The notes under the pieces were generated by a model that saw only the letters and a program-made list of their open reading frames with translations, had not been told where the DNA came from and searched no databases. The translations under genes were made by a program, and so were the position numbers. From Adineta vaga (taxonomy: Eukaryota; Animalia; Rotifera), in the NCBI GenBank assembly GCA_021613535.1, contig CP075495.1, forward strand, positions 1,178,001 to 1,242,000: 64,000 nt of DNA, given 5' to 3'. How positions within the stretch are numbered: position 1 is the first letter of the stretch; the number at the start of each line of letters is the position of its first letter. This document shows positions 1 through 64,000 of this stretch, piece after piece.

Positions 1-2
1 CA

Positions 3-152
3 TCACATATGGAATTATTATCTTCAAATGATTGGAAAGGTTTACCTGAATTGACAAATGCAGAAGGACGACCATGTCCATATTCATGTAATGCTCAAGC
101 ATGGTCTGCATCGACACTTATCGAAGCTTTCTTTGATTTAACACGATCGTAG
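3..152 (+). CDS. AGL: Glycogen debranching enzyme, 3' end (partial)
   Basis: Frame 3 reads SHMELLSSNDWKGLPELTNAEGRPCPYSCNAQAWSASTLIEAFFDLTRS*, matching the WKGLPELTN...CxxSCxxQAWS C-terminus of eukaryotic AGL. Not in the ORF track. Confidence 0.9.
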   Translation, partial: SHMELLSSNDWKGLPELTNAEGRPCPYSCNAQAWSASTLIEAFFDLTRS

Positions 153-439
153 ATATTTACCTTTATAGTATTTAATCTCATCAAAATAGAAGAAAACAAA
201 AAACCCGGCACTACCTTTATTTTCTTAGTCATTTAGGAACTTTAACGTTTTTTTTTCTCTCAAATTATTTAACGAAGATTAGTTTAGTCAACGACGAATT
301 CTCTTGTTAGATTCAATTGTTTAACAATTAGATCATAACAACTCATAGTTTTTATTATTTTATTGTATTTTATTAGACAAGCTTTCAATAAAAAACAGAT
401 TCAGTTTATTTTAATTGAAATATCACATTTCAAATAGTT

Positions 440-1444
440 TCAATATTCATATAAATCCCATTTATCTTGCCATTCTAATGTAATATTTGTATCTGAATGA
501 AATGTAAATGGTAACCATATATAACTTGCATTCAATAGATTTGGATAATTCCAACGATCTCCCATATAAATATAAACAGATGTTCCTGGATATTTTCTCG
601 AAGGATATGTTAGAACAAATGTTGATTGAGAATTAAATGTTGTTTGTGACTGTGTTGGATTACCTAAATATAACCATTCAGCATGTTGTAAATTATCTTG
701 ATTACTAATAAATAATTCTGCAGGATTCGGATTCCATCCTGTTAAATGACTTGTCATCATATAATAATGATTATTACGATAGAATATTGCAAGACCTTCT
801 CTTGGTTGATTAATTCGACTTGTAATACCAGTTGTATTTAAATAATCATCTGTTAATTTACTTATTCCAACATATTCATTATTACATGAACGAACAAAAT
901 AAACACCTTGAACTATTCCATTACGTTTATCTTCATAAAGATTCATATCTAATGATGGAATACCATCAGGTCGAAATGCATCAATAAATGTAAATGTTTC
1001 ATTTGGTTTTGATGAAGTTGCAACACCTACATATCGATATTGATAATCACTACTATCAAGATGAAACCACATAACATATAATCTAGTTAAAGGATTCCAA
1101 ACTACTTTTGGTCGTTCAATAACATATGGACCGGAAAGATTTCTAATGAATACTTCTTTTTGTCCGAGTACTTCACCGATATTAATCCAATTAATCAGAT
1201 CTTTTGAATGATAACAATTAACACCATGATCCGATAGTGTCGAGGTTTTAAGAGATTCTCCATACCACCAATATGAATTATCATTCGGATCAATAAGAAT
1301 TCCAGCTGCATGACTTTGAATAGATTTACCATCAGTATCATTCCAAACAGCACCTGGATAAATATATCCTGAATCAAATAATGAACTATAACAATCACTG
1401 ATGATCATCATCATCAGTATTATAAGAAAGAAGATCATCTGCAT
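440..1444 (-). CDS. Secreted glycoside hydrolase family 43 (GH43_24-like, beta-1,3-galactanase-like), intronless
   Basis: Motifs WNDTDGKSIQSH, YWWYGE, YHSKDLINW, IERPKV, LTGWNPNP, TTFNSQSTFV, YMGDRW, YIWLP. Hydrophobic signal peptide from the ATG at 1444 (MQMIFFLIILMMMIISDCYS). Confidence 0.85.
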   Translation of the reverse strand: MQMIFFLIILMMMIISDCYSSLFDSGYIYPGAVWNDTDGKSIQSHAAGILIDPNDNSYWWYGESLKTSTLSDHGVNCYHSKDLINWINIGEVLGQKEVFIRNLSGPYVIERPKVVWNPLTRLYVMWFHLDSSDYQYRYVGVATSSKPNETFTFIDAFRPDGIPSLDMNLYEDKRNGIVQGVYFVRSCNNEYVGISKLTDDYLNTTGITSRINQPREGLAIFYRNNHYYMMTSHLTGWNPNPAELFISNQDNLQHAEWLYLGNPTQSQTTFNSQSTFVLTYPSRKYPGTSVYIYMGDRWNYPNLLNASYIWLPFTFHSDTNITLEWQDKWDLYEY

Positions 1445-1832
1445 TTCTACTAATTCACTTTCAAATGTCTGTCTTATTCGAATGGTGAGAGAAAAAAAAG
1501 CATTTGTTTGAAGAGAACAGATGGCCAACAAGGGAACGTTCCCAGATGTTTTCCTTCGATTTTCAGAATTCCATCATATTTTTTCTGTATTCGGACAAAA
1601 CTCGTAAGTACTACCACGAATGAATAAAAGAAATGATCGTATCGTAACTGACATGATTTGAAAAAAGAAATAAATTAATATCAGTACTTGTTTTGTCTTT
1701 TTGGGAAAAAAAAACGTGTGACGCTCTAAACGTCACTTGAAACACATATGAATTTATTGGATAAAGAAAATGTCTATTGTACAAAACCCATCACCATATT
1801 AAAACAAAGATATGAAAAAACAAAAGAAAATG

Positions 1833-4800
1833 TTATAGAACAGGAAAAATTGCATCTCGAATTTTATATTTCGTTGTAATTATTGATGTATGATTACTTG
1901 CATATAATCTTTGATAAATAACTAATGCACTTTGATAATTAATTAATGCTTGAGTATAATCTGATAATTTAAAATAAATATCACCCACAATAGAATAAAT
2001 AATTGCTGTTGATAGATCTCCTGCTGCTTGTTTATCTAATTGTGATTTAATTAAAAGATGAAAATATTGTAATGCTTCTTTGGATTCTCGTTTTTGTAAA
2101 TAAATATTTGCAATAATAATATAAATCGAATCTTTATTAAATACATTTGATTGTGTTTTTTTTTCTAAAAATTTTTTAAAATATATTAACGTTTGATCAA
2201 GATGATATTTTTCATATAGAATATCAATTGGATTTGATGGTTTAGTTTGTTCATCGTAAAGTATTAAATAATTTGTTATTTGATTTTGATAATGTTTTTT
2301 TAGAAAGATTTTTCCAATCATAATATATGTATTGATAACTGATGTATCTTCTAATGGTCTTCGTTGTGTAATACAATCAATTAAACGATAAAAAAATGAT
2401 AAAGATTCATCATATTCATTTTGTTTATAGGAAATATTTCCTAAGAATTTATAAATTTTTATTAAAGATGGATCATTAAAATATTTCTTCTTCAATTCAG
2501 AATTTAATAATGAAGTAAAATAATTCAATGCTTTATCATATTTTTGTCTTTCTAATGAAATATTTCCAAGAATAAAATATGTTCGATTGATCAATATATC
2601 ATTAGGTGTATGATCTTTTATTAATTGATCAAGATATCTTTCAAAATAGAATAATGATTCATCTAAATGACGTCGTTCAAAATGAATATTATCAATATCT
2701 TTATAGATTTCCATTGTTGATTTTGTTTTCGATGGACGAATACGAGATTTATCAAATGAAAGTAATGTTTCATCGAAATGACGTTTTCGTAAATAGATTT
2801 TACCAATTTTTTTATAAATATCAAATAGAACAGATTGATTAAATGGTTGTCGTCGTAAATGACAACTAAGTAAACGATTATAATAAAGTAATGCTTGATT
2901 TAATGTACGTTTTTTATAATAAAGTTTTGCAATAATTTTATAAAGAATTGTTAAAGAAATATCATCTGATAATTTCTTAACTAATTCATTTTCTAAAGAT
3001 TTATGATAATATTGTAAAGCATGATCGAAATCTTTTTTTTCAAAATAAATATCTGCAATTAATTTAAATGTATCACTTAAAATTGGATTACCAAATGTAA
3101 ATCGATCGATTTCATTGAGAAGTACTTGATGAATATGACTTATCGATCGATCATAATCTTTTTTTTTCAAATAAATATTTCCAATAAGACGATAAGATTC
3201 AGCAATTTTAGGATGATTCCATGTAAATATTTTCAATTGATTTTCTACTGTTTTATGATAATAATATAAAGCTTTATCTAATTCACCTTTTTTTACAAAT
3301 ATATCACCAAATTTGAGATAAGTTTTCGTAAAATCTGAATGATTATTTGGAAGTGAATCGATTTGAATACGATAAGCTTTATCAATTAATTCTATAGCTT
3401 TATCTTGATTTCCAAGTTCAGAATACATTAATCCAATTGCTATATAAGTATAACTGAGATCTGGATGATCAGGACCAAAGATTTTTAATTGTGATTCTAA
3501 TGCTTTATCATACATATCTAATGCTTTACCTTGTTGATTCATTTGTGCATAAACTTTTGCCAAAGATATAAATGTATCAGCAATAAAAGCATGTGCATTC
3601 ATTGGTTGACTACTAAGAGCTGTTTGTAAACATTCTAAAGCTAAATAATAATCTTCTAATTTGAAATAAACATGTGCTAAACCTGAATATGTCATAGCAC
3701 AATCATTACTTGTTGTTTTTAATGCTTTATTATAGAAATGTAAAGCTAAAATATATTCTTTTTGTTTGGTATAAACTTTCCCTAAATCATTCAATGATTT
3801 GGAAATTAATGGATGATTATTTTCTTCGGAATATTCAACTAAACAATCTAAAGTTTTATTTAAATTGTTTATGGCTGATTTATATTCTGCTTTAACATAA
3901 TTAATTTGAAAAAGACCATAATGACAATAGGCAAGTTCAATTGGATCTTTAAATGATTTATTTTCAAGTAATTTTTCATAATGTTCTTGTGCTTGTTGAT
4001 ATTTTTGCATTTGAATAAGATAAGTTCCAAAAGAGATTTGTTTACTCTTGCCATTTAATTCATTATTTAATGTTGATAAGAAATCTTTCATATCAGAATC
4101 ATTATCACCACATAAAGTTAATTTTCCTCTCCAAATTTTCAATTCTTCATCAAACGAAATATCATCAAGACGAAAAATACATCCGAACATAAAGAGAACT
4201 TCTTCATCATCAGAAAATCCACGTAAATGTTTTATATCAGCTAATGGTCGACTTGGACTTTGAATATTGGCATAGATTTCAAATAAAATTGCTGTTAATT
4301 GTTCTGTTGGTGGAGATTGTGTAACAGTAAAATGAAGAGCTTTCTCACGATTAGCACTTGTTGATAGAAATGAATTCATTGATATTAATTGTCCTTGATT
4401 TGATTTCAAACGATTGATTTCATCTTTATGAATAAGTTGTCCACGATAAACTTGAATAATTGATGTTTTCTTTGTTTTTACAAATGTTTTATATTCTTCT
4501 TTTAATTGTCTATCAATATCACGAATTAATGAAGCAAATGCAATAACATCATCAAGATTTTGTAATCTCAATGCTTTATTTAAAAATTTATAAATTGATG
4601 CATCTCTTGTATACCAATAAATAGCTTTATCAGATGTATATTCTTTATCGAATTCCTTGAGAATTCGTTGATCAAATTGATTATCTGGTTTGAAATATTG
4701 ATATAATGTTGGTTTACCTTTGGAAATTGGACTTTTTTCATCCAAAAGATATTCAATAAGAATTTGATAAAGTATAAATTGTCCATTTAATGATTTATGT

Positions 4801-4880
4801 AAACTTTGATTATCTTTCGATGAATAAACAATAGTACAAGTTGTATCATAAAAATCATCAGTACTTTTATTATCAGACAT
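1833..4880 (-). CDS. ADP-ribosyltransferase (R-S-E, toxin-like)-TPR protein, copy 1
   Basis: AIYWYT...LNKALR, VYRGQ, NSFLSTS, SDDEEVLF, followed by ~42-aa TPRs (GPDHPDLSYTY, WNHPKIA). ATG at 4880 is preferred over the non-ATG start at 4916. Confidence 0.9.
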   Translation of the reverse strand: MSDNKSTDDFYDTTCTIVYSSKDNQSLHKSLNGQFILYQILIEYLLDEKSPISKGKPTLYQYFKPDNQFDQRILKEFDKEYTSDKAIYWYTRDASIYKFLNKALRLQNLDDVIAFASLIRDIDRQLKEEYKTFVKTKKTSIIQVYRGQLIHKDEINRLKSNQGQLISMNSFLSTSANREKALHFTVTQSPPTEQLTAILFEIYANIQSPSRPLADIKHLRGFSDDEEVLFMFGCIFRLDDISFDEELKIWRGKLTLCGDNDSDMKDFLSTLNNELNGKSKQISFGTYLIQMQKYQQAQEHYEKLLENKSFKDPIELAYCHYGLFQINYVKAEYKSAINNLNKTLDCLVEYSEENNHPLISKSLNDLGKVYTKQKEYILALHFYNKALKTTSNDCAMTYSGLAHVYFKLEDYYLALECLQTALSSQPMNAHAFIADTFISLAKVYAQMNQQGKALDMYDKALESQLKIFGPDHPDLSYTYIAIGLMYSELGNQDKAIELIDKAYRIQIDSLPNNHSDFTKTYLKFGDIFVKKGELDKALYYYHKTVENQLKIFTWNHPKIAESYRLIGNIYLKKKDYDRSISHIHQVLLNEIDRFTFGNPILSDTFKLIADIYFEKKDFDHALQYYHKSLENELVKKLSDDISLTILYKIIAKLYYKKRTLNQALLYYNRLLSCHLRRQPFNQSVLFDIYKKIGKIYLRKRHFDETLLSFDKSRIRPSKTKSTMEIYKDIDNIHFERRHLDESLFYFERYLDQLIKDHTPNDILINRTYFILGNISLERQKYDKALNYFTSLLNSELKKKYFNDPSLIKIYKFLGNISYKQNEYDESLSFFYRLIDCITQRRPLEDTSVINTYIMIGKIFLKKHYQNQITNYLILYDEQTKPSNPIDILYEKYHLDQTLIYFKKFLEKKTQSNVFNKDSIYIIIANIYLQKRESKEALQYFHLLIKSQLDKQAAGDLSTAIIYSIVGDIYFKLSDYTQALINYQSALVIYQRLYASNHTSIITTKYKIRDAIFPVL

Positions 4881-6094
4881 AATTTCTCTACTAGAAAAAT
4901 GAGAAGAGTCAATCAATAGAAGATCTTTTTTTTAATAAGAACATCTGTCACTTGTAACAATAAAGAAATCGCCTGAAGCGATTGATTATTTTCAACTTTT
5001 ATTGACAGATAGGAGTCGTTTTTATCTTACTTACTTGATATCGATCACGTTAATTAATATATTGAAAATAACATATGAACAATTGTTGAAATAAAACTCG
5101 TAGAAAAATCTAAAACAACAAAATATTTAGTTATTTATTCTACGAATAATAAGAATGACTCTATGTCATTCTTTGATGTTTTTTATGTTGAACAATGTTA
5201 TCAACTGTTTGTTTTGTTGAATGAACATGTTAATGAATCATTTACTCGTGCATGAATGATATCACACAATACAGAACGACAAAAAACTATTCATTAGATC
5301 AATCATTATCATTGATTGTCTATGTATATATCTACGAAAAAGATATTCTATATACGAATGATTCATCCTATAGTAAGAAGATTATCCGTACAGAGAAAAA
5401 AATTGTATTATAGTTAAGATTGATTTATAGGTGAATAAGAAACACATTTGTTTTCTCTCTATTTATGATTAGATAGGTGTTAATGATTACTAGTGAAGAT
5501 TATCTCATTGAGATAAGATCTAGAGTTTTTTTTTATTGTTTAATAATACGACGAAAAAGTGTGTGAGAATTTGCATGTTGATGTCTATTGAGACACGTGT
5601 GTATATGATTAGATTTATTTTCAAATGAACTGGACAAATAGTTCAGTTGGTAATAATTTATTGTTTTAAATTGAACTTTTAATTGAATTCATATGTCCAT
5701 AACGAATTTATTGTCTGTCTCTTGTGGGTTTTTTTTCTCTCTTTCTGTCTACACTAATCACGCGTTTTCTATGAAAATGAACAAATGCATATTGACCCTC
5801 TAGACAAAATGATTTGCACTTCAAACATTGTCGTTTATTTTTTATCAAAATATCTATAAGAATATTAGTAAAAGGTCGTCTTTCTCGCCATCATATGTTC
5901 AATAGTTCACGTCATCCAATCGAAATATCTATTTTCTTTTATCTATATGCGATTATAATTCAAAATTCCTCACATAAGTAACTCTGCTTATAAACTATAT
6001 TTATGTGTAACAAAGTTTAAATCTTTCCGATTAAATCTATTTTTATTAATAAACTAGTTGATCAACTACAAAAAATTAGGGAAAAAAAACCCTG

Positions 6095-9000
6095 TTAAAT
6101 TTGTGGTACAAGAAGTTGTCGAATAAGATATTTTAATTTATCAATTATGGTTTGATCGTTTGGATTAATTCGTTGATAAATTGACAATGCATATCGATAA
6201 TTTTCTAAAGCTGAATACACATTACCATATTTCTTTTCAATATTTCCAATAACAGCATAAGTATTGGCTAAGAAAAGACTTCCACGTGAAGATTTTTTCA
6301 ATTGAGAATTAAGTAAATATTGAAAATATTGTAATGATTGAGAAATATCTTGTTTTTCGAAAAACATATTACCAAGAATTGCATAGATATCTTCCAAAGA
6401 AAATGGTTTAATCGACATATTTTTTGATTTTCTTTCTAAAATTTTATAATAATACATTAAACTTTGTTCTAAATGATGTTTTTCAAATTGATAATTTGTT
6501 AGATTTGGAAGAATTTTATTTTTTGACATTACATTGGTTTGATTTTGATTTTGCAAAGATTTATTTAATATAGAAAATGTTTGATTGAAATCATGTTTAG
6601 CTAAATAAACTTTACCAATGAAATGATAAGCTTCAATAACAGATGGATCATCTTGAGTACGTTTTTTTAATAATCGACAATCAAGTAAACGATTGAAAAA
6701 GATTAATGCTTGATCAAGAAGATTTTTATTTAAACAAATTGTTCCAATTGCTCGATAAATTTTACTTAAATTCGCATGTTCAAGATATTTTCGTGTAAAT
6801 TTTATTGCTAATAAATGTTCAAAACAAGTTAATGCTTGATTTAAATCACCTTTTTCATAGAAAATATTTCCAAGAATTCGATATGTATTACCAATAGATC
6901 GATGAGTTTTAGAAGAAAATTTCAAGTGATCATTGAGTAATTTTTGAAAATAAGTCAATGCCTGATCTAAATGACGTTTTTCAAAATGAATATTACCAAT
7001 ATTATTTAAATCCATCGCAAACTTCGTTTTTTCTTTCGCATAATATGCCAATAGTTCATCAATACGATGCTTTTTTAAATATACTTTACCAATCATCATA
7101 TAAATATTACGAATAATTCCTTCATCAAACGGTTTCTTTTGTAAATGACAATCAAGTAATCGATTATAATAAAGTAATGCTTCACTTAAAAGACGCTTTT
7201 TAAAATATATATTACCAACTATTTCATATGTTTCAGCTAATGAAATATGTTCATAAAGTTTAGTTTGTAATTCATTTTGTAGATATTGAAGATAATAATT
7301 TAAACATTGATCATTATCATTTTTCTCGAGATAAACATCACCGAGTGTTTTATAAGCTTGACTAAGTGATGGATCACCGAGTTTCTTCCTTGTTAATTCA
7401 CTATCAAGAACTTTATGAAAATAAACTAATGCTTGTTTGTAATCTTTCTTTTTTCGATGAGCATTTCCAATTGTGATATAAGTTACAACAATAGATGGAT
7501 GATTCCATGAAAGAGTTTTCGATTGATTATCTAATGCTTTATGATAATAAGATAAAGCTTTGTCTATATAATTTAATTTCATATAAATATCACCATAATA
7601 TCGATAAGTATCTGCAAAATCTGAATGAGTATTTGGAAGAGAATCCAATTGTATTTTATAAGCTTTATCCATTAATTCTAAAGCTTGATTTTGATCATCC
7701 ATTTCAGAATACATCATTGCCATAGCTGAATAAGTATAACTCACATCAGGATGTTCTGCACCGAAAGTTTTTACTTGTACTTCAATTGCTTTATTGAACA
7801 TTTCCGATGCTTTATCTTTTTCATTCATTTTAACATAAACATTTCCTAAATCGATATAATTTTGTGTAATTGAAGCATATGCTGTTGATGGTTGATTATC
7901 GAAAGCTTGTTGTAAATATTTAAGAGAAAGATTATAATTTTCTAATTGAAAATGAATTTGTGCTAAACCAGAATATGTTGTCGATGGAATATTATTAACT
8001 GTTTTTAATGCTTTTTCGTACATGTTAAATGCTAATTGATATTGACTTTGTTTTTTATATATCGATCCTAAAGCGTTATAACATTTAGAAATTAAACTAT
8101 GATCATATTTTGGACAGTTTTTAAATAAATAATCTAATGCTTGTTCGAGATTTTGTATAGCTGATGTACAATCCATTTTTTTCTCATTAACTTGAGAAAG
8201 ACCATGATAACATTGTGCAAGTTCAATTGGATCTGTAATTAATTGATTTTTGAGAATTTTTTCATAATGTTCTTCAGCATCTTTATATTTTTGCATTTGA
8301 AATAAATAAACACCCAATGAAATCAGTCGATTTTCTCCTTCTAATTCTTCGTCCAATGTTGATAAGAAATCTTTCATATCTAAATCAGCATCACCACATA
8401 ATGTTAATCGTAATTTCCAAAGTTGACATTCTTCATCATACCAAACATCATCAAGACGAAATATACATCCAAACATAAAAAGAATTTCTTCTTCTTCAGA
8501 AAATGCACTCAAATGCTTTATATCAGCTAATGGTCGACTTTCACTCTTGATATTCACGTGTATTTCCAATAGAATAGACGTTAATTGATCCGTTGGTGGC
8601 AATCGACTCGTAGCAAATTCGATAGCTTTTGTTTTATTTGAACTTGTAGATAAAAATGAATTCATAGAAAATAATTCACCTTTAGCTGTTTTTAAACGAG
8701 TTAATTCATCTTTACTTATAAATTGTCCACGATAAACAGTAAGTATTGAAGATTTTTGTCGTTTAGAAAATAATTTATGTTCTTGTTTTAATTGTTGATG
8801 AAGATCACGAACTAATTTAGCAAATGCAGTAACATCATCAATATTTTGTGTTCGTAATGCTTTATTCAAAATTCTATAAACACATGTTTCTCTTGTATAC
8901 CAATGAATTGCTTTTTCAGATTCGTATTCATTATCAAATTCTTTCATAACTTTTCTATCACTTGTATTTTCCGGTTTAAAATAACCTAAAATTCCCGATT

Positions 9001-9187
9001 TCATTTCTGATAATTCACTTTTTTCATCCAATAAACGTTCAACAAGTAATTGATACAGAATAAATTGTCCATTCAATGATTTATGCATACTTTGATTATC
9101 TTTCGATGAATATACATTGGTACCCATAGTATCTTCACGTTCACCTCGTGCCAATAAATCATTTTTTACTTGATCTTGTAATATCAT
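6095..9187 (-). CDS. ADP-ribosyltransferase-TPR protein, copy 2
   Basis: VYRGQ, NSFLSTS, SEEEEILF, then a TPR array. Intact 1030-aa ORF paralogous to copies 1 and 3. Confidence 0.9.
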   Translation of the reverse strand: MILQDQVKNDLLARGEREDTMGTNVYSSKDNQSMHKSLNGQFILYQLLVERLLDEKSELSEMKSGILGYFKPENTSDRKVMKEFDNEYESEKAIHWYTRETCVYRILNKALRTQNIDDVTAFAKLVRDLHQQLKQEHKLFSKRQKSSILTVYRGQFISKDELTRLKTAKGELFSMNSFLSTSSNKTKAIEFATSRLPPTDQLTSILLEIHVNIKSESRPLADIKHLSAFSEEEEILFMFGCIFRLDDVWYDEECQLWKLRLTLCGDADLDMKDFLSTLDEELEGENRLISLGVYLFQMQKYKDAEEHYEKILKNQLITDPIELAQCYHGLSQVNEKKMDCTSAIQNLEQALDYLFKNCPKYDHSLISKCYNALGSIYKKQSQYQLAFNMYEKALKTVNNIPSTTYSGLAQIHFQLENYNLSLKYLQQAFDNQPSTAYASITQNYIDLGNVYVKMNEKDKASEMFNKAIEVQVKTFGAEHPDVSYTYSAMAMMYSEMDDQNQALELMDKAYKIQLDSLPNTHSDFADTYRYYGDIYMKLNYIDKALSYYHKALDNQSKTLSWNHPSIVVTYITIGNAHRKKKDYKQALVYFHKVLDSELTRKKLGDPSLSQAYKTLGDVYLEKNDNDQCLNYYLQYLQNELQTKLYEHISLAETYEIVGNIYFKKRLLSEALLYYNRLLDCHLQKKPFDEGIIRNIYMMIGKVYLKKHRIDELLAYYAKEKTKFAMDLNNIGNIHFEKRHLDQALTYFQKLLNDHLKFSSKTHRSIGNTYRILGNIFYEKGDLNQALTCFEHLLAIKFTRKYLEHANLSKIYRAIGTICLNKNLLDQALIFFNRLLDCRLLKKRTQDDPSVIEAYHFIGKVYLAKHDFNQTFSILNKSLQNQNQTNVMSKNKILPNLTNYQFEKHHLEQSLMYYYKILERKSKNMSIKPFSLEDIYAILGNMFFEKQDISQSLQYFQYLLNSQLKKSSRGSLFLANTYAVIGNIEKKYGNVYSALENYRYALSIYQRINPNDQTIIDKLKYLIRQLLVPQI

Positions 9188-9710
9188 AGTAGAAATAATT
9201 TCCTAAAATGTGTATCTTCTTTACCTGTACAAATACTACTCATTTATAAGTGATTTATTGTATATACATATGTATATATATACAACACGTCCATATGCAA
9301 CCTTCGTTTCGAACATTTTTATTTCTCATCTAATGATCAAATTATAGAATACATTTTGAGAAAAAATATTTTGTTTTTCATTTAAATGAATACATACACG
9401 TCATATAAATCAACAGTATCCTATACCGAACATACAAAAATATAAGCTAATTAAAAAATTTTCTTCTCTCTCCGTTTATGCTAATAGATACACATGCGAT
9501 CCAATTATATTCATTGGATACATCGCTTGAGGTGAACGAAAGGAAGATCGATAAAAAAAAGTGTCATTAGATGTAAACATGATTAAAGCATAAAGTAGTA
9601 ATTGTCCTTCTAGTGAGATAAAAACAAAATCGAGATTCAGATATAAGAAGAGAAGAGAGAATCATTATATGACAACTGACATTTATTTTTATGGACAGAA
9701 AAAAAAAGAA

Positions 9711-12700
9711 TTAAAACGGTGTGATAATCTCACGAATATGGAATTTCATATTATTGATTAGACGTAAATTTTTCGGATTCATTTGTTGATATAAAGCTAA
9801 TGATTGTCGATAATTTTGTAGAGCTTTCGGTAGATTTCGTTGTTTATGATAAATTTTTCCAATAACTTCATATGTTTGACCTAATAGTAAATAATCATAT
9901 GGATTCTTTCTATATTGATAATGAAGCAATTGATGATAATATACTAAAGCTTGATTTGTATCTTGCTTTTCTAAAAATAAATTACCAATAATCATATAAA
10001 TTTGTTCTAACGTAAAGTCTTTGAAAGATAGATCTTTTTTCTCAATATGTGTTTTCAATAATGTATAAAAATACAGAATTGTTCGTTCTAAATGACGTTT
10101 TTCTGCATGAATAATTTTCAGATTGACTTTAGAATTGTGTGTTAAATTTCTATTTAAATAATTTGATGTTAAATCAAATGGATTTTTTCGTAGATATATT
10201 TTTCCAATTGTTTTATAAACATTGGTTATGAAAGGATGACCAAATGATTTTAATAATAATTGACAATCAACTAATTGATTAAAATAAATTAATGCTTTGT
10301 TATAATCTTGTTTTTGTAAATAAATTGATCCAATGATTTCGTATAATTCCGATAAAGATGGATCTTCAGGCATTTTTCTATTTAATTTTGTATCTAATAA
10401 TTTTAGAAGATACTCTAATGCTTTATCCGTATTTCGTTTTTCTAAATAAATGCTTCCTAAAATTTGATAAGTTTCAGTCAATGATGAATCAGTTGCTGAA
10501 CGAGTTTGCATTTGTTCTTTAAGATATTTTTCAAAATAATTTAATACTTGATCTAAATGTCGCTTTTCAAAATGAATATTATTAATATCATCATATTTAT
10601 TATTTGATGATTTATTGTTTAATTTATCATAGTATAAGAGAGTATCAGTAATACGTGATTTTTTTAAATATACTTTACCAATCATCATATAAATATTACG
10701 AATAATCGTTTCATCAAACGGTTTCTTTTGTAAATGACAATCAAGTAATCGATTATAATAAAGCAATGCTTCACTTAAAAGACGCTTTTTAAAATATATA
10801 TTACCAACTATTTGATATGTTTCAGCTAATGAAATATGTTCATAAAGTTTAGTTTGTAATTCATTTTGTAAATATTGAAGATAATAATTTAAACATTGAT
10901 CATTATCATTTCTCTCGAGATAAACATCACCAAGTGTTTTATAAGCTTGACTAAGTGATGGATCACCGAGTTTCTTTCGTGTTAATTCACTATCAAGAAC
11001 TTTATGAAAATAAACTAATGCTTGTTTGTAATCTTTCTTTTTTCGATGAGCATTTCCAATTGTGATATAAGTTATTGCAATAGATGGATGATTCCATTGA
11101 AGTGTTTTGGATTGATTTTCAAGTGATTTATAATAGTACGCTAAAGCTTTATCTAAATCACCTATTTTCAGATAGATATCACCAAAATGTCGATAAGTAT
11201 CTGCAAAATCTGAATGCGTATTTGGAAGAGAACTTAATTGTAAATGATGAGCTTTATTCATTAATTCCAAAGCTTTATCTTGATCATCCATTTCAGAATA
11301 CATCATTGCCATAGCAGAATAAGTATAACTAACATCAGGATGGTCAGCACCTAAAAGTTTGATTTGAGTTGCAATTGCTTTATCAAACATTTCGGATGCT
11401 CGATCTTTTCGATTGATTTTTGCAAAGATTTTTCCGATTTCAATGTATGTATTTGCAATCAAGGCATATGCTGTTGGTGGCTGATTTTCTAGAGCTTGCC
11501 GTAAATATTGCAAGGCAAGATAGTAATTTTCTAGTTGAAAATGAATTTGTGCTAATCCGGAATAAGTTGTTGATGGAATATTATTAACAGTTTCTAATGC
11601 TTTTTCATAGTATTGAAAAGCTAAGATATAATTATTGTCCATGGCATAAACTTTGGCTAAATCATTGTATGATTGAGAAATAAGTGGATGATCTTCTTCG
11701 TCGTTATCACAATTTTCTAATAGATAATCAAGTGTCTTATTTAAATGTTCTATAGCTAATTGATATTCTCCTTTTCTTTCATTAACTTGTGCAAGACCAT
11801 GATAACAATAAGCAAGTTCAATTGGATTCTCTGTTAATTTATTTTTTAATATCTTTTGATAAAAGTCTTCTGCTTGATCATATTTCATCATTTGAATAAA
11901 ATAAGTACCAAGTGCAATTAATTGATTTTGTCCTTCTAATTGATTTGCTAAATCTGATGTAAAATCTTTAACATCTGAATCATTTTGTGAACATAATGTT
12001 AAATTTGCAATCCAAAGTTTCAAATTTTTATCATAAGAGATTTGATCAAGATGGAAAATTGATCCAAACATAAACAAGATTTCTTCTTCATCAGAAAATG
12101 CACTTAAATGTCGAATATCTGCATATGATTTTGTTGGTGCATATAAATCAACAACAATTTCTAACAGTATTGATGTTAATTCATCATTAGGTGCTGGTCG
12201 ACTCGTAGCAAATTCAATAGCTTTTCCTCTATTTGTACTGGTAGATAAAAATGAATTCATTGAAATTAATTGCCCTTGAGTCGTTTTCAAACGATTCAGT
12301 TCATCTTTACTTATCAATTGTCCACGATAAACTTGAATTGTTGAAGCATCTTGTTCTTTCACAAATTGTTTATGTTCTTCACTCAATTGTACATCTAAAT
12401 CTTTGATAAAACTTCCAAATGGAATTATATCATCAATATTTTGTGTTCGTAAAGCTTTGTTAAGAATTTTATAAATACACGATTCTCGTGTATACCAATA
12501 GATAGCTTCTGATGAACAATAATTGGCATCGAATTCTTTCATTGTTTGTCGATCATTTTTATCATCAGGTTCAAAATAATTCGTCAATAAAGATTCTTCG
12601 AAAAAATCCGTATTTTTTCCTTCTAAGATTCTTTGAAGAAGAACTTGATAAAGAATAAATTCTCCATTCAATGAATTATGCATGCTTTGACTATCTTTCG

Positions 12701-12779
12701 ATGAATACACATTTGTACCCATCGTATCTGCACGGATATTGTGTTCACCACGATCTTTTTTACGTTCTACTTGGAGCAT
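9711..12779 (-). CDS. ADP-ribosyltransferase-TPR protein, copy 3
   Basis: VYRGQ, NSFLSTS, SDEEEILF, TPR array. ATG at 12779 (MLQVERK) aligns with the start of copy 2. Confidence 0.9.
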   Translation of the reverse strand: MLQVERKKDRGEHNIRADTMGTNVYSSKDSQSMHNSLNGEFILYQVLLQRILEGKNTDFFEESLLTNYFEPDDKNDRQTMKEFDANYCSSEAIYWYTRESCIYKILNKALRTQNIDDIIPFGSFIKDLDVQLSEEHKQFVKEQDASTIQVYRGQLISKDELNRLKTTQGQLISMNSFLSTSTNRGKAIEFATSRPAPNDELTSILLEIVVDLYAPTKSYADIRHLSAFSDEEEILFMFGSIFHLDQISYDKNLKLWIANLTLCSQNDSDVKDFTSDLANQLEGQNQLIALGTYFIQMMKYDQAEDFYQKILKNKLTENPIELAYCYHGLAQVNERKGEYQLAIEHLNKTLDYLLENCDNDEEDHPLISQSYNDLAKVYAMDNNYILAFQYYEKALETVNNIPSTTYSGLAQIHFQLENYYLALQYLRQALENQPPTAYALIANTYIEIGKIFAKINRKDRASEMFDKAIATQIKLLGADHPDVSYTYSAMAMMYSEMDDQDKALELMNKAHHLQLSSLPNTHSDFADTYRHFGDIYLKIGDLDKALAYYYKSLENQSKTLQWNHPSIAITYITIGNAHRKKKDYKQALVYFHKVLDSELTRKKLGDPSLSQAYKTLGDVYLERNDNDQCLNYYLQYLQNELQTKLYEHISLAETYQIVGNIYFKKRLLSEALLYYNRLLDCHLQKKPFDETIIRNIYMMIGKVYLKKSRITDTLLYYDKLNNKSSNNKYDDINNIHFEKRHLDQVLNYFEKYLKEQMQTRSATDSSLTETYQILGSIYLEKRNTDKALEYLLKLLDTKLNRKMPEDPSLSELYEIIGSIYLQKQDYNKALIYFNQLVDCQLLLKSFGHPFITNVYKTIGKIYLRKNPFDLTSNYLNRNLTHNSKVNLKIIHAEKRHLERTILYFYTLLKTHIEKKDLSFKDFTLEQIYMIIGNLFLEKQDTNQALVYYHQLLHYQYRKNPYDYLLLGQTYEVIGKIYHKQRNLPKALQNYRQSLALYQQMNPKNLRLINNMKFHIREIITPF

Positions 12780-13935
12780 TTGGTTTGATTTCGTAGAAAA
12801 AAAATCTTTAAAAAAATGAAAGAATACTTTCACTCAGTCAGACATAACATTATGAGATATATGTATATATATACTCTACTCAACTGTAATGTTGGTATGC
12901 TTGTTAAAATTTCAATATCAATAAGTAGTATAGTCTACTTCTCAGAGAAAAGCATAATAATTTGAGATCATATCATCTATTCCTTAGTTTGGTCACGGAT
13001 GAATCATTGAAATATTCATTTGTCTTGCTACTTATGACACGTACTGGAAAAAGTACTTCTCTAATTATTTATTTTTACTGTATTGATTTGATGTACAAAG
13101 AGTACATTTATTCAATAAGGATAACTTACGAGTTTTCGAACATTAATTCACAAAAAGTTGCAGTTTAGTTCAATAAATAATATCCTATTTTCGACACAAA
13201 AACAAACCTACCTTGATCTAAACTCGAATCAATTCATTTAAACCGAAAAGTACAGTCTATATATTTAGTTTCTTGTCTTTTTTTATCATTATACATATGT
13301 AAATAATTGTCACGGTCGAACATTTGTTGTTAAATAACTTTTTGTAATTAAAGATAAAAAATCTATGATACACATTCTAGTTACGCATATGTTACAAAGA
13401 GAAAAAAACACGATCTTTTTTTTTCTTTTTCATTAGATGTCATAATTAGTTTTCTAAGGACAGATCTATTAAATAAAAAAAATGTATCAAGTATTTCCAA
13501 TGAAAATACGAAAATATACAAATCAAGGTTGTATTTAGTTTTACAATTTGATTTATGCCAGTGAAAGTTATTGAGTTCGTTTATTAACCTTGAGAGAAAA
13601 TCAATCTTGACTCATCAAGTGTAGATATCTGTCGTCATCATTATTCAAGTCAATGGAGACAAAAATAGGACACTATCATTATTATTCGTTTGATTTAATT
13701 GAATATACATATCCGTATCTATATCTTTCAGAAGTATTATTGTTAATCAAAGCAAAAAAAACGTTATTATAGCATATCATTCATCAGTAACTTGTCAACA
13801 TGAATCTTTATATAGGAGATTCGTGGGATAAGCTGGAGACGTTTTCTTTTCTTGCTTATATAGATATAGTACAAGAAATAAAGCATAAGCATTTGATAAT
13901 TATTTACTATATCGACGTACGAAAACAGATCAAAC

Positions 13936-14367
13936 ATGGGAATTTTGAAAGGAAAAGAAACTGCATTAGAACATATTGAAAAATCCAAATTGGCTTTTTT
14001 GGCAACATTATCCGAAGCTGAAAAGGGACCATCGACCAATACAATGCCACCCAAAGATCATTTCACAATCAAATTTGATAAAGCAACGATTAAGAATTTG
14101 AAAGGTCGTGTTTATGAAAATATGAAACAATATACATATGAACAAAGAGGTGAAAGTATTCCTGTATTTTTGAATAATACTGAAGGTGGTGATGGTCAAG
14201 CTGGTCTTATCAATCCCATCAAACCTGAAGCACCAAGTGTTGGCAAACAATATGTTGCGTGTATCTATGATGATTTGAAGATTGTTGATTGTCTTATAGA
14301 AATTGATTGGACTGAAACTGATGAATTAGTTAAAACAGCAAATGCTAGACGAAAATCTGTCGTTTAA
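13936..14367 (+). CDS. Hypothetical 143-aa soluble protein
   Basis: Clean ATG-TAA ORF with protein-like composition and AATAAA downstream (~14440). No family recognised. Confidence 0.7.
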   Translation: MGILKGKETALEHIEKSKLAFLATLSEAEKGPSTNTMPPKDHFTIKFDKATIKNLKGRVYENMKQYTYEQRGESIPVFLNNTEGGDGQAGLINPIKPEAPSVGKQYVACIYDDLKIVDCLIEIDWTETDELVKTANARRKSVV

Positions 14368-14606
14368 ACATTAGTTTTTTTTCTCTTTACTATCCTCTAA
14401 GCTTTTATTTTACCCTTTGCTTCGCTTTCATATGAATTTAATAAACAACAATAAACTTGATATGATATTTTATTCGAGGGCGTGTCAAATTAATGAAGGA
14501 CATTTATGCTGTCTTTCAATCTCTAATCATTTTTATGTATGAAGGTCATGTAAGAAGTTTTGTATACTATGTCTAGGACAAGAAGAAAAAAAAACGACGT
14601 TTCGAT

Positions 14607-15377
14607 TTAAATATTCTTTTTAAAAAATTCAATAGCATCTTGAATAGCTTTATGTTGTTGTTGATTGACTTGTTCAGAACCATCTGGTCGAACAACAAAA
14701 CCATGCACTGTACCGGGATATTCAATAAATTGACCAAGACCATTTGCTTTTAATTCTTTTTCGAATTCTTGTCGAAGATCAGATGTAAATAAACTATCAT
14801 TTTCAGCACATAAAAAGAGAATTGGTCGTTTGATTTGTGATGCTTCTTCTTTAACTAAAAATGATGGATGTCCAACAACGGCTGCTTTCACTGTTGAAGA
14901 TAATTCAGAATGTGTTATTAAATGAACAACTGCTTTTGCTCCATAACAAAACCCAATCACCTAAAATTCATTTAATACTCTAAAAAAAAGAAAATACAAA
15001 ATTTGACAGTTTACTTGAATTGATTCATAATGTCCTTTGATAGATGATATGAACTTTGCAATAGAAGCACATGCATCTGATGGAGGATGTTTTTCTAACC
15101 AACTAGGTAATACATCCCATAAATCTGGTACATCAGGATCGATAGGATCTCCATTGAAATAATCTGGAATAAGAACGGTTACTTGAGCACCTTGAGCAAA
15201 ACTATCAGCTACTTTTTGAACATTGATAAAAGAATTGCCGAACACATCCGTACAGATAACGATAGCTGATTTTCCTTCGCCTGTTTTGTATGTTTTTACG
15301 CCGGCAATTTCTTCAGTATGACCAAGCGCTTTATGAGTTTGTTTAGCACCAGGATCGACACAACATGGACTACTCAT
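14607..15377 (-). CDS. Dienelactone hydrolase family protein (2 exons; intron 14961-15014)
   Basis: G-F-C-Y-G nucleophile elbow, AEND, GTVHGF (Cys-Asp-His triad), DVFG, IPDYFNGDP. A 54-bp GT-AG intron joins ESIQ|VIGFCYG in frame. Confidence 0.9.
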
Positions 15378-15664
15378 TTTTGTCGTTTCTCTTCTAAAAT
15401 ACTTTACTACAAACTTCGTATTTCGTACCGCGTGATGTTGAAGATTATAAATATAAATAAATATAGTCGTTCTCTTCTTCTTTTAGATGATTATTAACCA
15501 ATTAATTTTAAAACATTCTAGAGGACGCTCGAAATCTATATTTGATGTTCGTTATCAAAACGAACAGAACGAAAACGAAACAAAGAAAAGATAAAAACGT
15601 GTAGAATGTCATTTTGTTTTGATGTAATATAACGAACACATATTCATCTTCGATTGGAGAGAGA

Positions 15665-16684
15665 ATGTTTACACAAATTCCTCTGATTGATTTTGCTCCT
15701 TTTCTTCATGGCACCGATGAAGATCAGCAACGTGTCGCTGATCAAATTGGTAATGCTTGTCGTAATGTTGGTTTTTTCTATTTATCAAATCATGATGTAC
15801 CAGCATCATTAACTGAACGTGTTTATAAAGAAGCTGAACGATTTTTTTCACAATCAATTGAAGAAAAAATGAAATTATATATTGGATCATGTCCATGTGA
15901 AAATAATCGTGGTTATACACCTATGTTTGAAGAAAAATTAAGTTTAAAAGGTGATTTAAAAGAAGGATTTGATTTAGCGAGAGAATTACCAGTTGATGAT
16001 AAGGATCGAGTAGAACGTGGTGCAACTTTATATGGACCAAATTTTTGGCCAGAAAATCTTCCCGGTAAATATCGTTTTCAAATTAAATTGAGATGAAAAT
16101 CGGTTTGTTTAGGATTTCGTGAATGTGTTTATGATGAATATTATTTAACCATGGTTTCATTAGGTCATCGAGTTTTAGAAGCATTTGCTTTATCTCTTCA
16201 TTTACCTTTTGATTATTTCAAATCGATGTGTCAAAAACCTATGGTAACCATGCGTTTACTTCATTATCCACCACAACCTGTTGTATTGGATGAAGATCAA
16301 CTTGGTTGTGGAGCACATACGGACTATGAATGTTTTACACTTCTGTCACAATCCAATCATTCGGGCCTTCAAGTCTTAAATAATCAAGGTCAATGGATTG
16401 ATGCAACACCAATTCCAAATACGTTTGTTGTTAATATTGGTGATCTAATGCAACGATGGACGAATGATCAATTTAAATCAACAACTCATCGTGTTATTAA
16501 TACAAGTGGAACAGAACGTTATTCGATTCCAGTCTTTTTCGGACCTGATTTTTTTGCTGAAATTAAATCTTTAATTAAAGATCAAAAACCAAAATATGAA
16601 TCTGTTATTGCTGGAAAATATTTAATTGGACGATTTGATGATACCTATCAATATCGACAAACAACATCGTCTTCTACTACGTAA
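15665..16684 (+). CDS. 2-oxoglutarate/Fe(II) dioxygenase, IPNS-like (2 exons; intron 16065-16112)
   Basis: IPLIDF...GFFYLSNH, NRGY, DLKEGF, GPNFWP, RLLHYPP, HTD...H (GAHTDYE, TTHRV), RYS. A 48-bp intron restores the frame. Confidence 0.92.
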
Positions 16685-16952
16685 TTTTTGAAGAAAATAC
16701 ACAATTCGATTATTAATTTCATTTTCTCACTTCGTTTTTCTACGTGATCATCATGAAATGTTCTTTATAATATTTTGTGTCATATTATTGTGTGCCCTAT
16801 ACCTTGACTAAATTTTTCACATAAATTAAGATTAAGATCTGTACTAAAATTGAGAGAATAACACTTCAATTGAATTATAAAGGATTACACAATTTTCTTT
16901 CGAATCTTGATTAGAATTTGTTTTTAGCATGTAACAAAAACCAGTACTTAGT

Positions 16953-17759
16953 TCAACAGTTATAGTACTTCTTCGACTTCTGAACATCGAATGCCGTTAG
17001 TTTCTCACTTCCATCGGGATATTTCGGTACTAATGTTGGTTTACCATTCATAGAATAGGAGTAATCATACAGCATATTCATTGTAGTAAATCAATCAGCA
17101 CTATATTTATCAAATGCAAAACGAAACCCTAAAAGAAATCATTAATAGAGAAAACCTGTATCTTTGTAACTACGAAGAATTCACTCACGTGGTTCAATAT
17201 TTTCCATCACACCACCAAGAAACATACAATTTGGAGAAGCCATTATTACATCTTGACGTACCATAGGTAAATTACAATACGTACTTTGTCCATCGTCTGA
17301 TGTTAATTCGACATAATCACGATCGTTCTTAGTTGCTGGAAGAAATCGAATACAGGTTTTGGATTAACATTCTCGAATAGCTTCTGCAATTATTGCTCGA
17401 TCTTTCTTATTGTATCGTGAATCAATTACATAAGGTATAAGTGCGTTAGGTCATTTATATTGTGGATTTTTCGATACATTATTTGGAAACTCATCATGTA
17501 CATCTTCTGTTTGATTAGCTCCACGTTCAACATCTTCTGAAGTCAAATAAGGTGGAGGAGATTGCGATGATATGATAATACTTTATGAAGATATAAAATT
17601 CGGGCAAACCTTCACTCGTATCTAACAGATTGTCTGTTCAGGCAGTTAGAACTAAAGTAAAAAGAAAATAATAGATTATTTTTGTCTCAAGAAGATGATT
17701 AAACTAACGTTGCCAATAGATAGCAGCGTATTTAATCATAAAAGTAAAGGCAGTGACAT
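16953..17759 (-). pseudogene. Astacin (M12A) metalloprotease pseudogene
   Basis: Manual translation: K*PNALIPYVIDSRY...AIREC*SKTCIRFLP...DYV...CMFLGGVM|ENIEP...FDKYSAD*...YDY|SYSMNGKPTLVPK...LTAFDVQKSKKYYNC*. Several in-frame stops; HExxH and Met-turn segments are absent. Confidence 0.85.
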
Positions 17760-19061
17760 CTGGAAACTCAGCTGTGATATGGTATTGTCGTGCTTCGTTG
17801 CAAATCTATTTAATGATCTGAAATATTTTTAATCAACAATCTTCAGTTTGACACCTAATGATACTATTTATTGTACAATGGAAACGGATTCGTAAGACAG
17901 TCGATTTCATTTCCCTAAATCAAGGTTCATGAGTATCTACAAAGTCAAGAAAATAGTATCGACATAATGAAAGATTAGGAAAAATATGAACTAACTTGAT
18001 TTTTTATGTCATCTAGATTTATAATAGATCCATGGTATGATGAATAGAACATTTCGTTTGATGTATATTGCAGAAAGAAAGTATTGCTTCCTAAGTTTAT
18101 GAACTATTTACATTACTTTTCATAAAAACAAAAACTATGCTCATCAATACCTGAACTGCTAACAGCTTTAACTTTTAAGGAAACTAGATTTGAATACACA
18201 ACTATCATTTCTGTTAAGAGAAAAGCTGCTCCAGATTGATGATTGTGCTGTTCTGTGTAGATAAATAAAAAATAGAGAAGTACGCATTATAGTACTTCGA
18301 CAGAACTACAAATTACTTGATCTTTATTTTTTCATCATCATTTGACATGGAAATGTATGGATTAGATCGATCAATAGTAGTTGAGAGAGAACGAACCTCC
18401 AGCATATCGTTTTGTTCTCCTTGTAATACATTTATATCCTTCATTTATATACTTTGAGTTGTCACACTTCCTCAATTAAACGTTGAAAAAAAAACATCAG
18501 TAAACAAACTATTTTTACATGATTATACTCTTGTCTTTTATGAAGTAAGTAAACATCGTCATGCGATTAATCGATCTTGCTGTATTCGAATTTTTTCAAC
18601 GTATGACGAAAAGTGTATATACATAGGTGTATTACCTTTATTAAATGATGATTAATTCAATTATTAAAGATTGATTATGACAAGTAATGAGTACGAAAAG
18701 ATTATCCTATTCGTAGAAACTCAATGATTTCGTAGTAGAACCATTCTTTCTATTTATCAGTTTCATCAAGTTAATCAAAGATAATTTAATGTAAATGTTA
18801 TTTTATTGATCATTGAAATATGTACAAGAATCGATAAACAATCATGACTTTTGATTAAAATATTTTTATTCTTTGCCGAAAATATCGAAAAAAAATTTCA
18901 AATTATCGATTGATTTATATTTTAATCAGTCAGAACAAATTCAGCAAAATTCATTCATTCAACAATTTGGAGTTTTAAATTTAAAATATTTCATTTTAAC
19001 AAAAATTCATTAGAATTTAAGACGAGAAATGAAAGATTTTTGTTTTAATTCGATCGTTTTA

Positions 19062-19528
19062 TCAAGAAATGATTTCAAACTTCTGAATTCGATTATTTGC
19101 CCAATCAGCAACATAAAGATTTCCTTCCAAATCAAATGATAAACCAGTGGGAAGACAAAGTTGATTTGGTTTATTACCATCTCCGTTTCCACCAACAACA
19201 ATTTCACCAACATTCCTTCCTTTACACCATCGCATTATTCGATGATTCAAACTATCTGATACATAGATTTGTCCCCATTGATCAACAAACAATTCCCTAG
19301 GACAATTCAATTGATTAAGATTATTTCCTTCACCATTTCCACCTGCAACAATTATTCCTTCTTTTGCATCTTTTTCCCATTTCATCACACGATCGTTCGA
19401 ACGATCAGATACATAAACCGATTGTTCATCATCAACAAAGATATAAGTAGAAAAATTGAGTTGATTTAATTGATCTCCTTTTTCATTTCCTTCAGCAACA
19501 GTAATTCCATTTTGTTTGAGTTTTGTTT
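19062..19528 (-). pseudogene. Orphan NHL-repeat exon, 3 blades (internally deleted paralog of the 26373-27265 exon)
   Basis: Same acceptor context (ag|aaacaaaactc, ETKLKQNGITVA) and a near-identical intron block (19627-19688 vs 27293-27356). Blade 1 is fused to blade 4 at NQLN. No upstream effector exon found. Confidence 0.7.
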
Positions 19529-20161
19529 CTGAAAAAAAGAAGAGAGAAGAGAAAAAATATTTTTTCCGAAAAGATGTCTGTTGATAAAAACTCAATTTCA
19601 ACCTTTGTTCGAAAATAGAAAGAAGAAATAATCTTTGAATTGAAGTTTTATCTGAAGATATAATTCGAGAAACTTAAGAAAAGATTTTAAGATTGAGCAT
19701 CGTCAGATGAAAACCATTTTGTATCAAATATTAAATTGTCATTTTAAATTCATTTGATTACTCGATGAATATATTAATAGGGATGTAAGTTATTAATGCT
19801 TCATATATGTGTCGTCAAACGTGTTACTTTGTTCAACTGATGTATTCGTGTAAATGCAAGATTTGCTGATAAATGTCCATTATTACTGATGAATTTTGTT
19901 TTCATTATTTACACATGAGTGGTTAAATCGTGCTAATAGAATTTTGATGAAAAGTCGTCAATAATTGAGGATTTAATGATAGAATTTTCGTTATTTGAAA
20001 TATGACAACTTCGCAGTCTAATTTCATTTTGGTTTTTAAGCCTTAACGAAAAAGATGACAAAATACTGATTACAAGTAGTTACGATTTCTTGTAAACTAA
20101 TTTTCAATTTAAATATTCTAGAATTTACACGAAATATCCTTGTTCAATTAATAAAATCTGT

Positions 20162-21354
20162 TTGTTATTCATAGTTGAATTGATAAACATTCTAACATGT
20201 CTGGAAATTCAATCAGCTCATGAATGGTATTATAGTATTATTGAACGATTAGATTTCAATGATCAATGTCTAACATTTACTTCATCAATTTTAACGAAAT
20301 TGTATGTTACTATAAGACATTCTATAGTGATTTGCTTTATTTGCTAGATGGTCGCTTCAATCAACTTCATACTTTACATGTGATGGCTATTCGTTTTTTT
20401 GATGAATCATCGAAGTCCATTAGAAAGGTATTATAATTAATCACATAAAAAAAAGAGATAATTATTTGATGTTTTCCTTTCTAGGATGAATTGGTTAACC
20501 TAAAGACTTTCTCATTAACCTGTAGATCAGAGATACTTTTTTATGATGAAACACTATTACCACTTCTACATCGAATGTCTCATCTTGAAGAATTATTCTT
20601 AAATGTTTGTATCGAACGTTATATTCTTCATAAACCATTTATTGATGGAAATAATTTGAAGAATAATATAGTGAATTATATGTCAAAGTTAAATAGATTC
20701 GTATTTAGTATTCATTCTAATCTTATACATCGTTTCAAACATCATTTATTAAAATTACCCTCCAACAATGATATTCAAGATACATTTAAAGATTTTAAAG
20801 ATTATCAAGTTGTTTCCTATACTGATTATTTTCGCCAAACTAGAATGAGTCAATGTCATATCTATTCATATCCATATTATATGGATAGTTTATATCGTCT
20901 TACCCATAGTTTTCCAGGTGGATTATTTAAATTTGTTCACAAAGTTTATTTATTTAATGAAAAACCTTTTGAACATGAATTTTTCATCCGAATTGCTCAA
21001 GCATTTCCATATCTTAAGACATTATTGATAGACAATGATTCACGACAAAAATACCATCAACATTTACAATCAAACAAAAATCTCGAAATAATCAAATATT
21101 CTTGTCTTAATCTACTTATCGTTTATAGTTCTCGCGAAGATTATTTGGAACAGTTTCTAGATAATAATAAAACATGTCTGTTAAATGATATTAAACTTCA
21201 CGTCGACTATAATATACTTCACTCAGTAACGGACAATTTCTCAAGAGCTTTGACACGAACCAATTGCGAAAAAATCACATTTATCAATGATATTAATAAA
21301 TGTAATGTTCCAAAACATTTTTATAATTATTTTCCTCGTATCGAAAGATTGTAA
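20162..21354 (+). pseudogene. LRR (F-box-associated type) family gene, 5'-degenerate and frameshifted
   Basis: Motifs LYLLDGRFNQLHTL, LLHRMSHLEELFL, FIDGNNLK, HIYSYPY, FPGGLF, PFEHEFFIRIAQAFP. Frameshift near 20310; intron 20428-20484; no clear start. Confidence 0.6.
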
Positions 21355-22691
21355 CTTGTCTTGCTCGCAGTTAATGAAAATAAAATAAACATTATGAAGG
21401 TGTCGATGCACCTTCTTATCTTCAAATATGATCAATTAGTTTTGATTAAATAAAAATTCAAAATCAAAGTTTTAAATATAGAGATATAAGAGCTATAGCA
21501 TCATTATTCTTGTAGATAGCAGTGCTGATATAATTTACATGTATTTTTATTCCCTATCAGAAAACCATCTGACCTATTTCTGATCTTATTTGATAATAAG
21601 CTTTGACGATATGTATATCATGAAAATAGTGCCTCGCGCTTTTGTCATGAACGCCATCAAAGATAATATCATTATTCGATTTTCGTCGTTGTCTTGACCA
21701 ACAACAACAATATTGACATGTATCGTTCATTCGTATGATTAATTTTGAATCGATTTCATTTGGATATAATGAATGATAGAAATAGCATGCAATAACACCA
21801 ACAATTGCGACAGTTCCTACAGCATTGATGCATACCACATGTGAATGATTGAATAAACATTAAGTAATGGTTAGCTTTAAAAGTATATTGAAATGAGAGA
21901 GAGAGAGAAAATTAATTCGTAGTTTTTCACTATTCGGATTCTAAATTAAAAGTCAATATTAATGTTAATAAGTAACTTTGTAGAATAAAACTTATCCTAC
22001 AAAGTGTATTTTATGTACAAAATAGTTCTTCATAAAATGCTTATAGTTTGCAGTTAAAGCTTAGTTCGATATCATATTTTATACAGAAACATTCGGCAGA
22101 CATGATCCGTGCATACTAACTTTTTACGCTTGTCAAAAATTGCTTCAACAACACTTTTCACCTGTACTAATTGCTTTTTAGTGATCGGAAAAAATGAAAC
22201 GAACATTTTATCTCAAGACTTTTGTAACAAGGTTTATAATAATATATTTACTTTTATGTTTTCTTCTGCAAATATACTCTGGTGGTGTATTTTGAAGTTG
22301 TCGATGATATGCTATCATATAGAAAAGTTCTTTTGATCATTTAAAGACGTTTTATAGATACAATAACGAAAAAGTTCTGAAAGTGGCATGGTTACGTTTA
22401 TTTTTCGGTTAGACATAGAGAAGAATGTAAGCTGTTGCCATTCATAATCACAGGACATTCTTATGATATATTGGCTTCTAAATAGTAACAGGGTGAGGGT
22501 ACCTTAGACGAATCAAACTCTCTCACCCACACCCTCAAGATGGTTTTTGTGCGTTCTTTTATTTCGAAGTAAACGTTCGACAGTGTTTCTCAGTACTTAT
22601 TTTGTTTTTTTCGGTCGTTCTTCTTCCGATGTTTTTGTTTGTTGACAGGTAATGATGCATAACGCTTAACTATATCTAGGAAATAGATGAC

Positions 22692-22698
22692 TATAAAA
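22692..22698 (+). promoter_or_regulatory. TATA box of the Cys-repeat gene
   Basis: TATAAAA about 65 bp upstream of the ATG at 22762. Confidence 0.5.
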
Positions 22699-22761
22699 AG
22701 AGAAATATTACCATTAACATATAGTTATTTATCACATTGAATAAAACTTTCTGGCTATATT

Positions 22762-23880
22762 ATGAATTTTAAAGTACTTTTCTTCGAACTTTTTCTTTTA
22801 TTACTGACAAAATCACCACTTTATGAAGCAGTGATATGTAGTGGTGTTACTCGAACTGGTAATGCTTGCTGTGGTAGTATAGGTTATTCTTCAGCTACCA
22901 GTGTTTGTTGTAGCGGTGTTGTCCGAACTGGCAATGCATGTTGTGGTAGTACAGGTTATTCTTCATCTGGCAAGGTTTGTTGTAGCGGTGTTGTCCGAAC
23001 TGGAAATGCTTGTTGTGGTAGTACAGGTTATTCTTCAGCTGGCAATGTTTGTTGCAGTGGTGTTCTTCGCACTGGCAATGCTTGTTGTGGCAGTACAGGT
23101 TATTCTTCAGCTACCAGTGTTTGTTGTAGCGGTGTTGTCCGAACTGGAAATGCTTGTTGTGGTAGTACAGGTTATTCTTCAGCTGGCAATGTTTGTTGCA
23201 GTGGTGTTATTCGCACTGGCAATGCATGTTGTGGCAGTACAGGTTATTCTTCAGCTACCAGTGTTTGTTGTAGCGGTGTTGTCCGAACTGGCAATGCTTG
23301 TTGTGGCAGTACAGGTTATTCTTCAGCTACGCATGTTTGCTGTGGTGGTGTTATACAACCTGGTAATGCATGCTGTGGTAGCACAGGTTATTCTTCAGCT
23401 GGCAATGTTTGTTGCAGTGGTGTTATTCGCACTGGCAATGCATGTTGTGGCAGTACAGGTTATTCTTCAGCTACGCATGCTTGCTGTGGTAGTGTTGTAA
23501 AACCTGGCAATGCATGCTGTGGTAGCACAGGTTATTCTTCAGCTACGCATGCTTGCTGTGGTGGTGTTGTTCGAGTTGGCAGTACATGCTGTGGTGACAC
23601 AGGTTATTCTTCAGCTACTCATGCTTGCTGTGGTGGTGTTGTTCGAGTTGGCAATACATGCTGTGGTGGCACAGGTTATTCTTCAGCTACTCATGTTTGC
23701 TGTGGTGGTGTTGTACAACCTGGCAAGGTTTGCTGTGGCAGCATAGGTTATTCTACAGCTACCAATATTTGTTGCAGTGGTGTTATTGGAACAGGCACTG
23801 CTTGCTGTGGTAGCAAAGGTTATTCCTCAGCTACCAGTGTTTGTTGTAATGGTGTTATTCGATCTGGGCTTTCATGTTAA
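22762..23880 (+). CDS. Secreted galaxin-like di-cysteine repeat protein
   Basis: Signal peptide, then about 14.5 copies of the 24-aa unit CCSGVVRTGNACCGSTGYSSATSV. Confidence 0.85.
   Translation: MNFKVLFFELFLLLLTKSPLYEAVICSGVTRTGNACCGSIGYSSATSVCCSGVVRTGNACCGSTGYSSSGKVCCSGVVRTGNACCGSTGYSSAGNVCCSGVLRTGNACCGSTGYSSATSVCCSGVVRTGNACCGSTGYSSAGNVCCSGVIRTGNACCGSTGYSSATSVCCSGVVRTGNACCGSTGYSSATHVCCGGVIQPGNACCGSTGYSSAGNVCCSGVIRTGNACCGSTGYSSATHACCGSVVKPGNACCGSTGYSSATHACCGGVVRVGSTCCGDTGYSSATHACCGGVVRVGNTCCGGTGYSSATHVCCGGVVQPGKVCCGSIGYSTATNICCSGVIGTGTACCGSKGYSSATSVCCNGVIRSGLSC
22834..23877 (+). repeat. 72-bp coding tandem repeat (~14.5 units)
   Basis: ggttattcttcagct recurs every 72 bp. 22981-23124 and 23125-23268 form a near-identical 144-bp higher-order unit. 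Confidence 0.9.
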
Positions 23881-25089
23881 AGTAATATTTTCAGGTTGGG
23901 AATTGTATACGCGTTTTATATCACTTCTATAGTGTTTCTCATAAAGCTTTCGGCTCGTGACAGCTAACACTCTCCGATAGCATTGATGGCAATATAGTGT
24001 ATTTTATGTGAAAAGAATTATGAGCTTTTTTCAAGTAAAAAACGGCACCCATGCTTTCGTTTTCAAGATAACATTGGCTATATATATATATATTTATAAC
24101 TAGAAGAAAATCATTTACTTGATAGTTCATAAAATCTTATCTTTTCTTTGTAGAAACTTAAACTGGTATATCAAATATTCCAGCAACAAAGCCGTATTCC
24201 AACGTGACGTTTCTTATTAATCCATTTTTTGTGATGTTTTCTATTTACATTCGACATGTTTTTTTTCTTAATTCCGAATAAATTACCTTGTTTAGAAAGT
24301 AAATAATATGCAGGATATTAAGCGTCAATAAAAATATGATCTAGTTTGAATACGCATAAAGTTGCCTATAGGAAGTAAAAATGCATGATAAATTAAGATA
24401 AAAATGCAAAAATCATATACATGATTTCGACAGCTGATAGAAGTATGATTTTGTTTGTGGGTCGTCACCCTCGAGAGGTTATAAAAATCATACATACATA
24501 CGTTAAATTAAACGTGCTGATCGAGATATCATCAAGTTTGTTTACGTGTACAGTTACCAAGAGAAAGAAAGAACGTAGCATACATACAAAATAAGTATAC
24601 AAAGATTGTAAAGAAATTGTTGAGTAGTAGACTTTTCTTTTGAAGGCATTTGTAATCAGCCGATGTATGACTTTGTTCGTTGGTTAACATTGCCGAGATG
24701 TGACGATAAGAACTTGTAATTGCATGCACCACAGTAAACTTCAATGAAACTTATCAGTTTCTTTCTGTTATTTAAAAACGAAATTAGTGGATAATATCTT
24801 GAAGGTGTGAGTTAGCTTAAGGTCGATAACGTGGCTATATTTCGTGTTTCGTTCTTCACTTATATTTATATCGTTATTACAAACGCTATAATTGCATTTT
24901 ATATTTTATATTCAAAAGAAACAGTAATTAAGAAAACCTATTTGAAACTACGTGTGTCTTCTTTAATGTACTGGATTGAATAAAAAGAAAAGTATATAAA
25001 AGAGGAAGTTATAAAGTGTGAATTATTTAAGAATTTTATAATCAACTTATTATAGAATATTTCATTTGATAAAATTATAAAATTAACGT

Positions 25090-26290
25090 TAAAACACTGT
25101 TTGAATCAGAAGAAATTATTTCTTTACCCGTATTAGATTGACTTTTTGAAGATTTTCTCCAATAATTTTGACTTCTTCATGATCATCGTTGTTGAATTTC
25201 GATCTAAATATTTTTGATCCATTCTCTAAATATGGCTGTTTCCTCGTAGATGTTGAACTTCATATGTACTAAACCAATTTGTTGAAATGTTCGAGCAATT
25301 TCAAGTTGAGCGGGTAGATAAATCTTATTCCGAATTTCTAATGATTGTTTTAAATAAAGTAAAGCTTCTGTATAATTTCCATTGTGAATTTCTGTTTCAG
25401 CAATAGCATTTAAACATTCTATATTCGATTTATATTGAGACTTCTTATGAATGTCTAATAATCTTAATGCTTGTTCATACTGTTCAAAAGCCTTCTTATT
25501 ATTCTTACTTTTAAATGCAATGTCACTCAGTAGTTTTTGTATTTTCTAAGACTTGGTTGTCCAAATTCTAAACGTGTCTTGTATTCATTTAACTTTGTTT
25601 CACAAAACTTCAATGCATCATCGAATTTCCCTATTGCTTCATAATTCTTTCCCCAATAAATAAAACCTTTTCATTGTATTCAATTGCTTCTGCAAAGTCA
25701 GAAGTAGAAAAGAAGATCGCAGCTCTATTACTTAATGGACGATCAATGAGAAAATGATTTTTGGATAGTTATTTTTTTCAAATATCATAGGCATGATTGA
25801 ACATTTCTTTTGTTTTTTGATAATTTTTCCTTCGTAAATTAATATTACCGATTTCAACTGAGAATAGAGCATTTTCTATGATAGTTCATCCATGGTAACT
25901 AAAAGACGACCGAACATAACATGAAAACATAGTTCTTTCTATTCTTTATTGGCATAGCATCGATATATTTATGTACGACTGTCGATCGTTCATTGGTTAA
26001 AGTCATTTTGACAATCCAAACTTTCAAAATTTCATTATCAAAATATGCTTCATCGATTTTAAATATAAACGAAAGATTGAATAAAACTTCACGTTCATCA
26101 GATATGTTGCTTTGTTCTCGAATATCAGCAAATATAACAGATTTAAGCGATGAATCCACAGTAATTATAAATTATACTGATTGAATAGGATTCGTTTTCG
26201 ATAATCTCGGACGTAAGAACATGCTTGCAAGGGTGTGGGTGGGACTGATCGATAAATATACCATTCACACACCCTCACTTTCACCAACAG
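25090..26290 (-). pseudogene. ART-TPR pseudogene, 5'-truncated
   Basis: YLSIS...QSV*FIITVD...FADIREQSNISDEREVLFNLSFIFKI...VWIVKM, then TPR remnants (NYTEALLYLKQSLEIRNKIYLPAQLEIARTFQQIG) with stops and frameshifts. Confidence 0.8.
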
Positions 26291-26372
26291 TCAAAAAACG
26301 AATTTTTGGTTATAAAAAATATTTTTATTGAAAATAAAAATTATTTTTTTTTGTTCAAATTCAATCGTTTTA

Positions 26373-28457
26373 TCAAGAAATGATTTCAAACTTCTGAATT
26401 CGATGATTGTACACATCAGCAACATAAAGATTTCCTTCCAAATCAAATGATAAACCTTTGGGACGATAAAATTGATTTGATTCATTACCTTCTCCATTTC
26501 CACCAACAACAATTTCACCAACATTCTCTCCTTCATTCCATCGCATTATTCGATGATTCAAACTATCAGCTACATAGATTTGTTTCCATTGATCAACAAA
26601 CAATCCTTGAGGCCAACTCAATTGATTCAAATTAACTCCTCTACCATTCCCACCTACAACAATCGTTCCTTCTTTTGCATCTTTTTTCCATTTCATCACG
26701 CGATTATTCGAACGATCAGATACATAAATCGATTGTTCATCATCAACAAAAATATAAGATGGCCAGTTGAGTTGATTTAGTTTTTCTCCTTTTCCATTTC
26801 CACCAGCTACTAATGTTCCTTCTCCATCGTCTTCTCCAACTTTCCATCTTCTTACTTCATTCTTCCAACAATCAGAAACATAAAGAAATCCAAATTTATC
26901 CATTGATAAACCCCAACAATGAATATTTTCAATAAGAATTTCTTGTTGATTTTGATTCAACCATCGAACTACTCGAGCATTTCCCCAATCAGCAATGATG
27001 ATTGAGTGATTAGATTGATCAACAATCACATCTGTTGGTTCATACAATTGATTTATTCTCTTTCCATTTCGATTTCCACCTGCAATGATTTGTCCATCTT
27101 CCGCATTGTATTTCCAATGAATGATAAGATGATTTCCATAATCAGCAATATAAATATTTTTGTGTTCATCAACAAAGATTCCATAAGGTTCATTGAGTTG
27201 GTTTAATTTATCACCTTTTCCATTTCCTCCAGCAACAGTAATTCCATTTTGTTTGAGTTTTGTTTCTAATAAAGAAGAAAGAGAGAAAAAACAAATAATC
27301 TTTGAATTGAAGTTTTATCTGAAGATATAATTCGAGAAACTTATGAAAAGATTTTACTGGGAAAAAGATTTGAAGATTAAGATCAGTTTGATCTGTTTTG
27401 GAAAAAGAAAATTTCACTTCTAAAAGATATTCAGATATGTTTTTAACCTTATCTCAATTAAATCAAAAATTTAATGATAAAAAACTAAAGAATTTTTTCT
27501 TTGTAACAAATCAAATTATAAGAAATCCAAAGTTTCATTGTATTACTCAATCTTTTCAAATATTTTTGTTCTTTTGTTTAATATTTTCATGGTTTTAAAA
27601 GATTTGAATAAAATTTTCTTAAATGAAAAATCCAATAAACAATATTTCAATAAAATATCAAAAGTCAAATTACCTGAGAGATGATTTGATGCGATATTGT
27701 TAGTTGAAATCATTTGATTAGTTGTTGATATTGTCATTGATTCCATTTGTAATAATGGTGATACAATTGTTTCAAATGGTGGAATCTTTTCACGTAAATG
27801 AATTATAAATAAATCATTTGTTGCTTTCATTTTATCAACAACTTCAAAATAAGTTCCAGGTAACAAAAGAATTTCATTCTCTTTTTTAAAATATGAATGA
27901 GATTGAATTGATTTTCCATATGAACATTCAATGTTAAACACGGTTCTTGTCGAATTATTTCCCATAAATTTTTCAATTTTTGATATTGTTTCTGTACAAG
28001 AACTGATTCCCCACCAGAAATGATCATTATTATATTGATCAGATAAATTTCCTTCGACACCACGCCAAATTATTCCTCGATACGATGGAAGTTTATACAA
28101 AGCTGTGAGAAATAATTTAAGAAAATAAAACCATGGAATTAAATTATTTCGATCTTGTGAACGAAGTTGTTCGTTAAGTAATGTAAATAAACTTGAATGA
28201 GGTTGAGGCCATTGCATTGTATATAAATGAATTGAAGCCGATTCATCTTTTGTTAAACCATCTGCAGGGTTTCTTGAATTTCTCAATGCAATATCAATCA
28301 TTGTATCACAATTATAAAGTAAAGAATTGATCGGTTGAACAGCATCTTTTAATGAAACAAGTGGATAAATTTCATATCCACTAATTGGTGTTAAGATTTG
28401 TTCTGGTTCTTGATCAGCATCAAAAAAACGTTGTGGAATATTTCTTCTTTGAGTCAT
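26373..28457 (-). CDS. NAD:arginine ADP-ribosyltransferase-NHL repeat protein (exons 28457-27674 and 27265-26373; 558 aa)
   Basis: DGLTKDESASIHLYT, IWRGV, WWGISSCT, ENEILL (R-S-ExE). A phase-1 splice G|AA joins it in frame to six NHL blades. Confidence 0.8.
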
Positions 28458-29166
28458 TGATGAATCGTTAAAAGTAGTTTTAATGAAATAAACAATGTTC
28501 GTTTGTAATGGTTGAATGATTTTGTTTGAGTAATATTGTTTTATATATAAATTAGCAAATAGGAAGAAAAGAACGGATCGATAACATATTAAGATTGAAA
28601 GAGAAAACATGTTTTATAATTAAATAAAATTGTTGATAAATAAAGAAACAAAATGAAAATATTTTTCTTTGATAAATTAAATTTCACAAAAGATTTGAAC
28701 AAAATCTTATAATTCAAGATAATCGATATTCTACGAAATATTTTTGATTTAAATGAAGAATTTAAAAAAAAAGATTTTTCAATGAATTTAACAAAATTTA
28801 TAACAATAAAATTCACTAAAATATTTCTTTTCTTTTTTTTCAAAGGTTTAATCATTTCATATATCTACATCGTTTGTATTTCAATTGATTAATTTTCTTT
28901 TATTTCAAAAACAAATATTTATTTGAATATTTAATAGAAACCATCAGTTGTTTCGTTTGTGTTTTCAATGCTTTTTTTAGTTTTTAATTTCATTTGAATT
29001 TTATTGAAATATTTTAAAGAAAAGAAAAACATTAAAATAATAATTCTCATTTGAAAATAAAATTAACATCTTTTGTTTTGATATTTTCAAGATATTTTAC
29101 ATTTGATTTTAGAAAATAATTTGTTTAAATCGAAATTAAGGTTTTATTTGTTTAATTTTCATAATT

Positions 29167-31576
29167 TTATGAATAAATTATTTCAAATTTTTGAATACGA
29201 TGATTCTCCGAATCAACAACATAAAGATTTCCTTCCAAATCAAATGATATACCTTCGGGACTACGACACTGATTTGAGTCATTACCATATCCATTTCCAC
29301 CAACAACAATTTCACCAACATTCTTTCCTTCACACCATCGTATTACTCGATCATTCAAACTATCAGCTACATAGATTTGTTCCCATGGATCAACAAACAA
29401 TCCTTGAGGCCAATTCAATTGATTCAAATTATCTCCTCCTCCATTTCCACCTGCGACAATTATTCCTTCTCGAGCATCTTTTTTCCATTTCATCACACGA
29501 TTATTCTGTGTATCAGATACATAAACCGATTGTTGATCATCAACAAAAATATAAGTAGGAAAGTTGAGTTGATTCAGTTTTTCTCCTTGTCCATTTCCAC
29601 CAGCTACTAATGTTCCTTCTGCATCGTTTTCTCCAATTTTCCATCTTCTCGCTTCATTCTTCTTTGTATCAGAAACATACAGATATCCAAATGTATCCAT
29701 TGTTAAACTCGAACAGTGAATATTTTGAATGAGAATTTCTTGTTCATTTTGATTCAACCATCGAATTACTCGTTTATTTCCCCGATCAGCAATGATCATT
29801 GAGTGATTCGATTGATCAACAATCACATCTGTTGGTAAATTCAATTGATCAATTCTCTTTCCTTCTCCGTTTCCACCAGCAATAATTTGTCCTTGTTTTG
29901 AATTGTATTTCCATTGAATAATACGATGATTATATCTATCAGCAATATAAATATTCATGTGTTCATCGACAAAGATTCCATAAGGGTAGTTGAGTTGATT
30001 TAATTTCTCACCTATTCCACTTTCACCAGCAATAGTGATTCCATTTTTTTTCCGTTTGTTATATTTTAATTCTGAAAAATAACCAAAAGAAATTTTATTT
30101 CCTTGAAATCAAATAGAATTGATACTTTTTTAGTAATATAAAAAATAGGACCTGATTTGTAAATTATTTGTATATGAATTTTTCAAAACTATGTCAGAAA
30201 AAAAATTTTCAAAAGATAAAACAAAGAAAAGATCTTCCTGTCGTTTGTTTTTATGTGTCTCGAGACTGATTGTAAACATTTCATGTTTTCTCTACCTATC
30301 TCGATGGATTAAATGGTTAAAAACTGAGAGTGGATATTTTATCCGACGTTGAATTTTGCACAATATAATAAATAATCGAGATATTATTGACAGAAATATT
30401 TGTTTTGGAAAATCAATAATCACCCTCGAGTGATAAGAAGAAAATTTTGCTCTAAATTAATTTTATGAAATAATTACGAGATCATTTTTCTCATTACAAA
30501 AAATAATAACTATAAGATGATGTTTGATGTTTTAATGTTCGTGTTGATAAACATAAGATGCTTTTTCGAACAAATTATATATTTAATCATTTTATTATTA
30601 TTATTATTCCAGAAATAATAAGAATAAATAAAGACAATAATAACTTTTTAAGTCCTATTTTTTTTGGAGTAACTAAATCAGATTCGAATTCTTAATCCTA
30701 AGTCATTCTCAAAATACAGTTCATACCTTGATTTTCATTGTATAAAAATATATGTTTGTGTTTTAAACAAAGAGTAATATGTGGAATCTGTTTATCCTTT
30801 GATTCTTCTGAGACATCATGAGTAACATCAGCCATAACAAATCGAATATCTTCATTGGGAGTTTTGAAATGTTTTAAAAGATATTTTGTAAATAAACCAT
30901 GTTGTTCTTTATTATTTCCATCATCTGCGACTGTTCCAGGAGGACAAGCAAATGCTATTAATGATCCAGCATTTACAATCATTGGTTTTAGTCCTTGTGG
31001 ATAATTGATTTGTTCACCTCGAGCATTTTGTTGTGATTCAACATTGCGTAAAGGATAAGTTCGACAACAATCTAAGAAAAACATGGTGACGAATGGTTTT
31101 TTATCATTAATTTCATTAAGAAGATCTTGTGCGTTGATTGCAAGTCTTTTCAGATCAGAACCACTTAGTGCAACATTCTCAATAACACCATTCTTTTTCT
31201 GTTCTCTGAAGTTGTCGACTGAAATTAGATAGTTTTGTTCCTAAGAGTCAATCAATATCAAAACTATAGTTTTAACTATTCTAATTACCTCCCATTGTGT
31301 TCCATGTCCAGCAAAATAAAATAAAACCATATCTCCTGTTTCTATTGATGACTGAAAATCAGTGATAGTATCATAGAATTCTCTGTATGTTAGATTTATC
31401 TGTGGTTCATCACCATAAATAATAAATCCGATATTTTTCAACATAGACGCCATTTCTTTTGCATCATTGATTGTATTTGGTAAACGTCTGTTCATAACAT
31501 AATCACTAATTCCAATTACAAGCGCTCTTTTACGACGTAGATTATTTGAAGATATATTTTTGATCGCAGTAGCCAT
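29167..31576 (-). CDS. Caspase-like (peptidase C14)-NHL repeat protein (exons 31576-31289, 31240-30727, 30071-29167; 568 aa)
   Basis: RALVIGISDY, NDA, FYFAGHG (His), NYLI, FLDCCR (Cys), GLFTKYLL, QIP. A 48-bp intron and a phase-1 splice G|AA lead to six NHL blades. Micro-exons in the second intron cannot be excluded. Confidence 0.8.
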
Positions 31577-32691
31577 TAGCAATAAGTTCGATCTATTATA
31601 ACACTATAGTGATTTTCATGATATTTTTTCTAAGCATAATTTCTATATAAAACTTCCAATAGTAAAATCAGTGATATCAATCGGATTAAAAAAAAGTATT
31701 CTAATCTGTGATTGTATGTAAATCTCACTAAACGTTCTCTATATAAAGTAATTTTTAGTTATTTTTTCCAACCATGCGTATCTTTTAAAACATAATAGAA
31801 ATAATAAAAATAAAATATAACTTGCACAGATAAGAAAAGAAAATGCTTTAAGATGAATAAAATCCCTTTATCTATCTATATCACAAATATAAATTATTGA
31901 TTAGAATCGTTTGATAATCAATGTAAAGAAGAACAATTAATGTAACAAGAAAAAGAATTTTTTTTTAGAAAAAACGATGCTTATTAAACATTATTTTGAT
32001 TTCAAAATGGAATAAATAATATGAAAAATTTAATTAAAATAATGATGATTAATTCAAGTGTAAAAGATCCATAATAACTGATGTGGAGGAGAGTGAAAAG
32101 ATTATCCTACTCGAAGAACTTGATTGTTATTGAAGGTGTTGTGGATGATGATCGAACACTTGGATAAATCGAATTTAAATTATCATTTATCAGAATTGTA
32201 GCCATCACAATCGATGAATAAGTTAATAGCTCATGAGCATCTTCAATCATACCCAATTGATATGTATAATATGCTGTGCAAACATAAAAAGCAAAAACAA
32301 TAATGTTCAATTCCAAGCAAGAAAAACATAGTAACTTACCTGTTTATAGTATTTTATATATGTGATAGGACTCAATTGAATTATACTCTGAATCAATATA
32401 GTATCACAGCTTGTTATCTTGTGTATAGTAAAATAGTGAGAACATTTATTTTACGAGTTATTCGTCAAGGAAGTATGTCTTGGTCTATTTTCTGAATTTA
32501 TTAGTTGAATAGGAGCACAAGTTCTTCGTCAAAAGACGGTTCACAATGTTATTCGACCTACAACGTAACAATTTTAACTGTAATACTTTCATATTCGTTT
32601 GACAGATATATTCTGACCGAATACCGGCATTTATTTAGTGAATAGAACTTTATTTTTTGCAAATTTATCGCTAAAATAATAAATCGAATGT

Positions 32692-33222
32692 TTATTGACT
32701 TTTCTTCTTTTCATGAATTGGTTCAGGATTTTCTTGTGCTTGTTTATATTGAATAATTGGTATAAACCATGCGATTATATTGAGTAGGAAAAGTAATGAT
32801 TGATAATAATTTAGTTCAACAAGAATATCTTTTGAATTTGTTTCGATAAATTTCTTCTCTAATGATACTGTATGTCCAAAACTAATAAATAATGTTGAAA
32901 ATAGTTGTATCGCTCGAATAATACTCATTAAAGTACGTTTTAGTGGATATTTTTTGGTAAAAATTCTCACTAGATCACTACATGCCTCAAATACTGCTAA
33001 TGGAATTGTTAAAAGTGAAAGTAAATGCCACCAATGCCATATAGATGAATTTCCTTTAAATAATAAATATTTTCGATAAAGTTCAACTTGATTTTCATTA
33101 AGAACATAATTTGATAAACTGTATTCAATAGTTTGAACAGTGAGAAAGTATGTACTAAATAATACACCAATAACTATTGGAGAAATAGGTGAATTTTTAT
33201 TTACTGGTTTTGTCGACGACAT
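32692..33222 (-). CDS. Hypothetical ~4-TM membrane protein with C-terminal KKxx
   Basis: 176-aa ORF with four hydrophobic segments, ending KKKSQ. Confidence 0.7.
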   Translation of the reverse strand: MSSTKPVNKNSPISPIVIGVLFSTYFLTVQTIEYSLSNYVLNENQVELYRKYLLFKGNSSIWHWWHLLSLLTIPLAVFEACSDLVRIFTKKYPLKRTLMSIIRAIQLFSTLFISFGHTVSLEKKFIETNSKDILVELNYYQSLLFLLNIIAWFIPIIQYKQAQENPEPIHEKKKSQ

Positions 33223-33855
33223 TATTCAAATGAAATCTAAATTGTAAACTATACGACGTTTTTCTTTTCAAAAAATGTGCATTACGTACATGAGTAGACG
33301 AAAGTATTCTGTTTTTCGATCCCTTATCGCACGCGCGAATTAACACATAAAGGTAAATATAATGAATATAAATAGCCGACAACGTGCATGTTTTGACTTT
33401 TCTGTCGGTGGATGTCGTGAGAGTACTGTATTGCATTTCGCCTTCGCTTTTGACGAGAGAAACACCCGTATTCTCAACTATTTCACAAGTTTTCGCAATT
33501 ATGGGTCGAATTATGAATGAAAAGAAAAGACTCTGAGATGGATTCATAATATTTTGAAATAAAACAACATGAAGTTTTAGAGCTCTTTCTCTCTTCCATT
33601 GACGACAACCTTTCATATCTACAAAATAACACTCTAGAAGAATAAAATATACGTATGGATGTTCGATATAAATGACAGTCAAGTCAACAATACCATATTG
33701 ACTTATTGTAGTGTGTGAGAGAGATAAGATATAGTTTATGTTACAAATGAAAATATCATCATCTAGAAATATCCTATTGTTTATTTATTTTTCTTTTCTT
33801 TCAATAAACAGTCAAGAGTGTATAACCTATTGATTCATAAAAATAAAAACAAACT

Positions 33856-34134
33856 TTATTTATCTCTTAAACGAAGTTGTTCATCAACTTTTAATTGTCG
33901 TTCATATTGTTCAATATTTAATCGACGTTGTTCTTCTCGCCGAGTTATATCTGTTAGAATATTTGCACGTTTTCTCTAAAGAATGTTATTCTATGTTTCC
34001 ATTTTTTCTTTCTTATTCAAAAATAAATTTCATCATACTTTTTTTTCATCATTGAGATAATAAGTGACAGCATATGCAGTTACACCTGTAAGAACAATTG
34101 AACTAACAAAAAATATACGGGCACCAGTCGACAT
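33856..34134 (-). CDS. PET117: Cytochrome c oxidase assembly factor PET117-like (exons 34134-34039, 33975-33856; 71 aa)
   Basis: MSTGARIFFVSSIVLTGVTAYAVTYLNDEKK|RKRANILTDITRREEQRRLNIEQYERQLKVDEQLRLRDK*. N-terminal hydrophobic helix, then the DIxR..NI...Q...EQL pattern. Not in the ORF track. Confidence 0.75.
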
Positions 34135-34357
34135 AGAATTGTTCTTTAACTAGAAGAAAGTATTTCATCGAGAAAAATATCTTAGGTAATTTGTGGATTA
34201 ACATCAAATTTCATATGATCAACAGAGGTCATTATTCAACAATACAAATACGTATATGTTTAGAGAGGTCTTTATCATTAAATTGATTGCACGTATATTT
34301 TGATTTGCATCTAATATCAAGAAAGAAAGAAAACAAACAAATAAACTCATTGAACAA

Positions 34358-35105
34358 ATGTTGAAAGTATTTAAACAAGAAATCAATGGATTGATTCCAT
34401 TTGCTTATGAATATTTCTTATCCATACCACCGAAATATAATACTAATGAAGAGAAAAAATGGCCATTTCTTTTATTTCTACATGGTGCTGGAGAAATTTC
34501 TCCTCCCATTAAAAAAGTATTAGCTCATGGTCCACCAAAATTGATCAATGCATATTTCACGAATCAATTTGATAATATTGATAAAGAATCTGCGACAATT
34601 TTAGCAGAAAATTTCATTACATGTTCACCACAAGTTAGTCAAGGTTACGGATGGAATAGTCAAGTTCTAACTGATCTTATTCATCAAATAATTGATAACT
34701 ATAGAATTGATTCAAATAGAATCTATTGTACAGGAATTAGTATGGGTAAGTAAATTTATTTGTATATGATATGTACAGATCAATGAAATTTTATATTATC
34801 AAGGTGGTTATGGTACATGGTCTTTAGCAATGGAACAACCGAATCTTTTTGCTGCAATAATTCCGATTTGTGGTGGTGGTGATGAAAAGAAAGTTTCATG
34901 TTTAAAAACTTTACCCATATGGAATTTTCATGGTCAATTAGATGATGTCATTCCTGTTGATAGATCGCATAGTTTAATTAAGAATTTAAATAGTGATCTA
35001 TGTCAATCAACAATTTATCCTGATTTAGAACATGATTCATGGACTCGAACTTACAATAATAAAGATATTTATCTCTGGTTACTTCAACAGACCAAATCAA
35101 ATTGA
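34358..35105 (+). CDS. Bacterial-type alpha/beta hydrolase (phospholipase/carboxylesterase-like); intron 34746-34803
   Basis: WPFLLFLHGAGE, SPQ, RIYCTGISMG|GYGTW, FAAIIPICGGG, PIWNFHGQLDDVIP, HDSW (Ser-Asp-His). Confidence 0.88.
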
Positions 35106-35458
35106 TTTTCAGCGATAAAAGATGTCGCTAATACCAAATAAAAACAAAAGACAAATGTTTTCAATAAAAAATTATTTAATAATAAAATTCGAGTATAAAA
35201 AACTGATTTCTTATTTAATTTCCAATGCATTTCACGGAGGATGAAAAACAAAACAAAACACACACTCAAATATTTCCTTTTCAATAAACAATGGATATAG
35301 ATAAAAATCACTTTCATTTGAAATTATTTTCTACTGTTAAAACATACATGATGAACTTTTCTGAAATAGGTGATAACTATAATGATCTTCTATTTAAATG
35401 ATCGATAGGACTGATATGTTTTAACAAAATAAATCGTGCGGGAAAACTATTTCTATTC

Positions 35459-38400
35459 ATGTCTGTTCGAAAAAGTTCATTTGAATATCATGAAAATAGA
35501 CAAACATCGTCATTAACAAAACTCATACTTTTATCCCAACGAACTATTCGGTGAGAATTTTTCCCGATAGATCGTTTCGATAATTTCATTCATTTATTCA
35601 ATACAGATATACAATTCGCGTACGAATTTGTCGTTGTATTCCAGTAATTCTATGTGAATTAATCTTTCCATTAGTAATTCTTGGAATAATTATCTATTGT
35701 TCACATGATTTATTAAATACTAAAGAAACAAATGAAATTTTATCATCTTCATCAAATGAAACTGAAACATGTTTTGAAGATTTGCAAAAGAAATTTCAAT
35801 TCTATAATTTCGAAAATGATTGTCTTCAAATTGAACATAAAATCTATCAGAAACAATTTTCCAAAGTTAATTTAATTCTTCGTTTTTTAAATCAAACCAA
35901 TGAAAATAAAGATTTACTAAATATATTGATTCAAAGAATCAATAATCATTTACAATTTTGTAAATTAAAAGGCAAAACAAATTTTCTTCTTTGGAATCAT
36001 TTAAATAAGAATTCGATTCTATTTGATGAAGAAAATGGTTTCAATTTTATTATTGATATTCATCAATTGACTTCAATAATATTCTCGTATGATATTATTG
36101 TTCAAATGCCAAAAGAAAAGACTTTTCTCGAGAAAATTATACATAAAATTGATTTTTCATTTTTACAAAAACATCAACATCCTACTGAACAATTCGATTT
36201 ATTTTCCAAATCAAATCCTCCATTTTCAAATATCAAAATATTTCTTGATTCAATTGTAATAAGTATTTTATTAAACGAAAAAAAATCATTGATACCTTCA
36301 TGGACTTTCTCAAGAATAACTTGTACATCCTATCGTCATCATAGAACTATTCCAACACGTTGGTCTTTCATTCTAATCGAATATTCTCTATCCATTACAT
36401 ATCTTTTCTATTCATTCATTATCATTCATTTTATTCTTCAAGAAAAAAATATGAAAATAAAAGAAATCATTAAAATTATTCATATTCAACCATTGATTAA
36501 TTATCTTGCATGGACTTTAAGACCATTATTTATTCTTTCGATTATTACTATTCTTATAACAATAACATGGAAACTATCGATTAATGGTTGGATTATATTT
36601 AAATATGTATCCGCACCGATATTATTGTTTATATTGACGATATTAAATATTCAAATGATATCATTTTCTATATTAATGGGACAATTATTTAATTCAATGA
36701 GTCGATTATTTTTCTTTATAATTATTCTTTGGATTGTAATGAATATTTTAGCATTTCAAAATCTTGATTTAACCATTCAATTCATTTTATGTTTAAATCC
36801 ATATTATTCATTATTATGTGTTCTACGAAATGTATTTTTATTCGAAAGAGCAAAGAAAAACGTGACATTTTTTCAAGAACTTTATTCATGTACACCTTCG
36901 ATAGGAAATCTTATTTTTTATATAACTTTATCAATTCTATTTTCATGGATATTTATTTGGTATTGGGAAAAAGTTTATCCTGGTAGAAATTAATATAATT
37001 AAATTCGAATTATTTAGTTATTTATTTCCGCTTAGGTGAATATGGTATTGGTTTACCATGGACATTTCCATTTTCAATGAAATATTGGACATTCAATGTA
37101 AAGAAATCAAATTCTTTTCAAAGAAAAACTTTGAATCAGAATGATGAATTTATTATTGTGAAAATTCGATCACTTTGTAAATATTTTCCAGAAGCAAATC
37201 GAATTGCTGTAAATAATGTGGATTTTAATTTAAATAAAAATCAAATCACTGCACTTCTCGGACACAATGGAGCTGGTTTGTATAATTTCGTTTTTTTTCT
37301 TCTTTATATAGAATATTGAAAAACGAATAGTTAGGTAAAACAACGATAATGAATATGCTTTGTGGAATGTATGAACAAACAAGTGGATCAATTCAAATAT
37401 TTGATTATGATACACGAGAAGAGATGGATTATTTACGACAATTTATATCTTATTGTCCTCAACGTATGTGTATATGGTTGATTTGAGGAAATATATGAAG
37501 ATTTTTTTCTTTGTTTTCGAAGAGGATATTCTATTTGATCTGTTAACAGTTCAAGAACAAATTGAATTTTATGCAATTGCAAGAGGTTTGATTGATAAAT
37601 GAAATTAAATATACAAAGAATGAAAAATATTTGTAAAAAGGTTATTCACAAGATAAAGAAGATATTTGTTCTGATCTTCTTGAAGCTGTTAGTTTATCTG
37701 AAGATCGAAATGTTCTTTGTAAAAATCTATCTGGAGGAATGAAACGACGTTTATCAATTGCATGTGCATTTATTGGAAATACTAAATTTGTTCTTTTGGG
37801 TAAATCATTATTTGGAAATATTGCTATGTATCATTTGTATATTGTTTGTTTGTTAGATGAACCATCAAGTGGTCTTGATCCAGTTAATCGTCGTCTTTTA
37901 TGGTAGCTTTTCGGATATTGATTTCGTTCTGAAAAGTAAATGATTTCTATAGGTCATGGATTCGTTCAATGAAAGAAAGTCGAACAATTTTATTATCAAC
38001 TCATTTTATGGAAGAAGCAGATGCATTATCAGATCGAATAATTATTTTATCAAATGGAAAAATAGTTGCTAATGATACAAATAATGAATTGAAAAGAATA
38101 TATGGTACGGGTTATAAATTGATTTTAAATACTTTTAATGATGATAATAATGATGACATTTTTCAAATAATTAATCAAATTTTATTAAAATCAAAAATTG
38201 AAAGTGAAACAAATGATCAATTGATTATTCAAACCAATGAACAAGCATCGAATTTATTTATACAAGTTTTAAATCAATTAGAAATTTTAAAAGAAAAAAA
38301 ATTTATTTTAAATTATGGATTAACTAATACGACATTAGGTTAATTTCTTTTCAGATTTCGAATTATCATATAAGGAATTTATTTTTGTTTTAGATGAAGT

Positions 38401-41356
38401 TTATCTTCGAATTGCTATTGATGAAAATAATATTGAAGATGAAGAAGACAATGAGGAACTTATTGAAAACAATTGTTTTGATGTTTTTAATAACAAATTA
38501 ATTTATAATGATTATGAATATTATCTTAGTCAATATGAAGGTTTATTTATTAAATCATTTCGTATTGCTTATCGATCATATCTTATCTTTTTATTTATTT
38601 GTTCTTTATCATATTCAATGAAATTCTTAATAGAAAATAAAGATTATAGTAGAGAAATAATCTTTAATTTTGATGATTGGTCACATTTAAAACATCAAAA
38701 TGTATTTATAGCATTTGTAGAAAATGATTACGATCAAAAAACTTTAGATCATATGAAAAGTTTTATTCATCAATATTCACCATTAACACGATTATTCACT
38801 CTAAGAAATCTTACTACTCTTGCAGATTTGAATCAATTATTATTTAGTAAGTATTCACTATAGTACCCTACCGATCGGTCGTTCCGACCTCCAGAACCCA
38901 TATCATATACCAACGGCAGAACAGAACTGTCTTTTCGAGAATAACTCACTTGAGAAATAATGAAGAAAAAAATTTTTCAGATCCACAACCCAGATAGACC
39001 AATGCGCCAGGTGGCCATAAGACCGTAATAAAATTTGCAGCTTCCGACGGAATCCAATATAAATATGTCTTAGACAAACTTTTTTCACTTGTTATTGTAG
39101 CACATCGTCAATGGTCTGAAAATGCATATACTCAAGAATATTTTGGAATCTTATTTGAAACTAGTGAAATAATTTCAATATTAACATCTCATTTGATCAT
39201 TGGTTATGAACCATTTAGTTTAATTAGTCAATATTCATGTCATGGACAATGTTCGATATTAACTCGATTAAAATTTATAAAAAATCCTTCAAATAAATTC
39301 AATGACAAAACATTTCTTGATTTTTTAAAAAGTTTCTCAGTATTCAGTTGTTTTTATTTAATTTATCCTGGAGAATATACTCTATTCTATCTTGTAACAT
39401 ATTATTTTATCTATATTTATATAACAATATTACTTATCAATGAAGATCAACAATTTATAAAATTAATGAAAATCTTTGGTTTACATCCAATTATTTATTG
39501 GACAGGAAGATATATATTTGATTTGTTATTAACATTAGTTTATTCATGGATTATTTATTTCATATTTTCAATGAATAATCAAAAAGAATCAAATGAAAAT
39601 GAATCATCATTATCATTGAAACAAATTATGAATGAAAATAATAATGAAATTAAAAATCGATTTTTCTCATTAACATTTCTTATTGCTTCAACAACATTAC
39701 CAACTATTTATTTAATTACAAGTTTGTATTCTTTAGTTTCTTACGTATTCAGTAGTTTGTTTTTTCAGAATTCATCAAAAATGATCTTATTGGAGGTATA
39801 TTAATATATTTTCTTTTAATATTAATTGAAATCTTTGATTTAATTCGAATTCTTATTCTATTAATTGTTAAAAATACGAATCGATATAAGATGATCTATT
39901 GGATAATGAATATTGTCTTACCACCATTGAATAGTAAACGTTTAATAGCAATTTTATTAAAAAGTTCAACAAGACGTCTTTGTCAAATTCTTGAAAATGA
40001 TCAAACACTTTTATCAAAAATTGGAATCATTCAACAGGAGAATAAAGATGATTTTTTTAAACATTTATTCATTAGTTTTATTCAAATGTTTCTTTTATTT
40101 TTCATTCTTTGTTTAATTGATATTGGTTTTCTTACAATGAAAGCAAAGAACTTCGAATTTGATGACGATGATGATGATGATGATGAAATTGATGATGATG
40201 TTCTTAATGAACGAACGAATCTATTATCAAATAGAGATGATTATTTAAATGAACCACTTCTATGTCTGGATATTGTTAAAAAATATCCACAAAAATTCAA
40301 TTTAGCAATTGATCATTTGACATTTCATGTTCAACGTGGACAATGTTTTGGTCTTCTTGGATTCAATGGCGCTGGTTTGTTTTGTTTTTCAATATAAATT
40401 ATATTCTCGTTGTTAAATTCAGGTAAAACATCATTATTTAAAATAATTGTTGGCGATGAAAAAGTAACGAATGGTTCAATTTATATCAATGGAAAATGCT
40501 ATGAAAAATTTACTGATGGCATTTGTAGAGATATTGGATATTGTCCACAATATGATTGTATTGTAGATAAATTAACATTAGAAGATTATCTTTATTTATT
40601 TGCACGTTTACGTGGAATTCATCATTCGAAACTTGAAGAAACTATTCAAGCTATTTCACAATTATTTCTCTTAGATTTTTATCGAAAACAATATCTTAAA
40701 CAATGTAGTGGTGGAACAATTCGAAGAATGCATGCTGCTTTAGCTTGTATTGGTTCACCTTCGATTATACTTTTAGGTTTGATATTGAACAATTAAAAAT
40801 ATATGATCATAGTAATTCTATCTTTTTCGTTGTTGTAGATGAACCAACAACAGGTAATTATTCGTATTTATATTCACATTTTAAATTGTATAATCAATTT
40901 TGTAAAGGTGTTGATCCATATAGTCGTCGTCAAATGCGTCGTATCTTTGAATATGCATTGAATTGTGATTTAACAATCATTTTAACATCTCATTCAATGG
41001 AAGAATGTGAAATCTTATGTTCACGTCTTGGTATTATGTCTGCAGGACAATTTAAATGTTTAGGAAATATTCAAAATTTAAAACAAAAATTCGGAAATAT
41101 TTATACGATATCAATCAAATTCCAATCAAATTTTCATTCAGATCAATTTAAAGAATTAACAATCTATTTGAAAACTTCTATTCGTACACAAATTTACAAT
41201 CAAACAGATACAACAATTATCTATCGTGTTGAACATTCTTCACCAGCGAAATTATTTCATTTAATCGAAGAAATTAAAGACAAATATTTTATCGAAACAT
41301 ATTCTATTCAACAAATGACATTAGAACAAATTTTTATTTATTTACAGAATCATTAA
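35459..41356 (+). CDS. ABC transporter subfamily A, multi-exon full transporter
   Basis: N-terminal ELIFP. NBD1: GHNGAG|[14 protein letters not shown]|[22 protein letters not shown]2: GFNGAG|[36 protein letters not shown]. Many GT-AG introns. Confidence 0.92.
40161..40200 (+). repeat. (GAT)n poly-Asp tract in ABCA
   Basis: gatgacgatgatgatgatgatgatgaaattgatgatgat. Confidence 0.8.
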
Positions 41357-41770
41357 AAATTTCTATAGAAATGAAATCAAAGTCTTTTTGTTTTCCTTAT
41401 AAAAGTAGGCCAAACTTTGAGGACATTTTCTTGAAAAATTCTTTTCTTTATAAAAAGTGCAAACATGAAAAAAGGAAAACGCTGAGAAGATTTCTAAAGA
41501 ATCACTTTCATTCTTTCTGTATGTAGATACAATTGAAAAGTGAGTGTCACATCTGTTATTCTAACAGATTGTAGTATAATTTGCGATCGATAGTGAATAG
41601 ATAATTAACTTGATCAAATAGATTTAAAACGACTTTCTTTGTTTAAAGAATGTTCTTTTTTCTCATCATCGATTTTGTTTTTTTTTGTATAATGGGAAAA
41701 TGATATTTGTACGTGTCGAAATTTTATTTTTTATTTTGAAAATATAAAATGAAAGACAAAGTCGTCACGT

Positions 41771-44443
41771 TCAATCTTCTAAAGGTACTTGATATCGATG
41801 AAGACAAATTGAAAATGGTTCAATGGAAAATTTCTTCATCCAAAATTGTTCATTATCAATTGTTTTCAAATTTTCTCTTCTTCGCTTTTTCGAAGAATAT
41901 GATAAAAGAGAAGTTCGACGACGACGACGGCGCTGATTTTTTTTCACACTTTTGTTTTCCAATGAAATATTTTCTTCACTTACTTCGGCTTCTTTTGTTT
42001 CCGTTACACTCATTTCAAATTCATTCTGTTGATCAATAATCTCAGAAATATCATTGATTTCTTTGGGAATATCATTGGGTAGATGTGAACTTTCATTATC
42101 ATTGGATAGAGAATTATCAACAATAGTTTCTTCTTGAGCAGCAGCAGCAGAAGGAGGAGAAGGTTCAACAGATTTGATGGATTCTTGTTCAATATTTACA
42201 TTTGATGTCAATATTTCTTCGGTAGTCTTTGTCACTGGAATATCAATCAATGGTATTTCATCCACTACTTTCTCTTTTTCGACGATTTGATCACCTAATA
42301 GAAAGGATTTATCAGTACTATTCAAAGCATTTCCTATCATATTTTGTTTTGTATGATGTGAGAAAAACTAGAATCGATTTTTTCGAAATAAATTTACTTT
42401 GAGGAGGATCATGTGTGGATACTTGTGTAGTTGGTAAAAGTTCTTTAAGAATAAAATTCCAATGATTTTCTAATTCTTGAATATTAACTAAACGTAACGA
42501 TGAATCATAATCTGTTGATTTATCAGGTTTAAATCTTGTTATTTGTTTCGTTCGACATATCTGTATGAATTCATCAATAGTTGACCATGGAAAATAGATT
42601 GAAACAATATCTTTAATTGCTAAACATGCAATTGTATTATGATCTTTTTCATTAACATTCATTGACGATGTTGTACAATAGGAAAGAATTTCTTTTCCAT
42701 GAAAAATAATCGCTCGACAAAATGAACTACTTGTTTCGTTTTTTCTCGATAAAACATTTTTCTAAACATGAAATTTTTTATTACTATGCAAAATATGAAG
42801 ACACACTTACAGATGAATCATACATGGTATTAATAACTGCTTTTTCTTTATCTGAAATTGAAATGAATACTATCAATACACAAATGTCAATAACAATGAA
42901 TATATGCTATTGTAATCTTTTAGTTCTTTTTCCTTATCTCTTCTCTTATACAGATGGGAAAGTTCTCACATGTAGGAATAAAACCCACTGTTTTGCAATT
43001 GGTAGTTAAAATCGATGTAATTATTATGAACAGAGTATATAAGCTACTACTCGTGAGCGAAGATGAGAAGTCGAATAGAAACGTTCGCCTTTCGCAACTA
43101 CTTCTTATTACTATAAGAATACGCTAAATAGATGAAAACTCGTTTTCATTCTTCACGATAGAGATTTGGATCTAGAGTCTCAACTTATCATGATTCGAAT
43201 TTTACGAAAGATTTAGTAGGAGTTAGAAAGTCAAATGTGTGTTTTTCTTTTGTGTGGATAAAACATGAAGTAGGTCTATAAACAAGCATTTGTCAAGGTG
43301 AGAACGCTAAGCGAACGGAAAGTTTAGAAAGATAAGAAGTTTTGTGCTTTTTTTATGTTTATAACAAAGCCATATTTATCAGCACCTGTTGATCATTTGC
43401 AGGAGATCCTGTAACAAATAAAAGACACACTAACTTTTGCATCTCCGACACATCACACTAGATATACGAGAACATTGATTGAAAGATTTCTATCTTATCG
43501 TTAGTTTTAGCATATCGACTAGAATGAATAACGAAAATCAAGATGAATACCTGCGATAGATTTCTTAGATAACAATGGTGACGATGACGATGATGATGAT
43601 GATGATGAATGAGATGAAAGCCACAAGTGATTCGAATTAGTAAATTGAGCAGTTGAACATAAAAACTGATAAAATTTCGTAAATGAATTCAATGGTATTA
43701 TAGATATTGAATCTAATTTCGAATAATTTAATTGATTACGAATTGAAAGTGTTCCATTCGAATGAAATGAATTGATATAATGCAAAAGTTCTCCTTCATG
43801 AGCTGTCAATGAATATTGAACAACAGGATATTTTGTCATACAATAAGATAAAGTTTCGGACGAAAAACGAGATAATAAATGCAATTTTACCATTTGAGCA
43901 CATAAATATTCTTCTCGACTAGCATGTCTTAAAGAAAAAAGTGGTTTGTCATCATAAGTTGAAAAAATAGATGCGAAAAAGCTTTCTTAAGCATTTCTTA
44001 GCAAAAAATTAACGAGTTTCAATTTTAAATTGATCGTGATATTTGTCCCCTCCTCGAAATGTCTTCATGGAAGTGTTTCAATCATCGTTTTATGTAAAAA
44101 GAAAGAGAGAAAAACAGCACGTTTCCTTGACAATATTAATATTTTTATGATCGACTGAGTACAACTTGCATGAAAAGAAGAGAGAAGAAGAAAAAAAAAC
44201 CCGACAAAAGAAAACTTACCGGAATATAACGGGTAAAAAAACTTTCGAAGGAATAATTTGACGCCATGCAAATTGTCGCAGGCGAGATGTGATATCCATT
44301 GATTTCATATCCAAAAATTTCTCATTAAGACTTTTACAAGTCAATAATAGACGATTATTTACTGGATATTTGGATAATTTTAATCGTTTAGGATTGTGTA
44401 ATAATCCATCGGATTTTATTGATTGATGATGTTCGGACAACAT
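41771..44443 (-). CDS. Hypothetical multi-exon protein with acidic tail and basic NLS-like cluster
   Basis: Co-oriented ORF pieces (44443-44220, ~43920-43550, ~42760-42400, ~42300-41771) bounded by GT/AG; RRRRRR...KKRRR near the C-terminus. Exact splicing is uncertain. Confidence 0.55.
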
Positions 44444-47400
44444 TGAGAAGGTTCTTTTATCTAAAACTCGACTATATATTTTTAAGATATAGATGATTTC
44501 ATTCGATGCACTCTTTTTGATGAATCATTTATTAGTCAAATAACAATAAGGGCTTATCAGATAGAAAGAAAAAAACATCGACATGTTTGTTTATGATAGT
44601 AACATTTAGTTGCAAGAATTGAAAAATCGCGTTTTTTTTAAAGGAACATTGTTTTATAATGGTGAATTTTCGATAGTTGTACAATATCGATGAAGATAGA
44701 TCGTTCGGTTATAAATATAATCAAAGCAATAGAAATCGAGAAAACAGTGTTTTTTGAAGTTATTTTACTTACATATAAATATGAAAAAAAAACAACGACG
44801 GAGAGTAATACACACTGAGAAGGACGAATGTCGATAAAAGGAATAAGCAAGTAAATGTATCGTGCATAGAATACAGCGGAAGAAATAGAGAAGGGTTTGT
44901 ATGAAAGCAAGAAGAATAACGTAAAGAAAAAAAAATGGAGAGAAGGAGAATCGTGTATGCCACCATATGCGGATAAAGTGACGAATAAAAGAGAGACAAC
45001 AATTATTTTCCTATATTAGTATGATTACTTTTTTTGCTGACTAAAACAATTCTATTATAATTGATAATAATTTTTTTTAAACCAAATGTCATTTTCATGG
45101 ACGAGTTAACAACAAGCAAGAGAAAGGGATGTAAAAATAAAATAATGTTCTCACATAAATATTTACTTGAAAAGACATCTGACATGCTTGTAGTTCGATT
45201 AAAAGTAAAAGGAAAAAGAAAAAGAAACAAGCATACGTATACCCCCGTTGTCATAGCATCTTATTCTATTTAGACACGTTTCTCCTTCAAGGCTACAGCA
45301 AACAATGCATACGATAGACGATGTAATAAATATATCCATCAAGAATCAATGTTATCTTTCGTCATAGAATTATTTGCACCTGACAAACAAAAAAAACCAT
45401 CAAACTTTGTATGCTTCTTATCGGCTATAGGAAAAGTCATAAATAATTTCATGGTAAATATTCGTGATTTATAGTGGGCGTAGAAAATATACCATGCGTA
45501 GGTTTGAACTTATTACACTTCATTTAAACTCACTAAAATATCCATGTTTTTTCTTTATGTAGATTATAACTAAATACTTTGAGAGATTGATTTTGTGTAC
45601 CATTTGACCTCGGAGACTCGAAAAGTCTTAATACTATTTGCAGGGTATATAGAAACATTAGCAAACGAGTAATAATGTACAAAATAGGCAGCTTGGCTGT
45701 CAGTCGTGCTAATGTGGGTCTTGACAATATTAAGAATGCGTACGTTTCAACAAAATATGATGATCTATGCGAAATGTATACTTTATAGTTATATCAATTG
45801 TCATAATTCAAGAAACTAGATAATTCTACTACAATGGATTTATTTCAGTTTCATCTATAATAATTCTTCAATGATTCACGTATTTCCACGTAATTTATAG
45901 ATAGTAATTAGTTTTTCACTTTGCATTCTTATTCATGTTTTTAAGTGCAAATGAAAAATTGCAATAACTTTCTAAATAATTGTTATCGTCACATCATATA
46001 ATAAACTACGTCAAGAAAGATTTCACCTATGAAATAAATTCTCATTGTTTTCTTTTTCTATTTCTTATGTTCTTAATTTTGAAAAGTGACAAGCGTAATA
46101 GATGATTTTCTTGTCATTAACTGACAGATATTCCCGTCAAATATGAACTGATTTCTAAGAATAGTATCGCTTTTTTATGCAAAGTACTGAATTATATCTC
46201 TCGTATTTCATTAAAAATGCACTACACAGAAGGCAGAACTAAGAAACCATCTCCATGGCAACTAGTTGTATTTAAAATTTTGATGTTTTTTTTTAAACAT
46301 CGTTGTTAGCGATCGATTATATCTATCTGTATATATTCTTTGATTCTCGTTCATATCTATATTGACGAACCATATTCTATTATATTGTTCATAGCATATA
46401 TACAGCGAAAAAATGAGACTAGTTCGGAAATGAAAATATATTCAGTCAATGCAAAACTAAGTAAATAAAATATACTTTAGAAACTCAAAATCATCCCATC
46501 TACCTACCATATTTTCTCTCGATGACTGATCTATATTCAAAAATATGTCAATCTGTTTACGGTCATAATTATGAAATAATACGATGCGCTTTTTCTTCGT
46601 TCTTTTTCCTCACCTATATGTGAAGCAATTACTACAGGCAAAATAGATTTAGGTCAGAAAAATCTTTTGCGTTGCCGAATTGATAGTATCCTTGGAAATA
46701 CAGTACCCAGATTATGAATCTATAAAGAAAGATTTCATCGCCTCGAACGACTTTCATTATAATTTGAAATATTTCTGTATGAATTCAAGAAGATTGTATG
46801 AGTAGCCTTCGGTAGTTTATTGTCTGGCTTATTCTCATTTGCAAACGCATCTGATTTCAGATTTACAAGAAGCGATGTTTTTCTTATCTGATATTGCTAT
46901 CTTCAAGTGTAAGGAAGAATAAAAGAGAAAATGACAATATAGTTAGAGTCGGTAAATGGATAGACATCCTCTCATTTATTAACAGCTCTGAAACTTTACA
47001 CTGGTATCAGATTGGTCGATCTATCTATACGCTTGTTCTAGTTCAAGTCAACTTTTCCAACTATGATTATGTGACAATTCTGACTTCGTTAAGTACAAAA
47101 CTAATATTTGTCATTTAAGTATCATTCGGTGGAATCATCGGATAAGTCTTAAATATAAGAGCGGCGAACAGAAATAAAAGAGGATAAGTACTGAATATAT
47201 TATGGTACTTACAAAAATGAAAGTAAGATAGTGTAGCATACGATTAACAAGATGCATCAGGAATGATAAGCGCGTGTTCTTTTTATGGCATAAGCTTCAG
47301 TGCAAATAGGAAGAAAGAAAAGCGGAGGAAGGGAAAAAGAAGTATATGTCACGAACAAATATCGTGGTCTAAAAAGAAAAGAGGAAGTGTGGAATCATTT

Positions 47401-47718
47401 GGATTATTACAGGCCAGCCTTTATCATCAGAATATTTTAGCACGATTTGTTTTTCTGATTATTTAAAATATGATATATTCACGTCAAGCACATATAGTCG
47501 TAAATCATCGCGAACGACTATTGTACACATAACTTGAGTAATTTACAGCAAAATATATAAATTATCGCTGAAAACAGCTAAAAGTACAAATATTATTTAC
47601 GAGCCTTCATTTCGTTCTTTTCCACACATAATCTGCATGTACTCAATGTAGCTGCTATTCTTTAGCTTATATTATATCTCAACTATGCAGAATAATATGT
47701 ATTTTTCTTCGCTGAAAA

Positions 47719-47931
47719 GAAGGTCATGTGAAAAAAACGTTTGTGTCAGGGTCAAAGGTCAAAAAAACATTTTCTTCAAAAGCACCTTTTAAGATTGAAA
47801 AGCGGCAGAAGGATGAGAGTGAAATAATAATGGGGAAGGGGCCATAGGGAATGATTAAAGGTCATGCAACATAAAGATGTTGTGCCATGTATCTCATCAA
47901 TATTTTCTGACGAAGCAAAAATCGAAGGTCA
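47719..47931 (+). promoter_or_regulatory. Cluster of nuclear-receptor half-sites including a DR1
   Basis: AGGTCA at 47721, 47756, 47859 and 47926; GGGTCA-A-AGGTCA at 47749-47761. Confidence 0.4.
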
Positions 47932-49636
47932 TAAAGTTGAGTCAAGATGTCGTTTGGTATTTCTAGTACGATTCGACTTAGGCGAACTTAAATATAGATT
48001 ATTAGTAACTCATTGTAATGTGGTATTTATATTTGTTTAACATGTAGAAAAAATTCTCTAATCCGTTGGATCATAGTTAGTTTCAAGCAAAATGAATAAT
48101 AATCGCCTAGGGTAACTTAATATGATAAATGTGCATCATTCTCTGAGTGAGAGGAATTGAAATTCTAATGAAATATGTGGAAGATTCTGAGTTACGATCT
48201 ATTTATTTATATATAATGATACATTGCTACTCTCAGGACGCGACAAGTCAAACCTTTTCTTGATTCGAATTTTTCCTAAGCCGTTTTTTGAAATCCAATG
48301 TCGAGCAGATCCGGTTTTTCTTATCAATCTAGAAGTTAGTTCACGAGCAGGGTATCATTTGATATATATATATAGGTCGATAGATGTACTCAACTCAGTA
48401 GCGTCGACTACAGAGAATAAATAAGGAGCTATACGAATGTGTCATAAATGAATAAATAGCAAGAAAGCTAACAAGGAACCGTACACTTTTTAGCGATGTA
48501 TGTTGTATAAGAATATCTATACATCTCATATGTATATTCTAAGAAATGCTCGTTAATTTCACTCAGTGTTTATAGAAAAAGTATTATTACACTTAAGTTT
48601 GAGAAATACAACTGAGGAGGAAGTTTTATATAGAAACGTTGCGAATGATATTATGAGACCACTTAGAGTTGTCAGTCATTGCTGAAAAATTTCCGGATGA
48701 TGTTATAATACATATATATTTCTACGAATCCTGCTGTGAGTACACAGTACTGCATTAGCATTAATGTGCCTCGGACCGGCTGAAGCTTTTATTCTTAACG
48801 TTCAAATGGAAATTATTTTCACTGAGAAGTCGAATCGTTTGAAACTTTCTTGAAACGTTACATTTCTCATTTATTGGACTTGGCGTAATTAATAGATGGT
48901 CATCAGATATCCGATACTTATATAATATTTTTTAGGATGTCTTGCACTCAATGGCGCAACCAGGGTAGAGACAAATGGACAATTGGCCATTACATTTTGA
49001 GCTTTGCCCATTCAAATTTTACTTCTTAAAATTGATATATGGGTTCATCAGTTCGATAGCAGCTATATTTTTTCCTCTTGATTTTGATATTTGATTTAAA
49101 GCATAAATGTTGCAAAACATAAAAAATATGCCAATAATCATTCGACTTTAGCCTGAGATTTCTGTACAATACAGTTTCATTAAAAGAACTTTATCCCGTT
49201 TCATTACGATTCTGCTTATTGAGCATTTTTTGCATATTGATAAAACAATTTCGACCCATCGTCTCTTTCTTACCTAAGTGATATCTGCTCGACGCATTAC
49301 CCTCCTTTCAGTAGATGGAATAAATTACCCATTAAAGTGCGAATACAGTGTAAGCTACAGAAGATAAAATTTTGTTTACAGCTGTAGGTTGAGGATAACA
49401 AAGACAACCATGCGGCAAATTTGCTATGCATGGGCGGATTTAGCTGTTCGACGAGCTGGCAACCATCATTCACTCCTGAATATTTCCCACTGTTTTCTCA
49501 TGAAAAACGAAAAAGAAGGATTGTACTTTTGAAAATAATTTTTTTGTATAAACGAAGACCTGTTATGGTCAAAGATATGGGAGAATATATGAAGTGGTTT
49601 TCTGAAATTGGAAACGAGCGCTATTTGTCAATAATA

Positions 49637-51133
49637 TTAGATTGGCAACAAAGTTCTTGCGTTTTTTCTAATTTTCTAAAACATTCCTGAAAGTTCCAGA
49701 AGTTTCAATACTGAGAGTATATAGAGAGAGTTTGAATATTTTTCAGATGATAATAAACCATCAATATGGACGTTGACCACGGATTGAAAATGAATATTTC
49801 TCCTAGAGAGATTCGAGTGCTTTTGTTTCACGAATTCCGTCTGGCTCGCAAAGCATCGAAAGCAGCCAACAACATATGTAGCACGATGGGTGAAAATGTA
49901 AACCACTTAAAGCAACTTATCGAACGAGATCCTCGCCTGACTTCACGGTGCTTAGCAGACCAGCGTGGATGCGCTCACATTGTGATGGAAAAACAGCTGG
50001 GCGAATTAGGCGAAATATGAAGTTGAGATACCTCATGAGTTATCATCACGTCAGATTTAATGCATGGCTGATGGTTGTATAGATTTCATGACATCTCACC
50101 GCAACTATCAATGGCTCGACGATCTTACTACTGGCGATGAGAAGTAGATGTTGTTTGTTAATCACACGCACAGACATCAGTGGCTAAGTCATGGCCAAAC
50201 AGGCTTAGCAACGCCTAAGACTGACCTACACCCCAAGAAGGTCATGCTTAGTGTTTGGTGGGGTGTCGATGGAATTTTTCATTGGGAAATTCTTCTAAAT
50301 GTTTGTACCATCACTACCGATCTCTACTGTCGACCATTGGATAGGGTTGCCGAAAAATTCAAGGAAAAGCAGAATCGAATTTATTTTTTGCATGACAATG
50401 CAAGACCCATGTTACAAAGACTACCTACGAAAAAATATTGCTCTTTCTCGTCACTTTCATGAGAAAAAGTTCGACGACAAGAACGATGTGAGAAGTCCCA
50501 AGATTTCTACGAACGTGGGAATCTATCTCTGCCAGAGCGTTGGCGAGAAGTCATAGATAGTAGTGGTTAGTGGCGTAATCAGACATTGTCGGGTGAGTGG
50601 GCGTCGCCCTATCAGTTTTTCGAAGATCGTATAAGTTGATGCACATATTTTATCTATTTTTATTCAGAACAAATGATTACTTATGTGATATCGTTTTATT
50701 TTATAAGTTCATAAGGAAATGAATCGTTGATGACATCAAATTTATCAACTACGATTAGTCAAGTATATTGTCCTCTTTTTTAACGGACAGGGGTTTTCGG
50801 AAAGTTGAAAAGTTCGAGGTCGAGCGTCGATTAATTTTGCGAAATGTTTTGAAAAACTTGAAAAAATATTGACGCATTTTTAGCAGTTCTTTGGCTTTTT
50901 TAAAGATTTCTTTCAGTGTTCTAGAAAACACTTTGCTTATTGTGTAGGCATATATTATTCTAAAAATTCGCTTCTTAAAAACTACCGATGAGCGGACGGC
51001 GCCTACTCGTACCCTACCATGGTTACGCCCCTAGTAGTGATGCTTATATCACTGAAAGCTAGTTGTAATATTGAAATGAACCAATAAAAATAAAAGTTTT
51101 GAAAAAGACGCAAAAACTTTGTTGCCAACCTAG
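49637..51133 (+). mobile_element. Degenerate mariner (Tc1/mariner) transposon
   Basis: TIRs TTAGATTGGCAACAAAGTTCTTGCG and (rc) CTAGGTTGGCAACAAAGTTTTTGCG, flanked by TA. Transposase remnants IPHELS, TGDEK*, HPKKVMLSVWW, LHDNARP, ERWREVIDS with deletions and stops. Confidence 0.93.
50568..51033. mobile_element. Non-autonomous hAT-like MITE nested in the mariner
   Basis: Termini TAGTGGCGTAATC and (rc) TAGGGGCGTAACC. 8-bp TSD GTAGTGGT (50560-50567) / GTAGTGAT (51034-51041). Removal restores VIDSSGAYITES*. Confidence 0.85.
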
Positions 51134-51452
51134 TATTAAGGTAAAAGATATAGATACAGAGTTAGAAAAAAGAGCAGAGCGCAACCTGAGGGTATGTACA
51201 CAATCAATTTTTTCTATATGATTATAGCTCCGCAAATTCAAACTAATCAGTCAACCTAATATACAAAACGTGTTTTATTTATTTTAGGTTCTCTTAAGTT
51301 CCATTTTCATTCATTCTGACATATCAAGTGAATGAACAGTGAGTATTTAATTGTAAAACTTGTTCTTTTCTTTTAGATTTATTTTAAATATGCGTACGAT
51401 ACTAATATAGAAGATCGGGGAAAACATACTACCGTATACGGAGAACGTATTT

Positions 51453-51475
51453 NNNNNNNNNNNNNNNNNNNNNNN
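51453..51475. other. Assembly gap (23 N)
   Basis: Run of n characters. Confidence 1.
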
Positions 51476-51714
51476 TTGTTAATCTAGGTAGCTTAATTCA
51501 TCCACTTGTCTACACGCTGAAGTAATATCAGTTTTGCGGATTAAAATGAAAATACATTAAAGTTTTCATGTGTAAAGAAACTATTGTAGTGTTGCAGAAA
51601 AAACCCTTGCTAAAATGCACTTAGATATTGACCAGTATTTGTTTCTTTCACTACTGAATTAAACATTTACGAGACGAATTTGTTCTTGTGAATATATTGA
51701 AACTCTAATGTACG

Positions 51715-51786
51715 TCCGCGGTAGTATAGTGGTGAGTATCCCCGCCTGTCACGCGGGAAACCGGGGTTCGATTCCCCGCCGCGGAG
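51715..51786 (+). tRNA. tRNA-Asp(GTC)
   Basis: TCCGCGG/CCGCGGA acceptor stem, TAGTATAGTGG A-box, CTGTCAC anticodon loop, GGTTCGATTCC B-box, discriminator G. Confidence 0.97.
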
Positions 51787-51791
51787 TAAAA

Positions 51792-51801
51792 TTTTTTTTT
51801 T
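51792..51801 (+). terminator. RNA polymerase III oligo-T terminator
   Basis: T10 run 5 bp after the tRNA. Confidence 0.8.
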
Positions 51802-52378
51802 CGACTTTTATTTTTGAAACGAAGCATATACATACTTACGCAACTATACTTTCTCTTATCAATTTATGCGCTGACGTCATCATGTGAAAAATAACTTTAT
51901 CGACACAAATATTTTCTTCTGTTTTTATGTCCTCCAAACGAAAACAAACATCAGTTTGAAAGACTTTTGACTATTCGAAAGTCCACATATAAAAGATAAT
52001 TTTTCTCTTTTTTTCATAACACTTATTTGATTGATAATCATACAATAATTGTAATGCAAACTATAGCACTGATGTGGATGATTCTTATTGTTCGCTTGAT
52101 TTGATACTTAAAATTGAAAGAAATAAAATAATAAGACAGACAATTAGTTTTCAATAACTTCAATTCGATATTATGCAAATACTTTGTTAATACAATCGTA
52201 GGTATTTCACACAATATTTTTCTTTTGAATTGTCAATATATTTCCTAATTATATTCGAAATTTGACTTAATAAATATTATCCAAAAAAAAAGCAAATTAA
52301 TTCTTTTTCAAAATAAAAATAAAATCTGTCACACGTCGGAAGTTTCAAAAAGAAAATAAGACAAAGAATTAATGAAAT

Positions 52379-53495
52379 CTATCCTATATAAAGAACAACA
52401 AAATATATAATTGAAAGTCCAATAATAACACCAATCAATTGTCGAAATGAATTTCTAGAAAGAGAAATTTCGAAAAAAAAAATAGTTATAAACCTAAAAT
52501 AAACTACATACTTGAGATCATTTTGTTTCAATAGATCTGGTACTGTTTTAACGAGAGCTACATAAAGAAAACCACCACTCGTGAATGGTAATACCCATAA
52601 CGTACCTAAAAGAAAAGAAAGTAAAAGAAAAACAAAACGAAATTATTATTTACTATGACTTGAACTGGAATAATAAAGTGCCATAGTTGCACCTAAAACT
52701 CCTCCTAAACCAGTGACAAGCTGAGCTTTCGTTGCTTCCCAACGATCAAAACCTGATCGTAAAAGTATAGCGAAATCACCCATTTCATGTGGAATTTCAT
52801 GAATTACGATTCCAGCAAGTGTTGTCATGCCAACTAACGAACTAACAGCAAAACCTCCACCAATCGCTGCACCATGTGTTAAATTGTCAATAAAATTTGC
52901 TAATAAATTTAAATAACCCGTTGTCTAAAAATTGATTTTAATAAAAATGAATTTTAGTTTTTTTTTTCTACAAGTGTCTTTACCTTGATTTTTCTTTCTG
53001 TCGAAATAATATTCTAAAAAGAATCATTTTTTTTTGTAGAATTTTTGTTGTTTTTTGAAAATTTATTTCTACCGTTGATGATTGATCTGATTTAATTTTA
53101 TTATGAGAAGAATTTTCTTCTTCATCATCGTCGGTGTCATCTTCCGGAAATATCTGTTCAATTAGAAAAAAAACAAATAGACCACCAATTGTCCAAAGAC
53201 CAATTTGAATTGTTGATGCATGTGGATGAGCAAATGCTTCTGGTAATAAATGAAGAAAAACATCAGCTAGTTGACTACCAACTGCAACACTTAATAACAA
53301 TTCCAAATAAGGTTTATCTTCTATTTAAACAAAAAAGCAAAATAAAGAAAATCAATATGTTCAATTTAACAAACTTTTTGTTTCTTCATTTGGAACAACA
53401 AAAATTGGTAGAAGACCAATACAACCAACAAGAATTGCTCCAAAAATTGCATTCACCCATGTTTGAAGAGAATAACTGATTAATTCTAATGTCAT
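52379..53495 (-). CDS. SLC39A13: LIV-1 ZIP zinc transporter, ZIP13-like (multi-exon)
   Basis: LADVFLHLLPEA, GYLNLLANFIDNFTHG, HEIPHEMGDFAILLRSGFDRW, LPFTSGGFLYVALV. No His-rich N-terminus, which favours ZIP13 over ZIP7. Confidence 0.85.
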
Positions 53496-53799
53496 GACGT
53501 TAGATATAACACAACGTTTATCTCTAACTAATAATATCCTTCATATTTTTTCTTCTTATAAGGCGCATGATGTGCTTTTTCTTCTTCTTCTTCTTCTTCT
53601 AATAGAAAGCAAAACAACGAAGAACAGAGCAATGCTTATGGATTCTTTTTTCCTAGCGACGAAGCATACGTTAATGATTCATTCTCATTTGCCCTTTCAC
53701 CGTGCTAAGAAAAGAGTATATGATAAACAGATTTCCCATGTATAGATATTTTTCCCATCAGAAAAAAAACATTGATAATGTACTTATCATAGAATCAGT

Positions 53800-54096
53800 T
53801 TATTTTTGTGAAGTAAGAAATGATCCATCGAATGCAGTGATTTTAAAACCACGTAAAAGAAAAAATATGAAAACATCAAAAATTAGAATAAAATAGGGTA
53901 AAAGTACAAGAATAATCTCTCCGAATGTTGCTCGATGTTGTACAAATGAGATTTGTCGTGGAACTAATGATGGACGAATCGATGATGTTCGTCGATTATC
54001 ATTTTCTTCGGTATTTTCTTCAATGAAACTTTGAAATGCATCATTATTTGTTGTTGGTGAAGACATTTGCATCTTTATCATCTTCACATTTAACAA
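53800..54096 (-). CDS. Small protein with C-terminal transmembrane helix (hypothetical)
   Basis: Polar N-terminus followed by IILVLLPYFILIFDVFIFFLL. No family recognised. Confidence 0.4.
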   Translation of the reverse strand: MLNVKMIKMQMSSPTTNNDAFQSFIEENTEENDNRRTSSIRPSLVPRQISFVQHRATFGEIILVLLPYFILIFDVFIFFLLRGFKITAFDGSFLTSQK

Positions 54097-55676
54097 GATA
54101 CTATTTCAACATTTATTTTTTTTTTGCTTTATCATTATCTCTTCACATACATGTGCTTCTATGTATGTTTTTATCATACATTTATCTATTCTTTCTTCAA
54201 CTCACTATCAGTTTCAATTGAAGAAGAAAAAAAAAGAAGTAAATGTATTACTTTACAATAACATCAGTTTATATTCTCATAAGTCTTATCAAATGAAATG
54301 ATCGTTAAAAACTTATGTCCATATGATTGTGACGTCATACAAATATTCAACACACTTCTCTATATCTGTCAGAGATCAATGTAGGCGTAATTCTTGAAAC
54401 AGATGTTAACATTTTTGAGAACTTGACGTTCAATCTGTTTGTGGCTATGAATAGATCTTCGAAAACAGGAAAAAATTGTAGAGAAAAACAAAATTTCCTT
54501 CGGACATTCTTAATGTTGAAGGAAAAATGATGTCGTGACAACGCCTCTATATAGATTTATGCTTGCATAGAAAGATATTATTTTTCTTGCGTTCTTTCAT
54601 TTTATGAGTAACTGTATTTTTTTTAATATTCGAGTAACATAGAATAACATATAGAAAGCTTATCATGGGTAATTTCACAAGTAGATTCTATACAAGTCAA
54701 TCTCATGGTAAGATACAGGTTTTTATTTTATTTTTCAGCACGTATACAATGGCGTGGTTGTTTTTTTAACACAGACAGAATGTTGAACGTATTTTGTATT
54801 ATTTTTAGTTTCCATTTATGTTAATTCCTTCATTTTTCGCGGAATATTTTGAGAATGTTTCTTTTTTCTTATTGTCGACGAATTTTTTATCGAAAGTGTC
54901 ATTGATGGTCTTCAACTTCTTTTTCTTCCTAACATTTATAATCTAAATTCTTTCTTTTTTATTGACAATGTGGTGGTGAAGAGAACGGAAGAAGAAAAAA
55001 ACAAAGTAAATTTTGTTAAATTTAGTTGGCAATTCAGACAATAAACGAAGAAAAAAACGACACCTTCATCTCTTACCATGCGACTCGCGTTTTACAAAGT
55101 TGGTTGAAGTAAAAACAAAGATAGACGAATCTTTTTTTTTCAATTTTATAGTTATTATAACGACGAAATAGGAATAAGATTCTTTTCGATGAGTAAATCA
55201 TCGAGAATGATACGTTCTATTTTTATAGAAACCATTCGTTAAGTATAGATAGGATTTGTTCTCATATAGAACTTCAGAAGCTACTTGAACCCAACACTTT
55301 CAGTCATATGCCTTTATTTGATTGGGTTGGTACCAATGAAGTTTTTATTTGTGTTTATTCATAATTCTGAAAGAGATAAGCGAAGATTATTTATGAGCTT
55401 TTGTTTTTTCATAATTTGCATCAAACATTTGTAACCATACCGTTCTATCCATCTTTCTTGGCTTTTCTCTTTCTTTTGTTTGTACATATAGAATTGCGCG
55501 TTTCTGTCTGTAAAAGATGCGATTCTTGAGAGGAAGAAATAACGAAAAGATCTTAATGAGAAAATGTTCTACATCGACGGAGTCTTTTTCTGTCATTAGA
55601 TAATCTATCAATGAGATAAAATTCATTTTATGCGCATACATTCTAGAATAATTCATTTTTTGTTGCTACAATCACC

Positions 55677-58618
55677 ATGGATGCAAATGATGAAAATCGT
55701 GCAAGTTCTAATTCGGAAATGAGCGAAGGAGAAGACAAAAAAATTGATGATACTCATAGAGATGACAATAATTCGGACGTAAGAGGAAAATCTGGCGAAT
55801 TCAATGAAAGTGACCAAGATACGTCCGAAAAATCATATGAAACTGATATCCGGAAGAACAGCGGCAAAGATGAGAATAATAAGAATGTTGACAAGTCAAG
55901 TGGCCACGACAGTGCGATTCATAATTATGATTCACATTCCTACCAAAATGTGTGTCACAGTACGGAACCGAATAACGACGCTGATCTATCTAGAAACGAA
56001 CAGGCAGGCATGGATATAGATGTTACACGAGATGATCAATCAAGTCCAAACATCATTTCTCAAAATAATAAGCAAGATGGAAAAGGTATTTTATCTTTCA
56101 ATGATAATAGAATAAAAAGAACAGTCCTAGTAATTATTCGTACGCATTCAGTCCAGATATTAATTTTTCCTATATCAAACAGTTATATCATATTTAATTC
56201 AAATAATTTTATTGTTTTAGACAAGGAACACGAAGAAGTCAAGCCTGGCCCCATAATACCTCCTGGCATACCACCTCAAAACACATCTCCTGGAATAAAA
56301 TCAGGTACCATATTCAATGAGTTTCAGTCTGATGAAGACCAGGCGATCTTTCATCCGTTTTTATTAGATGCTTTTTAGTTTTAAAATATTTCTTTGTAAT
56401 AACGTGTTAATTGGTCAAGAAATCATATTGATACTGGAAGACCGTTAGTCTAAAAAACGATCACGTCAAGCGTGACAAACTGGAACAAAGATTAATTTCG
56501 AAAACTGTATATTTCTGTTGAACGACGGTAAAAACAATTTTCTTGAGTATACAGACTACTTAGTTCATACATGAAATACATGAGCATCACATCAGTATAT
56601 TTAACAATTTTAAGTGACCATTTCGATTCGGTTGGAAAATATCACACCGTTACTAACTCTTATGAACACGATTCTAATGAAAAAGCACATAGTAGTTTTG
56701 ATAATTAAGATGATTTGTTGCATAAAGACTATTTAGGTTAGTAGTCAATTAATCTTTTATTTTTTAATGGAATAGTTTCTTCTAAAATATTTTCATACTA
56801 CATCATTTCCTGTAAACAGAACAGAAAGATTTAATGTATTTTAAACGAAAACTTGTAGACAGAAATAGTAATAAGAAGAATATAGAACTAATTATATAAT
56901 TTATATACGTAGTTCACGAACGGTTGTGTCTTCAGTTTCATGGAAATTCTCAAGGAAAAATCATGAAACCTGATGAGCTGGAAGACATGGATGAACCACC
57001 TGAAGCAATTGACAATAAGATTGTAAATCGCATTAAAGGATCTATGATTGGAATGGCATTGGGTGATGCTCTTGGTGCACATGTAGAATTTCGGCCTCAC
57101 GAATATTTACTTCAACATGAAGTCAAAGATCTTGGATCAGGAGGAACTTGGGGTCTTGAAAAAGGACAGGTATGTAATTGTCTATCATTATCTACTATAA
57201 GATTTTGACAACAGGTACAGGGACTTAGTTTCTGTGGATTTATTGAAATTTTAAATAAATCACACATTATTTCTGGGGACGAGAGCCTAATGATAGTGTG
57301 AGCGAGTGCAGGCGGCAGAAGTAATAGTGAGGATACGCTGAAATACTGATGCAGCTAATAAGTGTAAATAAATCATCTGTGGAAAATAAATCCCGGCAAC
57401 TTCTTATAAACATCTTAACTGAATATACAACTCAGTAAACTCTAACACAATAAATTATTTTGATTTGTATTACAGAAAATAGAAATTTATATTTTGTCAT
57501 AATACTTTTTTCTTTCCATCATTCATACCTTTGTCGACTTCGCATGATCGAGAATAATAAATAGAGATGACGCATAGGTTTTAGAATCGAAATTGAACGA
57601 ATAATCTTGTTGTCACATATTGAGGAAATAAATAAACACAACATATTCCGTATCAAAAATAGAATTAGCTATGACGTCTGAGTGTAGAAAATATTTTTTA
57701 TTTTTCCCATTGCTTGTTGTTCAGTTTACCGACGATACATCCATGGCACTTTGTTTGGCAAATTCATTAATAGTCTGTCGTGATTTTAACCCTTACGATC
57801 AACTAGTACGCTATAAATGGTGGTACAAACACGGATATATGTCATCAACTGGACACTGTTTTGATATTGGAGCGGCTACTAGACAATCAATAGAAGAATT
57901 TCGACGTCGTCAAAAGAAGTTTGCCACAGAGCACAACATCGAAGAAAAAGATATAGATAACCTTTCTGATATTGTGACTTCGAAAAATTTTGATGTATAT
58001 TGCAGCGAAGATGGTGTAGCAGGGAATGGAGCTCTTATGCGTCTAGCACCTGTGCCACTCTTTTTCTATAGATGTCCTGAAGCAGCTGTAGAGTATTCAG
58101 GTTTTAGTGGAAAAATCACACATGGAGATGAGAAAGCCTATGATGCATGCCGTTATTATGGTGCTTTGATTGTGGCTGCTCTTCAAGGTTATAACAAAGA
58201 TAAATTGTTAGATAGCCAATTCTACAAAAACCATAGAAGCTGGTTTGGTGAGAAAGATTTACATCCTGATATAAAATCCATCGCCGAAGGATCGTATAAA
58301 GTAAATGGGTATGAAGGCGGTATTCGAGGAAAAGGATATATAGTGCCAGCGTTAGAAGCAGCTTTATGGGCATTCTGGGCCCATGATAATTCTTTCGAAA
58401 AAGGTGCACTTGCTGCTGTCAATCTTGGCGATGATACTGATACAACAGCAGCGATTTATGGTCAGTTAGCTGGAGCCTATTATGGCTATAACGAATTACC
58501 GCCAAAATGGCTCGAACATGTTTATGCCAAAGCTTTTATGGAAAAGTTAAGTAAATGGATTGCATATGAAGGAGATTGTTGGTATCAAAGAACGTCAACG
58601 GCTGTTTCTCAATCGTAA
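55677..58618 (+). CDS. ADP-ribosylglycohydrolase (ARH/DraG family) copy 1, with probable acidic N-terminal extension
   Basis: GMALGDALG...GGTWGLEKGQ|FTDDT (intron 57170-57724), CFDIG, GNGALMR, TH, NLGDDTDT. The link to upstream exons (55677-56085, 56221-~56304) is not fully resolved. Confidence 0.85.
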
Positions 58619-58873
58619 AAAAGGTAGTAATACTGTCACATTTCTTTTTTTACAGTTCAAGCGACATTTATATTGTCTTGTATGTAATTATAAAAGAAAC
58701 ATTATCTTATTCTCTTTCTTTTATTTTTAATAAATTCTTATTCGATGTTTCAATGTAGTCGACAACAGACATATTTCATTGTTTTCTTTCTTGACTTTCT
58801 AATCTAACAATATCAAAATGCATTATTGTTTATTTATTGTAGAATAAAATTTTTGTTTAAATTATATTGAATA

Positions 58874-60880
58874 ATGACTGAATTTCCTCCGCCTGATAAA
58901 CGTATATTACCACATAAAATACACCTTGCTTCACCATCACACATCGATAAATATAATATTGATGTAGATCGCTTCATTGGTTCTATAGTTGGACTTGCCG
59001 TCGGTGATGCATTAGGAGCGAGTTCAGAATTTCGTCCTCATGATTATTTTATCAGTCATCCTGTTAAAGATATGAAAGGTGGAGGTACTTGGGGTCTTGA
59101 GAAAGGTAAATGGACAGACGATACTTCTATGGCGTTATGTCTTGCTTCGTCTTTAATTACGAAAAAAGATTACAATCCTTACGATCAAATGGTTCGCTAT
59201 AAATGGTGGTTTCATCATGGATATCTCTCATCGACGGGAGCTTGTTTTGATATTGGAAATGCAACGCGAGATTCAATTGATACATTTGCACGTCGTCAGA
59301 AAACTTTAATTAAACATTGTCCTCACAATCCAAACGATGTTGATAAATTGCCGTGGGAAATTGTTGAATCTGATAACACATTCGATGTCAATTGCAGTTC
59401 AGAAGGTGTGGCAGGCAATGGAGCTCTTATGCGTCTTGCTCCCGTTCCACTTTTCTTTTATAAATTTCCTGAACTTGCCGTAGAATATTCTGGTCGTAGT
59501 GCTCGTCTTACTCATGGAGATCAAAAAGCGGTTGACGCATGTCGTTATTATGCCGCACTTATCGTTGCTGCTGTCAATGGTGAGTCAAAAGACAAACTTT
59601 TAAATGAACGATTCTATGAAAATCATCTTGAATGGTTTGGTTCGCAGAGTCTTTGTAAAGAAATACTTGATATTGCTCATGGATCTTATAAACGAAAAAG
59701 AGGTTATGATGATGGAATTCGAGGAAAAGGTTATGTTGTAAACGCTCTTGAAGCAGCTCTATGGGCATTCTGGGACGATGAAAATTCATTCAAAAAAGGT
59801 GCACTTGCTGCTGTCAATCTTGGTGATGATACTGATACAACAGCAGCAATTTATGGACAATTAGCTGGAGCTTGTTACGGTTATAACTATATTCCTAAAA
59901 GTTGGCGGAAAGATCTTTATGCTCATGATTTGTTAGTTAAAGTAGGTGAATGGCTTTGCTTTCTTGGGAGCCAATATAATGGTTTCGCAGATAAGCACAA
60001 AGTGGCACCATCAACTCGAAAAAATATGAAACAGTATTTATCTGGTACTATATCGTTGGGTTCTAGCTTGATCGCAACGTCTCAAACACCTGTAGTTTCG
60101 TCTTCAGATTATCAACCAAATGCATACAAGGGACCTACAGTTCATCAGGATTTCAATCGTACCCAAGCAGCTATTCCACGTGACACATTACTTTCATCAG
60201 GTCGACTAGTTAACCAGCGACCAGCAGAGCAAAGGACTCAAAATTATCAATCACACGTATATGAACAACCCATTACTCAGTCTTCCAAACAGACAGTGAA
60301 CATCAGAGGTCGGCAACCAAATCCGAATTCTTTTACATCACGACGTTTGAATGGATTGGACAATGAATATCCATCAGTATCTAAAATCAGTACTCTTGGA
60401 ATACCACACGATCAATCAGATTTCTCTCAACTATATGATTCATCGCATCCATCATACTCTAATAATGATTCAAGATACACACGATCGATAGAGAGACAAA
60501 CTGAAAATCAAAATGTGGGTTCTAACATACCGAGACCGGGTAGCGCTTCACGATCAATTCGTAATTCGCATTTAGCGTTTGATAATCGTGATACGACTCG
60601 AGGTACAATGTGGTCATCGTCATATAACAAGTATTCACCTGTTGATCGTAGGAATAGGAATGATTCCAGAGAAAAAGATTCTCTCAGTTCGAGTCTAGTT
60701 GCTCCATATAGTCGTCAAAATTCTCATCGACGTCTTATTATCTTCCTACTTCGACGTACTCTGGCACTTTTGAAGATAAATATTATTAGAACAATCTTGA
60801 CAGACATTTTCAGCAACGGATACTATATCATTTCAAATAATTTTATTTACTACTTAGCATATAGAGTTGAATATTTCTGA
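58874..60880 (+). CDS. ADP-ribosylglycohydrolase copy 2, with Ser/Arg/Gln-rich C-terminal tail
   Basis: GLAVGDALG, WTDDT, CFDIG, GNGALMR, NLGDDTDT. Intronless catalytic domain plus ~300 aa of low complexity; exact 3' end uncertain. Confidence 0.9.
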   Translation: MTEFPPPDKRILPHKIHLASPSHIDKYNIDVDRFIGSIVGLAVGDALGASSEFRPHDYFISHPVKDMKGGGTWGLEKGKWTDDTSMALCLASSLITKKDYNPYDQMVRYKWWFHHGYLSSTGACFDIGNATRDSIDTFARRQKTLIKHCPHNPNDVDKLPWEIVESDNTFDVNCSSEGVAGNGALMRLAPVPLFFYKFPELAVEYSGRSARLTHGDQKAVDACRYYAALIVAAVNGESKDKLLNERFYENHLEWFGSQSLCKEILDIAHGSYKRKRGYDDGIRGKGYVVNALEAALWAFWDDENSFKKGALAAVNLGDDTDTTAAIYGQLAGACYGYNYIPKSWRKDLYAHDLLVKVGEWLCFLGSQYNGFADKHKVAPSTRKNMKQYLSGTISLGSSLIATSQTPVVSSSDYQPNAYKGPTVHQDFNRTQAAIPRDTLLSSGRLVNQRPAEQRTQNYQSHVYEQPITQSSKQTVNIRGRQPNPNSFTSRRLNGLDNEYPSVSKISTLGIPHDQSDFSQLYDSSHPSYSNNDSRYTRSIERQTENQNVGSNIPRPGSASRSIRNSHLAFDNRDTTRGTMWSSSYNKYSPVDRRNRNDSREKDSLSSSLVAPYSRQNSHRRLIIFLLRRTLALLKINIIRTILTDIFSNGYYIISNNFIYYLAYRVEYF

Positions 60881-61292
60881 ATGCATTGAATCATTCATTT
60901 AACGACAAATATACGATTTATATTAATAGTAAGGATATCTTAGGAAGCTCACATACTGCATCTATTCACTTTCGAACAAATTTCAACCATAAAAAAGTAT
61001 TTTAAAAATTTCCGTATTCTTACTTGTTTGAGAAATTATTTTAAAAGAATTCGAAAGCGATCATAAACTACATACTTCAGATGTAATACTATTTCTCTAT
61101 CGAATCTTCTCGTGAAATCTTGTATAAAAATATCACGATCTTCTCTGCAGTGAATTTTACAAGAAGGTAGAGAAATTGTTAGTTGTCAATTACGACCTAT
61201 ACTCATAATAGGATTTATTAGTTGAAATCAGTTTATTAAGAAAAATTGGAAAGATAATGTCATTTCTTTTTCAATAAAATGAAAACATTTTT

Positions 61293-61766
61293 TTAAAGAT
61301 CTTTTGTATATTGATTTCGAAGATTTCTTAATTGAACAACCAATCCTTCAAAACCTTTAATTAATCGACCATTTTCAAAGGTAACTTTTTTCATTTGTCC
61401 TTTCGTTTCAATTTGAATCCATTCAGCACCACCATCAGCACAATCCGGACAACCAATTTGTTCATTCAAAGCTTGAAAAGCATTGAAATCAACTAAACTA
61501 ACTAATTCATTCCATTCTTCTGCTGTAAAAGGAGCAGCTTTTTTCACTGGTGGAAATTCTGTTTGTTGATAATTTGCTTCTTTAATAGAAATCACTCTTT
61601 TCAAATTTGATGAGATCATAATCGATCGACGACAATAACCACGACACATACCAAATGAAACTCCACTAGAAATTGATATTATATCATTATTCGGCGTAGA
61701 ATTTTGTCCTTGAATGATGACCAATGCACCAAGAAAGAAACAGCAAGATAAAAATATTTTCATCAT
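61293..61766 (-). CDS. Secreted 157-aa protein with CxGxC and CPDC motifs (bacterial-like hypothetical)
   Basis: Signal peptide, SFGMCRGYC, IGCPDCADGGAEWIQI; intronless. Confidence 0.8.
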   Translation of the reverse strand: MMKIFLSCCFFLGALVIIQGQNSTPNNDIISISSGVSFGMCRGYCRRSIMISSNLKRVISIKEANYQQTEFPPVKKAAPFTAEEWNELVSLVDFNAFQALNEQIGCPDCADGGAEWIQIETKGQMKKVTFENGRLIKGFEGLVVQLRNLRNQYTKDL

Positions 61767-62038
61767 CGAGAAAAAAAGGTAATTTATTGTTAAAATCGAT
61801 TAATATGGAATCATTGAATGATCAAGTGGTTTGATATTTATATACTCGATCGTTTTCGAATAGAATGAAAAGAAAAACAATATATTGTTTTTTTTCTCAA
61901 ATCAACATTTTAATACAAAATAAATATTAGAAAATCTATATGTAATTGATACTGTCGAAAGAGATTAAATAATAACAAAAATAATCTTCTGAAACTTTCT
62001 CACAAATATTTTAAAAGAAAAACAAATTCATATAGAAA

Positions 62039-64000
62039 TTAGTTAGATTGTATTAATTGTAAGAAGGAATCAAGATGATATGCATGTCCCGATAGTAAAT
62101 TTTCTAAAATCAATTCTTTTTCTCCGTATACAATATGGCAACTCTTTCGATTTGATAAAGAAATGATTTTTGCTCCTTGTAAGACACCATCTGTCCATCT
62201 GATATCCACTTCATAATTTCCTCGTGCTAATAAACCATAAACAAAACCAGTTGGCCAACTTGTTCTCGGTAAAGCTGGTAAAAGTTCAATTCGATTCTTA
62301 TGACTTTGAAGAAGCATTTCACAGATAGCTGATGTAGCACCGAAATTTGCATCGATTTGAAATGGTGGACCATCGATTAAATCAAATAGATTTGGAGCAG
62401 TATGTGTAGGTGTTAATAACATACAAAGAAGTTGAAAAGCTGTAGAACTTTGATGTAATCGAGCCCAGATATTCGATTTCCATGCTAATGACCATCCAGT
62501 TGATGGTATTAAAATACCTCGAAGATCCAATGAACGAAGAGCAGCATCATGATAAAGAGATGGTTCATCGGTAACTGAACTGCCAGGAAAAACACAATAC
62601 AAATGAGACCTTTGAAAGATATGATAACGAAAAAAAAGCAGAATGTTGATTGAAATGAACAAATTTCTCTTACATATGTCTGTTATGAAGATCAGCAACT
62701 TGATCCCAATCTTCAAACCATTCTTGTAATTGTCCCACTTGTCCAATTTGTATTGGTGGCAATTGTTCTAATGTTTGTTGAACTTCTTGTCGAAATATTG
62801 CATCAATATCAAATAGAATAGATGTTTCAATCACTGCTGTAAATAAATCTTTAATTAAAAGAATATCTAATGTTGGTCCTGCACAAACAACGGCATTCAA
62901 TTGAACATGATGTGCAACTTCAGGTGACATAGATGGATTGGTAAGTAAATAATTAGATGATTTAATTAAAGTTTCAATGAAAAATTGAGCAGCTGAACGA
63001 AGTATGGGATAATAACGAAGAAGATTGTCTTTATCATTAGTAAATAGATAATGATCGATAATACTTTTACATAACCATACACCACCCATTGGCCATGTAC
63101 CATAGACAGCATCATCAACAGGTGCTGTACCTCTCCAAATATCTGTATTATGATGACATACCCAACTTCCTTCACGTTTCTAAAATTCAATATATTTTTT
63201 GTTATTTATGAACGAAAGACAATAAAATCTTACTGTTCCATAATGTAATTTTGCTGTTGTTTGTCCTGTTTGAGAAATATCATGAATAAGATCAAATAAT
63301 GGTTGATAGCATTCAACTAGATTAGCTGGTCCAGCTAGCCAATAATTCATTTCAATATTGATATTAATCGTATATTTAGATTGCCATGGTGGTGACATAG
63401 AATCATTCCATATACCTTGTAATGTTGCTGCTTGACTACCTGGACGACTTGATGAAATTAATAAATAACGTCCAAATTGAAAATATAAAGTTGGTAGCTG
63501 CGGATCTAAATTAGGATTTTGTGAAAAGACTTGAATACGACGGTCTGTTGGTTGACGCATTGCCGAACTTTCTCCAAGATTTAATCGAACACGACTAAAT
63601 AATGATTGATAATCATTTAAATGACGTTGCATTAATAGATCATAATTTAATTGTAAACACTTTTCTAACATTTTTTCACTTAATAGAATTTCGTCGCCAT
63701 TTACATTGGAATAATTAATATAACTTGTAGCAATTACAATTCTCAGTATGAAGAAACTTGATGAAAATATAATCAAACGATCGTCTAATAGATCACATTG
63801 ACCATCCAATTCAACATTTATCAATAGACGAAAACGAATACTTCCAGGCATTGTTTCACAATCACCACCGATACCATCAACAATCAGCGTATTAGATTTA
63901 TCAACAGATATTTTAATTTTTTGTGGACTTGAAAATGATATGACACTATTGATGGCATTTGGTGTCTATAACAAGATTCATATTTAGTTCTCAATTCTGT
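62039..64000 (-). CDS. GH95 alpha-L-fucosidase, 5'-partial (introns 63180-63233 and 62610-62673)
   Basis: FQFGRYLLISSSRPG, LQGIWN, YTININIEMNYW, HHNTDIW, GQLQEW, RHMSHL, GWSLAWK, PFQIDANFG, EMLLQSH, LLPALP. Confidence 0.93.

Follow-up and report, generated by a model that had tools for sequence, protein, structure and literature searches.

A diversified top face on NHL propellers joined to different N-terminal modules in the rotifer Adineta vaga

The NHL propellers of the bdelloid rotifer Adineta vaga combine a conserved scaffold with a set of hypervariable (HV) codons which show an excess of nonsynonymous change, belong by topology to top-face elements of the fold and are carried by exons of mosaic composition. 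These observations were made on three copies found in a 64,000-nucleotide stretch of contig CP075495.1 (GenBank assembly GCA_021613535.1, forward-strand positions 1,178,001 to 1,242,000; hereafter the window) and on their paralogues in the same genome. Considered jointly, they are likely to reflect a repertoire of NHL exons in which a framework conserved and shared by gene conversion bears a diversifying top face, the whole acting as a set of effector-coupled germline receptors. The NHL-repeat families of A. vaga have been mentioned in passing as expanded and possibly serving defence (PMC3846280). In the literature searched on bdelloid or Adineta NHL proteins and on diversifying selection in NHL domains, this pattern was not described.

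The relevant features of the window, all on the minus strand, are the following:

19062..19601, minus strand: orphan NHL copy, running from the usual exon start straight into blades 4-6, with blades 1-3 deleted
26373..27265, minus strand: exon 2 of the ART gene, a six-bladed NHL propeller of 296 codons plus stop (Pfam PF01436, E = 1.9e-26)
27674..28457, minus strand: exon 1 of the ART gene, NAD:arginine ADP-ribosyltransferase (Pfam PF01129, E = 1.5e-11)
29167..30071, minus strand: exon 3 of the caspase gene, a six-bladed NHL propeller with 77% identity to the ART copy
30727..31240 (acceptor approximate), minus strand: exon 2 of the caspase gene, C-terminal half of Peptidase_C14 with the Cys of D-C-C-R (PF00656, E = 1.2e-12)
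31289..31576, minus strand: exon 1 of the caspase gene, N-terminal half of Peptidase_C14 with the His of A-G-H-G (PF00656, E = 8e-16)

In the ART gene a single intron separates exon 1, which probably starts at the ATG at 28457 (another in-frame ATG lies upstream at 28610) and is followed, in phase 1, by the GT donor 27673-27672, from the NHL exon. The ART domain scores 44.5 bits against PF01129 (cutoff 22.3) and, by eye, has a putative E-N-E motif and candidate Arg and Ser residues; inspection of the N-terminus of this exon, also by eye, revealed nothing resembling a signal peptide. The caspase exons score 58.8 and 48.5 bits against PF00656 (cutoff 21.4), and their A-G-H-G and D-C-C-R motifs, recognised visually, provide a candidate His-Cys dyad. 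The first of them ends at a donor reading GAG/GTAATT, and the second terminates in phase 1, the NHL exon being joined at a phase-1 junction identical to that of the ART NHL exon. Against the NHL profile PF01436 the ART, caspase and orphan copies score 91.2, 80.7 and 51.0 bits, respectively (cutoff 20). The orphan is probably a decaying three-blade relic: the otherwise invariant G154, P168 and G220 are all replaced, and the sequence upstream of it yielded no trace of an ART, caspase, B-box or DED module. Its tripeptide FST, taken in an earlier sequence-only reading of this DNA as a variant of the x-P-x motif, is actually the loss of a proline shared without exception by 45 copies.

The genome contains at least 132 strong matches to the NHL exon (all with E < 1e-85), retained from 926 first-look candidates, and family assignment relied on Pfam and on PDB profile and structure matches. 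The six-bladed propeller is C-terminal and stands behind differing N-terminal modules, namely ART, caspase-like, DED-like and a putative zinc finger with coiled coil; the last is the commonest, and its B-box match is sub-threshold (E = 0.0015). Pfam scans of the upstream ORFs of the family loci found no RING domain in any ORF scanned and no NACHT or NB-ARC NTPase. For the codon and entropy analyses we sampled 50 non-redundant paralogous exons out of many more copies, with one close clade of 17 near-identical exons and a second, disjoint set of 33 more distant ones.

Positions are given on ART exon 2 as reference, the minus-strand codon p having its first base at window position 27263-3(p-1). 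The HV codons are p = 25, 27, 42, 43, 75, (77), 93, (94), 115, 117, 132, 133, 167, (169), 184, 185, 217, 219, 234, 235, 267, 269, 284 and 285, and accessory variable codons are p = 16, 66, 96, 170, 208, 258 and 287. The tripeptides and tetrapeptides from which 24 of these sites had been named are all present, in exons 27265-26373(-), 30071-29167(-) and 19601-19062(-). In the 50-exon alignment the named sites hold most of the top entropies (3.0-3.6 bits, with 11-17 residues each), the scaffold lying at about 0-1 bit; as a set they make up the principal peaks, except that T77, G94 and T169 vary only weakly. The proposal of two variable sites per blade was right about the sites but too low in number, since about five codons vary in each blade: four core codons and, in addition, accessory ones at the x of the d-a-loop motif G-N-G-x-G and at that of N-x-R. 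The ART and caspase copies differ at 16 of the 24 core sites. Within the clade of 17, nucleotide diversity reaches 0.52, 0.57 and 0.41 at the first, second and third positions of HV codons vs 0.07, 0.04 and 0.05 elsewhere, and amino-acid identity is 18% at HV sites vs 89% outside them. As a check for hitchhiking and for hypermutation of whole regions, synonymous diversity was followed with distance from the HV codons: at one or two codons' distance it is 1.5-2 times the background and therefore barely raised, so that the peaks of variability are sharp at the level of the codon. Tyr, Ser, Gly, Cys, Thr, Arg and Trp are over-represented at HV sites (Tyr 10.9% vs 2.5% in the scaffold, Cys 8.2% vs 1.0%, Trp 6.8% vs 2.2%, Arg 7.0% vs 5.2%), Lys is depleted there (2.6% vs 6.2%), and a stop codon occurs at an HV site only once.

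The nonsynonymous excess expected at the named sites was found in pairwise partitions, in maximum-likelihood (ML) fits on two disjoint paralogue sets and in the window pair. In eight disjoint pairs of close paralogues, from which the window copies were excluded, HV nonsynonymous change amounted to 220/468 and interleaved scaffold synonymous change to 64/1304 (odds ratio 17, p = 4e-89). Omega at HV codons ranged from 10 to 32 in individual close pairs and exceeded 1 in 23 of 24 disjoint pairs. The ML analysis, with class-level fits and per-site tests against the scaffold synonymous rate, used a site-wise codon model of the MG94 type (F3x4, kappa fixed at 2) on a tree fixed from scaffold sites, a single-tree assumption that recombination breaks. 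In the clade of 17, HV omega was 17 when measured against the synonymous rate of the scaffold and 2.5 against the HV codons' own synonymous rate (LRT 18.2, p = 2e-5); the latter rate is about 6 times that of the scaffold, and multi-nucleotide changes, conversion or a locally higher mutation rate could account for it. After Bonferroni correction, 31 codons of this clade had omega > 1, including 22 of the 24 named sites. In the 33 distant copies scaffold omega was 0.35 and HV omega 2.3, and the 14 sites significant after Bonferroni correction were all within the a-priori set. A per-site FEL test that gave each site a synonymous rate of its own lacked power (site 25, LRT 0.9). For the window copies, the ratio of HV dN to scaffold dS was 2.5-3.8, with 3.8 for ART vs caspase.

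The position of these codons in the fold was derived from an AlphaFold2 model of the ART NHL domain (pLDDT 94.9, pTM 0.92), in which 24 strands form six blades and the N-terminal strand completes blade 6; the orphan retains only three blades. The top face of an NHL propeller is the side formed by the b-c and d-a loops (PMC4015489, Fig. 5B legend), and it is the face to which the ligands of TRIM-NHL propellers bind (PMC4015489; PMC9634614). In the modelled propeller, 29 of the 31 selected codons of the close clade and 14 of the 14 of the distant set belong to the d-a loops, the b-c loops or the beginning of strand a, and none of the 64 bottom-loop residues is selected (p = 1e-11), the assignment to faces being made by strand topology. 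The model thus agrees with the earlier suggestion that the variable sites lie on one face, since selected codons are confined to top-face elements, and an even spread of substitutions with no dN/dS excess, named beforehand as the contrary outcome, is rejected.

Neutral drift of unimportant loops over a conserved framework would produce variability of this kind with no positive selection. Surface loops generally tolerate change, and in the 33 distant copies HV omega with a class-specific synonymous rate was 1.15, not significantly above 1, a value that reflects saturation. We nevertheless regard relaxed constraint as very unlikely: HV nonsynonymous change in close pairs is about 10 times the interleaved synonymous change (p = 4e-89, as above), omega in the close clade is above 1 even on the HV codons' own synonymous rate, bottom loops of similar length have no selected sites, and residue usage at HV codons runs counter to the AT-rich mutation bias by favouring Tyr, Trp, Cys, Ser, Gly and Arg, with stops avoided.

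The fold itself raises another reading, in which these proteins are ordinary TRIM-NHL-type RNA-binding regulators, much duplicated and forming no recognition repertoire. Foldseek matched the model to the NHL domains of Pizza6, Thin, TRIM2/3/71, PknD and Brat with a TM-score of about 0.8, so that TRIM-NHL propellers and PknD are the closest folds, the best PDB profile match being Pizza7H (E = 4e-65); moreover, the commonest N-terminus resembles a zinc finger with coiled coil. However, the HV face differs between copies and, because Lys is depleted and Arg only mildly enriched at HV sites, it is not strongly basic in the manner of Brat, while RING was not found in the upstream ORFs scanned and ART, caspase and DED-like modules are among the N-termini. 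On this evidence the regulator reading appears extremely improbable.

The selection signal has to be read together with gene conversion. High identity between copies ends 30-60 bp beyond the NHL exon, genes with unrelated N-terminal modules have NHL exons that are about 94% identical, and the identities of flank, exon and downstream sequence are mutually discordant. One pair, L028/L030, forms a mosaic whose breakpoint lies near codon 145, and 31% of the pairs of scaffold sites are incompatible under the four-gamete test (Rm at least 15); a permutation test of the PHI type gave no significant signal (p = 0.76), incompatibility being high at all distances above about 50 bp. Since exon-limited conversion homogenises the scaffold, omega in the close clade is inflated, and one could hold that HV codons are simply old, that the scaffold around them has been rejuvenated and that dN/dS is uninformative on selection. 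Such conversion is real and accounts for the contrast between an omega of 10-32 in the close clade and one of 2-4 in copies that are not homogenised. Neutral conversion, however, should homogenise HV codons and nearby synonymous sites alike, and a 10-fold gap in diversity between interleaved sites needs either selection or targeted mutation at HV codons. In non-homogenised copies, besides, HV omega against scaffold synonymous sites is still 2.3-3.8, so that the objection alters the magnitude of the effect and not its sign; as a full explanation we consider it unlikely.

Targeted mutation would be provided by programmed mutagenesis, resembling that of diversity-generating retroelements or deaminases, that writes the HV codons in place of selection on ordinary mutation and conversion. 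It would suit near-identical pairs that differ at most HV codons, such as L012/L019, in which 1154 bp upstream are 99.6% identical and yet 15 of the 24 HV codons differ, the exons having 45 nucleotide differences across 33 codons, only 2 of them synonymous. It would also suit the codon-sharp peaks and the raised synonymous rate within HV codons. Other details of the changes point elsewhere. In 27 of the 33 differing codons of L012/L019 both alleles recur in other paralogues, which, like the mosaic tracts, is what conversion predicts. Furthermore, variation affects every codon position and every base, with no adenine-only or other base-specific signature; neighbouring synonymous sites are hardly affected; two copies that have an HV residue in common nearly always use the identical codon for it (a single exception among 360 pairs, counted over Cys, Tyr, Thr, Gly, Phe and Gln); and a non-exhaustive examination of the loci gave no template repeat or linked reverse transcriptase. 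We therefore judge programmed mutagenesis to be highly improbable, even somewhat more so than relaxed constraint.

The diversified repertoire that we favour is probably maintained as follows. Purifying selection holds the propeller framework, and exon-limited gene conversion repeatedly homogenises it among genes, whereas about 30 codons escape homogenisation, diversifying selection keeping the copies different while conversion reshuffles the variants. These codons probably form three rings on the top face: x-P-x surrounds the entrance of the channel, D-x-x-N occupies the b-c loops and G-x-G-x the d-a loops. The outcome would be a germline set of propellers with differing binding surfaces, coupled to effectors of cell death or modification. 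The dN/dS excess and the confinement to the top face support the view of a diversifying recognition surface already taken in the sequence-only reading; by extension, we infer that the HV face binds ligands of non-self origin and that the N-terminal module is switched on by this binding, an immune role being inferred in the same way. If the HV face binds non-self, the family would offer a tractable case of receptor diversity generated via gene conversion in an asexual animal, an additional sensor scaffold for comparative immunology and, for protein engineering, a propeller library that nature has randomised at about 30 positions.

Among known systems, the TRIM-NHL proteins (Brat, LIN-41/TRIM71, TRIM2/3, Thin/TRIM32) share with the rotifer genes the six-bladed NHL fold and, for some members, a zinc-finger-like and coiled-coil N-terminus. 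The rotifer genes differ in lacking RING and having the B-box only below threshold, in the ART and caspase modules of the window genes, in a top face that is hypervariable where that of TRIM-NHL is conserved and basic, and in numbering hundreds of copies vs 3-5. PknD of Mycobacterium tuberculosis and the Pizza propellers derived from it are the best PDB matches in sequence and structure, and the PknD NHL domain is likewise a sensor on a signalling enzyme, but it is bacterial, extracellular, single-copy and not hypervariable.

The WD40 propellers of the fungal NLRs HET-E, HET-D and NWD, whose repeats have high internal conservation, are comparable in their evolutionary behaviour: they are described as propeller sensors of near-identical framework with positive selection at few positions per repeat on one face, subject to concerted evolution and recombination and coupled to cell-death effectors. 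The analogy with HET-E drawn earlier holds for concerted evolution and for positive selection at few positions per repeat, but not for the unit that is homogenised, which here is the whole NHL exon among paralogous genes and not tandem repeats in one gene. The blades within one rotifer protein are about 27-54% identical (in off-register self-matches) instead of near-identical, and no NACHT or NB-ARC was seen in the rotifer genes. TRIM5alpha, the B30.2/SPRY domains of fish finTRIMs and the LRRs of plant NLRs are further fast-evolving or multigene receptors with selection in the surface loops of a C-terminal sensor, which is SPRY or LRR there and NHL here, and their effectors differ. Diversified repeat-domain receptors are thus known on LRR, WD40, TPR, ankyrin and SPRY scaffolds, and none on NHL propellers was found described in the literature searched. 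We suggest tentatively, at somewhat less than an even chance, that bdelloids have an undescribed class of animal innate receptors: hundreds of NHL propellers that act inside the cell and have a hypervariable top face resembling a paratope, coupled to effectors (ART, caspase, DED) with no NTPase switch and re-assorted by exon-limited conversion. Such a class would be a functional analogue of the NLR repertoires of plants and fungi, built on another sensor fold.

The window, AT-rich (GC about 28%) and lying at C2:1,178,001-1,242,000 of a source assembly of 100.8 Mb in six contigs, is eukaryotic, since short introns interrupt its ORFs. Three NHL-propeller exons are found on its minus strand, with exon junctions taken from reading the window sequence, and the Pfam scores of the NHL, ADP-ribosyltransferase (ART) and caspase domains exceed the curated cutoffs.

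NHL-propeller exons of the window and the domains joined to them
27265-26373 (-), NHL exon of the ART gene, with a phase 1 splice; the upstream exon, 28457-27674, encodes a NAD:arginine ADP-ribosyltransferase domain
31576-31289 and ~31240-30727 (-), two exons 5' of the caspase NHL exon, Peptidase_C14 caspase-like domain
30071-29167 (-), NHL exon of the caspase gene, with a phase-1 junction at a position identical to that of the ART gene
19601-19062 (-), orphan NHL exon, with the beginning common to other copies and then straight into blades 4-6

A genome-wide search with the ART-copy propeller as query returned 926 first-look candidates; the 132 that were scored all have E < 1e-85 and 48-77% identity. 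The DNA of 48 further full-length copies was sampled, giving an alignment of 50 non-redundant exons over 296 reference codons with few gaps. The sequence-only reading had proposed that the blades vary at the residues of x-P-x and D-x-x-N; all the tripeptides and tetrapeptides that it quoted are found in the window, and these 24 hypervariable (HV) sites, which were chosen from the window copies alone and can therefore serve as an a-priori class, hold most of the top entropies among the 50 exons (3.0-3.6 bits, 11-17 residue types, against about 0 in framework columns), although positions 77, 94 and 169 vary less than claimed. Secondary entropy maxima occur repeatedly at the x of G-N-G-x-G and of N-x-R. 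At HV codons Tyr, Ser, Gly, Cys, Thr, Arg and Trp are over-represented and stop codons are avoided, a composition that is typical of binding sites and not of an AT-rich genome drifting neutrally.

In a pairwise partition test on eight phylogenetically disjoint close pairs, window copies excluded, nonsynonymous differences affect 220 of 468 sites at the 24 HV codons, while among the scaffold codons interspersed with them 64 of 1304 synonymous sites differ (odds ratio 17, Fisher p = 4e-89). Omega per pair is about 0.6-1.4 in the scaffold and 10-32 at HV codons, the latter inflated because gene conversion makes the scaffold seem young (non-homogenised copies give 2-4); it exceeds 1 at HV codons in 23 of the 24 disjoint pairs of the whole sample. 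The dN/dS excess expected at the named sites was also recovered by a site model, our own MG94-type codon likelihood, which assumes a single tree built from scaffold sites. The close-clade results, resting on one clade of 17 near-identical exons, are a scaffold omega of 0.78 and an HV omega of 17 with the scaffold synonymous rate, or 2.5 when a separate synonymous rate is fitted to the HV class (LRT 18.2, p = 2e-5); 31 codons have omega > 1 after Bonferroni correction, namely 22 of the 24 a-priori sites and nine others (codons 16, 66, 96, 170, 208, 250, 258, 287 and 296). For 33 more distant copies that do not overlap with this clade, the two window copies among them, the scaffold and HV omegas are 0.35 and 2.3, with 14 Bonferroni sites, every one inside the a-priori set; with its own synonymous rate the HV omega is 1.15, not significant, as expected under saturation. 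Between the ART and caspase copies 16 of the 24 core residues differ at a scaffold identity of 80%, with pN(HV) 0.49 and scaffold pS 0.18 (ratio 3.8) and a scaffold omega of 0.50.

The AlphaFold2 model (45-sequence alignment) is a confident six-bladed propeller (pLDDT 94.9, pTM 0.92), whose Foldseek matches, at TM ~0.8, are Pizza designer propellers and the NHL domains of Thin, TRIM2/3/71, PknD and Brat, in agreement with a profile search against PDB sequences, and the domain is a genuine NHL propeller. According to a figure legend, the top surface of NHL propellers is formed by the b-c and d-a loops and the bottom by the a-b and c-d loops (PMC4015489, Fig. 5B legend), and passages of the same paper describe the top as the RNA-binding platform in Brat and as holding the active site in PAL (PMC4015489). 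In human TRIM-NHL proteins the top opening is a putative interaction surface, and a diverse one (PMC9634614). With faces assigned from the strand topology that DSSP gives for the model, nearly all selected sites belong to elements of the top face, where the earlier reading had placed them: 29 of the 31 selected codons are part of a d-a loop, a b-c loop or the opening three residues of a strand a, and none is among the 64 residues of the bottom loops (Fisher p = 1e-11). The remaining two are codon 250, at the beginning of a strand d, and the residue at the C-terminus. In the distant set 14 of 14 selected sites lie in top-face elements (p = 7e-7). From the model we infer that the variable residues would form three concentric rings, at the channel entrance (x-P-x), at mid-radius (D-x-x-N) and at the rim (G-x-G-x).

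The exons of the close clade are 92-94% identical with HV codons and about 97% without them, and this high identity ends 30-60 bp beyond the exon, in flanks that are 75-84% identical or unalignable. The near-identical exon is common to genes with unrelated N-terminal modules: locus L014 (zinc-finger-like plus coiled coil) and locus L012 (ART) are homologous only at 1459-2585 (94%). L012 and L019 are 99.6% identical over 1154 bp upstream, and just 97.5% in the exon scaffold, with 15 of 24 HV residues different. In the pair L028 and L030 all HV sites are identical in blades 1-3, and blades 4-6 differ at HV sites and, in a burst, in the scaffold as well; this pattern suggests a breakpoint around codon 145. 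The four-gamete test is failed by 31% of scaffold-informative site pairs (18% at less than 50 bp, 34-38% at 50-300 bp), and Rm for these sites is at least 15. The discordant module histories, the L028/L030 mosaic, the four-gamete failures and Rm show that ectopic gene conversion, often in short tracts, is pervasive and centred on the NHL exon. Such conversion can reshuffle HV codons among copies; L012 and L019 differ at 33 codons, and for 27 of these both alleles turn up again in other paralogues. However, conversion cannot alone explain the HV pattern: neutral conversion should homogenise HV codons and synonymous sites a few bases away equally, whereas diversity at HV and other codons differs 10-fold and synonymous diversity beside HV codons is raised just 1.5-2-fold. 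Programmed mutagenesis of HV codons, for which a synonymous rate fitted about 6-fold higher inside them leaves a small opening, is unlikely, as variation involves all codon positions and all bases, copies with the same HV residue nearly always use the same codon (for Cys, Tyr, Thr, Gly, Phe and Gln, 360 pairs contain a single difference), and neither a template nor a reverse transcriptase was seen in the loci inspected. The NHL exons of L024 (C3:107738-111616) and L025 (C5:121198-125076) are 100% identical on different chromosomes, through a very recent duplication or conversion between chromosomes or else through duplication in the assembly. A piggyBac-type DDE transposase ORF (PF13843, E = 5e-46) lies at L033:4877-5878 (-), some 1.5 kb 5' of a gene of the NHL family.

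The orphan has F-S-T in place of a proline invariant in 45 copies, lacks the invariant G154 and G220, and shows no remnant of an N-terminal module in the sequence upstream; we interpret it as a three-blade relic in decay, left by a deletion that ran between the d-a loops of blades 1 and 4, which resemble each other. Additional partial copies adjoin full-length ones (L036:4432-4737, L042:267-982, L029:3366-3884, L045:1-204), and that of L036 fuses the exon start directly to blade-4-like sequence, as in the orphan, so three-blade deletion products may have arisen recurrently. The otherwise intact NHL exon of L012 replaces the near-invariant Asp131 with Ala and the conserved Gly149 with Glu, and this locus may be a recently disabled family member.

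Three tandem single-exon genes of ~1030 aa each (1833-4916, 6095-9187 and 9711-12833, all -) carry long TPR arrays behind an N-terminal ART match, which is weak and was detected in only two of them, and by this architecture form a second effector-plus-repeat-sensor family beside the NHL genes. Their overall identity is 48-61%, and residues ~601-720 of the second and third copies, 97-98% identical, look like a gene-conversion tract. The window contains five ART-domain genes; two adjacent ADP-ribosylglycohydrolase genes (57671-58618 and 58874-60880, +; PF03747, E = 3e-62 and 1e-76) may reverse ADP-ribosylation. Other ORFs are a 372-aa Cys-rich tandem-repeat ORF with galaxin-like repeats (22762-23880, +; PF24748, E = 3e-101), in surroundings of locally richer GC (39%) and strong GC skew, a 287-aa ORF between it and the orphan with no Pfam match (20491-21354, +), and a weak, below-cutoff match to glycoside hydrolase family 43 (440-1531, -; E = 2e-7).

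N-terminal modules among 48 NHL loci
ART module, 13 of 48 loci
Cys/His zinc-finger-like motif plus coiled coil, ~15 of 48 loci (B-box match sub-threshold)
DED-like domain, 4 of 48 loci (sub-threshold)
Remaining loci, caspase-like module or unknown types

No NACHT or NB-ARC domain was seen among the family loci, and no signal peptide was noticed in the N-terminal sequences inspected by eye. The simplest reading of these sequences is a family of intracellular sensor-effector proteins, in which the hypervariable propeller face would recognise diverse ligands and would be linked to ADP-ribosylating, proteolytic or death-fold signalling modules. Domain architecture together with the evolutionary signature suggests a possible role in immunity or non-self recognition.

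One paper counts NHL as one of the repeat families that have expanded in A. vaga and suggests roles such as defence (PMC3846280); it is the only relevant find in the literature searched, where no description of the hypervariable NHL pattern was found. Assignment to TRIM-NHL proteins was rejected as no RING was found, to NLRs because the NTPase domain is missing, and to HET-E-type repeat arrays because the blades of one protein are merely 27-54% identical. The proposed likeness to HET-E-type receptors fails for near-identical blades; what the rotifer NHL family shares with such receptors is a positively selected face on a conserved repeat scaffold, and concerted evolution.

Follow-up and report, generated by a model that had tools for sequence, protein, structure and literature searches.

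Unrelated N-terminal heads joined to homologous NHL propellers at a phase-1 intron in the rotifer Adineta vaga

Two adjacent, co-oriented genes of Adineta vaga, here called gene A and gene B, end in homologous NHL propellers and begin with unrelated domains, a caspase-like C14 protease in gene A and an ADP-ribosyltransferase (ART) in gene B. We asked how such different heads came to be joined to the same kind of tail, and what proteins built in this way might do. A first-pass annotation of the window, that is, the whole 64-kb stretch of DNA analysed, had proposed a combinatorial family of immune receptors. Our preferred explanation, to which we give a probability of about 0.6, is that genes A and B are functional members of a very large family of cytosolic proteins with two modules, specific to bdelloid rotifers, in which interchangeable heads are re-paired with NHL tails at a phase-1 intron and the propeller acts as the sensor.

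Gene models and domains at the locus

The features of the two genes and of an orphan NHL exon are as follows (in junction sequences, a slash marks the splice position).

31576-29167, minus strand: gene A, caspase(C14)-NHL, ATG at 31576
31289..31576, minus strand: gene A exon 1, start codon and N-terminal part of Peptidase_C14 with the catalytic His (FAGHG); PF00656, 58.1 bits
31241..31288, minus strand: gene A intron 1, 48 nt, GT..AG, phase 0, from sequence and paralogue comparison
30727..31240, minus strand: gene A exon 2, second C14 part with the catalytic Cys (FLDCCR); PF00656, 57.2 bits
30072..30726, minus strand: gene A intron 2, predicted, 655 nt, phase 1, GT..AG ends, TTTTTCAG/AA, acceptor position as in all paralogues
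29167..30071, minus strand: gene A exon 3, six-blade NHL propeller including the stop codon; Pfam NHL, 84.2 bits
28457-26373, minus strand: gene B, ART-NHL, ATG at 28457
27674..28457, minus strand: gene B exon 1, R-S-ExE mono-ADP-ribosyltransferase head and Ser/Thr/Asn-rich linker; Pfam PF01129 and sequence
27266..27673, minus strand: gene B intron, 408 nt, phase 1, GT..AG, spliced out in an RNA contig
26373..27265, minus strand: gene B exon 2, six-blade NHL propeller including the stop codon; Pfam NHL, 105.8 bits, and structure model
19062..19528, minus strand: orphan NHL exon, 154 aa, three blades lost in frame; ORF and translation

By profile and motifs, the head of gene B is an arginine-type mono-ADP-ribosyltransferase of the R-S-E clade, with predicted NAD-dependent transferase activity. 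PF01129 matched residues 63-222 with 45.6 bits against a cut-off of 22.3, and the Arg of IIWRG and the ENE (ExE) motif aligned with YRG and EAE of the Tre1 toxin (6DRE), as expected from the R-S-ExE ART initially proposed ahead of this NHL exon; the serine motif (Ser-x-Ser), GISSCT, was assigned by eye. Within the 260-aa exon, the ART domain reaches residue 222, which leaves a linker of ~38 aa directly before the NHL domain. Exon 1 ends in ...TCA G, with a phase-1 donor G/GTAATT, and the NHL exon opens with AA ACA AAA, giving GAA (Glu) as the phase-1 junction codon. In the official A. vaga annotation, the ART-NHL paralogue P0058 uses the same acceptor (...INQ/K/TKFQQNG).

The head of gene A is a C14 protease with a His-Cys dyad, its activity being predicted. 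Peptidase_C14 matched over model positions 1-83 in exon 1 and 99-225 in exon 2 (cut-off 21.4 bits); the His in FAGHG aligned to YAGHG of MALT1 and the Cys of FLDCCR lay inside the Pfam match, in agreement with the His/Cys-intact protease first suggested. The joint across intron 1, W-E/E-Q-N-Y-L, matches an A. ricciae caspase-NHL protein (WEDQNYLIPID), and reads of a gene A paralogue in run X6 break at the intron 1 position. The caspase domain ends within ~15 aa of the NHL junction. Exon 2 ends in ...CAA G (phase-1 donor G/GTATGA) and the NHL exon opens with AA TTA, so that the junction is again GAA in phase 1; the claim of one G/AA (Glu) joint in both neighbours was thus borne out by reading the sequence.

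RNA was informative for one of the two head-to-tail junctions that had been put forward for checking. A single RNA-like contig from run X6, in which only the exons are covered, joined 27674 exactly to 27265; the skipped ends read CT..AC on the plus strand, that is, GT..AG on the minus strand. For 30727/30071, no read joint was found, gene A being hardly covered by X6. The caspase-to-NHL splice is predicted from sequence and annotated paralogues, the official annotation including the caspase+NHL proteins P0121 and P0130.

The two NHL domains are 77% identical in amino acids and 85% in nucleotides. The AlphaFold model of the gene B domain (pLDDT 94.5, pTM 0.92) has 24 strands forming six blades, the N-terminal strand being strand D of blade 6. 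Together with the Pfam scores, it upholds the view that both genes end in homologous, single-exon, six-blade propellers. The best solved relatives of the gene B domain are Thin/TRIM32 (1e-27) and TRIM71 (8e-25).

A third NHL exon with the same acceptor had been noted at 19528. The acceptor is indeed present (acceptor at 19530-19529, start at 19528, phase 1 like the paralogues), but the propeller is not intact, and what remains is a headless three-blade remnant. Neither an in-frame Met nor a head exon was detectable upstream of it. Its region is 90-94% identical to the last ~180 nt of the gene B intron and 87% identical to blades 4-6, and the exon was probably left behind by an incomplete duplication of gene B. 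A possibility raised by the first-pass annotation was that the caspase exon can also splice to one of the NHL exons further downstream (27265, 19528), which would give one head several sensors. Such products would be in frame, phase 1 being found at all junctions, and the 19528 exon has no head of its own. Yet the frame is preserved only because all NHL exons share phase 1, and none of four runs showed the joint 30727>27265. Where long-range joints did occur, they link homologous positions of the two NHL exons with sides of 21-24 nt, typical of assembly chimeras. Moreover, the 19528 exon is truncated and could be reached only by skipping 11 kb containing gene B and two plus-strand genes. We consider this kind of combinatorial RNA processing most improbable.

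A shared phase-1 intron and the re-pairing of heads and tails

Genes A and B have many relatives. We counted at least 926 candidate NHL exons in A. vaga, 132 of which were scored; the genome also contained at least 127 zinc-finger/coiled-coil heads, 146 ART hits and 63 C14 hits. Adjacent same-strand pairs numbered at least 40 for zinc-finger/coiled-coil to NHL, at least 14 for ART to NHL and at least 9 for C14 to NHL (cross-reading tables). The catalogue comprised 50 loci and is biased towards close relatives of the gene B NHL.

Five head types stand in front of NHL exons, namely two ART clades, caspase, a DED-like domain, and a TRIM-like zinc finger plus coiled coil. The same phase-1 acceptor (..TTTAG/AA) was found in all of the ~28 distinct paralogous NHL exons inspected, which bears on the call for a catalogue of upstream exons and intron phases, and it was also present in Rotaria and A. 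ricciae genes. On the other side of the intron, the donor was phase 1 in 7/7 head exons read (genes A and B, L037, L049, L042, Rotaria and A. ricciae), which were of the ART, caspase and zinc-finger/coiled-coil types. Any head could thus be joined in frame to any tail. The module boundary is an intron of one conserved phase behind five head types, as expected for exon shuffling.

The commonest head consists of a zinc finger and a long coiled coil. It starts directly with one small zinc finger, without a RING, and a model built on paralogues of genes A and B showed a zinc knuckle followed by helices 32-65, 71-126 and 131-149. As to a possible B-box, Pfam ANCHR-like_BBOX matched at E 0.34, Foldseek returned AN1, PML B1-box and RING as best hits at E 0.3-2 and none at E <= 0.001, and the Atlas cluster nearest to this head bears the name 'B box-type domain-containing protein'.

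Heads and tails did not follow the same history. The NHL tree mixed head types, the NHLs of gene A (caspase) and gene B (ART) being sisters with 99/97 support, and the caspase label required 4 changes for 4 rows. AU tests gave p 2e-56 for caspase-linked NHLs as one clade, which was rejected, and p 0.0017 for ART2-linked NHLs, although these tests assume no recombination, while NHL exons are mosaics, and the groups were named after the tree had been seen. Set against head type, the NHL tree thus speaks for re-pairing. The nearest paralogues of the gene A caspase head are 55-59% identical to it, while its NHL is close to that of gene B. As judged from these comparisons, the gene A caspase carries an NHL exon of a lineage otherwise found on ART heads. 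A recent swap was provided by L035 (caspase) and L036 (ART), 96.5% identical over 2574 bp of intron, NHL and 3' flank, with unrelated heads. Taken with the mixed tree and the AU test, this tail sustains the proposal of a combinatorial family built on one phase-1 intron. As a mechanism, the commonest module, zinc finger plus coiled coil, would have been replaced many times by an ART, a C14 protease or a DED-like domain; the genes are arranged in tandem, and heads and tails would be re-paired when unequal crossing-over, a segmental duplication or gene conversion has its break points inside the long intron.

Another reading is that head-tail pairs are old and stable, and that NHL exons have been homogenised by the gene conversion frequent in A. 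vaga, so that a mixed tree says nothing about new pairs. Several observations go in this direction. Paralogues have blocks of hot-spot codons in common, their frameworks hardly differ across four chromosomes, and the caspase heads nearest to gene A are mostly NHL-linked themselves. L040 and L047 show 0-1 differences in 1.2 kb of head plus intron and 49 in the 890-nt NHL exon, which indicates that different segments have different histories. Nevertheless, conversion of a tail is in itself a re-pairing of a head with a recognition face. The L035/L036 tract spans 1.4 kb of intron and stops only at the edge of the head, and the identity between genes A and B is even along the NHL exon (79-93%), without a recent tract. 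Finally, for five unrelated heads all to be followed by the identical acceptor phase, there must have been at least four original fusions. We therefore regard concerted evolution as the sole process as unlikely, and retain re-pairing at the phase-1 intron.

Hypervariable propeller loops

Each propeller carries ~26 hypervariable codons. Entropy peaked at three loop positions in every blade, GNG[x]G[x], LN[x]P[x]G and (A/S)D[x][x]N, which map to the D-A and B-C loops of the gene B NHL model and, judging from that model, would lie on one propeller face. Nucleotide diversity was 0.42-0.56 at these codons versus 0.03-0.08 elsewhere, and whole-exon dN/dS reached 1.1-2.3 at dS 0.03-0.07 among near-identical NHL copies. 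Hot codons were shared in blocks between paralogues, as in L028/L030. The sensor role of the propeller gains support from the confinement of hypervariable codons to loops and from dN/dS > 1; with their variable positions reshuffled in blocks between paralogues, these loops would make up a diversified face for ligand binding.

Known relatives and possible functions

Among known systems, the TRIM-NHL proteins (TRIM71/LIN-41, TRIM32/Thin, TRIM2/3, Brat) are the closest, given that the commonest rotifer head combines a small zinc finger with a long coiled coil and that the best solved NHL relatives are TRIM proteins. They share a C-terminal six-blade NHL target-binding module behind an acting or oligomerising N-terminal one. 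Unlike them, neither gene A nor gene B has a RING by Pfam, nor do the zinc-finger/coiled-coil heads, whose zinc finger is of unproven B-box membership, and in genes A and B an ART or a caspase-like protease takes the place of the entire TRIM head. In other animals, TRIM-NHL genes are also few and conserved, whereas the rotifer family has hundreds of copies and a hypervariable face.

The resemblance to fungal HET/NLR proteins did not hold up for the defining NTPase module: NACHT/NB-ARC had no Pfam match in either gene, and there is no room for it between head and NHL. Thus, genes A and B are not NLRs. Dyrka et al. 2014 (PMC4986451) describe, for fungal NLRs such as HET-E/HET-D/NWD, highly conserved repeat frameworks in which a few positions are under positive selection, with signs of concerted evolution, and death- or toxin-type N-terminal effectors assorted combinatorially with C-terminal repeats. 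The rotifer genes share all these traits, as well as a beta-propeller with a variable surface as repeat domain. They differ in having NHL repeats, not WD40, ANK or TPR, in conservation between paralogous genes and not between repeats within one gene, and in a phase-1 intron joining the modules.

The heads have relatives of their own. Gene B shares R-S-ExE with bacterial Tre1-type ART toxins, its best solved relative being the type VI secretion toxin Tre1 (6DRE/6DRH, E 8e-4), but has no secretion or PAAR module. The 64-kb window also contains three ART-TPR genes, along with two ADP-ribosylglycohydrolase genes. The ART-TPR heads are marginally similar to that of gene B (E 2e-4) and fused without an intron, so that the two kinds of gene are not just one head with different tails. 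Gene A has the C14 fold with a His/Cys dyad, and MALT1 and metacaspases are the best solved relatives of its exon 1; unlike in MALT1 and DED-caspase signalling, it has neither a death domain nor an Ig or CARD partner, its protease adjoins the propeller in a direct fusion, and its C14 belongs to a bdelloid-specific expansion. DED-caspase signalling works by proximity-induced activation, and the DED-like heads on sister NHL genes suggest the same here. A. vaga has 101 C14 proteins (Nowell 2024, PMC11258130).

The family looks like an undescribed recognition-plus-effector repertoire, for which an immune role, which we infer, is plausible. The propeller would bind a target, foreign or altered self, by the logic of TRIM proteins rather than of NLRs; binding would bring an ART head onto the target, or cluster caspase-like, DED or coiled-coil heads for proximity activation, and the output would be defence or cell death. 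A possible expression lead is that the arginine-ART GO term is enriched among horizontally acquired candidates with altered expression in fungus-exposed A. vaga (Nowell 2024, PMC11258130, Suppl. Data 3). Few C14 genes respond to the fungus, and the responders are mostly down-regulated (PMC11258130).

A propeller and a head need not mean immunity. TRIM71 and Brat use their NHL domains to bind RNA when they regulate development, and the rotifer NHL domains might likewise bind cellular RNAs or proteins, as in TRIM71, Brat and TRIM32, with the heads regulating them, for instance in stress or desiccation. That developmental TRIM-NHL proteins come closest among solved NHL domains fits such endogenous regulation, as do the RRM+NHL proteins of A. 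steineri (P0053, P0064) and the two ADP-ribosylglycohydrolase genes, which suggest reversible ADP-ribosylation. It accounts poorly for hundreds of copies and for dN/dS > 1 with variation that is close to saturation and limited to the D-A and B-C loops, and the death-fold (DED) and toxin-type (Tre1-like ART) heads are typical of conflict systems, not of housekeeping regulators. We judge it quite unlikely, and keep the sensor function of the propeller. A more far-reaching version of that sensor reading is tentative and on balance doubtful: a germline-encoded recognition repertoire of an ancient asexual animal, an NTPase-less counterpart of NLRs, with several hundred propellers whose faces are diversified by templated mosaic conversion and whose outputs are rewired by head swaps at a universal phase-1 intron. 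It pictures antibody-like hot codons, rich in Tyr/Trp/Cys/His/Arg, on a frozen scaffold. In its stronger form, a dedicated mechanism may be aimed at the hot codons, as the L040/L047 pair (0-1 versus 49 changes) could reflect.

We found no paper describing the head-NHL system, and the architectures are already annotated in public protein databases, so that the value is in identifying the system and the way it evolves rather than in gene discovery. Bdelloid rotifers have persisted without conventional sex, which raises the question of how they keep up with their pathogens; studies have so far centred on horizontally acquired biosynthetic genes. The family offers a different, testable route, with hundreds of intracellular proteins in which death or toxin heads are exchanged on propellers with a hypervariable face, and which diversify by recombination between paralogues and not between individuals. 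It is also a clean natural case of exon-level modularity, with one phase-1 intron and five head types, and suggests that a TRIM-NHL scaffold may become a large recognition repertoire without an NTPase switch.

Structure and splicing of the two head-propeller genes

The A. vaga genome (100.8 Mb, six contigs, ~28% GC) carries in the window (C2:1178001-1242000) two co-oriented minus-strand genes in which an N-terminal module, the head, is followed by an NHL propeller exon, the tail. The first-pass annotation had described them as a caspase (gene A) or an ART (gene B) joined to NHL exons at a common phase-1 joint, and exon reading together with Pfam domains confirmed this. The exons of both genes were searched individually, and two paralogous loci whose short introns happen to stay open in frame (L049 and L037) were used as continuous references.

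Parts of gene A and gene B (window positions)
31576 (-): gene A start; C14 (caspase-like) domain interrupted by an intron
31288-31241 (-): gene A intron 1, 48 nt, phase 0, inside the C14 domain
3' end at 30727 (-): gene A exon 2; last bases ...CAA G
Between 30727 and 30071 (-): gene A intron 2, 655 nt
30071-29167 (-): gene A NHL exon; 5' end AA TTA
28457-27674 (-): gene B exon 1; ART (PF01129, 45.6 bits), then a low-complexity linker; 3' end ...TCA G
Between 27674 and 27265 (-): gene B intron, 408 nt, GT..AG
27265-26373 (-): gene B exon 2; complete NHL propeller (105.8 bits); 5' end AA ACA AAA

The NHL junction splits a GAA codon in phase 1 in gene A as in gene B. Alignment indicates that the catalytic residues proposed for both heads are in place. 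The closest solved structure to the gene B ART is the type VI toxin Tre1; the IIWRG Arg of gene B lines up with the catalytic Arg of this toxin, and Glu-Asn-Glu with its ExE. In the gene A protease, the FAGHG His lines up with the AGHG-type site of MALT1, and the Cys is located in FLDCCR. Neither protein has a signal-peptide-like N-terminus.

Four public read runs were compared with window 26300-31700. X1, X4 and X5 covered introns and behaved like DNA; X6 alone covered exons only. An X6 contig joined 27674 exactly to 27265, the junction singled out for checking in RNA, and thus the ART-to-NHL splice of gene B is real. The 30727/30071 joint of gene A was seen in none of the four runs, X6 coverage of gene A being scant. 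This caspase-to-NHL splice is predicted, with indirect support: its signals are canonical, its acceptor lies where it does in every paralogue, and A. vaga, A. steineri and A. ricciae all have annotated caspase+NHL proteins. It had also been suggested that the caspase exon might splice across genes onto downstream NHL exons, but no joint between the caspase exon and the gene B NHL exon occurred among the reads of the four runs. At window 31290, three RNA-like X6 reads matched caspase exon 1 through the predicted donor and then entered sequence resembling, not equal to, the start of exon 2; they represent a paralogous caspase transcript using the same splice site.

A third NHL exon, at 19528, had been listed alongside these two. 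It does share their acceptor, and the final ~180 nt of the gene B intron are common to both; however, three blades are missing in frame, and neither a Met nor a head was found 5' of it. It is probably the relic of a partial duplication. Between gene B and this orphan exon lies a gene for a Cys-rich galaxin-like repeat protein (22762-23877, +; PF24748, 335 bits) with ~12 near-identical CCG..GYSSA units, which accounts for the GC/skew spike at 22-24 kb.

Head types and a family-wide phase-1 junction

With the gene B NHL exon as query, the A. vaga genome yielded at least 926 candidates. All 132 candidates scored were strong, and mostly formed open frames of 300-330 aa, showing that the propellers are single exons. 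Upstream DNA was read over 4 kb for 20 NHL exons and over 1.5 kb for 28 more, and the head survey was based on 50 loci and coordinate tables of genome matches. Five kinds of head were found upstream of NHL exons at the loci read.

Heads found upstream of NHL exons
ART near that of gene B (ART-1)
ART of a second clade (ART-2), ~39% identical
C14 protease
DED-like; 24-26 bits, under the Pfam cut-off, with UniRef relatives named DED
Zinc finger/coiled coil; 173 aa, a small Cys/His zinc finger followed by a long coiled coil

The last kind was the commonest, with at least 127 genomic matches, at least 40 of them directly 5' of scored NHL exons; cross-reading of the tables linked at least 14 NHL exons to ART and at least nine to C14 heads.

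The phase-1 junction is a property of the whole family rather than a coincidence of two genes. Each distinct NHL exon examined, ~28 in all and behind the five heads, has an acceptor reading ...TTTAG|AA (or |GA, |TA, |AT), and the official annotation of one A. vaga ART-NHL paralogue uses the identical acceptor. Because the preceding exon supplies base 1 of the first codon, the junction is in phase 1 throughout the inspected loci, as the first-pass annotation had it for gene A and gene B. Phase-1 donors were read in gene A, in gene B, in the ART gene and the caspase gene at L049 and L037, and in the zinc-finger/coiled-coil head (AAG A|GTAAGT). Phase-1 junctions recur outside A. vaga, in an ART-NHL gene of Rotaria and a caspase-NHL gene of A. 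ricciae, so the intron is old within bdelloids.

Among solved structures, the propeller was matched best by the Thin/TRIM32 and TRIM71 NHL domains. The model of the commonest head shows a zinc knuckle and then three to four long helices, and its nearest Atlas cluster is named 'B box-type domain-containing protein'. Pfam, a PDB sequence search and Foldseek gave no significant match for this head, and Pfam and Foldseek did not confirm a B-box; the cluster name and the modelled shape suggest a resemblance to a B-box/coiled coil. Given such a head and the TRIM-type relatives of the propeller, the rotifer family looks like a RING-less TRIM-NHL lineage in which the head was replaced several times. 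A search for the origin of the ART head with the ART exon returned bdelloid proteins and metagenome fragments, and nothing else.

The window holds other genes of related chemistry. Three tandem single-exon ART-TPR genes (~1030 aa) lie at 1836-4916, 6098-9187 and 9714-12833, all on the minus strand. Their heads carry the motifs VYRGQ / SFLSTS / EEE(V/I)LF and match the ART-NHL head marginally (E 2e-4); they are a distinct ART lineage on another repeat type, in an intronless fusion. Two adjacent ADP-ribosylglycohydrolase genes (57671-58615, + and 58874-60877, +; PF03747, 211 and 258 bits) are located ~30 kb away from the four ART genes. Bacterial Tre1 is neutralised by an ARH-type immunity protein, and by this analogy the two enzymes could serve the ART heads as antidotes or regulators.

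Discordant histories of heads and tails

A maximum-likelihood tree was built from 30 NHL exons. The gene A exon, which follows a caspase, came out as sister to the ART-headed exon of gene B (99/97), and the pair was nested in a clade where four exons follow ART heads and two follow a caspase (100/97). Another clade, of 15 near-identical NHL exons on four chromosomes, combined ART heads of both clades with caspase and zinc-finger/coiled-coil heads. On the tree, the caspase label required four changes for four rows. Forcing the caspase-linked exons together cost 300 log-likelihood units (AU p 2e-56), and forcing the ART-2-linked exons together gave AU p 0.0017, values to be read knowing that the groups were defined post hoc from the tree and that recombination violates the tree model. 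The proposed comparison of the NHL tree with the heads thus brought out discordance.

Divergence within the window told the same story: gene A and gene B NHL exons differ by a dS of 0.21, like gene B and other ART-NHL genes, and less than gene B and its counterpart on C5 (dS 0.39), while the caspase head of gene A has a best paralogue of only 59% identity. Recent gene conversion between these two NHL exons was rejected, identity being even (79-93%) with no tract. A caspase-headed and an ART-headed gene 0.5 Mb from the window (L035 and L036) were 96.5% identical over 2574 bp, of which 1.4 kb is intron and the rest NHL exon and 3' flank, and the similarity stopped just 3' of unrelated head exons. 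This indicated that tails, together with the intron, were duplicated or converted between differently headed genes. The 'plug-and-play' reading of the first-pass annotation is therefore supported by the tree and by these tails at the level of gene evolution. In tandem arrays such as that of the window, unequal exchange between NHL exons would be the obvious mechanism.

Caspase debris was noticed beside two ART-NHL genes. One degraded fragment lies directly 5' of such a gene (L032, G000:C3:16656469-16661644); another, riddled with stops, lies ~450 nt 3' of one (L005/L033, G000:C5:1200579-1206966), at a C5 site that corresponds to the window position. Both are relics of earlier head-tail arrays and, with the 19528 exon, fit the picture of unequal exchange. 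Near the starts of two different chromosomes, L024 (G000:C3:107738-111616) and L025 (G000:C5:121198-125076) have identical NHL exons and upstream open frames; the match stems from duplication or conversion between chromosomes in the very recent past, or from duplication in the assembly.

A hypervariable propeller face and its possible role

Among 29 paralogues, variability peaked in each blade at GNG[x]G[x], LN[x]P[x]G and (A/S)D[x][x]N. In the model (pLDDT 94.5), these positions map, blade by blade, to the loop connecting strands D and A and to the turn between B and C, loops that strand order and topology would place on one face of the propeller. Within the 15 near-identical exons, whole-exon dN/dS was 1.1-2.3 at dS 0.03-0.07. 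Nucleotide diversity at 26 hot codons reached 0.52 at the first codon position, 0.56 at the second and 0.42 at the third, against ~0.08 next to them and 0.03-0.06 in the rest of the exon. These codons mostly encode Tyr, Trp, Cys, His, Ser, Gly, Arg, Glu, Asp or Gln, and are common in blocks to different paralogues.

Two pairs of loci stood out. Between L028 (G000:C1:13599985-13603872) and L030 (G000:C3:3635132-3639019), the first 14 hot codons (blades 1-3) agree and only two of the last 12 do. This marks a break point of recombination or conversion midway along the propeller exon, in genes that lie on different chromosomes. Two ART-2/NHL genes, L040 (G000:C2:713198-718385) and L047 (G000:C2:704545-709732), differ by 0-1 changes in 1.2 kb of head and intron but at 49 positions of 890 nt in the NHL exon, mostly in hot codons; ordinary divergence after duplication was rejected on this disparity. 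The simplest reading of the sequences would be continual exchange among paralogous exons combined with selection for diversity of contact residues. A mechanism dedicated to targeting the hot codons may also operate.

Arkhipova et al. 2013 (PMC3846280) mentioned that NHL is among the repeat families expanded in A. vaga. In public databases there are hundreds of bdelloid PF01129+PF01436 proteins, several PF00656+PF01436 proteins, and DED+NHL and RRM+NHL proteins, all automatically named, so the domain combinations themselves are already on record. The open-access texts searched treat the NHL, ART and C14 expansions only in passing, and among them we found no paper on the head-propeller system, the common intron or the hypervariable face.

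We infer that the propeller binds diverse ligands and that this binding directs or activates the head. An ART head would be expected to modify whatever the propeller holds, and caspase-like, DED and coiled-coil heads would be activated via clustering on a multivalent ligand. The NLR-like layout invoked at first was imprecise: no NTPase lies between head and propeller in gene A or gene B, and thus these proteins are not NLR-like switches. TRIM-NHL is the nearest known architecture, since TRIM proteins, too, pick a target through their C-terminal domain and leave action or oligomerisation to the N-terminal part. Among described systems, the evolutionary behaviour comes nearest to that of the fungal NLRs, in which effectors are combinatorial and the repeats are strongly conserved and positively selected (Dyrka 2014, PMC4986451).

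The response of A. vaga to a fungal pathogen offers a weak lead toward defence, at the level of GO terms: the arginine-ART term was enriched in those horizontally-acquired candidates that respond to the fungus (431 annotated A. vaga genes, six differentially expressed, p 4.5e-8; Nowell 2024, PMC11258130, Suppl. Data 3). Few of the 101 C14 proteins of A. vaga were responsive to the fungus (Nowell 2024, PMC11258130). An immune role of proteins of the gene A and gene B type is plausible. The family has many copies, shows positive selection and carries heads of toxin or death-fold type; on these grounds a role in defence or conflict would be its likeliest purpose, with a probability that we put at about 0.5.
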